A DNA stretch of 64,000 nt from Blastocatellia bacterium (GCA_963765495.1 CAVXWP010000008.1:256001-320000), one strand, 5' to 3'; positions 1-64,000 are shown, counted from the stretch's first letter. Made by a program: numbers and translations. The notes: generated from the letters alone by a model not told the origin.

Positions 1-937
1 CGGCTTCCGACTGGGCCTTATCGAGGAAGGTTATGCCGTGAGTCCCCGATTTGACACCGAATACAATCGTGTCGCCGGGCTTTATCGGAATTGTACTGTT
101 GTTATCGAGAGGCGTTCCGTTCAACTCCCACTTGACCTGCCCGCTCACTACGGCTCCGTCTATCTGTAGTGTTGCGCCCCCGTCATCAAGCTGGAATACA
201 CCGGCCATGTTCTGCTTGTGAACCGTGCACTCGAAGTTAACGGATGTCAGTCCGGCAGGAAGATTCGATTTCACAAACAGCGTGGCCAGTGTTGTGCCCG
301 CAGGGTTGCCGTCCGTACCCCACGCATTCGGACCTATAGATGGCTGATCCTTGAAGGGCTGGCCCGGTGTTGAAAAATCAAAGACCTTCATCGCGTCGGC
401 TTTGTTGAGGAATGTGATGCCGTGAGTCCCCGACTGCACCGCGAAGGTTATCTTATCCCCCGGCTTGATCGTGATCTTGCTGTTGTTTGGAAGAGCCGTC
501 CCGTTCAATACCCAGTTGAGTTGACCGTTGGCGGCTGCGCCGTCAATCTGGAGCGCCTGTTCCGCTTCGCCTATTTGGAATACCCCGGCCATGTTCTGCT
601 TGTGGACGGTGCATTCGAAATTGAGCGATGTCAGACTGGCAGGGATGTCGCTCCGAACCTTCAGTGTCGCAAGCGTAGTGCCCGCCGGATTTCCTGCTGT
701 TCCCCAGGCGTTCGGACCTATCGTGGGTTGCGCCACAAAGGGCTGGCCCGGTGTTGAGAAATCAAAGACCTTCTCGGCATCTGCTTTGTTGAGGAATGTG
801 ATGCCGTGAGTCCCCGATTGCACCGCAAAGGTTATCGTATCGCCCGGTTGAATCTTGATCGTGCTGTTGTTTGATAAGGTAGTCCCATTCAGCACCCAGT
901 TGACCGAACCGTTTGCCGCCGCCCCGTCAATCTGTAA
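1..937 (-). repeat. Tandem 384-bp (128-aa) intragenic repeat, about 2.4 copies visible (937-554, 553-170, 169-<1)
   Basis: ATGCCGTGAGTCCCC occurs at 33, 417 and 801; CCGGCCATGTTCTGCTTGTG at 201 and 585. The period is exactly 384 bp. Confidence 0.95.
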
Positions 938-1282
938 AGTATTCCCGGTCGGAGTCGTGCCCCCGCCCGTCTGAACTGGCGGCTTGGCCGGGGAATAGAA
1001 GGCAAGCGATGCCACGTCGTCCTGTACTATTGTGACAAATTCGCGGAACTTGCTTCCGTCCGGAAGCTTTACCGTGGCCGATGCCCGCGAGTTCTCATCC
1101 GTCTGCCAGGTTGAACCGACCGGCTCGACTATCAACGATCCGATCAGCCCGAACGGGTGCTGCATCAACGGGTCCGAAGGCGTCAGGTTTACCGAGCCAA
1201 ACTCGACCGGCACATAACGGGTTCCGCCTGTCTCGCCGTCTGTCTCTACTTTTCCGGCAAACCACGTGTAGGTTTTTTGCTG
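1..1282 (-). CDS. C-terminal continuation (shifted frame) of the large multicopper oxidase, with tandem cupredoxin domains; runs off the window end
   Basis: Manual translation from 1282 reads QQKTYTWFAGKVET...VEFGSVNLTPSDPLMQHPFGLIGSLIVEPVGSTW...FREFVTIVQDD, then repeats LQIDGAAANG...HGITF...FECTVHKQNMAG. No stop was found down to base 1. It is absent from the ORF track. Confidence 0.85.
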
Positions 1283-4200
1283 ACCCGGGCTTTGCCGTGT
1301 TGGATGGATTCAGCCCTGCGTTTACTCCATTGCTTTCGGTAATGTCGAATCCAACGAGAGTTGGATGCAGTCCGACTTCGTGTGATGTGTTAAGCGTGAT
1401 TCCACAAGAGACGCCCAAGGTGGTCGAGTTTGTCTGATAGATCGTGTACTGCTGCCCCGTGCTGTTGACCGTTATAGTCCAGCCCTGATTGTTTGGGCTC
1501 TTGGCGACCTGGGTGAGTCCGGGGTTATCGGGCAGCTTGAACCCGTAGGGATTCTGGTTAAACAATTCCTGGAACCCGGCATAGTATGTGTTCTGGTTGA
1601 AGAAGAAGACCATCTCTTGAATATTCGAGGCCCTATCGGTAACCGTGACCGGAACGGTGAAGGGAACCGTGAGGTTTGAGCCGCCGTTGAGTGATGTTTG
1701 GTCACTTGGCAATTCATTTCTCAACGTGACAACCATACAATCGCCTGCGTTGGCTCGAAGTATAAGCGGCTCAACCGGAACATCGGCCTTTAGCTTGCCC
1801 TGTCCGTCAAGGTCGGAGCTTTGAACGTAGAGCAATGCGTTTGTGTCTACAATTTGATTCTGCCCCGGTGTGCCGGGTCGCCCTCGCCTGTTGTAAAAGA
1901 GAGGCCCGCCAAGCGCCTGCTGCGCGGTAGTAGCCGTGACATCAAATGACCGTACGGGCGCGCCGTTCGGACAGCCTGCGTTGGGCGTTGTGTGCGAAGC
2001 GAAATTCTTATTATTCGGCAACGGCAGGAGGTCGGCCTGCGATGTCTTGTAACTTCGCATCAGCCCCCAGTTGCCGTTTTGCAATCCTGTAGCATCCGAG
2101 CTTGGAATATAAAGGTAATCCGCCTGCTCGGTCGTCGCGCTCGTACGAGGCAGCGTGAAGTGCATCTCATAGTGTTCGGAGATGCCCATGCCCTGCGTGC
2201 TACGATATCCGGAGTCCCCGTAGGCAGGCTCGAACAGCCAGTTTACTCCGTGTATGGTGAAGAAGTGCGCTGACATGTGAGCGCCTACCAGGACGCGTAT
2301 CTGCACCCTGTCCCCTTCATAGGCTCTGAGCAACGGAGTGTAAGGGTCAGTTGCGAGCATCCCCCCGCCAATCGGGGACTTCGGATACGTGAAACAGGCG
2401 GTCACCGCCGGGTTGCATGCCGGATTGATGACTCCACCTGTGTCAGGTTGGCGGTTTAAATCGGGATCGGTTCGCGTAATCGAGTTGAACACATAGGAAA
2501 GGTCGGTCTGCGCAGGAACCGAGTACTCGCCGCTCTTTGGAGGCGAGAGCCTGTAAGGTAACGGTTCGTTTCTATAGCTGACCGAAAACGACCCGGTGCT
2601 AAACTGATTTGTGATCAGATGTGGATAAGGAGGGCCGCCCGGATCGCTTGAGCCGCCGTTTATCGGAGGATTGATGGCATTGTTCGGATCGCTCCAGCCA
2701 AAGGGACCGCCGGGGCTCTTCTTGGGAAGATTCGGACCGTAAGGTACGTAAGGCACCAGCGTGGTTATGCTCGTGTTCAGATAGGCAAGTTGCCTGTCCT
2801 GAAACTCTAGCATGAATTCGCGATATGTCTTTGACGGCTCATCCTTGTTGATGATGATGGCCTGCCAGCTTGTAGGGCCGCCATCGAATCGAGTGCCAAA
2901 GAAAGCGCCCGTTTCAGGGTCTTGCCATTGCGATCCTTTCGGCTCAACCAGAAGCCCCGCATACAGACCTATCTGCTGGTGAGTGGAAGGGCTGAAATGA
3001 TCGTGGGTGAAGACAGTGGTTATCGTGCGGTCATGTCCTTCGTTATCGAGAAGGGGATCGGAGTACCATCGCTGTACTGTAGCCTGTGCACCAACCCAGG
3101 CGTTGTTTGGGCCGTTGCCGAAGAATGGAATATTCTTGGGATGAAGTTGTCTTTGAGTTCCAGACTTGAGCATCGAGTCGGCATAGATGCCGCCCGCTTT
3201 GTTTATCGCTTCGATCTGTTCACGAACTTCATCCGGGCTGAAGGTTCCGTCTTCGTAATTAAAGCCGTTTGCGGCACCGTCCGAACTCGTGACATCGAAC
3301 TTCACAAGATGGATGTGTTGACCCAGCACGTCGGTCGGGGTTCGAACCTGGAAATCATCCAACTCATAATAATTCGGCACGAGGTTGGCCAGCCAGTATT
3401 CGATGACCTGCCCGCTGTTGGAACGGAAAAAGAGCGGCTCCGGCGCGCGCTTCCCGCTCAAGGTGTCGTTGACATCGCCCCAGAGCGAAATGATTCGAGC
3501 CTGAGGATAATGCCATCCCTTCTTGTTTAGCACGAGATCGAGTTGAATATCGGCCGCTTTATATTGAATCGGTTTCTCAAGGACCGGAGAGCCGTCGAGT
3601 TTGATGCCCGGGTCTGCATAGGGCGCGCCGGGTTGTCGGGGGCGACCGTTTAGGATGAAATCCTTTGGAGCGCCGCCGGGTGTGAAACTGGGATGGTTTC
3701 GAATCGAATGCGTGGTCATCGCTACATCTTCAACAGGCGTCCCGTCCTCGGGCAACTCAAATGCCGTCAGCGTGTCGTTCAGCTTGGTGAAGTCCCAGCG
3801 GTTGTGCTGCTCGTATATCTTCGGATCATACAAACCGACGTATCTCGGCAAGCCACCATCGAGCAATTGCGGCTTTCCGTCAGGCCCGAGTCGGGGTTGC
3901 CCGTTGTCATCCAGATCGGGAGCGTAATCCAGAGGAGGATGAGGAACGCGCTGCCCGGCTATGCCGGGGATAAAGAAGGGGTAGCCCGGATTTCTGCCTG
4001 CGGCAAGGTCCTGCGGGTTTACTTCGGACTTATAGCCCACAACCGTATTAACAGATTGACCGCTTGCATTCTTGACGGTCGCGTTGACCGGGACTACCTC
4101 AACTCTGGCGGGCATCGGAGCCATCGCGTAAATCGGCATCGGAACCAGCCCCGGAATCGGGACGCCGGTCGTTATCTCTCCGTCGGGCAGCGCGCGGTTC

Positions 4201-6227
4201 CATCCGGGCTTTGGCTTGCCGGTATTGTCAAGCTCGGTCCCTATCTCAAATGTGTCGTGCACGCGCCACAGGGCCCACATCCCCTGCGCAAAGTGCGGGT
4301 AGAAGTGACAGTGGAATATGGAATCGCCGACCGTCTGATTGAGGTTCCCGCTCCCGCGATAGACGTGCTCCATCGTATAGGCGATGCCGGGCGAGATCAT
4401 CTGGCTGTCGCGATAATGACTTTGATCGCTGTTTGGAGTGTGCAGCCACTGGTGCGCGTGAAGGTGATGGACGTGTGTGATATTTTGTCCGGCGTGGAGG
4501 ACTCGGAATTTCACATGGTCGCCCATATAGCTGTGATAAACATTTGAGGGATCATCGGGATAAAAAGCCTTTGTCGCCTTTGGTCCCGGTTTGATCTGAT
4601 TTGTTGACGGATCAACCGCGTTTGCGGGAATGTCTACGATCATCGAAGGGTCGCCGTTTGGCCACGAACTCAGGAAGAACTCTTCAAATCTACAAGTCGC
4701 GCACTGATACTCCGGGCCTACTTTGGTCCTGTTTGCCCAGATCGGCGGGCCGATTGCCGCCATGCCGTAGTTGATCGCGAAGAAATCACGCCCGGCCTGT
4801 AAGGTGTAGGCCATGTCGCCCGATGTGAACTGAGGAAATGCCTGCGTGGCGACGAAGTCGTCGTGATAATGGATGGCGAATTCTCTGTACGGATGTCTGC
4901 GGTCAGGGTAGGGCGGGTTCTGATCGAAGGTCGGCGCATCGCCTATAAAAAGCCCCGCATCCGTGCCCGTGATAATCGCCGTCAGATCCGAGTGATAAGT
5001 TATGTCGGCTGCCGGGTCTATAACCTTCTCACAGCCCGTTTGCGTGGTTTTGTATGCGGAGTCAACCATCTTCAAAATCGGGACGCACCGGCGATTCTGG
5101 TTTGTGTCGTTGCTGGGGTAAACCGCGCCGTAGTTTACTAATGGCTGTCCGCCGGGCGATTTCAAATATCCTCTTTGAGTAGGGGGAACGGGATTGCCGC
5201 CTTCGTCTGCAATGATGACCTGCCCGTCCTGAAGATTATGCTGGTTCCCGACAGGGTTTGTGATCTTTATTTCCCAGACGGGGAAGGTCTTTCCCTCAAG
5301 CGTGACGGTTTTTTGAGTGCCGTTCTCCATAAAGGGCGCAAGGCTCATGTTTGGAGGCAGGCTGGTGGAAATGTATGTGGCCTGCATCAGATCATCGTGT
5401 GTTACCTGACTCCGGTAAAACTCCGCGTCCTGCGGCTGAACCGTCACATTCCCGAAGAGGCCCTGCGAAAGCTGACCACCAAAATCGAGCCGCAGACCTA
5501 CATCGGCGGCCGTGCTGTAAAGGAGGAATGAGCCTTCGGCGGCGGCGTAAAGCGTATAGGTGATGGTATCGCCGGGAGCCACGAGGCCGCTCTTTCTCGA
5601 CGCCGTTCCGAATACGTCGTTTCTGCCTACCCAGGAGCCATCGGCGCTGATGCCTTCAATAGGAGTTCCGTCTGCGGCGGCGGCCTTGACGAGATTCATG
5701 CCTTCGACGTGGACCCCCGCATAACGTGTTGCGGGCTGCTCCGTGTCGGTTCCAAATGTCTGTTGGTTTGGAGGGTTCCCGTCGTTTGCGTTTACCATCG
5801 CGTTTTCGTTTGGTCTGTAGGCATTCGCAAGAGTGCTTTTAACCGGGAATCGCTTTGGGTCGAAGACACGCGGAACACTGCCGAGAAGGTTCTGAAATTT
5901 GATTTCCAGACAGTCATTCACCCTCACGCGCAATACAATCGGTCGAGGTCGCTTATCGGGTCTGAGCATCACTTTGCCTGGAGTCAGATTCCGGGTCGAA
6001 GGGTCATTTGAGACTACGTCGCGCCGAAGGGCAAACATCATTCCTCCGGCCTGAATTGCGCCCAGGCGGTTGATATAAAAAGCCTGATCTATGGCTACTA
6101 CGTCTGCCCTGGTCGTATGCTTGCATTCAGGCTGTTGCGCCCTTGCCGGACCGGAAACCCCGATCAATACCAGCGTAGCGAATACTCCAGGCAAGATGCG
6201 TGAAAACCTTCGTTTTCGCTCCATCAT
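1095..6227 (-). CDS. Large secreted multicopper oxidase, MnxG/manganese-oxidase-like (frameshifted near 1273-1289; the last ~60 aa of the ORF-track protein are out of frame)
   Basis: Signal peptide; Cu-binding motifs HVHHLHAHQW, FHCHFYPHFAQGM, QHIHLVKFD, FTHDHFSPSTHQQ, HMSAHFFTIHG; RBS AAGGAGG before the ATG at 6227. Confidence 0.85.
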   Translation of the reverse strand: MMERKRRFSRILPGVFATLVLIGVSGPARAQQPECKHTTRADVVAIDQAFYINRLGAIQAGGMMFALRRDVVSNDPSTRNLTPGKVMLRPDKRPRPIVLRVRVNDCLEIKFQNLLGSVPRVFDPKRFPVKSTLANAYRPNENAMVNANDGNPPNQQTFGTDTEQPATRYAGVHVEGMNLVKAAAADGTPIEGISADGSWVGRNDVFGTASRKSGLVAPGDTITYTLYAAAEGSFLLYSTAADVGLRLDFGGQLSQGLFGNVTVQPQDAEFYRSQVTHDDLMQATYISTSLPPNMSLAPFMENGTQKTVTLEGKTFPVWEIKITNPVGNQHNLQDGQVIIADEGGNPVPPTQRGYLKSPGGQPLVNYGAVYPSNDTNQNRRCVPILKMVDSAYKTTQTGCEKVIDPAADITYHSDLTAIITGTDAGLFIGDAPTFDQNPPYPDRRHPYREFAIHYHDDFVATQAFPQFTSGDMAYTLQAGRDFFAINYGMAAIGPPIWANRTKVGPEYQCATCRFEEFFLSSWPNGDPSMIVDIPANAVDPSTNQIKPGPKATKAFYPDDPSNVYHSYMGDHVKFRVLHAGQNITHVHHLHAHQWLHTPNSDQSHYRDSQMISPGIAYTMEHVYRGSGNLNQTVGDSIFHCHFYPHFAQGMWALWRVHDTFEIGTELDNTGKPKPGWNRALPDGEITTGVPIPGLVPMPIYAMAPMPARVEVVPVNATVKNASGQSVNTVVGYKSEVNPQDLAAGRNPGYPFFIPGIAGQRVPHPPLDYAPDLDDNGQPRLGPDGKPQLLDGGLPRYVGLYDPKIYEQHNRWDFTKLNDTLTAFELPEDGTPVEDVAMTTHSIRNHPSFTPGGAPKDFILNGRPRQPGAPYADPGIKLDGSPVLEKPIQYKAADIQLDLVLNKKGWHYPQARIISLWGDVNDTLSGKRAPEPLFFRSNSGQVIEYWLANLVPNYYELDDFQVRTPTDVLGQHIHLVKFDVTSSDGAANGFNYEDGTFSPDEVREQIEAINKAGGIYADSMLKSGTQRQLHPKNIPFFGNGPNNAWVGAQATVQRWYSDPLLDNEGHDRTITTVFTHDHFSPSTHQQIGLYAGLLVEPKGSQWQDPETGAFFGTRFDGGPTSWQAIIINKDEPSKTYREFMLEFQDRQLAYLNTSITTLVPYVPYGPNLPKKSPGGPFGWSDPNNAINPPINGGSSDPGGPPYPHLITNQFSTGSFSVSYRNEPLPYRLSPPKSGEYSVPAQTDLSYVFNSITRTDPDLNRQPDTGGVINPACNPAVTACFTYPKSPIGGGMLATDPYTPLLRAYEGDRVQIRVLVGAHMSAHFFTIHGVNWLFEPAYGDSGYRSTQGMGISEHYEMHFTLPRTSATTEQADYLYIPSSDATGLQNGNWGLMRSYKTSQADLLPLPNNKNFASHTTPNAGCPNGAPVRSFDVTATTAQQALGGPLFYNRRGRPGTPGQNQIVDTNALLYVQSSDLDGQGKLKADVPVEPLILRANAGDCMVVTLRNELPSDQTSLNGGSNLTVPFTVPVTVTDRASNIQEMVFFFNQNTYYAGFQELFNQNPYGFKLPDNPGLTQVAKSPNNQGWTITVNSTGQQYTIYQTNSTTLGVSCGITLNTSHEVGLHPTLVGFDITESNGVNAGLNPSNTAKPGSAKNLHVVCRKSRDRRRDRRNPLCAGRVWLGKPDAFGPVDAAPVRADRIVDSRAGRFNLADG

Positions 6228-6461
6228 CAGATCCTCCTTGCAGTCTATCGGGCGGGTAAACATTTGACCCTCTCACTCTGCAATTCTGCATTTATTCCCG
6301 GTAAATTTTTTGCCGTCCCGGCTCAAGGGGTTGCCTTACCCTCAATCGAGCCTTCGGTCATCGGTCACACTAATGGCCTGAGAGAATGTCCTCACTTACA
6401 TGACGATTCAGGATGCGATTTGTGAAAATTCTGTCAGCAGGAAAAGCCAAAGCGGGGCGGG

Positions 6462-7217
6462 CTATTGCCATTTGCCTTTAATCAGGCTTTCAAACAGGCA
6501 ACAATGTTGCATCTCGCCGTTTATCGGGGGGAGGATTCGCGCCTCCGGGAAAAGGGATTTTATGTGGTCCGCTGTGTAAAAGACATCAAGGTAGTATTGA
6601 TCACGCGGCTGATAATGCCTGATTTCCTCCCCTTCGAGATACAGGTCCCGATGATTGACAAGAGAGCAAAAACTTGCGCCCCTGGCCCGTTCAAGCAATG
6701 ACTCTACATCGAGACCTGGATATTCCTCTTTTGATCTGTCCAGGCGCCATTTCAAATTGTTTCCGTCGTAGCGACCCGGCCATGTTTCGTAATGCGGGTC
6801 AATGAATGTAAAGGCGAGCAAGCCACCTCTTTCAAGCATCCCTCTTAAATGCTCGACCAATTCGATCATTTCAGTCTCTCCGGTGTGCGTAAAGACCGAA
6901 TAGGAAAGGATGAAATCAAACTTTTGCCCCGTTTCAGGTATGGGTAACCCCTCGATGCCGGTGGGGTTGAACGCGAAATTGTATCGGTTGTAAAAGGACC
7001 AGTGAGCTTCGGGAAAGGCTCTTTCCCCCATCTCAATCGCATCTCTTGAAACATCGAGACACCAGTAAAGATGTTGATCGATAGTCGAGTCAGGGTCCTT
7101 CAATATGTTTCCGACGTTGCCCCCGAAATCCAAAACCTTTTTGCCTCCCCAGACGGGCCGTCCGAGTTGCAGATTAAAATAAGTGAATTGATTATACTTC
7201 CTCGAGATGAATGACAC
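6462..7217 (-). CDS. Class I SAM-dependent methyltransferase
   Basis: VLDFGGNVG motif I; FDFILSYSVFTH; L.RGG.L motif. Confidence 0.8.
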   Translation of the reverse strand: MSFISRKYNQFTYFNLQLGRPVWGGKKVLDFGGNVGNILKDPDSTIDQHLYWCLDVSRDAIEMGERAFPEAHWSFYNRYNFAFNPTGIEGLPIPETGQKFDFILSYSVFTHTGETEMIELVEHLRGMLERGGLLAFTFIDPHYETWPGRYDGNNLKWRLDRSKEEYPGLDVESLLERARGASFCSLVNHRDLYLEGEEIRHYQPRDQYYLDVFYTADHIKSLFPEARILPPINGEMQHCCLFESLIKGKWQ

Positions 7218-8217
7218 TTGAATTTCCTCTATAGACCTTTCCGGTTAATGGGCTCGCCAGTTCCCGCTCGTATTCTCGAATATAATCGGCAGCCATCCTC
7301 AGGTAATGGTAGTCACGCATTGCCTTTTCGCGGCACGCTTTCGGGGATATGCTCGAAATACTTTCAAGGGCCTTCAGGTAATCGGCACGGTCGCTGCAAA
7401 CGAACCCCACGTCGGGAGAGATAATTTCGGGGCACGCGCCCCGGTCGCTACAGATGACCGGAGTTCCCGAAATCAACGCCTCGACCATAACAAGCCCGAA
7501 TGCTTCGGCCAGCTTGCTCGGGAAAAGAAAAGCAGCTGCGCCCGCAAGCAACTCTGCCTTTTGCCTGCCCTGAACATCTCCAACATATCTTGCCCCGCTC
7601 TGCTCGCACATCTCGGCTATTTTATGGATGACCTCATAGCTTCCTGCGGTCCCGGCTACGACAAGCGGCAGTCCCGACTCTTTAGAAAGAGAGAGAGCCG
7701 TGTCCAACCCTTTATCGAGAGCCCAGTCCATGCTCGACATGAAGAGAAGGTAATCATCTTTCGTTTCGGAGTAGATGTACTGCTCGGGGTCGATTCCATT
7801 CAGGACATACCTCTCGCGTCCGAGAGACTCGGCCATGGTCTTTGAGACGAAAATCCAGTTTTCAGTAGTCTCGGCAGGCGCCCGCCCGCGAACCCTGAGA
7901 TCCATGTGACAGGTCGTTACCCAGGGTTTCCCGATAGATTCCATATATTCGACAATGTATTCGTCCCTGTAGGCTATGTTGTGAAAAATGTCTATCTCAG
8001 CCAGCGGGGCTGAAACAAGCCGAGCCCCTTTCGGAAGCGGCTTTGTCGCGCCTTCGGGCAAGAGGTAAAACACATCGTGCCCGAGTTCGGCCAGCCCCTT
8101 TACGATCAGGTCCTGAATGCGATGGCCTGACCCGGAAGGGAAGAGCTTTGGATGAGGGCCGCTTCCAACCTCTCCTGAGGCCGGAAACTGATGATTCGAT
8201 GACAGCAAGACTCGCAT
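7192..8217 (-). CDS. Glycosyltransferase, family 4 (GT-B fold)
   Basis: EAFGLVMVEALISGTPVI motif; KGLD; NGID. Confidence 0.9.
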   Translation of the reverse strand: MRVLLSSNHQFPASGEVGSGPHPKLFPSGSGHRIQDLIVKGLAELGHDVFYLLPEGATKPLPKGARLVSAPLAEIDIFHNIAYRDEYIVEYMESIGKPWVTTCHMDLRVRGRAPAETTENWIFVSKTMAESLGRERYVLNGIDPEQYIYSETKDDYLLFMSSMDWALDKGLDTALSLSKESGLPLVVAGTAGSYEVIHKIAEMCEQSGARYVGDVQGRQKAELLAGAAAFLFPSKLAEAFGLVMVEALISGTPVICSDRGACPEIISPDVGFVCSDRADYLKALESISSISPKACREKAMRDYHYLRMAADYIREYERELASPLTGKVYRGNSSVIHLEEV

Positions 8218-8243
8218 GAGTTATTTCCTTCTGACCAATCTCT

Positions 8244-9032
8244 CTATCCGACCTTACCCCCGGTCAACCATCCGTCCTTAGAAAGCGAGGCGAGCCCCTC
8301 TTCTATATCCTCGGACGGAAGGTTTTCAAGGAGGTCGAGATGAGCGCACTCGGCGCTCCCTCGTGCTCTTACGACCGGAAAAGGCGGCTTACTCATAGTC
8401 GGTGTGACAAATCTGATGATGAATCCCGTGCGCCTGCTCCCCGAACGATTCGGATTCGACCCGTGTATTATGTTGAAATGGTGGAGCGACATCTCGCCTG
8501 CTTTCAGGCTTACGTCAACTGCTTCCGTTTCATTGATCTTCACTTTTACGTGCTGGCCCTGGCGCAACAAATTGTCCTCCGAGAGAATCTGCTCGTGCGG
8601 CAACATACGGTTGTGAGAACCCGGCACCACTCTTAAACAGCCGCTTTCCGGGGTGCTGTCGCTCAGGGCCACCCAGACTGATGTCGCATTTGATGCGCCG
8701 AGTCCCGCGTACGCGCTATCCTGATGCCAGGATGTGTAGGCCGTGCTATTTGGCGGTTTACTCAAGATAAGTGTTCCCCAGATTATCACCTCCGGCCCTA
8801 GAATCGAGGCTACCTTATCAATTATCCCGGGCTGCGTTGCCAGATCATAAGCCCATCGAAAGTAGAGATGAGACATCCTCAATGCCTGTTGGTTGGCCCC
8901 AGTTCGCGCCTCCACCTCCTCAAGAGCCGAGAGGTATCTTGAAACCTCGCTGCTTGAAAGCGCCGTCATCGGAAAGAGGACACCATCGCGATTGTATCGT
9001 TCCACCTGCTCACTTGACAGCCCATCTGACAT
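8244..9032 (-). CDS. PhyH-family Fe(II)/2-oxoglutarate dioxygenase
   Basis: WHQD (HxD), GCLRVVPGSH, IIHGS.PN.S..RR motifs. Confidence 0.9.
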   Translation of the reverse strand: MSDGLSSEQVERYNRDGVLFPMTALSSSEVSRYLSALEEVEARTGANQQALRMSHLYFRWAYDLATQPGIIDKVASILGPEVIIWGTLILSKPPNSTAYTSWHQDSAYAGLGASNATSVWVALSDSTPESGCLRVVPGSHNRMLPHEQILSEDNLLRQGQHVKVKINETEAVDVSLKAGEMSLHHFNIIHGSNPNRSGSRRTGFIIRFVTPTMSKPPFPVVRARGSAECAHLDLLENLPSEDIEEGLASLSKDGWLTGGKVG

Positions 9033-9104
9033 AGCCTACCCCCTCCCTATCTGGATTCGTCTCCTCGATACAATCACGTCTCTATATTTAACACGTTTCT
9101 ATAT

Positions 9105-10307
9105 TTAAGCCGACGGCACCTGCACAGCGGGTTGATTCAGACCGATTGTCGCTGAACCGGGCAACAACTCTTCCCACATGCTCATTACTTTTTCAATCTG
9201 AAACCGCTCTACGACTTCCACAGCGCGTTTTGATAACTCTTTTCGCCGAACGTCATCAGCCATCAGTTTCTCAAGGGTCCGCGCGAGCGCAGCTACATCG
9301 CCCGGCGGCACGAGCAGGCCGTCTACCCCGTTTCTTATTATCCGGCGGACGCCGCTCGAGCAATTAAAAGCCACCGGAGCAAGGCCGCAGGCCATCGCCT
9401 CACAAAGCGAGTTGGGAAACCCTTCGGTCTTCGAAGGCAACACAAAAATGTCGCCCCTTTGCAAGGCTTCGTAAGGGTGTGAAGTATGACCGCAGAACCG
9501 GACTCTTTTTTGAAGACCTACTCTGTCGCAAAGCGACTCAAGCTCATGCCGAAGGTGGCCGTCTCCCCAGATTTCGAGAGACCATTCAGGGTTTCGCTCC
9601 TGTATTTTAGCGAATGCCTTGATGAGCAAATCCAGCCCTTTCTCTTCCGAGAGCCGTCCCATGCCGATAATGATTCCCGCTCTTTTTTTTGCCTGACCAT
9701 TCAATGATTTCGCCGGTTTCAAGACGGGATTAGGTATTATCCGCAGGCGGTGACCGACGAAGGGAGAGAAGAAGCCGTGCGCCTCTTCTGTCAATGTGAC
9801 TACGAAGGCAGCCTCAGAATAAAGCCTGCGGCGCAACATCGCTCTTCCTTCGAACCCCATTGAATTCGCGCGGGGGTCGCTGTGTTCAGAGACTATCACG
9901 GGGATGTTTAGCCCCCTTGTTGCCATAAGCACTCTGACATTTGTGATGTCCATAAACGAGATGATCGCGCAAGGCTGAGTCTCAATGATTGCTTTACGAA
10001 GCAGCACGGCCAGATAAAAATCTCTCACAAAAACGGCGTGTTCGATAGGCGATAGATCACCGGCAAGTTCCCAGACTCTTTCAACCGATTCAGGCGAGGG
10101 GTTGAATCGAAGCGGCTGTTTCTGGATATTCAAATTTATATGCCGGATTTGCGGGGCTAGATCGTAGCAGGCGGAAGTGCGACGGTGAAACAGGGTCAGG
10201 ATAGTAATGCTCCAACCCCTGCCAGCCCAGTAATTGGCCATGTTGGTCGCCACCCGCTCCGCGCCTCCGCAACTAAGCGAAGAAATGACGAGCGTGATTC
10301 TCCTCAT
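9105..10307 (-). CDS. Glycosyltransferase family 4 (PglH/PglJ-like)
   Basis: GGAER N-terminal motif; GRLSEEKG; EGFPNSLCEAMACG. Confidence 0.9.
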   Translation of the reverse strand: MRRITLVISSLSCGGAERVATNMANYWAGRGWSITILTLFHRRTSACYDLAPQIRHINLNIQKQPLRFNPSPESVERVWELAGDLSPIEHAVFVRDFYLAVLLRKAIIETQPCAIISFMDITNVRVLMATRGLNIPVIVSEHSDPRANSMGFEGRAMLRRRLYSEAAFVVTLTEEAHGFFSPFVGHRLRIIPNPVLKPAKSLNGQAKKRAGIIIGMGRLSEEKGLDLLIKAFAKIQERNPEWSLEIWGDGHLRHELESLCDRVGLQKRVRFCGHTSHPYEALQRGDIFVLPSKTEGFPNSLCEAMACGLAPVAFNCSSGVRRIIRNGVDGLLVPPGDVAALARTLEKLMADDVRRKELSKRAVEVVERFQIEKVMSMWEELLPGSATIGLNQPAVQVPSA

Positions 10308-10352
10308 CTACCTTGCCTCGTTTCATGCTCGCCGAAAAACCGCAAACCGGGA

Positions 10353-11483
10353 TCAGACAGTGCGAGCAATGCCTTCTCTTACCCGGTTCGATCTTTCAAT
10401 CGCCTTCTCTGCGGAGTGTTGATTCTCTTTCGCCCTTATGATCGGCAGAATCTCTTTTCCAAAAAACTCCATCTCTTCCAGTTTTGGCCAGCCCGAGAAG
10501 ATGAATTGTGTAATACCTATGTGCCCATAATTGAGTATCGCGTCGGCAACCTCTTTGGCCGACCCCACAAGCGCGATTGCGGGAGCGCCATGCGAGCGAA
10601 CCGCGCCTGTCCAGAGCGTGCGGTTCAACCACTCGGTATTTGCAAGCTCGTGAGTTCTGGCGAATCCTACAGAGTCACTGTTGCTAATGAAACTCCTCTC
10701 CATATCTTTTTCCCTGAGCTTCGCGTCAAGACGCTCGACAAGCTGGGTTGCCGCCCGTATCGCCTCTCGTCGAGTAGGTCTGGAAATGATCGAGCATCGA
10801 AGCCCCACCTCTTTTCCGCTCGCAAGTATAGGCTGAATGTCGGGGAGCAATCTTTCGGGAGTGTCGGCGAGCCGCATCCAGCAGGTACCCTGATGGATTG
10901 CCAGGTGTTGGGCGGGCCGGGAATTTCCCGCGATATACAATTCGGGGAATGACCTGTCATTCGAGATGAAGGGGGTATTCAGCCTGCCGTTCTCTATCTG
11001 ATAATACTTGCCGTCAAAATTGACCGGGCCGTAATTCTTCCAGAAGCCGTGACAGACGGCCAGAAACTCTTCGGTTCGCTCGTACCTCTCGTCGTGAGAG
11101 AGAAAATCGCCATAGTAGCGTTGCTCTTCCGGTGAGTGGCCGGCCACGATGTTTAGCGAGAATCGCCCGTTTATCAGCGCCGATAGCGTGTTCAATTGCT
11201 GGACGAATGTTGTAGGAGAGAGCAAACCCGAGCGATAGGCGATGATAAATTTGACCTTTTCGGTTGCAAGCCCGAGTGCGGTGGCAAGCAGAATGGGGTC
11301 AGGCTTTGAGTACCCGAAATCTGTCAGCAGCGAATCTATGCCACTGCTTTCGGCGACCCGGCAGAAATGGGTCTGGGTCTCAAGGTCGGGAAGCGATGTG
11401 TCAATTTTTGTGGCTGCCAGAGCCCTGGTCTTGCCTGACCCTTCGCCTCTTTGTAACAGCCTCCAATGAAATCTCAATGCCAT
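10353..11483 (-). CDS. LLM-class (luciferase-like, SsuD-related) flavin-dependent monooxygenase
   Basis: AE..G.DSLL, GRFSLNIVAG, HDERYERTEEFL, IALVGS..EVAD motifs. Start moved to MALRFHW (ATG 11483, purine-rich RBS). Confidence 0.88.
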   Translation of the reverse strand: MALRFHWRLLQRGEGSGKTRALAATKIDTSLPDLETQTHFCRVAESSGIDSLLTDFGYSKPDPILLATALGLATEKVKFIIAYRSGLLSPTTFVQQLNTLSALINGRFSLNIVAGHSPEEQRYYGDFLSHDERYERTEEFLAVCHGFWKNYGPVNFDGKYYQIENGRLNTPFISNDRSFPELYIAGNSRPAQHLAIHQGTCWMRLADTPERLLPDIQPILASGKEVGLRCSIISRPTRREAIRAATQLVERLDAKLREKDMERSFISNSDSVGFARTHELANTEWLNRTLWTGAVRSHGAPAIALVGSAKEVADAILNYGHIGITQFIFSGWPKLEEMEFFGKEILPIIRAKENQHSAEKAIERSNRVREGIARTV

Positions 11484-11523
11484 CCGGCTTCTCTCCCTTC
11501 TATTATTTGCCCGGCCCGGTATC

Positions 11524-11563
11524 CAAATCTCAAATCTCAAATCTCAAATCTCAAATCTCAAAT
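11524..11563. repeat. Heptamer tandem repeat (CAAATCT)x5.7
   Basis: Directly visible between the two LLM genes. Confidence 0.95.
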
Positions 11564-11568
11564 TCATT

Positions 11569-12687
11569 TCAGCCTGTCAGACCCAAAATAATCTTGCGCT
11601 GTCTTTCGATCTCTCTATTCTTCTCGGCTTCCTGCTCTTTTGCCCTGATCAGGGGTAGTATCGCCTGACTGAAGAACTTCATCTCTTCAATATCGGGCCA
11701 CCCCATGAATAGAAATTGACTGACACCTGCTTCCTTATACTCCATAATCGCCGTAGCTATGTCTTCGGGCGAACCCACAAGGGCGATCGCTACGGCTCCA
11801 AGGTAGGGAACCGCGCCCGTCCAGAGATACTGACTCAGCCAGTCGGATTCGTTTTTTTCGGCCAGCGCGAATGTTGAGCGGAAAGCAACAGAATCAGATT
11901 TCTTCTCGAATTCCTTATGAGTCTTCTTCGGTTGTGTGCCGAGCTTGCGAATCATCGAGTTAGCATCATCTATCGCCTGCTTGCGGGTGGGTCTTGCAAG
12001 AATCGAAACAAGCAGCCCGACTTCTTTTCCCTGTGGTCGGAAAAGCTGAGTTCGAGACCTGATCTTTTCCGGCGTGTCAGGCAACCGCCAAAGGCAGTCG
12101 GCGTGCTTTAATGCCAGCGCTTCGGCAAGCGGCGAATTGCCGCCAAGAAAAATTTCGGGGCGCGGTCTTTCATCAGAAACGAAAGGCGTATTTAATTTGC
12201 CGTTCTCTATTCGATAATGCTTGCCCTCAAAGTTTACTTCACCGCTCTGTTCCCAGAATGCGCGACAGACGGTCAGGAACTCATCGGCCCGCTCATACCT
12301 TTCATCGTGGGTGAGAAAGTCGCCATATGCGCGTTGCTCGCCGGGCGTATGGCCTGCGACTACATTGAGGCAAATTCGCCCGTTTGTCAGTGCAGAGACG
12401 GTATTGACCTGTTGCACGAATACGGTTGGAGAGAAGATGCCTGACCGGACCGCTACCATAAACTTTATGCGCTCGGTCATCATTCCAAGCCCGCTTGCAA
12501 GTGCTATGGGGTCTGGACGGTGAAAGCCAAAGGCTGTCAGCAGGGAATCCATCTCGCAGGCTTCGGCTGTGCGGCAAAATCGCAGATGAGCCTCAAGGTC
12601 GGGGATACCCGACTGTTCGGCTCTTGCCTTTGCGCCCTTCAATCTCTCTCCGGCCGCCGACATGCTCCAATGAAATCTCAGGCCCAT
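11569..12687 (-). CDS. LLM-class flavin-dependent monooxygenase (paralog of 10353-11483)
   Basis: Same motifs (LRFHW, HDERYERADEFL, LWTGAV, IALVGS); RBS GAGGAG before MGLRFHW. Confidence 0.88.
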   Translation of the reverse strand: MGLRFHWSMSAAGERLKGAKARAEQSGIPDLEAHLRFCRTAEACEMDSLLTAFGFHRPDPIALASGLGMMTERIKFMVAVRSGIFSPTVFVQQVNTVSALTNGRICLNVVAGHTPGEQRAYGDFLTHDERYERADEFLTVCRAFWEQSGEVNFEGKHYRIENGKLNTPFVSDERPRPEIFLGGNSPLAEALALKHADCLWRLPDTPEKIRSRTQLFRPQGKEVGLLVSILARPTRKQAIDDANSMIRKLGTQPKKTHKEFEKKSDSVAFRSTFALAEKNESDWLSQYLWTGAVPYLGAVAIALVGSPEDIATAIMEYKEAGVSQFLFMGWPDIEEMKFFSQAILPLIRAKEQEAEKNREIERQRKIILGLTG

Positions 12688-12761
12688 TTCTTTATTCTCC
12701 TCTTGAGTGCGCAAGTCGAAGACCCTCTACGGTCTCCGGGCCCTCAAATCGAGGTGATGAC

Positions 12762-13955
12762 CTAAGGCTTGTAAAAGGACGGGTCAAATGTCTCTCCGAG
12801 CAGAGACTTGCCGATTGTCGCCAGTATATGATCGTCATTATCGTGGCGAACATAAAAGGAGAGGTCCCTGTAAATGCGTTCAATCGGGCTTGGGCGATTC
12901 AACGATCTGGCTCCGCACGCCTTTATAGAGTGCCTCACGGTCTCTTCCGCAAGATGTTCGATCACATAGCGAGCGCGGCTTCCGGCGAGCTTTGCCTCTT
13001 CATACTTACCCGTTTCCCAGAGTCCGGCCACGTGCAGAAGCCATAGATGCGCCGTCTCGATGTTGATAGACATACGGGCTATGTGTTGCTGCACGTAAGG
13101 GTCGCCTCCCTTTTTCTGGTTCTTCAGATAGGTCATCGCATAGTCGTGTGCAGCTTCGGCCGCGCCCAGAAAGCTTGCCGCGTAATGCGGGATGAAACAG
13201 GTTTGCCACCCATCGGTGATGTATTGCCCGGGGCGTCCGATCATATTTTCGTCGGGGATAAATGTTTGCTCGAACCGGGCCATGTAGCTGACTGTCCCCC
13301 TCATTCCAATCGGGTCCCACCACGAAGGATCGTAGGAGACGCTTTTATCCGAGAGATCGCAGGCCAGCATCAACAGCCCTTCGGTCGAGCCGCTTGAGTG
13401 GCGTGCTCCGCCCGGACCGGCCGTGTTTACGAGCAGAATCGCCCAGTTTGCCGCCCCCGCGCTTGTTGAAAAGACTTTTGTTCCGTCTACGATATAGCCG
13501 CCGCTTGTTTTTTCAACATAGGTTCCGAATCTAATCTTCTCTCCGGGGGCCTGCGCCTGTGGCTCGCCGCTCCACGCTACCCATTTTTCCCCGCGCTCGA
13601 CAACGCCTTCAAACCACCTGGATTTTTGCGATTCGGTTGCGAGCCCGGTAAGAAGTACGAGCGAATTCGCGTGGCCTTCCCAGCATCTGGCAAGCGAAAG
13701 GTCGGCCCTGGCCATCTCTTTTGTCATCATCCAGAGTGTAAAGACATCGCCGAGGTATGGGCCGAGGCCAAGCCCGCCGTATTCTTTCGGGGCTGCTGCG
13801 GCAAGCAATCCTTCACGAAAAAGGTCTTCGAAATCTTCGGTCGGGAACTCCGCCGCCCGGTCATAGTGGGAGGCGCGAGGCGCGAATTTTTCCTGAGCGA
13901 GCGCCGCTACGCGACCGAGCAAATCCTTCTTCTCCTGTGAGAGGGCAAATTCCAT
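12762..13955 (-). CDS. Acyl-CoA dehydrogenase-fold flavoprotein (DszC/SfnB-like monooxygenase branch)
   Basis: SEP, GTKVFST, WDPIGMRGTVS, CGARS...IERIYRD motifs. Confidence 0.85.
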   Translation of the reverse strand: MEFALSQEKKDLLGRVAALAQEKFAPRASHYDRAAEFPTEDFEDLFREGLLAAAAPKEYGGLGLGPYLGDVFTLWMMTKEMARADLSLARCWEGHANSLVLLTGLATESQKSRWFEGVVERGEKWVAWSGEPQAQAPGEKIRFGTYVEKTSGGYIVDGTKVFSTSAGAANWAILLVNTAGPGGARHSSGSTEGLLMLACDLSDKSVSYDPSWWDPIGMRGTVSYMARFEQTFIPDENMIGRPGQYITDGWQTCFIPHYAASFLGAAEAAHDYAMTYLKNQKKGGDPYVQQHIARMSINIETAHLWLLHVAGLWETGKYEEAKLAGSRARYVIEHLAEETVRHSIKACGARSLNRPSPIERIYRDLSFYVRHDNDDHILATIGKSLLGETFDPSFYKP

Positions 13956-13972
13956 AGCCGGAAACTCTCCTG

Positions 13973-14392
13973 TCAGGCGTCTTCGCCCGCAAGGTAGAAG
14001 AACTCTCTATAGAAATAATTCGACCTCCCGCTGTCGTCCTTGAATCTGGTGAAGTTGGCTATGACAAGCACCCCCTTCTTGACCATTCCTTGCAGATAGC
14101 TCTCCATGAAAGAGAAATCATAAAAAGCGCTAAAGGCCATCGCTTCCTTCGAGGCTACGTTGTCTGAAAAGGCATCGGCCCTGACTTCGCCCCAGTCACA
14201 GGGCGAGGGCTCACACGCTCCAAAGGCGCGGACAAACGGAGTGCCCTCCCGGTTTGTTACTTCGACCCTGACCAGCCCCTTAGTTTCGGCGTTTGAGTTT
14301 AGCCATGTGCCTGCAAGCGGAGTCGGGTCAACAGCGCCGCTTTCGGTTGATTCAATCTGTTCTTCGCTTCTTACGTATTGCATCGATTCCAT
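13973..14392 (-). CDS. Small uncharacterised beta-rich protein (paralog of 14446-14859)
   Basis: Shares TW.N, FVRAFGACEP.PCDWGEV, AF.A.YDF, RFKD.SGR..YF.RE.F with its neighbour. Start chosen at MESMQ (RBS GAGG). Confidence 0.8.
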   Translation of the reverse strand: MESMQYVRSEEQIESTESGAVDPTPLAGTWLNSNAETKGLVRVEVTNREGTPFVRAFGACEPSPCDWGEVRADAFSDNVASKEAMAFSAFYDFSFMESYLQGMVKKGVLVIANFTRFKDDSGRSNYFYREFFYLAGEDA

Positions 14393-14445
14393 AGTTCCTC
14401 TTATCAGGTGGCTCACGCCTTGTGACCTCAAAAAGAGCGCGACCC

Positions 14446-14859
14446 TTAACGATGAAAGTACTCTCTTGAGAAATAATCCGCGCGCCCGCTTCCGTCCTTG
14501 AACCGATTGAAGCTGGCAAGTATCAAGAGCCCCTTATTTATGTTCCCCTGAAGATGAGCCTCCAGATACCCGAAATCGTATGTGGCAGTGAAAGCATTTG
14601 CCTTTCCTGAGCCGACTCCGTCGGCAAACACAATATCGGCCTGCACCTCTCCCCAATCGCAGGGGGCAGGTTCACAGGCTCCGAATGCCCTTACGAAAAG
14701 GGCTCCGTCGACTTCGCTCAAGCTTACCCTGACAATGCCGTGAGTCTTGTCATAGGTGTTTTCCCATGTCTTCAGTAGAGGCGATAAATCGAGCTCTCCC
14801 GCAGGAGCGCTTTCTGAACCCAGACTATCCTGTTGTCTCAAAGATTGCCGTTCTGACAT
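14446..14859 (-). CDS. Small uncharacterised beta-rich protein (paralog of 13973-14392)
   Basis: Shares the motifs of its neighbour; purine-rich RBS upstream. Confidence 0.8.
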   Translation of the reverse strand: MSERQSLRQQDSLGSESAPAGELDLSPLLKTWENTYDKTHGIVRVSLSEVDGALFVRAFGACEPAPCDWGEVQADIVFADGVGSGKANAFTATYDFGYLEAHLQGNINKGLLILASFNRFKDGSGRADYFSREYFHR

Positions 14860-14897
14860 CCGTATTCTTCCTTTCCCCTATCCTCATTCACAAAATA

Positions 14898-16415
14898 TCA
14901 CTGGTCGAGAAGATGTGTATAGGCGGTTTCGGCTCCACGCCCAAGCAGTTCAGATGCTAAACCCTTGGGCATCTCCGATCCGGTCATCAACTGGAATTGT
15001 CGCCGAACCTGAGTCAGCAGCACATCTCTTCCATCAATGACACGTAGTCCGGCCTCGCGCGCCGAGGTCACAAGCGGCGTGGGGGTCGAACCGTAAACCA
15101 GATCCACTATAACGGTGTCTGTCCCCAGTCCTTCGAGAGAGAATGGAAACTGTCCATCGTCTCGCCCAACAGGCGTGGCATTTACGACTATTGCAAAGCC
15201 TTCGGGGCTAAATTGTGAGAGAGGCACAAAGGGTAGCCCCGATAACTTTACCGCAAGCTCACCTCGTTCCAACCCCCTATTGACAAGCAATACGCTCGCC
15301 CCCGCGTGGTCCATGGCTACAGCCATAGGCCGCCCCGATCCGCCGCAACCGACAACTGCGACGCGCTTACCTCTTACGGTCACGCCCAGTTCATCGAGCG
15401 CCAGCAGGACCCCGATTGAATCGGTGGTATCGGCGGTCCAGATGCCGTTTGTCCGAATAAAGAGGTTTGTCGAACCCGAGTGACGTACAAGCGATGTGCT
15501 TCCCCCGGCTTTTTCGAGCGCCGCCTCCTTGTGCGGCGAGGCTACGGTCAGCCCTCTCAATGAGATTCCCAATGATTCCAGTTCCTCGTTCTGTGTAAAG
15601 GCATTCCAGAACTCAGCGAAGGACTCTACGTGGAATGGGACATAAAGGGCCGGGCGATTTGTTAACTTGTATGCCGCGTTATGCAGTCGCGGAGAAAGCG
15701 AATGGAAAACCGGATTTCCGACTATGCCATAAATCTCGCTGATTGGATTCAAGGCAGGTAGCCCGTAATCCCCTATCAATTGCGAAATAGTAGGCTCGCC
15801 GTTTGAATTCTGAGTCTTTTGAGGCACCGCGAATACGAGCGGCGCGCCAAAGCGAGGAGCGACCAGTCGGCTCCAAAATCCGATATGACCGGATGCATAG
15901 GCCACGAGATCGCGCCTTCCCGAGAGCCTCAACAACGTGAGAGGGGCCATCTCCTCACCAACGCGTTCGGCTCGGGGGACGAGGCGGTAAATCGAAGCTC
16001 CGATTGAAGAGAAACGCTCCAGGCGCTCAAAGAGAGCCTGATGATTTGTCGCTTTCCCATGCCATGAAATGAATCGCCGGTCGGGCGGGATGGCTCTTAA
16101 CAGAGAAGGCTGAGTATCGCGCTCGCCTTCGATATCCACCGCATCATACTCTTTCGAGGCGAGCAGAAGACGGTGGCGACGCGCCTCTTCCGAGTCATCC
16201 GATTGTCCGCCTTCGGCGCGGCTCCGCAACGTGTATAAGAGTCGTCCACGGAAACGCGCCCGCAACCAGTCGGGCGAGATGTCGCCCGTCAGATCGGCCC
16301 TTACCTCAAGCCATTCGACCGAGCGGGGGAGGGTGGCCAGTTCATCCCCTCCCGCAGAAGGCGGTGTCATCAGAGTTGCGACAAGAGAAGCTTTTGTCAT
16401 TGACCGATTTTTCAA
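14898..16415 (-). CDS. Divergent type I 3-dehydroquinate dehydratase / shikimate dehydrogenase fusion (AroD-AroE-like)
   Basis: LEVRAD, T.RSRAEGG, VDIE, ISWH in the N-domain; GNPVFHSLSP..HN, P.K, TD..G, GCGG, VNATPVG, DLVY in the C-domain. Confidence 0.85.
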   Translation of the reverse strand: MKNRSMTKASLVATLMTPPSAGGDELATLPRSVEWLEVRADLTGDISPDWLRARFRGRLLYTLRSRAEGGQSDDSEEARRHRLLLASKEYDAVDIEGERDTQPSLLRAIPPDRRFISWHGKATNHQALFERLERFSSIGASIYRLVPRAERVGEEMAPLTLLRLSGRRDLVAYASGHIGFWSRLVAPRFGAPLVFAVPQKTQNSNGEPTISQLIGDYGLPALNPISEIYGIVGNPVFHSLSPRLHNAAYKLTNRPALYVPFHVESFAEFWNAFTQNEELESLGISLRGLTVASPHKEAALEKAGGSTSLVRHSGSTNLFIRTNGIWTADTTDSIGVLLALDELGVTVRGKRVAVVGCGGSGRPMAVAMDHAGASVLLVNRGLERGELAVKLSGLPFVPLSQFSPEGFAIVVNATPVGRDDGQFPFSLEGLGTDTVIVDLVYGSTPTPLVTSAREAGLRVIDGRDVLLTQVRRQFQLMTGSEMPKGLASELLGRGAETAYTHLLDQ

Positions 16416-16545
16416 GCCGTTACCTTTGCGCGATGCCGATCAATTCCGAGTTCCAGAGTCGTTTCGTCTCTTTTCCCGGGCCTTTCATGCGGTCTTGACC
16501 AAGACGAAAAAATGCGGGTAATAGAACCGGCGTTTTAAGATTCGT

Positions 16546-17247
16546 TTAAGACGAAGGCTGAAACGGAGACAGCTTCCAGACATAATCACCATATGCCCTG
16601 CCGACCGACCGTTTTGCGTTTTGATGGCATTGAACACAAAGCCAGGGCTTGCCCGCCTGAACCTCTCCCTTGAAGACTTCAAATGTGTAGTTTCTGCCCG
16701 GGACCATCTGAGTTATCCAGGGCTGGGTCAGCACGGTCGAAATATTCCCGTTGCAGTCGCCGGACGTGCACCCATACATCGCCCAAAACCATTCTTCTTC
16801 CCCGACCAGTGTTTGAAACCCTTTCACCTTGTACATCACTGTGAGCGAAACAAGCTGCGCGGAGGTTGGAGGCGAGTTCTTATTCTGCGGGTTCAGCTCA
16901 TAATTCTCCTTCACCATTATAGAGCCGTATTGCATCTGGAAAGGACTGGAGGGCTTCGAAATCGAATTAAAGGCCCGATCATTGACAAACACATTCACCC
17001 AGTCGCCGTGAGGGTTCTCGTCTACGCGAGTCGGGCCGGTGGTGCCCGGAAAATGCTGCCACCTGGTGTAAGGGCTTTCCTTTGTGATGTAATGCCAGAG
17101 CAGTCGCGGATTCGGGGGCGGCAGACCCGGAGCGGATGTCGCTGCAAGGGGCGCTGCTCTCTCAAGATTTCCGCTTGTAAGCATGATTCCGGCCATCACG
17201 ATCAGGGAAAGGATTAGGCCGATTCCTCGCCTCATTCGACTAGCCAT
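16546..17247 (-). CDS. Exported c-type cytochrome, cytochrome P460-like family
   Basis: Signal/TM segment; PHG...V.VN, GSIMVKENY, TVMYK, WFWA.Y and a C-terminal CVQCH heme motif. Confidence 0.75.
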   Translation of the reverse strand: MASRMRRGIGLILSLIVMAGIMLTSGNLERAAPLAATSAPGLPPPNPRLLWHYITKESPYTRWQHFPGTTGPTRVDENPHGDWVNVFVNDRAFNSISKPSSPFQMQYGSIMVKENYELNPQNKNSPPTSAQLVSLTVMYKVKGFQTLVGEEEWFWAMYGCTSGDCNGNISTVLTQPWITQMVPGRNYTFEVFKGEVQAGKPWLCVQCHQNAKRSVGRAYGDYVWKLSPFQPSS

Positions 17248-17581
17248 TGCGAGTTCCTCCTAAAATGCTGGGTGTCGGCTTGCTGCCGTTTTCATCAACT
17301 GCCTACAGGAGCCTTGAAGAAGAGGCAGGCGTAATGTTTTTCCCGGAGCCTGGCCACAATGATCCGCCCCTCCATAATTAAAGACGGTTTAGAATGTGAT
17401 TTGTGAATTCCGTAGAGGGTGTAAAGCGCACGACCGCATCACACCTCACATGCGATTAATTGTGGATTCATCTTCGATCACTAGAATAGTCATATCCGGG
17501 CGTGCAAGCCTTTCAGATGAGGCAGCGCATCAAAAAGGGAATAAATCTTGTCGAAAGGACTACAAAACCATCATGTCACGA

Positions 17582-18106
17582 ATGAAATTTGCAAATACGT
17601 TTCTCATCATTTTGAGCCTCTTATTCTGTCTTACCGCATCTGCTCAGGATTCCGAGAAGCCTGTGAAGATGAAGGACCTGCCAAAGGCTGTTCGGGAAAC
17701 GGTCCAGGCCCAGAGTAAAGGCGCGACCATTCGCGGACTTTCGAAGGAGGTTGAGGGTGGTAAAACCCTTTATGAAGCCGAGTTGAAAATCAATGGTCAC
17801 AACAAGGACGTTATCATCGATCCGACCGGAGCCGTAGTCACCATCGAAGAAGAGGTGCCCGTTGATTCGCTGCCCTCGTCCGTAAAGGCGGAGTTCGAAA
17901 AGCACGCGGCGGGAGGCAAAATTCAAATGGTCGAATCCATCTCAGAAAATGGCGCGATAATCGCCTATGAAGCGCACATAAAGACCGGGAAGAAGCGTCT
18001 GGAAGTAGAGGTTGGGGCTGATGGAAAGTTGATTAAAACTGAAAACGATGGCGAAGCCGAAGATAAAGAGCCGGCAGCAGGCAAGAAGGGTTCAAAGAAG
18101 CCATAG
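17582..18106 (+). CDS. Secreted PepSY-like/BLIP-like repeat protein
   Basis: Signal peptide MKFANTFL...ASA; two LP..V...YEA repeats. Start moved to ATG 17582. Confidence 0.75.
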   Translation: MKFANTFLIILSLLFCLTASAQDSEKPVKMKDLPKAVRETVQAQSKGATIRGLSKEVEGGKTLYEAELKINGHNKDVIIDPTGAVVTIEEEVPVDSLPSSVKAEFEKHAAGGKIQMVESISENGAIIAYEAHIKTGKKRLEVEVGADGKLIKTENDGEAEDKEPAAGKKGSKKP

Positions 18107-18112
18107 CCCGCC

Positions 18113-18157
18113 AAAATCTGAGACGCGAAAAATCTGAGACGCGAAAAATCTGAGACC
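18113..18157. repeat. 16-bp tandem repeat AAAAATCTGAGACGCG, about 3 copies
   Basis: Directly visible. Confidence 0.9.
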
Positions 18158-18165
18158 CTAAAGCG

Positions 18166-18202
18166 AGCAAGCGCCCGTACTTTGCGAGTCCGGGCGCTTG
18201 CT
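18166..18202. terminator. Stem-loop between the convergent PepSY-like gene and tRNA-Ser (likely terminator)
   Basis: 12-bp inverted repeat AGCAAGCGCCCG / CGGGCGCTTGCT. Confidence 0.75.
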
Positions 18203-18217
18203 GAGTGATAAATAAAG

Positions 18218-18307
18218 CGGAGAAGGAGGGATTCGAACCCTCGATAGGCCTTTACAGCCTATAGCGGTTTAGCAAACCGCCGCCCTCAGCCACTAGGCGA
18301 CTTCTCC
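18218..18307 (-). tRNA. tRNA-Ser (anticodon GCT); CCA not encoded
   Basis: Reverse complement reads GGAGAAG...GCGGT-TT-GCT-AA-ACCGC...long variable arm...GGTTCGAATCCC...CTTCTCC-G. Confidence 0.97.
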
Positions 18308-18322
18308 AAACGCGAAGCACAG

Positions 18323-18352
18323 AGTATACCCGAATGCCCGCGGGACTTTCAA
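18323..18352 (-). promoter_or_regulatory. Sigma70-type promoter of tRNA-Ser
   Basis: TTGAAA-N18-TATACT on the minus strand just upstream of the tRNA. Confidence 0.6.
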
Positions 18353-18382
18353 GGTCGGGTTTCAGGCGATCATGCCTTTTTC

Positions 18383-20833
18383 TCATTCATATCTGAGCGC
18401 AACCATCGGGTCTACCTTTGTCGCCCGTCGCGCAGGGACGTAACAGGCCAGAAAAGCAACAAAAGCCAGCAAAACAGGTATCGAAATAAAGATCATCAGA
18501 TCTCTTGCGCTCACCCCAAAGAGGAGACTCTCCATAAGCCGGGTCAATACGACCGCCGCCCCAACCCCCAAGCCGAGGCCAATCAGGGCCAGTATCATCC
18601 CCTGACCTACGATGAGTTTTAAGATATTCCCCCGCGTAGCGCCTAGCGCCATCCTGATTCCTATTTCGTGCTTTCGCTGATTGACCGAATAACTCATGAC
18701 TCCGTAAATCCCAATGGCCGCAAGCAGCAGCGCGACGGCGGAAAATGTCCCTAGCAATACGGTGTAGAGTCGGGGCTGGGAGATTGAATCCGACACCATC
18801 TCTTGCATGGTCTTTATCTCGTAGACCGGCTGGTTGCTGTCTACGGCATATACCTGATCACGCACGCTGCGGGCGAGGCTCGTGGGGGGAGACGATGTCC
18901 GAACTACAAGAGACATAAACGGCCATGGTGTTTGCAGATAAGGCACGTACATTTCGGTCCCGGATTCCGTATCAAGCCCGGAATGTTTGACATCGCCTAC
19001 GATGCCGACAATCTCGCGGGAGTTATTGCCGCTTGATGGAATGGTCAGGTGTTTTCCCAGGGCATCCCCTTCGGGCCAGTAGGTTTTGGCCATAGTCTCG
19101 TTTAATATCACCACGCCCGGCGATCGTTCGTTGTCCTGATCGGTAAAGACCCTGCCGCTCTTGAGGGAGATGCCGATTGCCCGGAAATAATCCGGGCTGA
19201 TGCTGCGATAATTTGCCAGCAGTCTTTCATTGGGCGTAGCGGGCGGACGCCCATCAATGGTAAATCGGAGTGTGGCTTTGTCTTCGCTGAGTGGAAGCAT
19301 TATTGCCGCTCCGGCAGATTGAACACCGGGCAAAGCCTTTACCCGGTCGAGCACCTGCCCAAAGAAATCTCTGACCTGCTGGTCTTCCGAGTACTTGGAT
19401 TGCGGCAAGGTGATGCGCATTGTCAGCACGTCGTTTGGATTGAATCCGGGGTCTACATTCTGAAGCGATAAAAAGCTCTTTATCATAAGGCCTGCGCCGA
19501 TCAGAAGTACGGTTGCAAGCGAGACTTCGATTATGACAAAGATGCTCCGCAATCTGTTGCGACGAATGCCCCCGGTCGAACCCCGAGCCCCTTCTTTCAA
19601 TGTTTCATTCAAGTCGGGGCTGGATGCCTGGATTGCCGGGATGAGGCCAAAGATAATTCCGGTCAAAATCGAGATCAGGATTGTAAATCCGAGCACTTTT
19701 ATATCAATGCCGATCTCATCGAGACGGGGAATGTTGGCGGGGTTTATGGCCTTTAACAATCTGATGCCTGAGAATGCGATCAGCAATCCGAGTATGCCGC
19801 CGATGAGGCCGAGAATCAGGCTTTCGGTCATCAACTGTCTTATGAGTCGGAATCTCGTTGCGCCAAGCGCAGTTCGAATCGAAAACTCTTTTTGTCGGGC
19901 AGTGGCGCGGGCCAGCAGCAGGTTGGCTACATTTGCGCAGGCGATTAGAAGAACAAAGCCTACCGCAGCGAGCAGGATCAGCAGGGCGGGTCTTATATCG
20001 CCGATCAGGTGCTGCTCAATGGGTACGACCTGAAGGCTCACGCTTGTGTTCGTATCCTTGTACTGTTCCTCAAGACGACCTGCGATGGTCTCCATCTCTT
20101 TTTGCGCCTGCTCGCGACTGAACCCCGGTTTGAGCCGACCGATGCCGAGAAGGAATCGCGATGATCGTTTATTAATCGTATCCGGGGCCACCACAGACGG
20201 CACACGGATGGCGTCGCCTCCATCCATGGAGAGTGGAACCCATATCTCATCCTTTTTTTCGGGGGCTCGAAAATTTGCGGGAGTGATGCCTACGATGACG
20301 AAGGGCGCATCATTAAGAAGAATAGACTTGCCGACAATATCGGGGTCGGAAGCAAACCGGCGCTGCCATAAACCGTGGCTGAGGATTACTACTCGATTTG
20401 CTCCCGGCTGGTCTTCCTCCGGCAGGAATACGCGGCCATGGATGGGTGTCACTCCTAGTGTCGAGAAGAAATTGGCCGTAACGATTGACCCTGTCAGATG
20501 TTCCGGCTCTCCTTCTCCGATCAGGTTGAAATCCTGGTATGAAAAAGCGGCCAGTTGATCGAAAGCCTGGCTTTGCTTGCGATAATCCTCAAAATCAGGG
20601 ACCGAAATCGGCTGTTGATTCTTGCCGGTCTTGAGATTGTTAACCCAGACCATCATCACTTTGTCCGGCTCACCGTAAGGTAGAGGGTGGAGCAGGACCC
20701 CGTTCACTATGGAGAAGATAGCTGTATTTGCCCCGGTTCCCAATGCTAGCGCAAGCACTGCCACTATAGTAAACCCTATATTTTTGGCCAGCATTCGAAA
20801 TGAATACTTAATGTCTTGCAGTATGGTCTCCAT
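18383..20833 (-). CDS. ABC transporter permease, duplicated MacB/FtsX type (Acidobacterial ADOP-like)
   Basis: QDIKYSFRML, LALGTGANTAIFS, VLLIACANVANLLLAR, AAIGIYGVMSYSV.QR..EIGIRMALGA, RRATKVDPMVALRYE. Confidence 0.95.
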   Translation of the reverse strand: METILQDIKYSFRMLAKNIGFTIVAVLALALGTGANTAIFSIVNGVLLHPLPYGEPDKVMMVWVNNLKTGKNQQPISVPDFEDYRKQSQAFDQLAAFSYQDFNLIGEGEPEHLTGSIVTANFFSTLGVTPIHGRVFLPEEDQPGANRVVILSHGLWQRRFASDPDIVGKSILLNDAPFVIVGITPANFRAPEKKDEIWVPLSMDGGDAIRVPSVVAPDTINKRSSRFLLGIGRLKPGFSREQAQKEMETIAGRLEEQYKDTNTSVSLQVVPIEQHLIGDIRPALLILLAAVGFVLLIACANVANLLLARATARQKEFSIRTALGATRFRLIRQLMTESLILGLIGGILGLLIAFSGIRLLKAINPANIPRLDEIGIDIKVLGFTILISILTGIIFGLIPAIQASSPDLNETLKEGARGSTGGIRRNRLRSIFVIIEVSLATVLLIGAGLMIKSFLSLQNVDPGFNPNDVLTMRITLPQSKYSEDQQVRDFFGQVLDRVKALPGVQSAGAAIMLPLSEDKATLRFTIDGRPPATPNERLLANYRSISPDYFRAIGISLKSGRVFTDQDNERSPGVVILNETMAKTYWPEGDALGKHLTIPSSGNNSREIVGIVGDVKHSGLDTESGTEMYVPYLQTPWPFMSLVVRTSSPPTSLARSVRDQVYAVDSNQPVYEIKTMQEMVSDSISQPRLYTVLLGTFSAVALLLAAIGIYGVMSYSVNQRKHEIGIRMALGATRGNILKLIVGQGMILALIGLGLGVGAAVVLTRLMESLLFGVSARDLMIFISIPVLLAFVAFLACYVPARRATKVDPMVALRYE

Positions 20834-21048
20834 TCAGCCTCCAATCAGGACATTGAAAAGGGTTCATTCGGGGGAATTCTATATCTAAATTTCATCCGAC
20901 AGTCAATGTAATCAGTTTGACCGTAGGAAAGCAAACCTGGGAAAGGACGGACATTTTAGAAAACCGAAGGCCCCGGGGAGGGGGCGCTGATCTGTCTCTT
21001 TTCTACGCTACAAGACTAAGAGGGACACGTGGATTCAAACCCTATTTG

Positions 21049-22380
21049 TCAATCAGTAGCCCACATAAGCTGGCTCATTACGGATACGGCGGTCACAATC
21101 AGAATAATTATGCCTCCGGCAACAAACATAGCTGTAATATTTAGGTCAACCATGACGCCAGCCAGTGCCAGAGACGCCGGTTCGAGCAACGAGACGGCAA
21201 ACATCATTACACCGACTACTCTGCCAAGCATTCCCGATTTCGATCTGGTTTGGAGCCACGCCATAATATTGACATTCGCAAGGCCGGACCCGATGCCCAT
21301 CGCAGCCATCACAAAGACAGCTACTAAAACATTCGAGGCAAATCCCATTGCGATCATGCCAATCGAGAAGAGAATGCCGAGTCCTATCAACAATCTTCCC
21401 CGGCGACGCGGCTCTTTCATCGTTCCTGCGAGGAAGGTCCCAATTATCGTACCTCCGCCAAGGGCGGAAAATATCGTCCCGAGCGCCATTGCTCCACCCT
21501 TGTATCGCTGGTCAGATAGTGCGGTTATGCCTACCGATAGCGGGCCTGTGAATGAGAATTCCATCACAGCAATGAAAAACATTAGGGCGCGAAGCACAGG
21601 GTCTTTCCAGGCATAGCGCGCCCCTTCAATTACGGAGGACATCAATTCCCTGAATGGATTCCGATTCTGTATTACGGGCTCTTCTTCAAAAGGAGGAGCA
21701 TCATTTTCGGGCGGAGCCACGGTATTGGGAATCCCTCTCATCATCCAGAGGCAAAGGGCTGAAATGATAAATGTAAGGGCGTCGGTCGCGAATGCTACAC
21801 CGTTATTTGTGGCTTCGATCACGAACCCGGCAAGCGCCGGTCCAACAAAACTCATGATTCGTCTTGACCCCTGGAGGAGGGAGTTGGCAGGGGTTAACCG
21901 CTCTCTTGGAATCAGCAGGGGTACGGCCGCCATGTAGGCGGGGAAGAAGAACGCGTCTACGCAACCAAACACGATGGCGAGGAGATATAGATGCCAGAGC
22001 TTGAGGCTTTCCATCAGAATTAAGACCATTACTGCTGCCATAAGTAAGGCGCGGACCACATCAGAGACCAGCATTAGCGTTCTTGGTGAGACCCGATCGC
22101 TAATAGCTCCAGCCAGAAGCTGGAAAACCGCCCGTGTGATCCCGGTTGCCATAAGCACTGTGCCCACCGCAATCCCGGACCCGGTCAATTGCAGTGTCAG
22201 CCATGGCAATGCGATAAGATAAAACTTGTCGCCAAAGACCGAAATAACCTGCCCGACCCACAGCAAACGAAAATTCGGAATTGTGAGCGGCTGCCAAAGC
22301 GGCAAACCTCGCAATCGTCCGATGTATGAACTCCTGGGCGGCGGTTCATCTTCACCTGAGTACCTTTGGGAACCCGTCAT
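21049..22380 (-). CDS. MFS transporter (DHA3/EntS/MefA-like exporter)
   Basis: NFRLLWVGQVIS.FGD, G.ISDR..PR, about 12 hydrophobic segments. Start chosen at MTGSQ (RBS CAGGAG). Confidence 0.9.
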   Translation of the reverse strand: MTGSQRYSGEDEPPPRSSYIGRLRGLPLWQPLTIPNFRLLWVGQVISVFGDKFYLIALPWLTLQLTGSGIAVGTVLMATGITRAVFQLLAGAISDRVSPRTLMLVSDVVRALLMAAVMVLILMESLKLWHLYLLAIVFGCVDAFFFPAYMAAVPLLIPRERLTPANSLLQGSRRIMSFVGPALAGFVIEATNNGVAFATDALTFIISALCLWMMRGIPNTVAPPENDAPPFEEEPVIQNRNPFRELMSSVIEGARYAWKDPVLRALMFFIAVMEFSFTGPLSVGITALSDQRYKGGAMALGTIFSALGGGTIIGTFLAGTMKEPRRRGRLLIGLGILFSIGMIAMGFASNVLVAVFVMAAMGIGSGLANVNIMAWLQTRSKSGMLGRVVGVMMFAVSLLEPASLALAGVMVDLNITAMFVAGGIIILIVTAVSVMSQLMWATD

Positions 22381-22499
22381 GGATTTGGGGCAACTCCTGT
22401 TGGCAGTCAAAAGATAAGCCTCCTCCCGAGGCTCTCCCTAAGCGGGAAGGGTCACTAGAAATCTTTGAAACAACGAATTAAATTAGTATCGTCTTGCTA

Positions 22500-25046
22500 C
22501 TAGAACAACCACAATTCGGGCCTTAGCGCCTGCCATACCTTGTTGGCCAGAATCAACCCTATTGATTTTCGGCCAAAGCTGATGCGAGCATAGCCGGTCA
22601 TCCCCGGGCGGAGGATCCCTTCAGAATTATCAACAACCACTTCGACGGGATAGAAGTTTTGCCCCAACTGGTTTGGAGCGGGTTCAGCATTTATTTTTGA
22701 GACGCGCCCTGTAAATGTGCGTCCCGGGACAGTCTTCAGCTTGAATCGAACCGGGGAGTCCATCCGCACATCTGCGATCTCGCGCTCGCTCACTTCTATT
22801 CTGAGCAGGAAGTCCGCAAGTTCGCCTATGCGGCAAACCTCTTCGCCCCGGCTGTAGTGCTTTCCAACCTGGCGTCGCAAATCATCGCCAAGGACTACGC
22901 CTGCGCGCTCGGCGACAAGGTTCATCCCCTGATACTGCCGGTCAAGCAGATCGCGTCGCTGCTTGAGCGATTCGAGCTCTCCGCGATTGGCGTGGAGATC
23001 GGCTATGAGCGCCTCAAAGCTTGACTGCGCCGCCCGCGCTTCGGTTTCAGCGACAAGCGAGGTCGTTTCGGCACCGCTCGCCTGGCGGCGATGCTCGACT
23101 AAAGCGGCCTCAAGCCGGGCGCGTGCTGCCTGTTCTTCTTTTTCAGAAATCTTCATTGCCGCGACCGCTCTATCTAGTTGTTGCTCGCCCACAAGTCCCT
23201 CGGAGAGCAGTCTCTTGTATCGCTCAACCTCTCGCCTGTTGAATTCCATTTCGGTCTGTTTCAACTCGATCTCAGACTGCATGACTTTTAGCGAGGCGGG
23301 AAGGGAAGATGCCCGACGGGTTTGCCATTCATTGATCTGGCTTGTCTCTTCTTTCAACTCCCCGGCCATTCGCTTTCGCTCAACCTCTTTGAAATTGGCC
23401 GAAAGCATCAGCTCGCTGCGCACTCTCAACTCGTCTTCGAGCCGGGTTGCATTTGTGCTCAGTCTTTCGATTTCCGCATTGAGTTGCGTGAGGCGATCCT
23501 CGATTTCAGGATTTGAAAGATGGGCTAATTTTGTTCCGATCGCGATTATGTCCCCTGGCGCAACGAAGACCTCGGAAAGCACGCCGTCGGTGTTGGCACG
23601 GGCAACTTCTTCGCGTCCCGGCGGTAATAGCAAGGCGCAATCACTTCCCGTAGACGCTTCCCACGGCGCAATAAGGGCCGTTATTATCAGCAGCGCGGCG
23701 AAAATCTTGATTGCCTGTCGGCGGGTAGGAAACCGACTCTTCCCGTCCCCTTCGGTTTTGTCCTTCGTCTCCTGATCTCCTCTCTCTCTCTCCGTTTGAG
23801 CAGACATCTTTGATTCTCCTTCCTGCCGACCTTGCCCTAGCGTCCTGAAGGCTGCCTTCGCTGCGGGCTTCCACCATTTTTCTGTAAGCAAAATAGCAAG
23901 AATCACGGTAAAGAGCACGCCGATCGGCCCCAGACCGCTCATCAATTTCTCTCCGGCCCAGCGTAAAATAAACCATATTAAAATTATTGAGTAGAGGATT
24001 GAGCAAACCCAATAAATCGAATAAAGAAGGGGTCGGTCGGGCTCTATCCTCTGCGCCGGTCGCTGGCCTGCGATCCGTCCGTAAAGCGATTTCATATATT
24101 CGGAGGATCGGGTCTGAAGGTTTTGCACGCCCAGGGCTTGTGAGAGCGCATAGTATCCGTCAAGTTTGATGAGCGGGTTGCAGTTTATAATGATGTTAAA
24201 AGTCCCGCCTAAAAATACTAAAAAGCAAAAATCCGCAAGAAGCGAATAGGGCGTTGCCACAAGCCAGATCAAGGCGCCCAGGGCGCTGATCGAGAGTTGC
24301 CAGTAGATGCCCGCAAATATTACCCACAACCTCTCGGTTCTTCTGCCGAAGCGATAAATATCGGTTACATTGCAATAGAAGGCAGGCAGCACATAGTAAA
24401 TCATCAGGACTCCGACTTCGCGGACGTCTCCCCCGAAGTGTTTGCAGGCGAGCCCGTGCGCAAGTTCATGGAGCGCAGTGATGGTCAGCGTGATCGCGAG
24501 TATCGTCGCCAGACCATATTCGGAATAGGTATAGGATGTATATGAAGAGACTTCACCCGAATTGCTCAACATCAGGAAGGTCGCAAGTATCATCAAAACA
24601 AATGAGGCTGTTATAAAGGGCCTAGTCATTGCCCATCCCAACCTTTTATCCATCCATCCAAGTAATCGGTCAGGGTTGAAGAGGTGGAATTTTATGTATA
24701 ACCCTCGCCCCTGTTTGCCGGAGGAATCGGGCTGTAAGTCGCCGCCTCGTTCAAGCAGTCCAAGGTCATCGAGTTTTGTGAGGAATTTTGAAAGCGCGAT
24801 TGAGGATACGCGTGGGCCGGTTCCTGTTCGTCCTCCGCGAGCGACCTCGGATGGCGTCTGTGTGCCGTCGAACTGGCAGAATACTCTGTACTCAGGAGTC
24901 TTGAGGAGGAAGTAACGAGAAGTGACTGAATTCCTGATTACATAGCGGATCATACCCTCTTCCACCTGTTCGGTAACGTCTACCGAATCCGACACACGCG
25001 GGGGGAAACAGCAGTAGAGTCCAGTTTTTTCATCGGGTCCATGCAT
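22500..25046 (-). CDS. Fusion of a PqqD/RRE-like N-domain, an M50 (site-2) zinc metallopeptidase and a HlyD-type periplasmic adaptor
   Basis: N-terminal YVIRNSVTSRYF...FDGTQT...FLTKLDDLGLL; LHELAH (HExxH); NCNPLIKLDG (NxxPxxxxDG); lipoyl halves, long coiled coil and LRPGMTG C-terminus. Confidence 0.9.
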   Translation of the reverse strand: MHGPDEKTGLYCCFPPRVSDSVDVTEQVEEGMIRYVIRNSVTSRYFLLKTPEYRVFCQFDGTQTPSEVARGGRTGTGPRVSSIALSKFLTKLDDLGLLERGGDLQPDSSGKQGRGLYIKFHLFNPDRLLGWMDKRLGWAMTRPFITASFVLMILATFLMLSNSGEVSSYTSYTYSEYGLATILAITLTITALHELAHGLACKHFGGDVREVGVLMIYYVLPAFYCNVTDIYRFGRRTERLWVIFAGIYWQLSISALGALIWLVATPYSLLADFCFLVFLGGTFNIIINCNPLIKLDGYYALSQALGVQNLQTRSSEYMKSLYGRIAGQRPAQRIEPDRPLLYSIYWVCSILYSIILIWFILRWAGEKLMSGLGPIGVLFTVILAILLTEKWWKPAAKAAFRTLGQGRQEGESKMSAQTERERGDQETKDKTEGDGKSRFPTRRQAIKIFAALLIITALIAPWEASTGSDCALLLPPGREEVARANTDGVLSEVFVAPGDIIAIGTKLAHLSNPEIEDRLTQLNAEIERLSTNATRLEDELRVRSELMLSANFKEVERKRMAGELKEETSQINEWQTRRASSLPASLKVMQSEIELKQTEMEFNRREVERYKRLLSEGLVGEQQLDRAVAAMKISEKEEQAARARLEAALVEHRRQASGAETTSLVAETEARAAQSSFEALIADLHANRGELESLKQRRDLLDRQYQGMNLVAERAGVVLGDDLRRQVGKHYSRGEEVCRIGELADFLLRIEVSEREIADVRMDSPVRFKLKTVPGRTFTGRVSKINAEPAPNQLGQNFYPVEVVVDNSEGILRPGMTGYARISFGRKSIGLILANKVWQALRPELWLF

Positions 25047-25213
25047 GTACAGGCAGCCTTATAACACAAAGTAAAAGAGCGCGGAAGCCGGGGATTTCAA
25101 ATTGGTTTCTGTCAGAATTTCTTTGCGCCTGACGAAACCAAATCCAATCCTCGTTCCGCGCCCCTCGCCAGTACCGATCAATCAGTAAAGGCTTGCTTTG
25201 ATCGAGAACTTGA

Positions 25214-25306
25214 TTAATCGCTGAGCAGAAAACCCGGCGCCACAACCTGTTCCATCTCTTCGATTTCCATCTCATCAATAATCAATTCGTTTCTTTCGTC
25301 GGTCAT
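25214..25306 (-). CDS. Putative precursor peptide A3, 30 aa: MTDERNELIIDEMEIEEMEQVVAPGFLLSD
   Basis: RBS AAGGAG, ATG at 25306, TAA; paralogous to the two adjacent sORFs. Confidence 0.9.
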   Translation of the reverse strand: MTDERNELIIDEMEIEEMEQVVAPGFLLSD

Positions 25307-25347
25307 GATCTTCTCCTTTTGATTTAAGCAGTCTATGTATTGATAAT

Positions 25348-25378
25348 TGCTGCGCGTCGGTGTCGCGATGACGCGCAG
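25348..25378. repeat. Conserved hairpin copy 1, downstream of peptide A2
   Basis: CTGCGCGTC...GACGCGCAG; 27/29 identical to 25519-25547. Confidence 0.8.
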
Positions 25379-25389
25379 GTATAAGCGAA

Positions 25390-25482
25390 TCAGTTGCTGA
25401 TCAACATACCCGGAGCTTCGATCTGCTCCATCTCTTCGATTACCATCTCTTCAAGGATCACTTCGTTTCTTTCGTCAGTCAT
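25390..25482 (-). CDS. Putative precursor peptide A2, 30 aa: MTDERNEVILEEMVIEEMEQIEAPGMLISN
   Basis: RBS AAGGAGG, ATG at 25482, TGA. Confidence 0.9.
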   Translation of the reverse strand: MTDERNEVILEEMVIEEMEQIEAPGMLISN

Positions 25483-25518
25483 GGCGTCCTCCTTTTTAAT
25501 GTTTTCGGTCGGGAAAAG

Positions 25519-25547
25519 TGCTGCGCGCCAGTGTCGCGATGACGCGC
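25519..25547. repeat. Conserved hairpin copy 2, downstream of peptide A1
   Basis: TGCTGCGCGCCAGTGTCGCGATGACGCGC. Confidence 0.8.
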
Positions 25548-25558
25548 TATAAAATAAA

Positions 25559-25657
25559 CTAGTCGCTGATCAACATGCCCGGAGCTTCGATCTGCTCCAT
25601 CTCTTCTATGTTAAGCTCGGTTACGAGTACGGCTTCGTTGTTTCTTTCGTCAGTCAT
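25559..25657 (-). CDS. Putative precursor peptide A1, 32 aa: MTDERNNEAVLVTELNIEEMEQIEAPGMLISD
   Basis: RBS AAGGAG, ATG at 25657, TAG. Confidence 0.9.
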   Translation of the reverse strand: MTDERNNEAVLVTELNIEEMEQIEAPGMLISD

Positions 25658-25716
25658 GATGTTCTCCTTCTGAATTTTAGGTTTTTCTTATTACTGCGTG
25701 TTACATCCTGTTGTAG

Positions 25717-25732
25717 TGCAACAGTCGTGCCA
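25717..25732 (-). promoter_or_regulatory. Sigma54 (-24/-12) promoter for the peptide operon
   Basis: Minus strand TGGCACGACTGTTGCA matches TGGCACG-N4-TTGCW with exact GG-N10-GC spacing, 60 bp upstream of the first ATG. Confidence 0.9.
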
Positions 25733-25771
25733 CTCTTTTACATCTTCGAACTCTGATGTCTTTCTATGCAG

Positions 25772-25784
25772 TTTCAATGACTTA
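25772..25784 (+). promoter_or_regulatory. IHF-like site
   Basis: TTTCAATGACTTA versus consensus WATCAANNNNTTR (1 mismatch), lying between the promoter and the enhancer boxes. Confidence 0.5.
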
Positions 25785-25819
25785 GCCCGATTGGCGAGAA
25801 CTACCTGATTTCACTCGGA

Positions 25820-25924
25820 GTGTGAACCAGATACACACATTAGAAGCGCATTCCCGTATTTGTTGCAAATAAAAGGTGATAGTGGCAGTGTGTAGCAGCT
25901 ACACACCTGTGAATCTGCTACACA
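25820..25924. promoter_or_regulatory. Three palindromic boxes, candidate enhancer-binding-protein UAS
   Basis: GTGTGAACCAGATACACAC (25820-25838), GTGTGTAGCAGCTACACAC (25888-25906, perfect palindrome), TGTGAATCTGCTACACA (25908-25924). Confidence 0.7.
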
Positions 25925-26094
25925 TTACCGAAGCCCCCGAAATTGATGTGATTTGAATGGCCAAACGGGTGACCAGGGGAGAAGAACTTAGAGCAGGTAA
26001 GAGCACATCACAGAGAAAATCCTTTGCCAGTCCCGTCGATCTTATATAGAATCAGATCAACCCCCTCAAAGTTTAGCCCCTTCGGAGATAGACT

Positions 26095-26400
26095 ATGAGC
26101 GTTTTGCCGTATAGGGATGGTCTGTTTGAAAGTTTTGAAAAGCTCGTCGAGATAAAGATTTGTAGTATGCCTGCCAGCGTTCCAGAAAATAATAAGCTGC
26201 TTCGCTGCTTTCAATATATAAAGATGGACACGGTTTCGCTTGGCGACTATTGCTGGAATGGCGACTGTACAAACTGCCAGATATGGTACAGGGCTGAGAA
26301 TGGCGAAGTTAAGTCTGCACTTGCCTGCAAAATGTATGTGCGGCCCGGGCTCGATATAACAGCCGTAAGCGCAAATTTGAGATTTGATTTGACTGAGTGA
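26095..26400 (+). CDS. Small 2Fe-2S cluster-binding protein
   Basis: CWNGDCTNC...ALAC ligand pattern. Confidence 0.8.
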   Translation: MSVLPYRDGLFESFEKLVEIKICSMPASVPENNKLLRCFQYIKMDTVSLGDYCWNGDCTNCQIWYRAENGEVKSALACKMYVRPGLDITAVSANLRFDLTE

Positions 26401-26403
26401 TCT

Positions 26404-27042
26404 CTATTGTGCGGGTTTGAACAGGAAACGGTGAATCATGTCACTAAGAGCGTTTATAGCGCTTTCCTTGTCAAATTCTCCGATCCCCGTCACATAATAC
26501 TGGGAGAGATCAAAGACCGCGCGTTGTACGACAAAGGCTGCGGCATCGACATCGATCTGCTGTGTAAGACCGGCTTTTTGAGCCAGAGAAATCAACTCTC
26601 TGAGTCTGGAAATGGACCTCCCCATAATGGCTCTCTGTCTTTCGGCAAACTCCGCATCCTTCAGGACGAGTTCACAGATTACCCGATGAAGACCGGCATT
26701 CTTTTGTTTGTCCTCGATTGCGTGAAGGACAGCCTGTCTTATGCGCGGCCTCAGTTCGGGGTCAAAAAGGTCTTCGGGTCTCAGGGTGGCAAAGGTATTC
26801 TTAAACAACTCGTCGGCAAGCCGATCAAAGATGGTCAGAAGCAACTGCCGTTTGTCATTAAAGTAGACATAAAAGGAACCGACGCTTACCCCTGCTTCGG
26901 CTGCAATATCATTCGATGTGGTCTTTTCAAATCCGCGTTCCTCGAATAGTTCCGTAGCTGCAAGGATGATCTTTTCCTTTGTCTGTTTGCTCCTGGCCTG
27001 CTTTGGATCACTCGGAATGCTTACTATAATTGCCTCACCCAT
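26404..27042 (-). CDS. TetR/AcrR family transcriptional regulator
   Basis: KIILAATELFEERGFEKTT..DIAAEAGVSVGSFYVYF HTH. Start at MGEAII (RBS AGGAG). Confidence 0.93.
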   Translation of the reverse strand: MGEAIIVSIPSDPKQARSKQTKEKIILAATELFEERGFEKTTSNDIAAEAGVSVGSFYVYFNDKRQLLLTIFDRLADELFKNTFATLRPEDLFDPELRPRIRQAVLHAIEDKQKNAGLHRVICELVLKDAEFAERQRAIMGRSISRLRELISLAQKAGLTQQIDVDAAAFVVQRAVFDLSQYYVTGIGEFDKESAINALSDMIHRFLFKPAQ

Positions 27043-27205
27043 GTTTTCTCCTAAATGATGATTTATTTCCAAGATCGGGAGGCAATTATATAACACCTGA
27101 TGCGGAGTTCAAAATAGTTCCTAACAATTTGAAGATAAACTCGATAAACAGCCTGAGAATTTGAGTTCATATTCAATCAGAGGAAAGCGAGCAACAAGAC
27201 CCGCA

Positions 27206-28396
27206 TCAGGATCGAGCGGAATCAAGCCCCTCGGGCACCTGGTCGAGAACGGGCAGAGTTTGTCGAGCTTCAGGATTTGTCTTTAGGATCGCCGGATCTG
27301 GAAGGGGAATAGGATTGTAGAGCGTGTCGCGTTCTACGGGAACGCGTCCGGCATCACGGATCAAATTCTCTATTCCAGACTTGGTAAGATGGTTGGCATT
27401 CCCCTCGGCCAGATAAGATTCCATCAAAGAACCGCCGTCGTTTATCGTCCCGTCAAGATCATCGGCGCCGAATCGTTGAGCCACCTGAGCCAGATTTTTC
27501 CCAAGCATAACCCAATAGGCTTTTATGTGGTTGATATTATCGAGAAGCAGCCGCGAGATTGCTATAGTCTTGAGGCTGTCGATCCCCGAAGGGCCGGGCA
27601 GGTTGGAAATAGCGGTACCCTCCGGGTGAAATGCAAGGGGTATGAAACACATGAATCCGCCGGTTCGATCCTGTAGCTCTCTGAGCCGGATCAAATGATC
27701 CACACGATCTTCCGCGGTTTCGATATGACCGTAAAGCATCGTTGCATTTGTGTGAATACCGCGTTTATGGACTTTCTCGGTCAGTTCGAGCCATCTTTCT
27801 GCCGACGTTTTATGAGCGCAGATGCGACTGCGCGTAGGCTCGGCAAATATTTCTGCCCCGCCGCCAGGACAGCTACCCAGCCCGGCTGAAATCAGGCCAT
27901 CTATTACCTCTTCGTCGCTCATCCTGCAAATTCTTGTCAGGTGATCAAGCTCGACCATTGTAAATGCCTTAAGGTGTAAATCGGGGAAATTCCGCTTTAA
28001 TTCACTCAATAATGATGTGTAATAATCGAATTGCAAACGAGGATGTAACCCGCCTACTATATGAATCTCACGCGCTCCTTCGTTGTAGGCTTTCCCGGCT
28101 ATTTCAACGCACTCCTCGACAGACCACTCATAGCCTTCGGGGTCTCGAACGCGGCGATAGAAACTGCAAAACGCGCAATCCGATATACATATATTTGTAT
28201 AGTTCATGTGGCGATTGACATTGTAGTAGGTAACATTTCCGTTTATACGTTCCCGAACCCGATTGGCCATCGCCCCGATGGCGATCAGATCATCCGAGCG
28301 GAATAGTTCCAGCCCGTCTTCGAAAGATAATCGCTCGTTGCCTTCAACTTTTTCCGCGATCTCCGCGATCTTCGGGGATGAAAAGACTAGATTCAT
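27206..28396 (-). CDS. mqnE: Aminofutalosine synthase (radical SAM, futalosine menaquinone pathway)
   Basis: [49 protein letters not shown]. The start is uncertain. Confidence 0.85.
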
Positions 28397-28497
28397 AAAT
28401 CGCTCCTTCGATGCTGATCTGGCTGCCGCATTCTCAAATTCGCAAGCCGTGTCTTTAGAATTATACCGAGAACGCGAGGACATACCAAATGATTGCC

Positions 28498-29619
28498 TCA
28501 GTGGCCCCGCGTAAGAAAGACGATAATTCCAATGACGACGACGAGCAAAAGCACGAACAGGAAGATTTTCCAGAAACTGTAAGGGCGCTCGCCCGAAACC
28601 ACGCCTGAGCGCGCATTAACCATGACCTGATATGTCTTCTGATTAAACCGATAGGCTCCGATGTAAACCGGCAACAGCAGGTGTTTGAAGGTGATACCGG
28701 AATAAGAGGTAGAAATGTTGTTTATCATCTGTTCATCGCCGCCGATATCTCGTCGGACATCATTTTCGATAACCCGCGCCATAATCGGCTTTGCCATCTC
28801 GAAGCCTTCTCCCATATCTATCTCGTAGCGTTGTGCCTTGAAGCCCGATAGATAAGCCGGTTCATAGGGCTTTATTTCAGGCAAATCCCACGGCTCAAGA
28901 GATTGAAGCCTGGGTCGAGAGATAGATTTGGTTGCGGCGATCAATACATCATCAAACCACCTTGAAACCTGACCCGAAGCCGGATGCCACGCGGTTCTGC
29001 GAACCTGTCTGGTCTTTGCCACGGAGTTCCCCTGATTGTCGGTCTCTGTGTAGGTCTCAGTCTCGTAGTAATACTCGCCTCGCTGGCCTGTGTAGTAGCT
29101 GGACGTATGAGAATCATAAGTCCAATAAGGGATGTAGACTCCACCAATAGATTCCTGATAGGCGAACTTTTTGAGTGCGTTTGGGGCAAACCACCGCGAC
29201 GCCAGCCATTTCTTTATGGAATCATTTGCCTGATTTTGAGGGACGCGAAACGGCAGCACCCCTTCGGGCGCAACAAGAGGGTCAGCCTGTTTTGGTTGAG
29301 CTACCAGTGGACGCCCGCAAAAGGGGCACTCGCCCGCTACCTCGGGAGGCGTAAATGTGACAGTCGCGCCGCATCCACCGCATTTAACCTCCAGCGCGTC
29401 CGAAGCGATGCGGGTCAAATGATCGGAGCGAAGATTTAAGTACTCCTCGTATGATCTTTCCTGAACCTGCTCGGCGCTTTCCGGGATGATTTCCTTGCGG
29501 CCACAATATGGACACTCAAGAACCCCGCCTTTGGGTTCGAAGAGGAGGTCTGCTCCACATCCCGGACAGGGGAAACGGTGCGGTTTCTGTTGTGTTGACG
29601 GTCTCGGAGAATCTTGCAT
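28498..29619 (-). CDS. Zinc-ribbon membrane-anchored conserved protein
   Basis: Four CxxCG motifs; Y.PYWTYD; VNARSG.VSGERP; C-terminal TM helix. Confidence 0.8.
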
Positions 29620-29733
29620 AACAAAGAAGTTGCCACGAGCAGATGAGAGCTACTCATCGACTGCGGAATTATACAAAGATTCTCAAAGTTAACCAAGAGC
29701 GGATACAAACGATAGGGCGAGTAGGCCATCATT

Positions 29734-29946
29734 CTAAATCGGAATGCAAAAGATTGGTACAAACGAAACTCCAAAGTATGGTAATCAGAAATAGGCCGGG
29801 ACGGACGCGGATCAGACGGATTTTCGCGGATCTGACATTATATGATTTAATCCGCGTAGATCCGCCCGATCCGCGTCCGTCCCGGCCTATTCCGAGATGC
29901 ATTCCATTCACACTCATTTGTACCAATCTCTTGCGGAGTGATTTAG
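29734..29946. mobile_element. MITE-like palindromic element (complete copy)
   Basis: Imperfect ~33-bp terminal inverted repeats (CTAAATC..GCAA.AGATTGGTACAAA.GA) around a long inner hairpin AATAGGCCGGGACGGACGCGGATC / GATCCGCGTCCGTCCCGGCCTATT. Confidence 0.7.
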
Positions 29947-29994
29947 TTTTGAGGAGTGGCTCCTTATACTGAAAAAACGAACTCACCCCGTGGC

Positions 29995-30160
29995 TCAAGA
30001 AATGGTGTGCGCAACTTGTTTATAATGTGTGAGCCGGACCGCGCCTTCCTTAAATTCTTTCGAGTAGTTTTTCACTGTTTAATATTACCCCCGGTTATGT
30101 CATCGATTGCGTTGGAGGGATATGACTTAACTCCTCTTCTACTCTACGGAGGAAGGGGCA
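29995..30160 (-). pseudogene. Probable IS3-family left-end relic (OrfA N-terminal fragment)
   Basis: GTG at 30075 gives VKNYSKEFKEGAVRL..., resembling the IS3 OrfA Y(S/T)xEFK..AV.L start; stops after 26 codons. Confidence 0.5.
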
Positions 30161-30174
30161 AGTAGGGCATAGCG

Positions 30175-30320
30175 CCAGCAATTCTCGGTTTAGAGGAAAT
30201 CGCACCGGGATATACCACGAAACAGACTAAATACACGAATAATTCTTCTATTTCGTGTGCTTCGTGTATTTCGTGGTTCACTTTTTGTTAAGACAGAATT
30301 TCTAAACCGAGAATTGCTGG
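30175..30320. mobile_element. 146-bp MITE-like element with perfect 20-bp terminal inverted repeats
   Basis: CCAGCAATTCTCGGTTTAGA ... TCTAAACCGAGAATTGCTGG, with an inner ACCACGAA/TTCGTGGT hairpin. Confidence 0.75.
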
Positions 30321-30327
30321 TTGAAGA

Positions 30328-30453
30328 TCAAGCAATGCGATTAAGCCAACGTCTTTCACCATCAATCAATTTTCGCAATGGAATCTTTTGTCGTCGCGCC
30401 ATAATAACCTCCATCTGAGACTCCATATTCTGGGCGCGTATTATGGCTATATA
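30328..30453 (-). pseudogene. Probable IS630-family transposase 5' relic
   Basis: RBS GGAGG then ATG at 30402: MARRQKIPLRKLIDGERRWLNRIA*, resembling IS630-type transposase N-termini (recognised from memory). Confidence 0.45.
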
Positions 30454-30522
30454 ATTGTAAGGTGACCCAATAGCTGCAAGGCAGAGTAATTCATTTTTTC
30501 AGTATGCAAGAGAGAAGAATGC

Positions 30523-30592
30523 GAATAGGCCACGGATGACACGGATCAGATCGGTGAAAATCCGTCTGATCCGTGTCATCCGTGGCCTATTC
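30523..30592. repeat. Long palindrome, same family as the inner hairpin of the 29734 element
   Basis: GAATAGGCCACGGATGACACGGATCAGA / TCTGATCCGTGTCATCCGTGGCCTATTC. Confidence 0.85.
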
Positions 30593-30627
30593 TTGCCTGG
30601 CCTTTTTCACAAATTAACCTTTCAAAC

Positions 30628-31077
30628 TTACTGCGAAGTTTCCGAATGAACTATGCCCTTCAACTCATTTTGCAATCTCTCAATCTCTTCGGTTTTTTGC
30701 GCGATTCTTTCAAATAGCGCGCTCTGGGCTTTCATCCCTTCGGAAATTAGAAATGCTGCCGATTCCGACCTGCTCTTGAAGATACCCGTCTGCACAAGCG
30801 CATCAAGCGCTCGAAGTGATTCATCGTTAACGCGTACCATCACTACATGATCGCGCGCCGAGAGCGCAGACTCGATGGCCTTGCCTATGGATTCCGTAGC
30901 CCGGTTGATAACCTCTCCTGTCTTGTTTGCCACTCCCTTTACCGTATCGGCCAGATCGTCCAGCCCGCTCTTTGATCTCGATCCCTCGTTTTCGAGTCGC
31001 GTTACAACTACGTCATCACTGTCAGGTCCTTTTTCCTCAATAATTACATCCCCTGTGGAACCAAATTCGTCTCTCAT
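30628..31077 (-). CDS. Hypothetical protein with a ribbon-helix-helix-like segment
   Basis: VVMVRVNDESLRALDALVQTGIFKSRSE pattern; RBS GGAGG upstream. Confidence 0.65.
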   Translation of the reverse strand: MRDEFGSTGDVIIEEKGPDSDDVVVTRLENEGSRSKSGLDDLADTVKGVANKTGEVINRATESIGKAIESALSARDHVVMVRVNDESLRALDALVQTGIFKSRSESAAFLISEGMKAQSALFERIAQKTEEIERLQNELKGIVHSETSQ

Positions 31078-31288
31078 ATCTTTTCCCTTACCTCCTTACG
31101 TGAAATCTCGTAATTGCCTTACGGTTTATTATGTAATAAAGTTTTTGAATTTTCAACTTAAAAGAGAATCAAGTATAGAATAAATCTCTGGGAGTCAAAA
31201 ACATCTTGGCCGGGGGGATCATTTCGGGCATTATGAGACTTTTGCAGGCTGGCTCGCGTTAGAAACCATTCAAGGGGGTAAGAAAGAC

Positions 31289-32671
31289 ATGGAAACAGGA
31301 AACAAGACTCTAACACACACGCCCATACCGCCCCCGCTTGTGCGAAAGTTGCTCCACAGGGGAGCCAGGTCTCACCTTGCGCGGATTTTTACAAAAGCCT
31401 ATCCGGTCGAGGTGGCAAGGATGCTTTCGGCGCTGAGCGGGGCCGAGAGGCTTCGCGCTTTTAAGATTCTCTTTGAAGAGGGAGAAGTCTCTCATGTAGC
31501 TAGCGTGTTGAGCGAGATGGCCGAAGGCGACAGCCTCGCATTGCTCGAGCGGCTAGAACCCAGACAGATCGCGAGACTGCTGAGCGAAATGGCGGCAGAT
31601 GATGCCACCTTTCTGGCCTCGCGGCTACCTGATCCGCTTGCCGAAAGCGTCCTTGCGTTGATGGAAGCAAGGCCGGCGGCCGACGTAAGAGAACTTCTTG
31701 AACACGAGGAGCAGACCGCCGGTCGCATTATGACGCGTGATTATTTCGCGCTGGACGATGATGTGACGGTTTCAGAGGCGATTACCGCGCTGCAACGCAG
31801 GTCGGAAGAGTTCGAGATGGTCTTTTATGTCTACATCGTGGACAAGAGAAATCATCTGATCGGGGTAGCGAGTTTGAGACAGTTATTGACCACCCCTCCT
31901 TCGACTCAGTTAAAGCGCATAATGAAATCGAATGTAATCAGCGCCCGCACAAACGACGATCAGGAAGAGGTCGCGAGGCTCGTGGCTGAGTACGATTTGC
32001 TGGCCGTTCCAATAGTGGATGATGAGGACAAACTTGTCGGCATCGTCACGGTTGATGACGTGCTGGATGTATTACAGGATGAAGTAGCGGAGGACCTTCT
32101 TGCGCTCGCCGGTGTCGCCACGGAAGAACATATTTCAACGAGCGCGCGGCGTTCGCTCAGGTTGCGCGCACCGTGGTTGATGGTAAATCTTGCCACAGCT
32201 TTTCTTACTTCTTACGTGATCTCTCAGTTTGTAGGAACCTTTGAACGCCTGCCCGTCCTTGCCGCGCTTGTGTCGATCCCAAATGGAATGGCCGGGAATG
32301 CCGCCACACAGACAGTCACTGTAATAGTCAGAGGCATCGCCTTGAATGAGATGTCGAAGCTCTCCTGGACTGCGCTGAAGGAGATGGCTGTCGGTGCAGG
32401 TAATGGTTTGATAAACGGTTTGATTTGCGCTACGGTCGTCAGCCTCTATTACAGGAACATCTGGTTAGGCATAGTTCTTTCCATGGCAATGGTCATGAAT
32501 CTTACGATTGCCGGACTGGCCGGGACATTGATTCCGGTCGCGCTAAAAAAGATCAAGGTTGACCCGGCGGTTGCCTCGTCCGTCTTTGTTACCACATGTA
32601 CGGATGTGGCGGGCTCATTCTGTTTTCTTGGTCTTGCTACTCTCTTTCTAAATCTGCTGGCATCGAAATAA
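31289..32671 (+). CDS. mgtE: Magnesium transporter MgtE
   Basis: TAGRIMT, CBS pair, GIVTVDD, R.PWL.VNL, GN..TQ, DPA.AS..FVTT.TD. Confidence 0.95.
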   Translation: METGNKTLTHTPIPPPLVRKLLHRGARSHLARIFTKAYPVEVARMLSALSGAERLRAFKILFEEGEVSHVASVLSEMAEGDSLALLERLEPRQIARLLSEMAADDATFLASRLPDPLAESVLALMEARPAADVRELLEHEEQTAGRIMTRDYFALDDDVTVSEAITALQRRSEEFEMVFYVYIVDKRNHLIGVASLRQLLTTPPSTQLKRIMKSNVISARTNDDQEEVARLVAEYDLLAVPIVDDEDKLVGIVTVDDVLDVLQDEVAEDLLALAGVATEEHISTSARRSLRLRAPWLMVNLATAFLTSYVISQFVGTFERLPVLAALVSIPNGMAGNAATQTVTVIVRGIALNEMSKLSWTALKEMAVGAGNGLINGLICATVVSLYYRNIWLGIVLSMAMVMNLTIAGLAGTLIPVALKKIKVDPAVASSVFVTTCTDVAGSFCFLGLATLFLNLLASK

Positions 32672-32685
32672 AGCATTCGCATTAT

Positions 32686-34122
32686 TCAAAGAAGCCGTCT
32701 GAACAGATTGAACCCGATTATGAATTTGCTCGGCGGCAGGACCAGATTGCTCGAATTATAGCGACTCGTCGTTGTCGTCTGCGTATTTGAGAATGTCAAA
32801 GAGAACGTGTGTCGCCCGAGACGTTTCTCGATGCCAAACCCGATCTCAGGTTCCGATCTGTTCTTAAAGCCTGTGATCTGTGTGAAATCTTCGTTAAAGA
32901 GAGGTTCGACGCGCCCAAGTTTGAACCCGATCCGTGGTGTGTATTCGAACACCAGCGAAGCCGTAGGCCGAATCCGCGCATTTACGCCAAATCCAAATGA
33001 CCCCGTATTCGTGCCAAGCTCAAACTTATCGGCGAGCGGGACAGGCGGGAAGAAATTTTCGGATCGAGGGTTGAACCGTCTCTGCCCGTTTGAATTAATA
33101 TGAATCGCCGGCGCAAAGAAGAGATTGACATACTCGGTCACGCTTCGCGCAATCATCGCCTGAAGGTTATAGGTAAACTCTTCCTTGAAATTGTTGTTGC
33201 CCTCGATGCTTGCGTAGGCTGAAAGCGCAACAGGCGAGCGGCCCGCTTCGTCAAGCAGGTGGTAACCCAATCCGATTTCTATAGTCTTGCACAAACCCGG
33301 CTGACAGACAGGCGAACGGTATGCATTGACATAGAGCCTGTCCGTTATCCCAAATGTAAATCCAAAGGATGAGACCGAGAAGCCGTCCAGTCCAAACAGG
33401 TTTTCGAACTGCTCGCCGAAGGTGCGGTTATCTTCGTTTATGGGGGTCGAAAACCTGTGATTGAAATAGACGTTCAGGCTGTGGCGCGGCACCCGCTTCG
33501 GGGTAGGCACATTTACCAGATGATAACCATAAGCTTCTACTGTGCGATGAGTCGCTTTTTGCTCGACTCCGGCGGGTTGCGTCCGACTGGTTTCTGTTCC
33601 GGGCGGCGTTTCGGAATCGTCAAGTCGAGTTACAGTCTTACTTGCGGTATCGATTCTGATTCGTTCGCCGTTCGATTCGACGATCACTACCCCTGAATCA
33701 TCATCTGCAAACCGGACGTTTATCTTTGACTCGGGAGAAACCTCGCCGTCAGTGACTATTATTTCTCCGCTCATGTTTTTGTGACCATCGCCGCAAATCA
33801 CCGAACAATAGAAACGGAACTTTCCATCGTGATCGGGTGTGAAGGTGACCTCTCTCGACTGGCCTGCGGGAATCTTCTTATCTATGCCGAGATCGTCAAT
33901 CGCAAAACCGTGATCCACATCCATTGATGTGATTATCAGCTTCACAGGTTTCCCGTTTCGCAGGGTGATGGTCCGGGGTTGGAATTCAAACTGTCTGGCT
34001 GTGATATGAATCTCTCGGGTTTGAGCGTCATCTGTTCCCAGATTCTCAGCCGCCGCCTTTTCAGATGTGAACCCGAGCAACAGGAAAATCAATCCCCCAA
34101 GGCTCAATTTCGTTATAGTCAC
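32686..34122 (-). CDS. Secreted fusion of a CuA-type cupredoxin domain and a putative outer-membrane beta-barrel (DUF5777-like)
   Basis: Signal peptide; DVDHGF and CSVICGDGHKNM; C-domain with HRF, FGLD, GITDRL, GRHTFSLTFSN, IGFNLFR. Confidence 0.75.
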   Translation of the reverse strand: MTITKLSLGGLIFLLLGFTSEKAAAENLGTDDAQTREIHITARQFEFQPRTITLRNGKPVKLIITSMDVDHGFAIDDLGIDKKIPAGQSREVTFTPDHDGKFRFYCSVICGDGHKNMSGEIIVTDGEVSPESKINVRFADDDSGVVIVESNGERIRIDTASKTVTRLDDSETPPGTETSRTQPAGVEQKATHRTVEAYGYHLVNVPTPKRVPRHSLNVYFNHRFSTPINEDNRTFGEQFENLFGLDGFSVSSFGFTFGITDRLYVNAYRSPVCQPGLCKTIEIGLGYHLLDEAGRSPVALSAYASIEGNNNFKEEFTYNLQAMIARSVTEYVNLFFAPAIHINSNGQRRFNPRSENFFPPVPLADKFELGTNTGSFGFGVNARIRPTASLVFEYTPRIGFKLGRVEPLFNEDFTQITGFKNRSEPEIGFGIEKRLGRHTFSLTFSNTQTTTTSRYNSSNLVLPPSKFIIGFNLFRRLL

Positions 34123-34239
34123 TTTGTTCTCCTCCGTCCTTCATGATTGCGCAGATGGTTTTGAGTTAGTCATAACCTGTTTTAGACGTATAATAACGAA
34201 TCCGAGCCTGAATTTTCTTTGCAAAGGGAGAAAAAGTAA

Positions 34240-35142
34240 ATGTCAAAGGGATCGGCAAAGAGCAAGAAGCCTTCGGCAAAGGCCAGGCGACAGAAGCGGT
34301 CGTTTCCTTTTTGGATAATCGTTCTTGTTATTGCCGTCGGGTTAGCGATCCTGGTTTTTACTTCAACGCGGTCGGGTTCGGGTGGCAAGACGGAATCGAC
34401 CCCGGCGGGTGATTCTCAATCGAATTCACTCTCACCGAGGATGGCCACACCTGTAGCCTATGACGTAGTAGGAGATTTCCCTCACGACCCTGATGCGTTC
34501 TTGCAGGGGCTCCTCTGGCATCAGGGCAGCTTTTATGAAAGCACAGGGCTTCTGGGCCGTTCCACGCTTCGGCACGTAGAATACCCTTCGGGGAAAGTAT
34601 TGAAATCCGTGAATCTGCCGCCTGACATTTTCGGCGAAGGGCTTGCGGTGGTTGACAATCGTCTCATTCAACTCACGTGGAAGGCTCATAAAGGGTTTGT
34701 CTATGATCTGGAGACGATGAATCTGCTACGAGAATTTCCATACGATACGGAAGGGTGGGGGATAACATTTGACGGGAAAAATCTGATAATGAGCGACGGA
34801 AGCGCCACGCTGACCTATCTCGACCCTCAGACATTTAAGCCAGTAAAGAAAATATCTGTGACGATGAACGGCAGGTCTATGGACCAGCTCAACGAGCTTG
34901 AGTTTATCGAAGGCGAGATATGGTCAAATGTGTGGCAGACCGACTTGATTCTGCGAATCGACCCGGCGACAGGGCAGGTCAAATCGTTTCTTGATATGAA
35001 AGGGCTGCTGTCTGCCCAGACGCGCTCGGGCAGCGAGGACGTGCTAAACGGCATCGCCTATGACCCCGAGGCAAAACGAATTTTTGTAAGCGGAAAGCTC
35101 TGGCCTCGCGTTTATGAAATTCGCATAAAGTCCGAACACTGA
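34240..35142 (+). CDS. Glutaminyl-peptide cyclotransferase (bacterial/plant-type QC)
   Basis: PHD..AF.QGL, YESTG, FGEG, QLTW, EGWG, LNELE, VLNGIA, GK.WP. Confidence 0.93.
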   Translation: MSKGSAKSKKPSAKARRQKRSFPFWIIVLVIAVGLAILVFTSTRSGSGGKTESTPAGDSQSNSLSPRMATPVAYDVVGDFPHDPDAFLQGLLWHQGSFYESTGLLGRSTLRHVEYPSGKVLKSVNLPPDIFGEGLAVVDNRLIQLTWKAHKGFVYDLETMNLLREFPYDTEGWGITFDGKNLIMSDGSATLTYLDPQTFKPVKKISVTMNGRSMDQLNELEFIEGEIWSNVWQTDLILRIDPATGQVKSFLDMKGLLSAQTRSGSEDVLNGIAYDPEAKRIFVSGKLWPRVYEIRIKSEH

Positions 35143-35224
35143 TTCGGTGAAGAGCGAGACAGGATTAACAGAGATTAGATTGGATTGAACAAGATTCTTG
35201 AATAATCCAAATCAGTTCTATCAA

Positions 35225-37291
35225 TCATTCATCCAGCCTTGCGGCCAATTCCTCGCGGCTCGTCGCCGGGGCCAGACAGGTATAGTTCCGGCAGACATAA
35301 GCCGTTGCCTTACCTTCTACCTCGCTGCGGTCGGCAAGCAGATGTATCGAGCGTGCGGCATCGGTTTCCTCCGGCCCACGTAGAGCCAGAACCTTGTTCG
35401 GGATATAACGAGAGTAAATCTCTTCGATGAATGCTCTGACCTCGTGCGAATCCGCATCGCCTACGAGTGCAATCTCTTTTGGCTCCGACAGGTAAAAATC
35501 GAGCGCGCAGAGCAGATACCCGAATCCGCTTGAGTAGCGTGCCATTGTATCGCGCATGATTCGCAGCACGGAGGCAGACTTGCGTTGATATTCGCCCTCG
35601 CTTACCAGAAGCCCAAGTCTTTGAAGCGCGAGGGCCGCGACAGAGTTTCCCGATGGGATTGCGTTATCGAAATAGTCTTTTGTGCGAGTGATAAGGGCTT
35701 CGTGATCCGACGATGTGAAGAAGAACCCGCCTTCCGAATCGTCCCAGAACTGCCCGATCAGCGTATCGGCAAGCCCCCGCGCCGTTTCAAAATATTTCAA
35801 ATCGAAAGTCGCTTCATAGAGCGCAAGCAATCCCTCAATAACAAAAGCATAGTCCTCAAGATAGCCGTTCAGCTTCGCCTGATCATCCTTGTATGTCCTG
35901 AGCATGCGGCCCTCTTTCATTAAATTGTTTAAGAGGAAATCGCCGTTACGCCGGGCCACCTCTCGATAATCATCTCGCCCCAGGATGTTTGCGGCCTCGG
36001 CGAAGGCTGTGAGCATAAGTCCATTCCATGCCGCGAGCATCTTATCGTCTCGTCCGGGCCGCACGCGGGTTTCACGTTCATAGAAAAGTCGCTTTTTACC
36101 TGCGGAAATGATTCTTTTCAATTCCTGAGGTTCGATACTGTTTTCACCGGCCACCGCTTCAATAGAGCGCGGAGTGTTGAGGATTGACTTGCCGTGCTCA
36201 AAATTTCCGCCCTCCGTCACGTCAAAATAGCGACAGAAAATCTCACCTTCTTCCTCGCCCAGAAGCGTCAATATCTGGTCGCGGGTCCAGACATAAAACT
36301 TGCCCTCTTCGCCTTCGCTATCGGCATCCTCCGACGAATAGAAACCGCCGGAGCTATCCGTCAGATCGCGGATGACATATTCGAAAGTCTCTTCCGCCAC
36401 CCGGCGATACTCCGGCTTGCCCGTTGCCTGATAGGCATACAGGTAGATGCGAGAGAGCAGGGCATTGTCATAAAGCATCTTTTCAAAGTGAGGAACCAGC
36501 CAGTGGGCATCAACCGAGTAGCGGGCGAACCCTCCGCCGAGGTGGTCGTACATCCCGCCCGAAGCCATCTTTTGCAGGGTCGTCTCAACCATCTCAAGCG
36601 CATCCACCGACCCCGTTCGCTTATGGTAGCGGAGAAGAAACATGAGGCTCATAGAAGGAGGGAATTTTGGCGCATTGCCAAATCCGCCGTTTACGCGGTC
36701 AAAGCTTTTCGACATCGTCACGTATGCCTGAGTCAACAGATCGGCGGTCAATAAATCCGATGATGCGCGGAAGCTTCCTGCCTTCTTCAATTCCGCCGTA
36801 ATGGCATTGGCGCTCTGTGTGATTTCGCCTCTTTTGGTCTTGTATGCATCCGACACCCCCATAAGAATTCGCGGAAAGCCGGGCATTCCTTGTCTGTCTG
36901 TGGGCGGAAAGTAGGTCCCTCCGTAAAATGGTTTTAACTCGGGAGTGAGAAACATCGTCATAGGCCAGCCGCCGCCGCCTGTCATCATCTGCACAGCATT
37001 CATGTAAATCGTATCGAGATCGGGTCTTTCTTCCCTGTCTACTTTTATGCAGATGAAATTCTCATTCATCAATCGAGCTATCTCTTCGTCTTCAAATGAT
37101 TCGTGCTCCATGACGTGGCACCAGTGACAGGCGGAGTACCCGATTGAAAGCAGAATTGGCTTATCCTCGCCTACGGCGGTTTCAAGCGCTTCCGGCCCCC
37201 ACGGATACCAGTCCACAGGGTTGTGCGCGTGCTGCAATAGATACGGGCTTGTTTCGTTGATCAGCCTGTTTGTATGACGGTTCTCTCCCAT
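35225..37291 (-). CDS. YyaL/SSP411 thioredoxin-domain protein
   Basis: [51 protein letters not shown]. Confidence 0.95.
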
Positions 37292-37366
37292 TTCACTCTC
37301 CCTTTTACGTTTTGTATCAAGAGATGAACTATACTGATTTGCATTTCCAATAGCCAGCACACGGGT

Positions 37367-37415
37367 ACCGGCAGAAGACCAGTTATGAAACAGATATGTC
37401 TGATCTTCTGCCGGT
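37367..37415. terminator. Intergenic inverted repeat (possible terminator)
   Basis: ACCGGCAGAAGA / TCTTCTGCCGGT. Confidence 0.5.
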
Positions 37416-37444
37416 TTATAAAATGCTTTTCTGTAGTTGGGAGA

Positions 37445-38632
37445 TTACCAGGGAGCTACCGTGGCTCCGAATGAAGCGCGGACTCGCTTGCCGGTAGTGT
37501 CTTCGCCCGAAGCGATGCAGACGACTCTGCCACGCCAGTCGCTTTCTCTTGCTCCCGGCATTTCGAGACTGACCGTGAATGTAAGCATCCCTCCCGCTCC
37601 AAGAAAATAGGGGAAGCCTAAAGCCTGATTGTGGCGCTCGCCGCTTGCCGAAAGGGCCGAGATCGTCAGCCGGTCCCATCGCAATGCGCGGCCTGCTCGT
37701 TCACGCAGATTGAACGTCAGGTCGTATCTGTAACCTGAGGAGGATTGTCTGGGTCTTACCCTGATCAGATCAGCCCACACTCGACCATCGGTAGCCTCGG
37801 AAGGCACAGGGGCAGAGACATCTATCACCCTTCTCGGCTGGGTCTGGGGAGAGTGCGTTTTATCCTCCGCCCCGACATTGCCCGGCATCTGTGCCGACCT
37901 CTGCTCTTTACCGGCGAGCTTTGAAACCGAGGATTCGACCTGTGATGGCCTGGTTTCGGCAGGCTCCTGCGTCTGTGCTATCTGACCCTGCTGGTTTGAG
38001 TCTTTTGAATCTGCGGTGGCTGTCTCTTCCTCTACGAAATCCCTGGCCTCCTCAGGAGTCGTTATGAGAGGCGACACGGTCTCCGGCTCCTCAATTTTGC
38101 CGGTCACTCCAGCCGGTTGAGGTGTGGGATTGCGTCTTACACCCACAAACAGCGTGTAGACCGCAATCAACCCGAAGACAATTAACCCGATCAAGATCAA
38201 AAATGCGGCTATGCGAAGGCTGTCAGGTCTCGTTTCTTCAATCGATTCTTCGGGGAACGGTGGCTCAAGCGTTTCATCCACAACCTCATAACCCCGAACA
38301 TTGCTCTCTGCTGGCGGGGAAAACTCCTCATCAACCGGAGTCTCTTGAATGAATTCCTCAGGGGGTTCGAGAAGTTCCTTTTCCTCTGTCAAAACCTCCG
38401 GGACGGGTTCTGAAATTTGCTCTTTGGCGGGGGAGGGAATCGAGCCCGCTCTGTTCCGCAATTTAGAGATTGGCTTTCGATCTGTAAGCCGGATTCCATC
38501 AGCGGGACAAAGCTCGAATGTCAGGGGGTACTCGCCCGCGCAGGCGGGACAATAGAGCAGGGGGCTATGGCTCGCCTTAACCCCCGATTCCACATTTTTC
38601 AGCACAAAAGCCTCTACTAAATCATTCGCCAT
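37445..38632 (-). CDS. Hypothetical membrane protein with an N-terminal zinc ribbon
   Basis: CPAC...CP.DG; central TM helix; low-complexity linker. Confidence 0.7.
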   Translation of the reverse strand: MANDLVEAFVLKNVESGVKASHSPLLYCPACAGEYPLTFELCPADGIRLTDRKPISKLRNRAGSIPSPAKEQISEPVPEVLTEEKELLEPPEEFIQETPVDEEFSPPAESNVRGYEVVDETLEPPFPEESIEETRPDSLRIAAFLILIGLIVFGLIAVYTLFVGVRRNPTPQPAGVTGKIEEPETVSPLITTPEEARDFVEEETATADSKDSNQQGQIAQTQEPAETRPSQVESSVSKLAGKEQRSAQMPGNVGAEDKTHSPQTQPRRVIDVSAPVPSEATDGRVWADLIRVRPRQSSSGYRYDLTFNLRERAGRALRWDRLTISALSASGERHNQALGFPYFLGAGGMLTFTVSLEMPGARESDWRGRVVCIASGEDTTGKRVRASFGATVAPW

Positions 38633-38887
38633 AAAGCCCTCAGAGCGACAATCTGTTTCCTGTTGACCGTGATTTATCCATCAAAAACGGTACTTCAAAC
38701 AAAGGGAACTTACTTGTTCGAGATGCGTTTGCGCTCGACAGGGGTTGCCCGGACAGGAACCGTACAAAAGGCACTGGACAGACGGCCCCGGCCTGACCTT
38801 GGGATGAATCCGAACGGGTTCCCGAGAAAAAGGTTAGTAATACTAAATATTGCGATTATGGCGAGAACTCAGTTATTCTTTAGGGTG

Positions 38888-39475
38888 ATGCGAACACACT
38901 TAAATGTATCGAGGCGGCCCTTTATCAATCACAGGTTGTTCTGGATCGCGATGCTGTCTATTTTCTTTATAAGCCTCTGGCTTGGTCTATGGATAGCAGC
39001 CGAAAAATCGCGGGTCAGCGCACAGATTGTCGAGGTGAAGAATAAAATCAAATCCACATCCGAGATGGCTGAAGCTGCCAGACAGGAGGAGGCTCGCCGT
39101 CAGCAGGAGAATCAAAAGATTGTCCTGACCGAGCAGCAAGTCTACGAGCTTGCTGCGGCCCGGCAATTGATCGAAGATAAATCACTATCTTGGAACAGGG
39201 TGCTCGGCGACATTGAGAGATATGTCCCCAAGAACGCGCACATAACCGACATCGCGATGGGCGAAGTCTATGACGCGGGCTCAGGGGCCACCGCGAGGGT
39301 AGAGATCAAGGCGGCTGGTCAGTCCGTTGCAGAGATGACTGAGATGATGGATAAGCTTGAGAAATCAAACGGCCTGTTTATCATAGATCAAGCCACGCAG
39401 TCACAGGCCGAAGGCGGCGAGGTTCCTTTCACTCTTCAGCTCACCTATGTACCTTCGAGAGGAGGCGCACAATGA
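38888..39475 (+). CDS. PilN/GspL-like pilus or T2SS alignment protein
   Basis: LNVSRRPF, TM helix, coiled coil, W..VL..IE..VP. Start moved to ATG 38888. Confidence 0.7.
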   Translation: MRTHLNVSRRPFINHRLFWIAMLSIFFISLWLGLWIAAEKSRVSAQIVEVKNKIKSTSEMAEAARQEEARRQQENQKIVLTEQQVYELAAARQLIEDKSLSWNRVLGDIERYVPKNAHITDIAMGEVYDAGSGATARVEIKAAGQSVAEMTEMMDKLEKSNGLFIIDQATQSQAEGGEVPFTLQLTYVPSRGGAQ

Positions 39476-40179
39476 GCAGTCAGGTTCGTGATCGTGTTTC
39501 GCGCCTTGAGGTTAGAGCGCCCGGGATCAAACCGAGACCTTTTGGTCTCACAAACGGTGAGATCATAGTCGCCGTGGCCGTGCTTTTATTCTTTGTCCTT
39601 GTAGTCACTTACTATTTCGCTTCGCTGAAACCTGACCTTGAGCAGTTGCGCGTCCTTCAGGCCCAGGCATCCGAGCAACAGATTCAGATTCTAAAGAGCC
39701 AGACCCAGACAGGGGGCGAAGGTCAGAGCGCGCCGGATACGACAAGAGACGCATTGCAGACTCTCGAAGAGTTTGAGACCAGACATTTAAAACCGCTTGC
39801 TCAAGGCAGGATCGCGATCATTGATGAGATCAATTCGCTTTCCAAAAAGAGTAATGTCAATTTGATTTCCGGCGTTGATATGAAGCTTGATCGTCCGGGT
39901 CAGCAGGAGAAGAAAAAAGAGTCGAGCCGCAAACAGATCGAGCAGATGTTGGATGTGTATCCAAAGCTTTCTGTGAGATTCACGGTTGCAGGTGAGTATC
40001 AAAACCTCAGAGAGTTTATAAACGCGCTCGATCACAGCGGGCAATTCATGGTCATACATTCGGTCTCGCTCACGAGCATTCAAGAAAGAGCTTCCTCAAG
40101 CGGCGGGGGGCGGCGAGTTTCATCTCAAGCTTCGGGGCTGTCGCTTTCGATAGATCTTTTAGCATATTTTCAGCCCTGA
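39472..40179 (+). CDS. PilO/GspM-like protein
   Basis: TM helix, coiled coil, V.GEY.NLR.FI..L motif; 4-bp overlap with the previous gene. Confidence 0.75.
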   Translation: MSSQVRDRVSRLEVRAPGIKPRPFGLTNGEIIVAVAVLLFFVLVVTYYFASLKPDLEQLRVLQAQASEQQIQILKSQTQTGGEGQSAPDTTRDALQTLEEFETRHLKPLAQGRIAIIDEINSLSKKSNVNLISGVDMKLDRPGQQEKKKESSRKQIEQMLDVYPKLSVRFTVAGEYQNLREFINALDHSGQFMVIHSVSLTSIQERASSSGGGRRVSSQASGLSLSIDLLAYFQP

Positions 40180-40213
40180 TAAGCAATTTTCCGTTTGAGT
40201 TATTCAAGAGAGT

Positions 40214-41074
40214 ATGGGGATGTCAAAAAGTAGCGCTTCGGCCGACAAAAAGAAAAAGATTGCTGTTGTTGTCCTGTTTTCGCTGATGGGCATAGTATTC
40301 ATTTATGAGATGTTTTTTACCAAGCCCACTCCCAGAAGCAACAAGGCTGCGCAAAATGCGAGTCCCACGCCTCAAGCGCAGCCAAATGTTCCGACTGCAA
40401 AACAACCGCTTGCGTCGGGACGCGCTCCTGTTGATGAAGAGGCATTGTTTCAGCAACGGCTCGCCGATACGTCTCCACTAAACCTGGCCGTGCTTACATC
40501 TTCGACAGGGAGCGCAAAAGTAAGCGAGCGGGGAAATATCTTTGCCAACTGGGTGCCGCCTCCCGAGCCTGCGCCACCGCCACCGCCGCCGCCGCCGATT
40601 ACCTTGCAGTTGATTCAGCCACAGAGCGCCATTGCCAGTACCCCGCGCCCGCTCACGGTGGCCGTCAGAGGCGTAGGCTTTCCGCCCGATGCCCAGATCA
40701 TAATCGAAGGCCGCCCGCGTCCGACAAAACGGGTCAATGATACGATGCTGTCTACGGATTTAGCGCCGCAGGATTATTCGTCTCCTCGCAACATGACCGT
40801 AGAGGTAAAGTCTCAAAGCGAGCCTGCAAAGCTTTACTCGAACACGATCCCTTTTATCGTGCAGCCGCCGCCTGAACCGGGATTCAAGTACATCGGGAGG
40901 ATCGGCCCGCTCGGCGTCTTTGAAATAACCAGCAGTAAAGAGGTGGTAAGGGCCGGAGTAGGCGGGACAGTTCAGGGCGTCTGGCGGATTGATGCGATAA
41001 GCGATACGGCCGTAGAATTGACTCAAACACAGTATGAAATAAAGAGAAGACTCACGCTGCCGGATAAGTTCTGA
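40214..41074 (+). CDS. PilP/GspC-like membrane protein with an IPT/TIG-like domain
   Basis: TM helix, R.NIF plus poly-Pro, FKYIG, G..V.G.WRI..I. Confidence 0.55.
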   Translation: MGMSKSSASADKKKKIAVVVLFSLMGIVFIYEMFFTKPTPRSNKAAQNASPTPQAQPNVPTAKQPLASGRAPVDEEALFQQRLADTSPLNLAVLTSSTGSAKVSERGNIFANWVPPPEPAPPPPPPPPITLQLIQPQSAIASTPRPLTVAVRGVGFPPDAQIIIEGRPRPTKRVNDTMLSTDLAPQDYSSPRNMTVEVKSQSEPAKLYSNTIPFIVQPPPEPGFKYIGRIGPLGVFEITSSKEVVRAGVGGTVQGVWRIDAISDTAVELTQTQYEIKRRLTLPDKF

Positions 41075-41087
41075 TAGAGTATCTATT

Positions 41088-42095
41088 ATGAAAGTTGTGT
41101 TGCAAAAAGAATCTGCCTTCCAGAAGGACCGACATCCAGGAAACGTTTATGAAGACGAGCGCGGCTGGGCCTTGCTCGGCATGATTCTTGCGCTTTCGAT
41201 CCTCAGTATTGTTCTGGTCTCGTCGGTTGCCCCAAACGTTGCATTTCAGGTCCGACGCGACAAGGAAGCCGAAATGATCTATCGGGGCGAACAGATGGCA
41301 GAAGGTATAGCCCGCTATTACGGCAACGGCACCCTCGTACCTTTGACCATCCAGCAACCGCCACCCTACGGTTATCTGCTGGATCTGAAGAAACTCCGGG
41401 ACGGGGTTACGGTAGGCGTAGTCGATAAAAAGTTTGTGCGGGCCTCCGCGATGATTGATGCCTTGACCAGCGAAGAGTGGGAACCTGTGCGGCTCCGGGA
41501 CCCGAGGATTGCCAATGCGTTGCAAGTATATTCAACTCAGCCCGACACGGTAATTCCGCAGTCATATATGTTACTGGCCGGGCCACCCGCCCCGCTTAAA
41601 GTAATAAAACCAGCAACAGGATCAGATTCAAATCCTCCCGGTGGTCAGGTTATTCAGCCAACGCAGCCGAGTGGTTCGGTATCAGGCGGCAATCAGCAAG
41701 ACTCGGACGATAGTGACGATACGGATGATAACACCGATGGAACCGATGGGAATGTAGGGACTAACCCGGGAATCACGAATCCCGGCAGCACCGGGAACGT
41801 CTCAAATCAGGGTCAGCGAGTCTTAGGAGACGCCGAAGAGAAGGCAAGAGACCCTTTCGCTCACTTTTTTGAAGACGGAAAGTTTTCGAAAAACAATACG
41901 AATTTGCCGATAGTCGGCGTTGCCACCAAGATGAAAGGAAAGTCGATTCGTTCCTACAAGGGATTGAATAATTATGAAGAGTGGGTGTTCATCTACGTTC
42001 CAAAGGTGCTGGAACTGCAACGCTCGGCAACCTTGCCCCAGACCAACCCGATACAGCCTACTCAGACCAGACGGCAACGGCGCAATAATCCATAA
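41088..42095 (+). CDS. Pseudopilin-like type II secretion protein
   Basis: Prepilin-type ERG|WALLGMILAL, RRDKEAEMIYRG, IVGVAT, Y.EW.F.Y. Confidence 0.7.
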   Translation: MKVVLQKESAFQKDRHPGNVYEDERGWALLGMILALSILSIVLVSSVAPNVAFQVRRDKEAEMIYRGEQMAEGIARYYGNGTLVPLTIQQPPPYGYLLDLKKLRDGVTVGVVDKKFVRASAMIDALTSEEWEPVRLRDPRIANALQVYSTQPDTVIPQSYMLLAGPPAPLKVIKPATGSDSNPPGGQVIQPTQPSGSVSGGNQQDSDDSDDTDDNTDGTDGNVGTNPGITNPGSTGNVSNQGQRVLGDAEEKARDPFAHFFEDGKFSKNNTNLPIVGVATKMKGKSIRSYKGLNNYEEWVFIYVPKVLELQRSATLPQTNPIQPTQTRRQRRNNP

Positions 42096-42117
42096 TCGGG
42101 TTTATTGATTTAAGGGT

Positions 42118-43833
42118 TCATTCATTCTTCGTCTCGGTCTCTGGCCCGGGTCTGGAAGGGAAGATGTAACTGACAAGGATTCCGACCGCGAGCACGACAG
42201 CAGGCCCCGCGACGTTGTAATAGAGCCACGAGATATCTGTAGATACGCTTATGTAGATCACGGTTGCCATCCCCAGTATGACTCCAAGGAATGCCCCCGT
42301 GGCATTCGCCCTCCGAACGAAGAAGCCAAGAAGGAAAACGCCAAGAATCGGCCCGTAGAAATATGAGCCCACGGTGTTGACTGTCTCGACCAGCGAAGTC
42401 CCGCGCCTCCCCACATACGTAGCCGCGAATGTCGCAAAGACTCCCCAGAAGAGCGTAAACATCTGCCCGGCGCGCAGGTAATGGCGGTCGTTGGCTTCTG
42501 GTTTCAGATAGCGTTTATAGAAGTCGATCATCGAAGCGCTTGAAAGCGCGGCGATTTCGGCTGAGATCGAAGACATCGCCGCCGCGAATATGACGGAGAT
42601 CATCAGCCCCAAGAGTCCAACGGGAACGTAGTTCAAAAGAAAGGTCGGATAGACATAATTGACATCGCTGCTTGGAGTGCCCGTGACGTTGCGGATAAGC
42701 TCCGCGCCCTTTGTGCGAGCGGCTTTGACGAGCTTATTCGTCTCCTGATACTGACTGAGGATAGCGGCTTCGCGGGATTTATCGCCGTTGCGCCGGGCTT
42801 CGAACAATTCATAGGTCAACTGTTTGCGGCGCTCAAAGGCAGCCCCGAAATCCTGTTCGGTCTGACGGAACTGGTCGCCTGCGGGGCTGGCCTCTATTTG
42901 ACTTACCTCTGCCGGGTTGAAGTAAACGGGCGGCTTTTCAAACTGGTAAAAGATCAACAGAAAGACGCCTGTTGCGAGGATAAGGAATTGCATAGGGACT
43001 TTCAACAATCCGGTCATAATCAGCGACATCCGGCTCTCTTTTAACGACCGGGCGGTTATATAACGCTGCACCTGGCTCTGGTCCGCACCAAAATACGAAA
43101 GCATGAGAAAGAAGCCGCCAAGCAATCCCGAAAGCAATGTGTATTTGTCTTCGAGATCGACCGACAGGTTGACCGCGTTCCAGTGATTTGTAAGTCCGCC
43201 CAGATAGACCGCGTCAGAAAGACTGACATCCGAAGGTATTCTTGAAATGACCAGATAAAGCCCCGCAAAAAGGCCCAAAAACATCAACATCATTTGCAGA
43301 GTGTCGGTCCAGACCACGGCCCGCACGCCTCCGATTGTCGTATAGAGGAGCGTGGTCAGCCCCATCAAAAAGATCGTAGACCGTTCATCCCATCCGAGTA
43401 TCGCAGAGAGCACGACCGATGGCGCGTAGAGTATTATGCCTACGCTGAGTCCGCGCGAGCATTGGAAGAGAAAGCTTGTCAGCGATCTGGTCTTTGCGTC
43501 GAATCTCCTTTCAAGATATTCGTAGGCCGTGTAGACCCTCGCCTTATAAAAGAAGGGGACGAAGCTGACGCAAAGAATCACAACGACGATAGGCAGAGGC
43601 AGATAGATTTGAATAAAACGCATCCCGTCGTTAAAGGCCTGCCCGGTAGTGCCGATGTATGTGATGGCGCTTGCCTGTGTGGCCATCACAGAGAGCCCTA
43701 CGGCCCACCACGGAATCGAGCGATTCCCGAGAAAGTAGGCGTCAATGTCATTGCTCTTGCGGCTCTTGTAAAGCCCCAGCGTTATGGTGCCTCCGAGGTA
43801 GAGGACAAAGATTATCCAATCGATTATTTGCAT
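42118..43833 (-). CDS. Sodium:solute symporter (SSS family)
   Basis: YFLGNR.IPWWAVGLS, YEYLERRF, GG.RAV.WTD, DQSQVQRY, AA.MSS. Confidence 0.95.
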   Translation of the reverse strand: MQIIDWIIFVLYLGGTITLGLYKSRKSNDIDAYFLGNRSIPWWAVGLSVMATQASAITYIGTTGQAFNDGMRFIQIYLPLPIVVVILCVSFVPFFYKARVYTAYEYLERRFDAKTRSLTSFLFQCSRGLSVGIILYAPSVVLSAILGWDERSTIFLMGLTTLLYTTIGGVRAVVWTDTLQMMLMFLGLFAGLYLVISRIPSDVSLSDAVYLGGLTNHWNAVNLSVDLEDKYTLLSGLLGGFFLMLSYFGADQSQVQRYITARSLKESRMSLIMTGLLKVPMQFLILATGVFLLIFYQFEKPPVYFNPAEVSQIEASPAGDQFRQTEQDFGAAFERRKQLTYELFEARRNGDKSREAAILSQYQETNKLVKAARTKGAELIRNVTGTPSSDVNYVYPTFLLNYVPVGLLGLMISVIFAAAMSSISAEIAALSSASMIDFYKRYLKPEANDRHYLRAGQMFTLFWGVFATFAATYVGRRGTSLVETVNTVGSYFYGPILGVFLLGFFVRRANATGAFLGVILGMATVIYISVSTDISWLYYNVAGPAVVLAVGILVSYIFPSRPGPETETKNE

Positions 43834-43976
43834 CAGGAATGATTGAAAGCGAGTGTGAACAGATAAAGCAGAAGGATTTGAAGCGCGGCATAGATCAGAA
43901 CAAAGATATATAATCCCTTCCAGCCGCCCCGGAACCTGATCGGCTCGTCGATCTTGTCTTCAAACAATTCGGGCAT
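43833..43976 (-). CDS. Small single-TM protein translationally coupled to the SSS gene (47 aa)
   Basis: RBS AGGAGG, ATG at 43976 (MPELFEDK...W..LYIFVL); its TGA overlaps the SSS ATG. Confidence 0.75.
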   Translation of the reverse strand: MPELFEDKIDEPIRFRGGWKGLYIFVLIYAALQILLLYLFTLAFNHS

Positions 43977-44184
43977 TCTCACCTCCTGAAAAATAGCCTG
44001 CCTTTTGGGTGCGTTTATTCTATTGGTCAGACCTGTCACAAGTCAACGCGGGCGAGTTCGGCGCTCAAACGGCTTTGTGGAACAACAATGATTGTTATAA
44101 TCGTTATTGGTTACAGCCTTGCGCTTCACCAAAACTGAACTTTGAGGAGTTAATGATCCTCGATTCCAGACAGGGAGGCCGAAA

Positions 44185-46884
44185 GTGTCTATGAATCGCG
44201 CGATAAGAAAAATCTTCACCCTCGCATTAATCTCAATCGTATCAATAAACCTCTCGCTCGTTTCGCTTGCCGCTCAGTCAGAGACTCTGACCGCACAGCT
44301 TGCGGACGGGCTAACCAGTTATGTCGCACGCCAGGCCAATCCCGGCGAACACGGCGCGGCCGGTTTGGGGGAGGCGATAAAGAGGCTGGGAGTAGTGGCA
44401 AGCGTGCTTCACACGGGCGCGCACCCTGATGATGAGGACAGCGGATTGCTCGCCTATCTTGCGCGAGGCAGGCAGGTGCGCACCGCATACCTTTCGCTTA
44501 CGCGGGGCGATGGGGGCCAGAACCTTATAGGTCCCGAGCTTGGCGAGGCGCTGGGCGTGATTCGCACCGAAGAGCTTCTTGCGGCTCGCAGACTTGACGG
44601 TGCTACACAGTTTTTTACAAGAGCCTATGATTTTGGATTCAGCAAATCGCGGGACGAGGCGCTTTCGAAATGGGACCGCGACAAAGTGCTCGGCGACATG
44701 GTGAAGGTGATACGTTATTTCCGCCCGTTTGTCATCGTGTCATCCTGGTCAGGGACACCACGTGACGGCCACGGCCATCATCAGGCGGCGGGATTTCTGA
44801 CAAGAGAGGCCTATACGGCAGCCGCCGACCCTTCGCGTTATCCCGAACAGATAAGGGCCGGGCTGCAACCCTGGAAGGCGAAGAAGTTTTATATAAGGGT
44901 TCCGGGCCGAGCCGAGATGGGCGAAAAACAAGAGAATGACCCGGTTACGGTGTCTATAAACACCGGCCAGTTCGATCCGCTTCTTGGCCGCAGCTATTAC
45001 GAAATCGCGATGCAGGGCCGCAGTCAGCATCGCTCGCAGGATATGGGAACGATTCAGCGGCGAGGGCCGCAATATTCAAGGCTAAAACTCGTTGACGGGG
45101 GCGCGGGCACCGAGTCGAAAGAAGACGACATCTTCGCAGGCATTGACACGACAATCACGGGGATCGCCGATTACGCGGGCAAGCCGGGCGAGAGGTTGCG
45201 CCCCCTGCTATCCGAAGCTCAAAAGGCCGCCGAGAGGGCGCAGAAAGAGTATAGACCTTTCTCACCTTCGACGCTCAGCGCAACTATTGCGCAGGGGCTT
45301 GGAAAGATTCGAGAAGCGCGAGCCCTCCTTGCCTCCCTCAAGCCCGATGCGGCGGCGATGGCAGAAACCGACTTTCTGCTGATGCAGAAGGAACAGGATT
45401 TCGAAGACGCGCTGCTTAAGGCCGAAGACGTGGTAGTAGATTGCCTCGCAGATGATGAGGTCGTAACTCCGGGCCAGTCAGTTGCCTTACATGTTTCGAG
45501 CTATGCGGCTCTGAAGCCCACTGCGGTTTCGATTCACCTGTTGCCGGGAATATCGGCAAAGGAAGGCAAGCAGACTACGACAGAGGCCGAGAACCAGATC
45601 ATCTCGCAAACCGATTATGAGATCGCGGTCAACTCGGATGCAGGTTTTACCGAGCCTTACTGGCTGAAGAACAAGCGACAGGGGGATATGTTTTCAACCG
45701 ATGAAGGAATGGGAGGAATTGAGCCGTACTGGCCGGTCCCGGTCGGCGCGATTGTGACTTACGAAATCGAAGGGCAGAAGGCGGCAATCTTCCAACCGGC
45801 CCAGTATCGTTACGCTGACAAGGCGCAGGGTGAGATAAGGCACAATATAAAAATCGCGCCCGCCGTATCAGTAGCCTTATCACCGGGGATAATAATCAGC
45901 CCCATCTCTTCCAATGCAACCGAACGAGAAGTGACGGTATTTTTGACTAATAACGAAAAGGGCGGGGCAAACGGTTCTCTATCGCTCAACCTTCCACCCT
46001 CGTGGAAAGCGGCACCCGAGCAAATCGGATTCGATCTAAAACGAGAGGATGAAAGAGCAAGCTTTACATTCAAGATACAGGTTCCGGCAGGCGCTGTCGC
46101 GGGCGAATATAAAGTGCAGGCGATTGCCACGCTGGGCGGCAGGCGCTACAGCGAAGGATACGAGGTGGCCGCATATTCACACATCGAGCCGCGATTCATT
46201 TATAAAGACTCCGCAGCCACGGCGGAAGTCATAGATGTAAAGGTCGCGCCCGGCATCAAGGTAGGCTATATCGAAGGCGCGGGTGATGATTTTGCGGGGG
46301 CCCTGAAACGCCTCGGCGTAAACGTAGAATCACTTGCCGAACGTGATCTTGCTTCGGGAGATCTCTCCCGATTCGATTGCATAGTTACGGGCATTCGGGC
46401 CTATGAGGTCAGGCCCGATCTGATAGCCAACAACCAGCGATTACTCGACTATGTAAAGCAAGGCGGCACAATGATCGTGCAGTATAACAAATGGGAATAC
46501 GCGAGAGGGAATTTCGCGCCTTTTCCCCTAGAGATGGCGCAATCTCCTGACCGTGTGACCGATGAGCTTGCCGATGTCTCGATTCTCGCGCCCGACCATC
46601 CGCGCTTCAATTTCCCGAATAGGATAACCGCCAGAGATTTTGACGGCTGGGTTCAGGAGCGAGGGGCGTACTTTATGAGGAAGTGGGATTCGCATTATAA
46701 ACCGCTTATGTCGAGCCACGACGCGGGCGAAGAAGGCGAGGAAGGCGGGGAATTGATAGCCGAGTACGGAAAGGGGCTTTATGTTTACACAGCGTACGGA
46801 TGGTTTCGCCAGTTGCCCGCAGGCGTTCCGGGCGCGTACAGGTTGATTGCAAATCTGGTGAGTCTATCGAAGGCGAAGCGTTAA
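44185..46884 (+). CDS. PIG-L/LmbE-family deacetylase with NEW3-like and GATase-like domains
   Basis: AHPDDED, TRGDGGQN, DFGFSK, HGHH, S.H.SQ, FRQLPAGVPGAYR. Confidence 0.92.
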   Translation: MSMNRAIRKIFTLALISIVSINLSLVSLAAQSETLTAQLADGLTSYVARQANPGEHGAAGLGEAIKRLGVVASVLHTGAHPDDEDSGLLAYLARGRQVRTAYLSLTRGDGGQNLIGPELGEALGVIRTEELLAARRLDGATQFFTRAYDFGFSKSRDEALSKWDRDKVLGDMVKVIRYFRPFVIVSSWSGTPRDGHGHHQAAGFLTREAYTAAADPSRYPEQIRAGLQPWKAKKFYIRVPGRAEMGEKQENDPVTVSINTGQFDPLLGRSYYEIAMQGRSQHRSQDMGTIQRRGPQYSRLKLVDGGAGTESKEDDIFAGIDTTITGIADYAGKPGERLRPLLSEAQKAAERAQKEYRPFSPSTLSATIAQGLGKIREARALLASLKPDAAAMAETDFLLMQKEQDFEDALLKAEDVVVDCLADDEVVTPGQSVALHVSSYAALKPTAVSIHLLPGISAKEGKQTTTEAENQIISQTDYEIAVNSDAGFTEPYWLKNKRQGDMFSTDEGMGGIEPYWPVPVGAIVTYEIEGQKAAIFQPAQYRYADKAQGEIRHNIKIAPAVSVALSPGIIISPISSNATEREVTVFLTNNEKGGANGSLSLNLPPSWKAAPEQIGFDLKREDERASFTFKIQVPAGAVAGEYKVQAIATLGGRRYSEGYEVAAYSHIEPRFIYKDSAATAEVIDVKVAPGIKVGYIEGAGDDFAGALKRLGVNVESLAERDLASGDLSRFDCIVTGIRAYEVRPDLIANNQRLLDYVKQGGTMIVQYNKWEYARGNFAPFPLEMAQSPDRVTDELADVSILAPDHPRFNFPNRITARDFDGWVQERGAYFMRKWDSHYKPLMSSHDAGEEGEEGGELIAEYGKGLYVYTAYGWFRQLPAGVPGAYRLIANLVSLSKAKR

Positions 46885-46886
46885 TA

Positions 46887-46920
46887 TGATCCGGGTCATC
46901 AACGTTGACGACCCGGATCA
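46887..46920. terminator. Stem-loop between convergent genes
   Basis: TGATCCGGGTC / GACCCGGATCA. Confidence 0.75.
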
Positions 46921-46925
46921 CAAAA

Positions 46926-48365
46926 TCAGTGTGAGTTTGTCGCGCTCTTGATAGTAGACCTCAATTGATTCTCAGCCTCTTCGACAGCGCGGTCGTGCTG
47001 ATGCCGCAAATCCGAAAGGGTAAGCGCGACGGGGCCATCCGGTATAACCCCCGCTCCTTCCAGCTTCTTGCCGCCGGGCGAAATATATCCGAGTTCGCTT
47101 ATGGCAAGCTCGCCGCCGCCTTTTACCTTTCTGTATTTCGCTATGCCGAGAAGGCATCCACAACTCTGGCGGCCTATGATCAAGGCTCGCCCGCCTTCCT
47201 GCATCACGCCCGAAAACATCTCGGAGCCGCTGCCCGATCCTTCGTTTATCAACACAGCCACCGAACCTTTATAAATATCATCTTCGTCGTGGCCCGTGTA
47301 GAGATCCAGCAACTTACCCGCTCGAGTGTAGAATCTGCCGAATGGAGTCTTTTCAGGCAGGAAGTAGCCTGCTATCTTGAGGACTTCGTTAACCTCGCCG
47401 CCGGGATTGCCGCGCAAATCGAGTATGATGCCGGGAGTGTCCTTTAACTGCTGGATCGCGTTTTTAAATTCTTTATGAATAGGTGATTTCCAAAGCGTAA
47501 GCCTTATGTATCCGTACCCTGATTCCAGCCGCTTATAAAAGACTCGGGGCTGGTCGGAAACTGTGCGCCTCATGATTTCGACTTCAAATTCGCTCCCATC
47601 CGCTCGCGCCAATCCGACGCGAAATGTAGTGCCCGGCTCTCCGTCAATGATCTTTCTGTAGAGCCTCAGTTTTACGGCTCGCTCCGATGAAGAATCTCCG
47701 ATCTGGGTCTGTGCCTCCCTCAGACGCTCGCCTATTGGTTTCCCGTCGATGGTGCGAACGACCATTCCAATCTCTATCCCCGATGTCGAGGCATCCGAAG
47801 CCGGATCGATGCCTATGATTACATTCTGGCCCTCTACATTTCCGATGGAAATGCCCGTGCTTACGGTTTGCAGTCGCTCTCGTTCCTTTCGCTCACGAGG
47901 AGTATGGAAACGCGTATGCGCGTCGTGAAGCTCGCCGACCATCTTCTTTAGAAGCGAATAGAACTGCTCTTCATCTCCGGCCTTTTCAAGCATCGGCTGA
48001 TATCGGTCGCGGACTCCTCGCCAGTCTATGCCGTTAAAGGAAGTGTCGTAATACCTGTCATTGACCAGTTGCCAGACTTCCTCAAACAGGTCAATCCGAT
48101 CCTTTCGAGAAAGCGTCTCGGAACCTGTGCCTGTTTCAGTGTGGGCGGGCGCGAGCCGGGGCGAACTCGTCGCTCCATTTGTGGTGGAAGAGGCGAGCAA
48201 TATTACTAAAACGAAGAGCGACGCGAGCCGCCTGAACCAGTATTTTGTCGAGTTCAACACCTTTGGATTCTCCTGATTCTTATTCGCCGGACTTTTTGCG
48301 GGGGCCGTCTGCTGAAGCGGCCCCTTTCCACTATAGCAAATGGCAAACGGTGTTTTCCATTTCAA
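46926..48365 (-). CDS. S41-family carboxyl-terminal protease (CtpA-like, PDZ)
   Basis: L.DAHT, ILDLRGNPGG, SGSGSE, G.GVIPD. The true start is probably downstream of 48365. Confidence 0.9.
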   Translation of the reverse strand: MKWKTPFAICYSGKGPLQQTAPAKSPANKNQENPKVLNSTKYWFRRLASLFVLVILLASSTTNGATSSPRLAPAHTETGTGSETLSRKDRIDLFEEVWQLVNDRYYDTSFNGIDWRGVRDRYQPMLEKAGDEEQFYSLLKKMVGELHDAHTRFHTPRERKERERLQTVSTGISIGNVEGQNVIIGIDPASDASTSGIEIGMVVRTIDGKPIGERLREAQTQIGDSSSERAVKLRLYRKIIDGEPGTTFRVGLARADGSEFEVEIMRRTVSDQPRVFYKRLESGYGYIRLTLWKSPIHKEFKNAIQQLKDTPGIILDLRGNPGGEVNEVLKIAGYFLPEKTPFGRFYTRAGKLLDLYTGHDEDDIYKGSVAVLINEGSGSGSEMFSGVMQEGGRALIIGRQSCGCLLGIAKYRKVKGGGELAISELGYISPGGKKLEGAGVIPDGPVALTLSDLRHQHDRAVEEAENQLRSTIKSATNSH

Positions 48366-48391
48366 CTTGTCTTAAACCCGTGACAGATTAT

Positions 48392-48479
48392 CTAAATCGG
48401 GATGTCCAAGATTGGTGGAAACGAAATCTCAAAGTAAGGTATGTTGAAATAGACCACGGATGACACAGTGGCCTATTCC
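48392..48479. repeat. Degenerate partial copy of the 29734 MITE-like element
   Basis: CTAAATCGGGATGTCCAAGATTGGTGGAAACGAAATCTCAAAGTA..GAAATAGACCACGGATGACAC. Confidence 0.7.
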
Positions 48480-48631
48480 CATCTTCCTAATCTACATCCT
48501 GAAAACTGAACGGCGCTGTTCGTTCACGCATGGGCGGGGTCGAAAGGCCGGTGGCGGTTGACTCGGCGTCGTCTGCATTGATAAGTTGTTTAGTCGCTCT
48601 GAGAGCGAATTTTTATCGAAAGGAACACAAT

Positions 48632-50179
48632 ATGCTGCCTCCCTTTAAGAACGAGCCGTTGACCGATTTCACCGATGAGCGCAATGCGGCCGAGTTGCGC
48701 GAAGCACTCTCGAATGTTGAATCCCGTTTTGGTCAGGAGTACCCGATTATCATCGGTGGAAAGCGGTACACAACCGGCGATTTTCTAAACTCACCAAACC
48801 CGTCCAATCACAAGGAGGTTGTCGGCCTCGTCCACAAGGCGACGACCGAGCTTGCCGACAAGGCGCTCGATGAAGCCACAAAGGCTTTTCAGGATTGGAA
48901 GCGGGTTCAGCCCGAAGTGCGCGCGCGGTATCTGCTGAAAGTAGCGGCGTTGCTCAGAAAGCGGAAGGCTGAATTTTCCGCTCTGATGGTTCTCGAAGTC
49001 GGAAAGTCCTGGGCAGAGGCCGATGCCGATGTCGCCGAAGCGATTGACTTTGCCGATTTCTATGCGCGAGAGATGATCAGGTACAGCCACGAGCACCCCC
49101 TGACGCCGTTTCCCGGCGAACAGAACGAACTCTACTATATCCCGCTCGGTGTCGGTCTCGTCATACCGCCGTGGAACTTCCCGCTTGCGATCATGGCGGG
49201 GATGACTCTGGCTTCGGTAGTTACGGGAAATACCGTAGTCCTGAAGCCTTCGAGCGACAGCCCTGTAATCGCCGCCAGATTTGTCGAGTTGCTTGAAGAG
49301 GCCTCGCTGCCGCCCGGCGTTGTAAATTTCGTCCCCGGCAGCGGCAGCCGCATCGGCGATTATCTGGTCGGAAATCCCCGCACACGATTTATCGCCTTCA
49401 CAGGCTCGCGAGAGGTCGGGCTGCATATCAACGAACTCGCGGCCAAGACCGCCGAAGGCCAACTTTGGATAAAGCGGGTCGTAGCCGAGATGGGTGGGAA
49501 AGATACCATTATCGTAGATGAGACCGCCAATCTGGATGAAGCTGTTGACGGAGCAGTGGCATCCGCCTTTGGTTTCTCAGGCCAGAAATGCTCGGCCTGT
49601 TCGCGGATGGTGGTTGTTGAGGATGTCTATGACGAGGTCGTAAACCGGGTGGCCGAGCGAGCGTCAAAGATAAAGGTAGGCCCGACAAAAGAGCAGGAAA
49701 ACTGGATGGGGCCGGTTTCAAGCAAGAGCGCCTATGAATCAATAATGAATTACATCGAGGTCGGGAAAGGCGAAGGCGAGGTGCTGGCAGGCGGCGGCCC
49801 GCTTGATGATAAAGGTTGGTTTATAAAGCCTACGGTCATCGGCGGGGTTGACCCGATGGCTCGAATCTCGCAGGAAGAGATTTTCGGCCCGGTGCTTGCC
49901 ACGTTCCGCGCAAAGGACTTTGAATCGGCTCTTGAAATAGCCAACAATACCCAGTTTGGTTTGACCGGCGCGCTCTATTCAAGGGAACGCGAGCGATTGG
50001 AACGCGCACGCCACGATTTTCACGTAGGCAATCTTTACCTGAACCGCAAATGTACGGGAGCCTATGTTGATGTCCATCCTTTTGGGGGCTTCAACATGTC
50101 GGGGACCGATTCAAAGGCGGGCGGCAGAGATTATCTGCTCCTGTTTATGCAGGCAAAGTCGGTCTCTGAGAAGCTCTGA
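48632..50179 (+). CDS. pruA: L-glutamate gamma-semialdehyde (P5C) dehydrogenase
   Basis: FKNEP, PWNFP, FTGS, EMGGK, SGQKCSACS, EEIFGP, PFGGF.MSG. Start at ATG 48632. Confidence 0.93.
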   Translation: MLPPFKNEPLTDFTDERNAAELREALSNVESRFGQEYPIIIGGKRYTTGDFLNSPNPSNHKEVVGLVHKATTELADKALDEATKAFQDWKRVQPEVRARYLLKVAALLRKRKAEFSALMVLEVGKSWAEADADVAEAIDFADFYAREMIRYSHEHPLTPFPGEQNELYYIPLGVGLVIPPWNFPLAIMAGMTLASVVTGNTVVLKPSSDSPVIAARFVELLEEASLPPGVVNFVPGSGSRIGDYLVGNPRTRFIAFTGSREVGLHINELAAKTAEGQLWIKRVVAEMGGKDTIIVDETANLDEAVDGAVASAFGFSGQKCSACSRMVVVEDVYDEVVNRVAERASKIKVGPTKEQENWMGPVSSKSAYESIMNYIEVGKGEGEVLAGGGPLDDKGWFIKPTVIGGVDPMARISQEEIFGPVLATFRAKDFESALEIANNTQFGLTGALYSRERERLERARHDFHVGNLYLNRKCTGAYVDVHPFGGFNMSGTDSKAGGRDYLLLFMQAKSVSEKL

Positions 50180-50191
50180 TCGGAGAAATTG

Positions 50192-50256
50192 GCCGCAGAG
50201 ACACAAAGACACAGAGTCTTTATATGCTTTTTTCTGTGTCTCAGTGCCTCCGTGGC
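50192..50256. repeat. Imperfect palindrome built from ACACAGAG-like units (REP-like or terminator)
   Basis: GCCGCAGAGACACAAAGACACAGA / TCTGTGTCTCAGTGCCTCCGTGGC. Confidence 0.65.
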
Positions 50257-50327
50257 TTTCTCAGATTTTTGCCATATTTGTTAGGGGTTGACCGGATTTC
50301 CAAAAGGCAGCTATCTTTATTCTCAAT

Positions 50328-52139
50328 ATGTTCAAATCAGTAGTATCTTTGCTTCTCAGTCTATCATTTGCGACTTTCGCCTCTGGCCAACAGGCAGAGC
50401 AGGGGAAAGAGCAAACGTTACCAAATCCATCGATTCAAACCGGTCGGGGATTTGTATCCCCCTCTGAACTAAATGTCCGATTAGACCCGGATGTGCGGAC
50501 CTTCGTCGTTATGGCGGCTGTAAACATTGCGGGTTTCGATACGGAGCCGGGGGGGCTGGCGCTTACTCCCGCGCGGGCAGAATTGAGAAAGGACCTGGCA
50601 AGTCTTGACCCGGCAATCAAACAGAAGCTTGCCGCATTCTATCAGTCGCACAGACGCCCCGAATTCGATGAGGTTATAGACGCGGGGCGATATTCGGCTT
50701 TAAGCCTGTTGATGACTCAGCCGCCTGCCTTTACTATCACGGACAGCGTAGCCGCCTCCGCGCCTCCAGATTTAAAACCGCTTATAGATTTCGTCCCGCT
50801 CGTGAGAGAGTTTTATCTCAAGGGCGGGCTTCGAGAGCTTGCGCCGAAATATTTGGGCATAGGGACTGAATACGCTACAGCGTACCGCAGACCGGTAGGC
50901 GAGCTTATTTACCAGGCGCTAAATTATTTCCATACGGTACCGGACACGATCATAAATATGCGGCCTTTCCTCGTAAGACCCGATACCGCGACTTCAAAGA
51001 AGTCCAAGCCGAAACCAAAGGCTATAGAGCGTTCGCGCACCCGTCAGGTCTTTATCATTCCTGACCCGCTTGCGGGCGTTGATACGTCTTTCGTGCGAGG
51101 CGACCTGCTAAATCAAAAGGATGACATCCTCGTGCGGCGGACGGGTGACGACTATATCATCCTTATAGGCCCTTCGCGCACACCGAATATGGATGGCATC
51201 CGGCAGGCGATGATTCGATTTGTCATAGATCCGCTTGTCGAGCGGCATTTGAAGACCTCGCTCGAATATAAGGATCAGATAAGCGCGCTTGTCGGTAAGA
51301 TACCAACCGCTCAAAAGGAATATGAAGCAAGCGTCTATCTTGTTGTGCGGGAATCGCTCGCGCAGGCGTCCGAGGCCCGGATGCGCCGTATCCTTGCATC
51401 AGAGAATAAAGCCTCATATACCGAAGAGGATGCCGTCTTCGATCTGGCGCAGGCATATTTGCGTGGCGCAGCGCTGGTCTTTCACTTTTACGAATCCTTA
51501 CAGGGGCTCGAACAGGTAGGTATAAACATCGAAGACTTTTTCGATGAGATGATGAAGGGCATAAAGTTTGATCGCGAGGCTACGAGACCCAGAGATTTTG
51601 AGCCTGTCGTGGCTCGGGTGACAGCCAGCCGCGCCGCAGCCGGTCCGAAATCATCGAGCAATGCCACCAGCGCCGCAGAGCCGGGCGCGAGTACGGTCGC
51701 GGCTAAAATCCTGCTTTCGGATGATCTGATACGCAACCGGCGATTTGAAGAAGCAAGGCCGGTGCTTGAAGAAGTGCTTGTGAGCGACCCGGGGAATGCC
51801 AGAGCATTATACGGGTTGGCGCAAATAATCAGTCAAACCCCGAGCCGTGCCGAAGCCGATCCAAAAGCCGACGAGGACGATAAGATACAGGCGCAGTATG
51901 ACCGTCTGAAGAAGGCGCTCGAGATGTTTGACAAGGTTATAGAGCACGCAAACGGGGATTCGGAGAGATGGCTTGTCCAGTGGAGCCACGTATTAAAGGG
52001 ACGCATTCTGGATTTTCAGGAATTCAGGTCTGATGCCGTCGCCGAGTACTCAAAGGCCCTGGCAATGGGCGATAACATCTCGAACGGGGCCTACAAAGAG
52101 GCGCTTGAAGGGAAAGATCATCCCTACGGGCAAAGGTAA
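50328..52139 (+). CDS. Secreted TPR-containing hypothetical protein
   Basis: Signal peptide; C-terminal TPR-like helices (DPGNARALYGLA). Confidence 0.75.
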   Translation: MFKSVVSLLLSLSFATFASGQQAEQGKEQTLPNPSIQTGRGFVSPSELNVRLDPDVRTFVVMAAVNIAGFDTEPGGLALTPARAELRKDLASLDPAIKQKLAAFYQSHRRPEFDEVIDAGRYSALSLLMTQPPAFTITDSVAASAPPDLKPLIDFVPLVREFYLKGGLRELAPKYLGIGTEYATAYRRPVGELIYQALNYFHTVPDTIINMRPFLVRPDTATSKKSKPKPKAIERSRTRQVFIIPDPLAGVDTSFVRGDLLNQKDDILVRRTGDDYIILIGPSRTPNMDGIRQAMIRFVIDPLVERHLKTSLEYKDQISALVGKIPTAQKEYEASVYLVVRESLAQASEARMRRILASENKASYTEEDAVFDLAQAYLRGAALVFHFYESLQGLEQVGINIEDFFDEMMKGIKFDREATRPRDFEPVVARVTASRAAAGPKSSSNATSAAEPGASTVAAKILLSDDLIRNRRFEEARPVLEEVLVSDPGNARALYGLAQIISQTPSRAEADPKADEDDKIQAQYDRLKKALEMFDKVIEHANGDSERWLVQWSHVLKGRILDFQEFRSDAVAEYSKALAMGDNISNGAYKEALEGKDHPYGQR

Positions 52140-52243
52140 ACCGAGCACCCTCGGGCGACCACAGCCATTTAGACCTCTGATTGGTTTTTGTTGAATCTTT
52201 GCGTAGTTTTTGACATTGCATCCTGGCGAGAAATTGTTGGTCG

Positions 52244-52342
52244 CTAAATTGAAATGCACAAGATTGGTACAAACGAAACTCCAAAGTAGGGTGAGTAGAA
52301 ATAGGCCGCGGATAACGCGGATCGGGCGGATCTACGCGGATT
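52244..52342. repeat. Left-half copy of the 29734 MITE-like element
   Basis: Shares AAGATTGGTACAAACGAAACTCCAAAGTA and AGAAATAGGCCG with 29750-29800. Confidence 0.85.
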
Positions 52343-52595
52343 TGTTCAATTCGTCTTGCATTCAATTTAACCTGGCAACCCGCCTGACGCATGTTGCCCG
52401 CAATTCAAAAACTGAATGACCCTGCTGTGCGACATCTTTATTTACATTTACCTGATATAACTCTTGACGTATTGAATGAGGCTGAGTATGATCGTCGCCA
52501 TAAGAGAGCTGGATGAACAGCCGGGCTGTTGTTCCACCCCAAGTAAACTATAATCAAACCTCACCTGATCTTTCATAACCAAGAGGTGAAAATTA

Positions 52596-53024
52596 ATGGC
52601 TTTTAGCATTCATGGAGAGCAGGCCACGGAAATACAGGTTACGACGGGCGAAAATTTAGTGCTTCGGATTCGCGCTTATGATCCGGCGGGGATAAAGAAG
52701 ATTCTGATCGAGTGTTTTCAGTTTAGCAATGCGAGCACTAACAAATTGAAGGTTGCGATGGGGGAGGCCGAAGTGTCTGTTCAAGAGAGCTTTTCTCAAA
52801 ACAGTTTTGAAGTTCCCGTCCCGATCCCCGACAATGCCGCGCCGGGCAAATGGGGGGTCCGCTGCGTTGAGTTCACAAACGGACGCGGCTACAAATCATC
52901 CTTTTACAGGGGGCAGGGGAAATTCGATAACATAGTCTTTGAGGTAGTCCCCCCGCCGAGCAAAGAGGATGAACTGCTCAATTTTAATGGAGTCGAGATT
53001 GCCGGCAACAGCCATCGCATGTGA
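52596..53024 (+). CDS. Hypothetical beta-sandwich protein
   Basis: 142-aa ORF with RBS GAGGTG; IP..AAPGKW motif typical of Ig-like domains. Confidence 0.65.
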   Translation: MAFSIHGEQATEIQVTTGENLVLRIRAYDPAGIKKILIECFQFSNASTNKLKVAMGEAEVSVQESFSQNSFEVPVPIPDNAAPGKWGVRCVEFTNGRGYKSSFYRGQGKFDNIVFEVVPPPSKEDELLNFNGVEIAGNSHRM

Positions 53025-53052
53025 AGGATAAGAGGCTCCGAGGTGTCGGGAG

Positions 53053-53075
53053 GGAGGCCGGGTTTTGTGGCCTCC
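53053..53075. terminator. Stem-loop between convergent genes
   Basis: GGAGGCC / GGCCTCC. Confidence 0.5.
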
Positions 53076-53103
53076 ACCCAACTAATACCAGTCGAACATC
53101 TAT

Positions 53104-54684
53104 TCAGGGTTTTGTGTTTGTCCCATTTTGATGGGCAAGCAGCATTTCGGACGCAACACGTATAGGCACACCGAAATTGGACCCTCCAAAGCTTTGAGAG
53201 CCGTCAGCCACTACCAGTATGGCAGAATTTATTGCGATCACCCTCTCTTCGCTATCAAACATAGGACTCCCCGAACCGCCCTCAGTCGTCTGCGCGCTAT
53301 GAGTAATGCGTCCGGGCAACACATCGCCGATAGTGCCGGTTGTCGTAAGGGGTCTTATCAGTCCGCGCTCGGCCAGTCCTTCGGCCACATCTTCGACAGA
53401 CTGACCGTGTTGTTTGAGGATGTCGCGGCGCTCGGGCTCATCTATTCGCTGGAGCAGGCCGTCAACCCCGGTTGGAAACCCTAGGAGTACGACGGGGCCT
53501 CCTATGAGCGAGCGCGGGTCTTCGGTGCTTATCGGGAGGACGGGCAGCGCGGCGTCTCCCTGTTCGAAATTGCACAGCGCGACATCATAACGGTCGGAGG
53601 TGTCGAGAACTTTCAACTCAAACGGGTTTTGAATGGAAGGGAAGAAGGCCGAAAGGGAATCTCGTCTCGGACGGAATCCTCCACCCTGTTGAAGAATTAT
53701 CTGGGCGGTCTGATCGCCTATCCAGGGCTGAACCACGTGTTTGTTTGTCACGATGATACCGCCCTCGACCAGAAAACCTGTCCCCGTGTAATCGATCTGG
53801 ACAGGAGGGCCGACTCCATCGACAGAGGCGAGAAGGTGGCCGCTTCGATCTACGGGGGTGTCGTTGGCATCATCTGCGGTTTCATACCTTAAGACGCGCC
53901 CCGTTCCTTTTTCGACGAAACTGTAGCTGCCGACGATAAGACAGACGCCGGGACTGTAGCGTTCGGCGATCTTCTGCGTAAACAGGCGATTTTGGTCGGC
54001 AACTACTCTGAGCCGTTCTATCTCCTTCTCCTGTTTCTTGATGACCTCCTGATCCTGTTCGAGCCTGGTCTGACTGACATCGTTTGCCATTCTCAAGCGT
54101 TCAATTTCCTGGGAATTGCGGTGAAGAAAGAGGAAGTTAAAATAGATAATGCCGAGTATGGCGACGGCAAACAAGCCAACCGTGGCGAGTCCGATCAATC
54201 GGGCTTTTCTGGGGATTTCAGCCCAGAGGCTTGCGGTAAGTTCCTTGACGAAGAGGGTGGCCGTCAGAGGGTGGACCGGCGGGGCCGCTACTGCCTGTAC
54301 CTCGCGATTACGGCGGACCAGGCTTGCAGCCGAGAAATTTTCAGGCATCACCTGAAAAAGCACACTTGCGCTCGACAGGCCGTGTCCGAAATGCAGCGTA
54401 TCGCCGTCACGCAAGGGAAACCCGGCGGCATTATAGTCGTCGCTGTAAACCTCTCCGTTTACGGTGATTTCGAGTTCGGGATTCTCTTCGCGACGACCAA
54501 GATGGTAGTTTCCTTCTTCGTTGTATATGTCGGCGAGGACGCCTTCGGGCATAAGAGCGCCTTCTTCGGGGACAAGCTTAAAGTCGCTATCGTCCGATGT
54601 GCCGACCGTCACGTGATCTTGTGTATATATTCTTGTCTTACCCTTCTCGGACCCCGAGAGGTAAACCAGCATTAAACGGCTCAT
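53104..54684 (-). CDS. FHA-like domain, TM helix and trypsin-like serine protease
   Basis: GTGF, VTNKHVV, DVAL, GGSGSP catalytic triad; N-terminal VNG...LRDGD.L.FG. Confidence 0.85.
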   Translation of the reverse strand: MSRLMLVYLSGSEKGKTRIYTQDHVTVGTSDDSDFKLVPEEGALMPEGVLADIYNEEGNYHLGRREENPELEITVNGEVYSDDYNAAGFPLRDGDTLHFGHGLSSASVLFQVMPENFSAASLVRRNREVQAVAAPPVHPLTATLFVKELTASLWAEIPRKARLIGLATVGLFAVAILGIIYFNFLFLHRNSQEIERLRMANDVSQTRLEQDQEVIKKQEKEIERLRVVADQNRLFTQKIAERYSPGVCLIVGSYSFVEKGTGRVLRYETADDANDTPVDRSGHLLASVDGVGPPVQIDYTGTGFLVEGGIIVTNKHVVQPWIGDQTAQIILQQGGGFRPRRDSLSAFFPSIQNPFELKVLDTSDRYDVALCNFEQGDAALPVLPISTEDPRSLIGGPVVLLGFPTGVDGLLQRIDEPERRDILKQHGQSVEDVAEGLAERGLIRPLTTTGTIGDVLPGRITHSAQTTEGGSGSPMFDSEERVIAINSAILVVADGSQSFGGSNFGVPIRVASEMLLAHQNGTNTKP

Positions 54685-55075
54685 CCGAAATCATGCCTCT
54701 TTGGATAAAATATTCCGACCGGGGTTGTGCACATTGCTTCACTTCGGCCCGGGCCAGAAAGTGAAGCAATTAGTTTACAGAAACATTTATGGGGTTGCTT
54801 CAAGCACCCGGTTCGCTCGGAAATAAATCAAAGCAAAAGCCCCTACCCAACTAAAATGATAAGGATACACATGATTTGGATTTGTTTCCATACCGAGTTA
54901 AAGAAAGATTCGAGGGAAAGGTTTTATTGCAGGATCATTCAATTCTCAGATTGATATTTGGAGGTCGCAGGAACCCACTGATTGCTTTATGAAAACCCCC
55001 GTGCGTGTTAGGATCAATTCGCTGTGCCGTGCATATACTCAGTTACTCAAAATCACTTTCAGAGGTTTTTCCGAA

Positions 55076-56206
55076 ATGAAGCGTCATAGAAATATGATTA
55101 TCTCAATCTGCGCCGTAATTCTGTTGTGTCTTACAAGCCATTCGGCAAGTTCAGGTTTGAAAATGATCCCGGATTCCCCCGACAAAAAGAAGGTAGTCGA
55201 GCCCTACAAGATCGAAAAACTGACACAGGGCATGGGACTTTACAGTCTGGGGGCTGTCTCTCCCGACGGGAAATCCATGCTTTTACTCGCGCAAAAACCC
55301 GAGCACGCTCCGAACCTTTATGTGATGGACCTGACCGATTTTTCCATTCGCCCGCCGCTTACGGACCTGCGCTGGGGCGTATCAGACGCGGCCTGGTCGC
55401 CCGACGGTTCAACGATTGCGTTTGCCGGATTCGGCGAATCGGCGAGCTTTTCAGAGCTCTATACTTTGGGGGTAAAGGGTGGGAGACCTTCCCAGATGAC
55501 GAGGAATAACTTCAGCGATAAGGAGCCGGTATTTTCCCCCGACGGCAAGCGATTGTATTACACTACAGACGAAAGCCCTCTGCCCGACGCAGCGTTTGGC
55601 ATACTTCATATTGCCACGATGCCGACAGCCGGCGGTAAGCCCGAATACTTCACCGAGGATGAAGCATCTACGATCAAACCCGTGCTGACATCGGATTCAA
55701 AGGGGCTCTACCTGATCAAAATTGACGAGGACAGCGGGCGGCATTCGCTCTGGGAATACGGATTTGATGGGAAGGCGCGGCAAGATCTGACGGAACGAAA
55801 ATTTGCCAGGATTCACAGGCTCATTCCCGTTGCCTCTAGCAACTCGATTGTCATCGAAGGGCAGGAGGAGCCAGAACAAGAGGAAGATGTTTATATCTTT
55901 GATCTGAAAACGAGACAGGCGACCGAACTTCCGAACGGCGACCTGATAAAGAGGATGCCCGCTGTTTCACCAAACGGGCGGCGTGTGGTCTTTATATCGC
56001 CGACGGGGACCGGGACACAGCTTTTTCTCTACGACTCAACCACGTCTGAAATCAAACAATTGACCTACCTCGGGTCGAGCACATTCACACCCGTTTTTAT
56101 CTCTGATGAGAGAATCGTTTTCGGTTCGAATCGGAGCAAGGATATGGCGAATGAGATTTACTTGCTTGATCTTGCTGTCCCGACGCCGGAAGAAAAGAAG
56201 AAGTAA
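55076..56206 (+). CDS. TolB-like PD40 beta-propeller protein
   Basis: Repeated SPDG motifs; signal peptide. Start chosen at ATG 55076. Confidence 0.8.
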   Translation: MKRHRNMIISICAVILLCLTSHSASSGLKMIPDSPDKKKVVEPYKIEKLTQGMGLYSLGAVSPDGKSMLLLAQKPEHAPNLYVMDLTDFSIRPPLTDLRWGVSDAAWSPDGSTIAFAGFGESASFSELYTLGVKGGRPSQMTRNNFSDKEPVFSPDGKRLYYTTDESPLPDAAFGILHIATMPTAGGKPEYFTEDEASTIKPVLTSDSKGLYLIKIDEDSGRHSLWEYGFDGKARQDLTERKFARIHRLIPVASSNSIVIEGQEEPEQEEDVYIFDLKTRQATELPNGDLIKRMPAVSPNGRRVVFISPTGTGTQLFLYDSTTSEIKQLTYLGSSTFTPVFISDERIVFGSNRSKDMANEIYLLDLAVPTPEEKKK

Positions 56207-56276
56207 AGCGAGGGAATAAATTGGAGCCAGGCTCGATGCACAAGAATGCTGAACCGTCCTCTAAGGCAAATAAAAC

Positions 56277-57719
56277 ATGACTGATGAAACCAGATCGAAA
56301 AATTCTTCTTATGATGCTGTGATAATCGGTTCAGGGCCAAATGGACTTGCCTCGGCTATCACGCTTGCAAGAGCGGGGAAGTCAACGCTTGTCATCGAAG
56401 CCGAAAGCACAATCGGGGGAGGGACGCGGTCGTCTGAGTTGACACTGCCCGGGTTCACACACGACATCTGTTCGGCGATACACCCGCTTGCAGTCGGGTC
56501 GCCATTTTTCGCCACGCTCCCGCTTGAAGAACACGGGGTTGAGTGGATTCATCCGCCCTCACCGCTTGCGCATCCATTTGATGACGGGTCGGCTGCCGTA
56601 CTGGAAAGGTCTGTTGAGGAGACAGGAAAGATCCTTGGCGAGGACAGTCATTCGTACAGGAAACTGATGCAGCCTCTGGCCGATCACTGGACCGCGCTTG
56701 CCGAGGAATTGCTTGCTCCGCCTCATCTGTTTCGCCATCCGGTTGTACTCGGCAAGTTTGGGTTGAACGCGATTTATTCTGCGTGGGCGCTTGCGAGACG
56801 CAGATTTGCGGGAGATCACGCTCGGGGGCTGTTTGCGGGGCTTTCTGCCCATTCCATCCTCCCGCTTGAGTACTTTATGACGGCTTCTTTCGGGATGCTC
56901 CTTGGCGCAAGCGGCCACGCGGTAGGCTGGCCCTTCCCGCGAGGTGGCGCGCAGATGATCGCCGATGCCATGCAATCAATCCTGAAATCGCTTGGCGGAG
57001 AGATAGAGACAGACAGGCGGGTAGATTCGATAGAGGACCTTCCACCGGCACGCGCTTACCTTTTTGATGTGACCCCGCGACAGTTTTTGCGAATAGCTGG
57101 GAATCGCCTCCCTCACAGATACAGGCGGCGGCTTGAAGGCTTTCGCTACGGCCCCGGAGTCTTCAAGATAGATTGCGCGCTCTCCGGCCCGATTCCGTGG
57201 AAGGCTGAGGCCTGTCGCCGGGCTGCGACCGTTCATCTTGGGCCGACGCTTGAAGAAATATGCGCGAGCGAGGCAGGCGTCTGGAGAGGCGAACCCCCCG
57301 AACGCCCCTTTGTTCTTGTAGCCCAACACACCCTCTTTGACACGACGCGCGCCCCCGAAGGCAAGCATACTCTCTGGGCGTACTGTCACGTTCCAAACGG
57401 CTCAACCTTTGATATGACCGAGAGGATAGAGGCGCAGATCGAGCGTTTTGCTCCGGGGTTTCGTGATCTGATAATTGCCAGAAGCGTTCTTACGCCTGAG
57501 CAACTTGAGAGGCACAACGCCAACTATATCGGTGGAGACATCAGCGGCGGGGCGAATGATTTCCCTCAACTGCTGGCTCGTCCGCTCATCAGTCTCAATC
57601 CGTATTCGACCCCCGCAAAGGGAGTATATCTTTGCTCATCATCAACGCCGCCGGGTGCGGGTGTTCATGGCATGTGCGGGTATTTTGCTGCTCGAAAGGC
57701 CCTGGAGGATGTCTTCTGA
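56277..57719 (+). CDS. Phytoene-dehydrogenase-like FAD-dependent oxidoreductase
   Basis: IGSGPNGL, HD.CSA.HP, LCSSSTPPG.GVHGMCG. Confidence 0.9.
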   Translation: MTDETRSKNSSYDAVIIGSGPNGLASAITLARAGKSTLVIEAESTIGGGTRSSELTLPGFTHDICSAIHPLAVGSPFFATLPLEEHGVEWIHPPSPLAHPFDDGSAAVLERSVEETGKILGEDSHSYRKLMQPLADHWTALAEELLAPPHLFRHPVVLGKFGLNAIYSAWALARRRFAGDHARGLFAGLSAHSILPLEYFMTASFGMLLGASGHAVGWPFPRGGAQMIADAMQSILKSLGGEIETDRRVDSIEDLPPARAYLFDVTPRQFLRIAGNRLPHRYRRRLEGFRYGPGVFKIDCALSGPIPWKAEACRRAATVHLGPTLEEICASEAGVWRGEPPERPFVLVAQHTLFDTTRAPEGKHTLWAYCHVPNGSTFDMTERIEAQIERFAPGFRDLIIARSVLTPEQLERHNANYIGGDISGGANDFPQLLARPLISLNPYSTPAKGVYLCSSSTPPGAGVHGMCGYFAARKALEDVF

Positions 57720-57795
57720 ACCTGTCAGAGATTTCTAACCTCAAGTCTCAAATCTCAGATTCATGTGTGCGCTTGCGCCGGGGAGTCCTCAAGAA

Positions 57796-58116
57796 TCAGG
57801 ATTCCTCTCTGGTGTCGCGCCCGCTGATAAAGCTTTCGGCAAAGTCAATAAAGGTGTTGAGCCGGTCTTCGCTCTCGGTCAATCTCTTTTCGGTGCGCGA
57901 GACGATTTCGGAAAGCTCGGTGACTCTCGCATCTGATTTCTCCTGCGTCTCGATGACTCTGCCTACCATGTTGACAAGTGTCAGTGTGGCATCGGTCAGT
58001 TTTCCGAGCTGGTTCTGGAGGCGGGTTTGAATATCTTTTATTTCCTGTATCTCGTTTGCGAATTGTGCCTGTTGTTCGATTATAAACTGTATGGTTCGTT
58101 CCTCTTCTTCTGCCAT
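57796..58116 (-). CDS. Small coiled-coil hypothetical protein
   Basis: 106-aa ORF, MAEEE.ERTIQFIIEQQAQF, heptad pattern. Confidence 0.65.
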   Translation of the reverse strand: MAEEEERTIQFIIEQQAQFANEIQEIKDIQTRLQNQLGKLTDATLTLVNMVGRVIETQEKSDARVTELSEIVSRTEKRLTESEDRLNTFIDFAESFISGRDTREES

Positions 58117-58160
58117 AAACGGTATACCCTTTCCGGCCCGATATGGCAGGGCCGATTCTT

Positions 58161-60446
58161 TCAGGGTTGCTTTGAGCGCAACCGTGTAGCCTTTTGATAT
58201 TCCTGGTTGGCTTCGTCTCTGAGACCCTGACTGTAAAGCGCGTGCCCAAGCTTGGTATGCAGCGTATCATTTGAAGGTTCAATATCAACGGCTTTTCGAT
58301 AGACATCTGCCGCCTTCTGCCACTGTTGAAGATTGAAATAGCCATCTCCAAGCGCGGTCAGGATCGCGATATTGCCTGCGCCAAGCGAAGCCGCCTGCTC
58401 GAGTTCGGCCAGGGCGTCATCATCTCTCTGATTTCGATAGAGCAGGGCGAGATTGTAATGCGGGGCCGCCCATTTGGGATCGAGTTCGATAGCGCGTTTG
58501 AAGGCTCGTTCGGCCTGAAAGGAGTCGAGCCGCCCGCTGTAGATGAGTCCCATAGAATTTTCGATTGTGGCGAGCCGGGTTCCCTGCAACTGTGCAAGCG
58601 CCCTTTCGGCTTCGTCGTAAAATTGCAGGGCAATCAATGCCTGGGCCGCGCTCACTTTCTCAAGAGCCGCCACGTCAGAAAGCTCAGGCATCAGCGCGCG
58701 AGCACGGCTAAACATCTGGCCCGCGCGCTTGAATTCATCTACCTTGTCTGAAACGTTGTCGCTTCGAACATCGCCGCTCACAATCGCGCGGCCCGAATCG
58801 GTGAGCGCCTCGGCAAGCCTTGGTTTTAGCTGTAAGGCGCGGGGTCTGGTTGCCGGGTCATCGGCCAATCTTTGATAGATATCCCACGCGCTTGCATTCT
58901 TCGGTTCCAGAAGCCTCCCGTCAGCAATAGCGGCCTGAAATTGTAAAACGAGCGGCGAGGGGGCGGTCCCCATCGCGGGCGCAGAATTTGGCGAGCCGAT
59001 TGGAATATTTCCGTTTCCGGCAGAAGACGCTTCTATAGTCGAAGTTTCCGGTGGAGTCGGAGTCGGTCTGCGAGGAGGAGGCGCTGATCGGGGCGGCTCT
59101 CCCACATTTGGAGAATCGCTTGAGGTAGCGGCCGGAACTCCGGCAGACCTGATCGGCTCATTTGCAGGCGGCGTCCCGGCTCCGCGAACAGATTTGGATG
59201 CGCCATTGGGCGACGGATTGGAGGGACCTGATTTTCTGGTTCCCGTCGAATTTGACCGGGTGACGGGCGTGCTCACCCCACCGCTTACCGCCTCGGGTTT
59301 CGGGTTGTTTGCCACGATGTCGGGTTTGGCTGGACTCTTAGCAGGCGGAGTCGGCACTCGAGCGGACGGCTGATCTTTTATCGCTTCCTCCGGGCGAGGC
59401 TCGATACCTGCGGGCTCATGGTAATCCGTTGCCGCCTGTCGGTTATTTTCTGTCGCATTATTTGCGGGCGCATTATTTGCGGGCGCGATCTGTTCGGCCC
59501 TTTTCACGGAAAGAGCGACCGGTTCCGGGGTCTTTTCGGCGGTTGGCGCAGGCGGCTTTTGCCCGGAATCGAGGGCGAGCGAGCCGTTTGTTCGGATGAG
59601 CATGCTGGCGAGGCCGAAACCGCCGTGCCAGGGATGTTGTTTGTTTGAGGTCTCTTTTGCCACACGTGCTGAGACGGTGTGGAAAATCCCTTCGGCGGTT
59701 CTGGTGTTGTTTACATCCGGATTTGCTTCGTTGAATGCATCCACAAGCGAGCGCGTAAAGACGCCCATATCACCCCATCGTTTTCCTTCACGAGAGTATT
59801 CACCCTGGCCCGAAGCGAGTATTACATTCAGCCCCGCGCGCGAAGCCACCATCTGGTTGAAGGTCAGGACAAAAGAGGATGAGTCCCTGTTACCTTCTTC
59901 TTCCGGGGGAAAGAAATCGCCGCGTACGGCATCGGCTATGACAAGAACGTTTCCGGCGCGGATGCGACGGTTCAACGCGTCGGTCAAATCATTTATCGAA
60001 AACGCGCTCGTGTAAGGATCGGCAGGATCGGAATCAAAGGCAAGCAGATACGATTCGCCAAATTCGCGTTCAAAAATGCCGTGCCCGGAAAAGAAGATAT
60101 AGACCCTGTCATCAGTTGAGACCGATTTCGCCAGCCAGTTCCCGATAGCCGCTTTTATCGCCGAGATGGTCGCTTCCTGCCCTAAAAGCAGTTTTATATT
60201 CTCTTTTCTCACCCCGGTCTTTTCCAGCGCCTCGGCAAATGCAGATGCATCACGGTCGGCAAATTGCAGTTGTTGCCCTCCGGGCACTTGTGAATAATGC
60301 GAGATGCCTATTATGACGGCCCACTCTTTTGCGGAGCCGTTTCGACCGGGAGGCTGTGATTGACCGTTTGCCGTTTCGAGGAGGGAAATCAGACAACAAA
60401 GGGCGGCTAGCAAAAGGCATACCGACCATCTTCTTGTAGTTTGCAT
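58161..60446 (-). CDS. Secreted caspase-family (C14) domain plus TPR protein, catalytic Cys absent
   Basis: WAVIIGIS.Y, FFSGHG, IADAVR, GVFT..L, Q.P; Pro-rich linker; C-terminal TPRs. Confidence 0.85.
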   Translation of the reverse strand: MQTTRRWSVCLLLAALCCLISLLETANGQSQPPGRNGSAKEWAVIIGISHYSQVPGGQQLQFADRDASAFAEALEKTGVRKENIKLLLGQEATISAIKAAIGNWLAKSVSTDDRVYIFFSGHGIFEREFGESYLLAFDSDPADPYTSAFSINDLTDALNRRIRAGNVLVIADAVRGDFFPPEEEGNRDSSSFVLTFNQMVASRAGLNVILASGQGEYSREGKRWGDMGVFTRSLVDAFNEANPDVNNTRTAEGIFHTVSARVAKETSNKQHPWHGGFGLASMLIRTNGSLALDSGQKPPAPTAEKTPEPVALSVKRAEQIAPANNAPANNATENNRQAATDYHEPAGIEPRPEEAIKDQPSARVPTPPAKSPAKPDIVANNPKPEAVSGGVSTPVTRSNSTGTRKSGPSNPSPNGASKSVRGAGTPPANEPIRSAGVPAATSSDSPNVGEPPRSAPPPRRPTPTPPETSTIEASSAGNGNIPIGSPNSAPAMGTAPSPLVLQFQAAIADGRLLEPKNASAWDIYQRLADDPATRPRALQLKPRLAEALTDSGRAIVSGDVRSDNVSDKVDEFKRAGQMFSRARALMPELSDVAALEKVSAAQALIALQFYDEAERALAQLQGTRLATIENSMGLIYSGRLDSFQAERAFKRAIELDPKWAAPHYNLALLYRNQRDDDALAELEQAASLGAGNIAILTALGDGYFNLQQWQKAADVYRKAVDIEPSNDTLHTKLGHALYSQGLRDEANQEYQKATRLRSKQP

Positions 60447-60470
60447 TGCTCTAAAGTAACTGCATGATCG

Positions 60471-60512
60471 TGAAGGGCGCAACCCTTTACGGCGTAGAGG
60501 GAGCGCCCTTCA
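60471..60512 (-). terminator. Stem-loop downstream of the anti-sigma antagonist gene
   Basis: TGAAGGGCGC / GCGCCCTTCA. Confidence 0.6.
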
Positions 60513-60552
60513 TCGCTTGAGAAAGATACCGCCATGAAAAGAACAGATTCGC

Positions 60553-60900
60553 TTACTTGAAGCTTGCCACGGCGTCTGCTTCGTTATCGAATGTCTCAAA
60601 GACAGTGAGGAGTTTCGTAATCATCAGCAGGTCTTGAATCTTCTTTGTAAGATTCAGGAGCTTTAATTGACCGCCCTGATTATTTGTCGTCGTATAGGAA
60701 CTGACGAGTTCGCCTATCCCCGAGCTATCCACGTAAGAGACATCTCCGAGATTGAGCAAAATCTTTTTCTTGCCCTCGTCGAGGAGTCTGCGCACGGCTT
60801 CGCGCAACTGTACACTGCCTTCGCCTATAGTGATCTTGCCCGACAGATCCAGGATAGCTACATCACCAGCCTGTCGCTCTTTGATATTAAGCTGAGCCAT
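60553..60900 (-). CDS. Anti-sigma factor antagonist (STAS domain, RsbV/SpoIIAA-like)
   Basis: [13 protein letters not shown] phospho-Ser motif. Confidence 0.93.
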
Positions 60901-60933
60901 CTTACCTCTCCTTTTTGAACTCTGATGTTTGTA

Positions 60934-61353
60934 TCAGGATGATTGCTTCTGCTTCGCCAGACGGACGATGCTGCCACCCTCTGGATGAATCGTATATTCC
61001 ACCTCATCCATAAATGTGCGCATATAGAAAATGCCACGTCCGGTCGGGTTGAGCAAGTTATTTGGGTCGAGCGGGTCGGGCAAGGTCGAGGGGTCGAAGC
61101 CTTCGCCCCTGTCCCGGACATAGACCGTCAGCCCGTTGCTTTCAACCACGAATCGGACATCCACCTGCTTCTCTTCCTGATTCTTATTTCCGTGTGTAAT
61201 CGCGTTTATGACCGCCTCGTGTACCGCAAGCTCCACCCAGCTAGCATCATCTTCGGGAAAGCCGAGTTTTGCCGTTACGCTCTTGGTTACGGAACTGACC
61301 ATGTCTACAAACTCAAGTTTGCTGTCTATTGATAGTTCGATGGTCTCAGTCAT
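60934..61353 (-). CDS. Anti-sigma factor Ser/Thr kinase (RsbW-like)
   Basis: EAVINAITHGN, D.GEGFD, GRGIF.MR.FMD. Confidence 0.93.
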   Translation of the reverse strand: MTETIELSIDSKLEFVDMVSSVTKSVTAKLGFPEDDASWVELAVHEAVINAITHGNKNQEEKQVDVRFVVESNGLTVYVRDRGEGFDPSTLPDPLDPNNLLNPTGRGIFYMRTFMDEVEYTIHPEGGSIVRLAKQKQSS

Positions 61354-61463
61354 CCGAACGCGGGTCCCTTTCCATTATGACTCACATTGCCGTAAACGGC
61401 TCGCACGGCTGAAATCAGAGGTGGTCACAAGTCGCGTCATTGTGTAACATGTCGGAAGTTGCG

Positions 61464-62804
61464 ATGTCAAGAACAATAGGAATTAGAGGGCCCGGCTCAA
61501 TCAACGGGGTCATACGGGTCCCCGGCGACAAATCAATTTCGCACCGTGTAGCGATGCTCGCATCGGTGGCAAGCGGCACGTCCGTCATTGCCGGATTTGC
61601 CTCAAGCGCCGATTGTCATACAACGCTAGACTGCATAAACAGGCTCGGAATCCATACGGAAAAGTTCGAAGACCGTATAGTGATACACGGAAGAGGTTTG
61701 CGCGGGTATCGCGCAGCCGAAGGCCGCGCCCTGCTCGATGCAGGCAACTCGGGCTCTACGATAAGGATGCTGAGCGGGTTGCTGGCGGGTCAGAGTTTTA
61801 CCTCTGTGATTGAAGGGGATGAGAGTCTAAGCCGCCGCCCGATGGCTCGAATTATCGAGCCGCTCACGCTGATGGGGGCGCGTGTAGAGGCCCGTCGCGG
61901 GCGGTTCCCACCCATTCAAATCCATGGCGGCAGGCTTGATTCGATCTCATTTGAGAGTCGCGTAGCAAGCGCCCAGGTAAAGACCGGTGTGCTGTTTGCC
62001 GGGCTTCTCGCAGAAGGGCGGACCTCATTCAGAGAGCCGGTCCTTTCACGCGATCACACGGAACTGATGCTCCCGCAATTCGGCGTGGCGCTTGAAATAA
62101 CCGATATGGAAACAGGCCGCCGCCTTAGCGTCGAAGGGGGCAAGGAACTTGAACCGGTTGAATACCAGGTGCCCGGGGATGCTTCGTCTGCGGCCTATTT
62201 CATAGCCGCCGCCACCGTTCTTCAGGGTTCCGAACTACGACTTAGCGGCGTCAATCTGAATCCCACGCGAACAGCCTTTGTCGATGTCTTGAACAGACTT
62301 GGTGCAAGCATTCGGCTTGAGAACCAGAATCGAAGACACGGCGAGGAAGTAGGAGACGTTTTCGTCAAAAGCAGCCGTCTTGCCTGTATGGGCGGCGTTC
62401 TCAAATTGAGCGGGGAGATAATTCCTAACCTGATTGATGAGATTCCGATTCTTGCCGTGGCCTGCACGCAGGTAGAGGGGCGAGTCGAAATAAGAGAGGC
62501 GAGGGAACTTAGGTACAAGGAGAGCGACCGTATCAAGACCGTCATCGAAGGGCTGAGAGCGATGGGCGTGGAAGTCGAAGAGTTTGAGGACGGCTTCGCC
62601 CTGAACGGGCCGCAACGACTTTCGGGAGGGCGGATTGAAACGGCAGGCGATCATCGCATAGCGATGGCCTTCAGCGTGGCTGGTTTGATCGCTACGGGAA
62701 GATCAGAAATAGTTGGAGCGGAGTCGGCGGCAGTCTCATTCCCCGAGTTTTACGACCTGCTCTCTTCGCTCACCGGACAGACGATGACGGAGCAGCCGTC
62801 TTGA
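61464..62804 (+). CDS. aroA: 3-phosphoshikimate 1-carboxyvinyltransferase (EPSP synthase)
   Basis: PGDKSISHR, GNSGST.R, SAQVK, RDHTE, IDEIP, KESDR, DHRIAM. Confidence 0.97.
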   Translation: MSRTIGIRGPGSINGVIRVPGDKSISHRVAMLASVASGTSVIAGFASSADCHTTLDCINRLGIHTEKFEDRIVIHGRGLRGYRAAEGRALLDAGNSGSTIRMLSGLLAGQSFTSVIEGDESLSRRPMARIIEPLTLMGARVEARRGRFPPIQIHGGRLDSISFESRVASAQVKTGVLFAGLLAEGRTSFREPVLSRDHTELMLPQFGVALEITDMETGRRLSVEGGKELEPVEYQVPGDASSAAYFIAAATVLQGSELRLSGVNLNPTRTAFVDVLNRLGASIRLENQNRRHGEEVGDVFVKSSRLACMGGVLKLSGEIIPNLIDEIPILAVACTQVEGRVEIREARELRYKESDRIKTVIEGLRAMGVEVEEFEDGFALNGPQRLSGGRIETAGDHRIAMAFSVAGLIATGRSEIVGAESAAVSFPEFYDLLSSLTGQTMTEQPS

Positions 62805-63301
62805 GTGAAAAGCCCATTTTCCTGATCGGTTTTATGGGAGTCGGCAAGACGACCGTGGGCCGCGTACTTGCCGAGAAGGTCGGATTCCAATTTATAGACC
62901 TGGATGAGATCATAGAAACCCGACAGAAACGCTCCATAAGTGAAATCTTTGCAGAAATGGGCGAAGCAAGATTCAGAGAGATTGAACGCTGCGCCCTGGA
63001 AGATTGCCGCGTATTCACTAGGACAATAATAGCCCTAGGAGGTGGCGCTTTCGTCTCTGAAGAGAATCGCGCGATCATAAGCAGGATTGGGAAATCGGTC
63101 TGGCTTGACTGCTCGCTGGATGTGATACTTGCCAGGATTTCCGGGAGCGATTCGCGCCCCTTGCTCGGAGAGAGAGAGAGCATGAAACTATTACTCGAAA
63201 GCAGACATCCGGCTTATGCGCTGGCGGATTATCGCGTAGAGGCCGAGAACGGCACGCCCGATATTATAGCCGACCAGATAGGAAGAATTCTCAACCTGTA
63301 A
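62801..63301 (+). CDS. aroK: Shikimate kinase
   Basis: GFMGVGKTT P-loop, D.D, GE..FR..E, GGG, RPL. Confidence 0.95.
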   Translation: MSEKPIFLIGFMGVGKTTVGRVLAEKVGFQFIDLDEIIETRQKRSISEIFAEMGEARFREIERCALEDCRVFTRTIIALGGGAFVSEENRAIISRIGKSVWLDCSLDVILARISGSDSRPLLGERESMKLLLESRHPAYALADYRVEAENGTPDIIADQIGRILNL

Positions 63302-63316
63302 AAGACCTGCGCCCGA

Positions 63317-64000
63317 TCATTCCAGCCTTTCCGCATTGCATCCGGGTTGAACCATTATGGTCTTAAATGAAGAGAGTCGAACAAGACCGGGCTTTGCCTT
63401 TGGAGGCTTTGAGACGAATTTCTTCTGAGTATAATGAACCGCAGCCTTAGCTTCCCGCTTCGCCTGCGAATAGAAAGCAGCGATCTCTGCTGCCTCAAGA
63501 ACCGTTTTGTGAGGAACCTCCTGGCGGTTCGGATTGCGTATAACCACGTGTGAGCCGGGATAATCCGCGGCGTGGAGCCAGATGTCCTGGGGCCGCGCTG
63601 AGCGAAATGTGAGGCGATCGTTTTCGCGGTCGTTTCGTCCTACACCGATTTGAAACCCGTCCGAAGAGATAAACCAGCGCCCGGCCTCCCTGCTAATGTT
63701 TGCCTTCTGACCTTTTGCATCGGGCTCTTCTTTCTCTCCTGCCATCCTGAGTCCAAACCTGCGCGCGGCTTCGGTCTTTACACTTTCCACCCGCTCTGCC
63801 GTGGGTTCTTTTTCGAGTCCGATCAACAATGAATTTAACGAGTCAAGACTTTCCACAAGTGAAGACAGACGCGGGGCAATAGCTTCGATAGCTCGCTTTC
63901 CTTTTTGATATCGCGCGAAATATTCATTTGCGGCCTGGGGAAGCGCTACCCCTTCATCTATCTCAATCTCAATCAAGGGTTGAGTCGGGTCGTAATAATC
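63317..64000 (-). CDS. NFACT/FbpA (RqcH-like) protein, C-terminal part; 5' end lies outside the window
   Basis: VGRN..END.LT, WLHA...PGSHVV, AA..AA.YS, K.V.KP..AKPG.V. Confidence 0.88.
   Translation of the reverse strand, partial: DYYDPTQPLIEIEIDEGVALPQAANEYFARYQKGKRAIEAIAPRLSSLVESLDSLNSLLIGLEKEPTAERVESVKTEAARRFGLRMAGEKEEPDAKGQKANISREAGRWFISSDGFQIGVGRNDRENDRLTFRSARPQDIWLHAADYPGSHVVIRNPNRQEVPHKTVLEAAEIAAFYSQAKREAKAAVHYTQKKFVSKPPKAKPGLVRLSSFKTIMVQPGCNAERLE

Follow-up and report, generated by a model that had tools for sequence, protein, structure and literature searches.

What is encoded by three very short reading frames that stand in tandem before the gene of an intramembrane protease in a soil acidobacterium, and what does their product do? 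The question arises from a window of 64,000 nucleotides of a Blastocatellia bacterium, which represents the whole stretch of DNA analysed here. The three frames all lie on the minus strand:

25559-25657, minus strand: precursor gene 1, 32 aa, ending in ...NIEEMEQIEAPGMLISD, with leader MTDERNNEAVLVTELNIEEMEQIEAP and predicted core GMLISD
25390-25482, minus strand: precursor gene 2, 30 aa, ending in ...VIEEMEQIEAPGMLISN, with predicted core GMLISN
25214-25306, minus strand: precursor gene 3, 30 aa, ending in ...EIEEMEQVVAPGFLLSD, with leader end EQVVAP and predicted core GFLLSD

A Shine-Dalgarno site (GAAGGAGAA, AAAGGAGGA and AAAGGAGAA) is found 4-5 nt before the ATG of each of these sORFs. Aligned with one another, the three precursors hold 18 invariant columns out of 32; they also align with 20 other precursors, and are the only copies in their own genome. 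An earlier note on this DNA had described three tandem sORFs with strong ribosome-binding sites, and this description is confirmed by the ORFs, their translations, the Shine-Dalgarno sites and their conservation beside the orthologous protease. Since the same kind of sORF, preceded by an AAGGAG site, stands before the orthologous protease in relatives, these are, judged by sequence, genuine precursor-type genes and not chance ORFs.

The gene that follows encodes a fusion of three parts:

22500-25046, minus strand: 848-aa ORF, cytoplasmic RRE plus M50 protease plus HlyD-type periplasmic adaptor
24747..25001, minus strand: RRE domain, approximately residues 16-100, assigned by AlphaFold2 fold and PDB matches
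23847..24698, minus strand: site-2 (M50) intramembrane metalloprotease domain, approximately residues 117-400, assigned by motifs, NF041824 and Foldseek
22500..23846, minus strand: charged linker, predicted membrane anchor and HlyD-type adaptor with a long coiled coil, assigned by Pfam and TIGR01843

In the AlphaFold2 model, the RRE domain consists of three strands (residues 22-29, 32-39 and 44-49) followed by three helices (50-57, 65-69 and 82-94), in a PqqD-like arrangement with pLDDT >90 across residues 21-70. Its best PDB matches in Foldseek are leader-binding RRE proteins, such as TbiB1 with its leader (E 7.4e-4, TM 0.66 to the target), with lasso B1, the PbtF RRE and PqqD as further top matches. 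The protease domain bears the zinc-site motifs HExxH and NxxPxxxxDG, of which H193, E194, H197, P291, D296 and G297 are invariant in 113 homologues, while N288 and N290 are nearly so (at least 90% of the same set). The NCBIfam model daptide_HExxH (NF041824) matches residues 16-389 over model positions 1-366 of 379 with 199.2 bits, under its equivalog threshold of 300 bits, which makes the protein a homologue and not a member of that family. Pfam Peptidase_M50 also scores under its cut-off for the 848-aa protein (19.3 vs 27.2 bits), and the Foldseek matches of this domain are SpoIVFB (probability 0.99) and the S2P of M. jannaschii (0.96), both with E >0.01. The adaptor part, which has the barrel-sandwich and beta-barrel domains and the coiled-coil hairpin of the HlyD family, is matched by PF16576 (51.4 bits, cut-off 30) and PF13437 (48.2 bits, cut-off 22.2), with the HlyD_D23 and HlyD_3 matches spanning residues 684-816; the TIGR01843 alignment covers residues 449-829 with a score under the cut-off, and a membrane anchor is predicted from the sequence at approximately residues 447-465. 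RRE fold, zinc motifs and HlyD domains agree with the proposal of the earlier note that an RRE-bearing M50 peptidase is fused to a HlyD adaptor and coupled to the sORFs.

This arrangement recurs in relatives. Where sufficient upstream DNA is available, a precursor adjoins the protease in 15/16 genome loci and 24/24 metagenome loci, at approximately 195-345 nt before the protease start. The corresponding overall figures are 15/18, where two of the other loci lack upstream DNA and the third (L075) is a distant relative (36% identity) with a longer-tailed precursor variant, and 24/29, where the remaining five have at most 176 nt of upstream DNA. AAGGAG-type sites precede all 19 precursor genes of the genome collection (17 with six-residue and two with nine-residue tails), and the precursors are acidic proteins of 30-36 aa throughout. 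The conservation upstream of protease homologues, which the earlier note had put forward as a check, is therefore found. The HlyD half of the fusion is present in 95/150 of the nearest representative clusters. What is conserved as a unit is a two-gene cassette, composed of one to four precursor genes and one RRE-S2P-HlyD fusion, among loci that all come from related Blastocatellia.

The cassette is flanked in the window by the following features:

26404..27096, minus strand: TetR-family regulator, approximately 750 nt upstream of precursor gene 1 (PF00440, 62.9 bits)
21049..22410, minus strand: MFS transporter, 89 nt downstream of the protease gene (PF07690, 134.8 bits)
18383..20833, minus strand: ADOP duplicated permease, 215 nt beyond the MFS gene (TIGR03434, 1074 bits)
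18217-18307: tRNA-Ser, beyond the ADOP permease gene

The TetR gene and the two transporter genes at the flanks, together with the public annotation of homologues as 'efflux RND transporter periplasmic adaptor subunit', would fit an ordinary efflux operon preceded by chance frames. Against this stand the precursor genes themselves: 44 unique ones are conserved, they have ribosome-binding sites, and their position ahead of the protease gene is constant. Their nucleotide identity ranges from 0.41 to 0.89 per codon in the coding part vs 0.25-0.45 just past the stop; the efflux-operon explanation is refuted by these observations, and its probability is negligible.

The two transporters had been regarded as parts of the system, a view that the comparison does not sustain: no MFS or ADOP homologue lies within approximately 8 kb in 18 relatives' loci (17 from the genome collection plus L039), and the ADOP permease has 53 full-length paralogues in its own genome. 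The MFS transporter may work with the adaptor in this genome, not as a conserved part, and the ADOP permease is probably an incidental neighbour. The TetR regulator belongs to no gene family common to the relatives' loci. Nearby is also a radical SAM gene of the CofH/MqnC type, which is not conserved beside the cassettes of relatives.

Three hairpins are predicted between the genes of the cassette:

25523..25547, minus strand: G+C-rich hairpin after precursor gene 1, 8-bp stem
approximately 25350-25378, minus strand: near-identical hairpin after precursor gene 2, 9-bp stem
25070..25170, minus strand: long conserved RNA hairpin in the spacer that separates precursor gene 3 from the protease gene, after which comes UUUUACUUU in the window

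The first two share a sequence common to both spacers and have z-scores of only -0.4 and -1.3. The long hairpin has a fold energy of -60.2 kcal/mol (z = -4.0), and its alignment with 12 relatives holds an invariant basal stem (GGCGCGG/CCGCGCC), and 14 of the 25 predicted pairs are changed in a compensatory manner in one or more of the sequences. It is likely to be a partial terminator or an mRNA-stabilising structure.

The best indication of where the precursors might be cut comes from their leaders, which end in EMEQIEAP or EMEQVVAP in the window. Counted back from the predicted site, E(-8)-M-E-Q-I-E-A-P(-1) agrees with the daptide motif ELExMEAP as printed, the comparison being with this motif and not with the authors' HMM. 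All 44 unique precursor genes have E(-8), A(-2) and P(-1), and their positions -7 and -4 are always hydrophobic (V, M, I or L only). In daptides, P(-1) is the last leader residue, and processing no longer took place once L(-7) or M(-4) was replaced by Ala (Ren et al., bioRxiv 10.1101/2023.03.08.531785). By analogy with these data, the predicted cleavage after Ala-Pro, offered at first as a guess, is better grounded. A structure prediction of the leader with the N-terminal domain had also been proposed. Carried out with residues 1-400, it reaches an ipSAE of 0.59 (runs 0.61, 0.59 and 0.56), compared with 0.01 for the best of three controls, with contact agreement of at least 68% between runs and a partner pLDDT of at least 58. 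The mark of this tool is reached by 58/80 solved complexes and 2/110 mismatches; passing scores of 0.60 or lower come from both of these mismatches and from only 7 of the 80 solved complexes. The result lends weak support to leader binding, and no contacts are reported from it.

Contrary to the leader, the tail is variable. The pattern G-phi-L-phi-S-D/N described earlier holds for the three tails of this window and widens among relatives to [G/A/T/S]-aliphatic-aliphatic-aliphatic-[T/G/S/V/N/A]-[G/D/A/T/N]. A total of 31 distinct hexapeptides occur among the 44 unique precursor genes, a set chosen for six-residue tails, while a nine-residue tail is also present in three loci. Where protease N-termini are at least 95% identical (17 locus pairs), leader identity is 100% and tail identity 68%; at 80-90% protease identity, these values are 95% and 42%. 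As far as sequence comparison goes, leader and protease change far more slowly than the tail, which in this would behave like a product. However, fast change could also mean relaxed constraint, or constraint by the protease groove alone, instead of diversifying selection.

This last point bears on whether the peptides leave the cell at all. They might instead be substrates or regulators that gate or titrate the protease-adaptor, or the acidic leader of 24-26 residues might itself be the functional part, a proposal which we consider improbable. The much better conservation of the leader would suit it, as would the lack of a conserved transporter or receptor beside the cassette, and the beta-branched aliphatic tails could merely fit the substrate groove of the protease. 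Nevertheless, the leader motif is homologous to that of daptides, which is discarded after cleavage, tandem copies with differing tails and tail alleles recurring across metagenomes are typical of products, and the fusion to a periplasmic adaptor suggests export.

Daptides (MpaA precursors and MpaP/DapP protease) are among the closest known systems. The daptide paper describes the ELExMEAP leader, the fusion of RRE and site-2 protease, an invariant C-terminal Thr, and the partner enzymes dehydrogenase, aminotransferase and methyltransferase (Ren et al., bioRxiv 10.1101/2023.03.08.531785), in agreement with the earlier note. Several tandem short precursors, a leader of this type with hydrophobic residues at -7 and -4 and a terminal Ala-Pro, an N-terminal RRE fused to an intramembrane HExxH protease, and cores rich in branched aliphatics are found on both sides. 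Despite these similarities, there are clear differences from daptides as described there: their core holds approximately 20 residues instead of the six predicted here, their protease lacks the HlyD fusion, and their hosts are Actinomycetota, Bacillota and one Pseudomonadota cluster, whereas the present host is a diderm acidobacterium. The Thr end, DapB, dehydrogenase and aminotransferase of daptides are not found here either. None of the three tails in the window ends in Thr (D, N and D), which is the last residue in 4/44 of the relatives' genes, and the locus has no methyltransferase. In the own genome (97.9% complete), daptide_DH (NF041822) and daptide_amino (NF041821) reach best scores of 16.7 bits (cut-off 300) and 205.6 bits (cut-off 450), with similar sub-threshold matches in 13/14 and 14/14 control genomes, respectively. 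DapB (NF041823, daptide_RRE) gives 0 matches at E <= 0.001, a weak negative that does not show absence, as this model is silent in all 14 control genomes too. The absence of the daptide partners, claimed before from the locus, thus extends to the genome for the two enzymes and, with the reservation made for its model, for DapB.

These results also weigh on the proposal that the system is a true RiPP pathway, in which enzymes from other parts of the genome would act on the hexapeptide or the uncut precursor, for instance through cyclisation, epimerisation or C-terminal chemistry, and the RRE-protease would then take off the leader. Typically, an RRE domain belongs to a RiPP pathway, as indicated by the PDB matches and the daptide paper (bioRxiv 10.1101/2023.03.08.531785), a six-residue tail with a small first and a small or acidic last residue could suit head-to-tail or C-terminal chemistry, and the YydH/LiaK epipeptide protease model is weakly matched by the 848-aa protein (58 bits vs a 225-bit cut-off). 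However, the search for co-occurring modifying enzymes suggested earlier was negative: across 19 loci, the protease is the only family common to all, and its neighbours include no recurring enzyme family. In addition, the sole RRE found is that of the protease itself, the daptide enzymes were not found genome-wide, and the radical SAM neighbour mentioned above is, by its type and its lack of conservation, no better candidate. Modification of this kind is considered unlikely.

Other systems resemble the cassette only in part. Eep-type site-2 proteases of enterococci and streptococci release hydrophobic signal peptides of 5-8 residues from lipoprotein signal peptides or SHP precursors, in monoderm hosts. 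To our knowledge, this maturation proceeds without an RRE, a leader motif or an adaptor fusion, and the likeness is functional only, given that the precursors here are dedicated sORFs; neither a lipobox nor a basic N-region is present in these acidic proteins of 30-36 aa. The epipeptide M50 protease YydH/EpeP/LiaK is said to cleave and export EpeX (PMC10885120), and similarly combines a membrane M50 leader peptidase, a possible export route and a small ribosomal peptide. It differs in the need for a radical SAM epimerase, none of which is linked here, and in the lack of an adaptor fusion. With tripartite efflux and type I secretion systems (EmrAB-TolC, MacAB-TolC and HlyBD-TolC; PMC8277102), the fusion shares a HlyD-family adaptor with one anchor and a long coiled coil, and an MFS pump gene directly follows the adaptor in this genome only, compared with 18 relatives. 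Unlike the adaptors described there, the present one is fused to a protease and not paired with an energised transporter. No ATPase is linked to it in the window, and no ATPase or conserved inner-membrane transporter lies beside it in relatives, which leaves export without an evident energy source. The own genome holds 16 TolC-type (OEP) domain matches, all of them outside the window.

As for the function of an exported peptide, a membrane protein with HD-GYP, GAF and GGDEF domains is encoded directly upstream on the same strand in 23/48 of the relatives' loci, and is adjacent but rearranged in two more. The orthologue of the own genome (57% identity to the HD-GYP/GGDEF protein) is located on another contig, and no receptor candidate adjoins the cassette in the window. 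This synteny may be a hint of signalling, and may partly reflect shared descent, as the loci compared are all from related Blastocatellia. TPR-containing regulators, the kind of receptor that RRNPP-type signalling has beside its peptide gene, recur in only four loci each and are absent from the window. A bacteriocin-like role, in which short hydrophobic peptides kill or inhibit competitors, seems very improbable. A peptide needs more than six residues to span a membrane, and no conserved immunity-type gene adjoins the cassette; on the other hand, a conserved leader, a hypervariable core and multiple copies are also typical of bacteriocin loci, and daptides are themselves described as membrane-active and rich in aliphatic residues.

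In the reading preferred here, with a probability of roughly 0.55, the leader guides cleavage after Ala-Pro, and the hexapeptides are exported unmodified, possibly as signals. We infer that the cytoplasmic RRE would bind the acidic leader, in which Glu(-8), Glu(-6), the hydrophobic residues -7 and -4 and the final Ala(-2)-Pro(-1) matter most. Binding would bring the Pro|Xaa bond to the zinc site within the membrane, where the protease would cut past Ala-Pro and free an aliphatic-rich peptide of six residues (GMLISD, GMLISN or GFLLSD in the window). For exit, the peptide would pass the periplasmic adaptor of the fusion and an outer-membrane channel of the TolC type that is not linked to the cassette, and the adjacent MFS pump may assist export in this genome. 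The precursor sORFs and the RRE-protease-adaptor would represent an undescribed pair in a soil acidobacterium, which probably releases short peptides, most likely unmodified, whose most likely role would be that of an extracellular lineage-specific signal.

The three small open reading frames and the fusion protein encoded behind them very probably form a substrate–enzyme pair, a reading to which we give a probability of roughly 0.9. Together with the genes that follow, they are arranged on a single strand.

Features of the locus, in window coordinates
25559-25657 (-), precursor gene 1, encoding MTDERNNEAVLVTELNIEEMEQIEAPGMLISD
25390-25482 (-), precursor gene 2, encoding MTDERNEVILEEMVIEEMEQIEAPGMLISN
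25214-25306 (-), precursor gene 3, encoding MTDERNELIIDEMEIEEMEQVVAPGFLLSD
22500-25046 (-), RRE-S2P-HlyD open reading frame of 848 aa, on the same strand and 3' of the precursor genes
21049-22410 (-), MFS gene, 3' of the 848-aa frame
18383-20833 (-), ADOP duplicated permease, 3' of the MFS gene
18217-18307 (-), tRNA-Ser, 3' of the ADOP gene

Each of the three precursor genes has an AAGGAG-type site 4-5 nt before its ATG, and 18 of the 32 alignment columns are invariant across the encoded peptides. No further copies were found in the genome. Pfam and NCBIfam models gave no match to the three peptides at E <= 0.1, and NCBIfam none at E <= 10 to one of them and four peptides from relatives. A scan for promoters and terminators returned nothing exceeding shuffled expectation. 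The opposite strand has a Cys-rich frame of 101 aa (26095-26400, +), flanked by the TetR gene on one side and the precursor genes on the other, to which no Pfam model matched.

The 848-aa protein joins three parts. Residues 16-100 are modelled by AlphaFold2 with high confidence as three strands followed by three helices, and a Foldseek search with this domain-sized model retrieved as best PDB match TbiB1 with its leader (E 7.4e-4, TM 0.66 normalised to the target), together with lasso B1, the PbtF RRE, and PqqD; the best matches are all leader-binding RRE (RiPP recognition element) proteins. Residues 117-400 form a polytopic membrane domain, in which H193, E194, H197, P291, D296, and G297 are invariant among 113 homologues and N288 and N290 nearly so, corresponding to the HExxH and NxxPxxxxDG motifs of site-2 proteases (S2P). 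Almost the full length of the NCBIfam model for the daptide biosynthesis intramembrane metalloprotease aligns, yet its 199 bits fall short of the 300-bit cut-off, and Pfam Peptidase_M50 is likewise sub-threshold (19.3 against 27.2 bits). SpoIVFB and the M. jannaschii S2P are matched by the 420-residue model with high probability and weak E-values; this model gave no Foldseek match at E <= 0.001, whereas the domain-sized model did give one. The C-terminal part consists of a charged linker, one hydrophobic anchor, and a HlyD-type adaptor in which PF16576 and PF13437 both exceed their cut-offs. The genome encodes one protease of this kind, its other matches covering only the C-terminal half, from residue 409 on.

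The closest described counterpart is the daptide system. According to the main text of the daptide paper (Ren et al., bioRxiv 10.1101/2023.03.08.531785), daptide RRE domains are fused N-terminally to an intramembrane site-2 protease, the clusters hold on average 2.3 short ORFs each, and the precursors combine an ELExMEAP leader motif with cores rich in branched aliphatic residues and a C-terminal Thr that is invariant; a DUF-RRE, a dehydrogenase, an aminotransferase, and a methyltransferase are obligatory. What the earlier note said of daptides agrees with that description. In the same paper the leader is numbered to end at P(-1), and processing is lost with the substitution L(-7)A as well as with M(-4)A. 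The leaders in the window read E(-8) M/V(-7) E(-6) Q/E(-5) I/V(-4) E/V(-3) A(-2) P(-1), so both the features for recognition and the likely site of cleavage are shared with daptides, and cleavage would probably occur after Ala-Pro. The daptide chemistry, in contrast, is not shared. Daptides end invariably in Thr, whereas no tail in the window does (GMLISD, GMLISN, and GFLLSD), and in the genome (97.9% complete) daptide_DH and daptide_amino gave nothing above cut-off; daptide_RRE had no match either, a blank of little weight with a model that was silent in control genomes too. The absence of the daptide partners, asserted earlier for the locus, thus extends to the genome as searched, and with no Thr tails and no daptide enzymes found, the locus is not a daptide cluster. 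The NF041825 model was set aside as describing an unrelated family, BslA.

Binding of the leader was approached by predicting the complex of residues 1-400 (113-row alignment) with the 32-aa precursor (21-row alignment). The ipSAE was 0.59 (runs 0.61, 0.59, and 0.56), against 0.01 for the best of three controls; contact agreement between runs was at least 68% and partner pLDDT at least 58, with no contacts reported. In calibration, 58 of 80 solved complexes reached the tool's mark, as did 2 of 110 mismatches, and at ipSAE 0.60 or below the passing cases were 7 of the 80 solved complexes and both of the passing mismatches. Since solved RRE–leader complexes exist, likeness to them may contribute to the score, and the prediction hints that residues 1-400 may bind the precursor.

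The N-terminal 420 residues found matches in 64 of 401 genomes sampled from the phylum, a tally that includes the unpublished G024 and G152, and most matches lay in open frames of 700-900 aa. Both genomes of the same family carry a small frame just upstream of the protease, ending ...EEVEEVVAP/AVVVTA and ...VEMEEVVAP/GILIVN (the slash marking the predicted cut). The GTDB species collection yielded 18 loci, the majority labelled Blastocatellia, and at 15 of them a precursor with a six-residue tail starts some 225-275 nt, and up to ~470 nt, before the protease start; two of the remaining three have no upstream DNA, and the third is distant (36% identity), with a longer-tailed variant. AAGGAG-type sites precede all 19 precursor genes of these loci (17 with six-residue and 2 with nine-residue tails). 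A metagenome scan added 29 loci, and every one of the 24 whose upstream DNA spans 300 nt or more carries one to four precursor genes. The supposition that the small genes accompany homologous proteases is therefore borne out in both collections. Four cassette-bearing MAG records (L059, L064, L071, and L072) are titled 'uncultured Clostridia bacterium', and their loci are 58-64% identical to the Blastocatellia ones; these labels are probably wrong.

Pooling the genes selected for tails of exactly six residues gave 44 unique precursor genes with 31 distinct hexapeptides. Position 1 of the tail is G, A, T, or S in 42 of 44, positions 2-4 are V, I, L, or M in almost all, position 5 is T, G, S, V, N, or A in 40 of 44, and position 6 is G, D, A, T, or N in 41 of 44. 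Nucleotide identity per codon is 0.41-0.89 over the last 20 codons of the leader (0.59-0.89 over the last 13), 0.42-0.53 in the tail, and 0.25-0.45 just past the stop. Among 17 locus pairs whose protease N-termini are 95% or more identical, leaders agree at 100% and tails at 68%; among 67 pairs at 80-90%, the values are 95% and 42%. Identical leaders bear at least 12 different tails, and several metagenomes share the same tails. The precursors thus follow, at the sequence level, a pattern of conserved leader and hypervariable product, short of proving positive selection. By analogy with S2P–substrate structures, pairing with the protease's membrane-reentrant hairpin may also account for the tail's fixed length and its beta-prone composition. 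A second precursor at three loci (L058, L066, and L096) has a nine-residue tail, the hexamer plus K/R-x-P (GIIFTGKNP, GIILSGKTP, and GIIVSGRTP), possibly a sign of a second round of trimming.

A conserved feature also marks the spacer that separates the protease gene from the last precursor gene. In the window it folds into a long hairpin (-60.2 kcal/mol, z = -4.0) followed by a U-run, and a long hairpin forms likewise in 12 relatives; across these sequences its base, GGCGCGG/CCGCGCC, is invariant, with 14 of 25 predicted pairs showing a compensatory change in at least one sequence. A G+C-rich hairpin common to both lies 3' of precursor genes 1 and 2. The spacer hairpin would act as a partial terminator or a stabilising 3' end, so that precursor mRNA would exceed protease mRNA. 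Such an excess is usual in many peptide operons.

The genes further downstream behave differently. When all ORFs of at least 90 aa from 19 loci were clustered, overlapped frames removed, the protease-adaptor was the sole family common to all. The earlier note had counted the MFS and ADOP transporters as parts of the system, a claim that does not hold: the window's MFS, ADOP, TetR, and radical SAM genes fell into no shared family at the 19 loci, BLASTP of the MFS and ADOP proteins against the relatives' loci gave no match, and ADOP has 53 full-length paralogues in the genome. Many of these paralogues lie in long head-to-tail arrays of up to ~17 genes (e.g., 342866-387352 on contig C9 and 148861-172983 on contig C7 of the same genome, G000). 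The radical SAM gene at 27206-28483 was rejected as a maturase, being of the CofH/MqnC type and not conserved beside relatives. Directly downstream of the protease, the relatives have mutually unrelated genes, among them a zinc-ribbon protein, a GNAT, a glycosyltransferase, and peptidases.

One neighbour recurs, a membrane protein of 825-850 aa with HD-GYP, GAF, and GGDEF domains. In 23 of 48 relatives' loci (e.g., 4828-7380 at locus L071) its gene is found immediately upstream in the same orientation, so that the precursor gene stands between it and the protease gene; in two more it is a neighbour in a rearranged order, and the majority of loci lacking it do not extend far enough to show it. 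The window's genome has an intact orthologue (57% identity) on another contig (G000:C5:153876-156287). This protein is a candidate for the peptide's receptor or output. TPR-containing regulators, one with a winged helix and one a sigma-54 activator, occur at four loci each.

Public annotation has no name for this protease family, which is large, and many small peptide genes have probably been missed as a result. With the N-terminal 420 residues as query, 10597 representative clusters match at E <= 0.001, of which 6768 reach E <= 1e-10 and 533 reach E <= 1e-30; among the best 150, 98 are at least 650 aa long and 95 match the HlyD half of the window's protein. Close homologues carry names such as 'efflux RND transporter periplasmic adaptor subunit' and 'putative peptide zinc metalloprotease protein'. 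Tandem small frames also adjoin acidobacterial members at a greater distance (27-37% identity), with leaders LE(E/K/Q)RIAP, LExRDAP, or LEERENP and very different cores, either Gly/Asn/Pro-rich and 30-66 residues long, in four identical copies ending TRAAIAMG, or SVLWM; of 20 enlarged loci, a pattern search found frames with LE-type leaders in 9. Large planctomycete proteins may likewise bear LExRxxP-like motifs close to their N-termini. Relatives in Planctomycetota, Actinomycetota, and Chloroflexota, from a feature search, are leads only.

Individual distant loci illustrate this range. L041 (G038:C87, ~8032-8700), L052 (G369:C113, ~3718-4400), L043, L044, and L053 have one to three tandem small frames beside distant RRE-S2P-HlyD genes, with LE(E/Q/G/S)R(I/D)AP leaders and Gly/Asn/Pro/Ser-rich cores of 22-66 residues, such as GGCNGGGNSKSGSNSGSKSGSG... 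after LEQRIAP. L042 (G074:C187, 7932-8315) holds four identical tandem copies of MAKKSTKKVVKLNVERLEKRIAP/TRAAIAMG, and L045 (G060:C92, 11604-11862) three tandem copies, one differing at a single residue; at both, the frames have a basic leader and an eight-residue tail and lie convergent with and just downstream of the protease-adaptor gene. At L050 (G280:C2), ~3.1-3.2 kb past the protease start, the frame reads MSTDILELEERENP/SVLWM, and at L035 (G254:C143) ...IEKLEARDSP/SILWFSNHVL; this leader variant places Asn-Pro or Ser-Pro ahead of the predicted cut, and the hydrophobic tails that follow are very short.

In the main texts covered by the literature searches, no account of RRE-S2P-HlyD fusions, the present peptides, or a LEERIAP motif was found. 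The architecture, the product type, and the phylum are new, and the leader with its RRE-protease module is already known: the pair described for daptides appears reused without daptide chemistry and joined to a secretion adaptor in a diderm phylum. Whether the product is an exported, unmodified hexapeptide is an even call, and that it serves as a signal is doubtful. More speculative still, and unlikely as a whole, Acidobacteria would have their own ribosomal signalling, with unmodified, lineage-specific hydrophobic hexapeptides as the signals. In this reading an RRE-guided intramembrane protease would cleave them off a daptide-type leader and would itself form the inner-membrane part of a TolC-linked, ATPase-free conduit, and the HD-GYP/GAF/GGDEF membrane protein, whose gene is usually adjacent, would sense them, so that cell–cell signalling would set c-di-GMP levels. 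The predicted products are easily testable, with six unmodified residues, predictable masses, and 31 natural variants in hand. Should the hexapeptides be exported signals, they would make up a pheromone system based on ribosomal peptides, rare among Gram-negative-type soil bacteria and possibly tied to c-di-GMP, and LExRxAP-type leaders with RRE-S2P-HlyD fusions would, if the wider reading is true, constitute a general leader-dependent peptide secretion route in diderm phyla.
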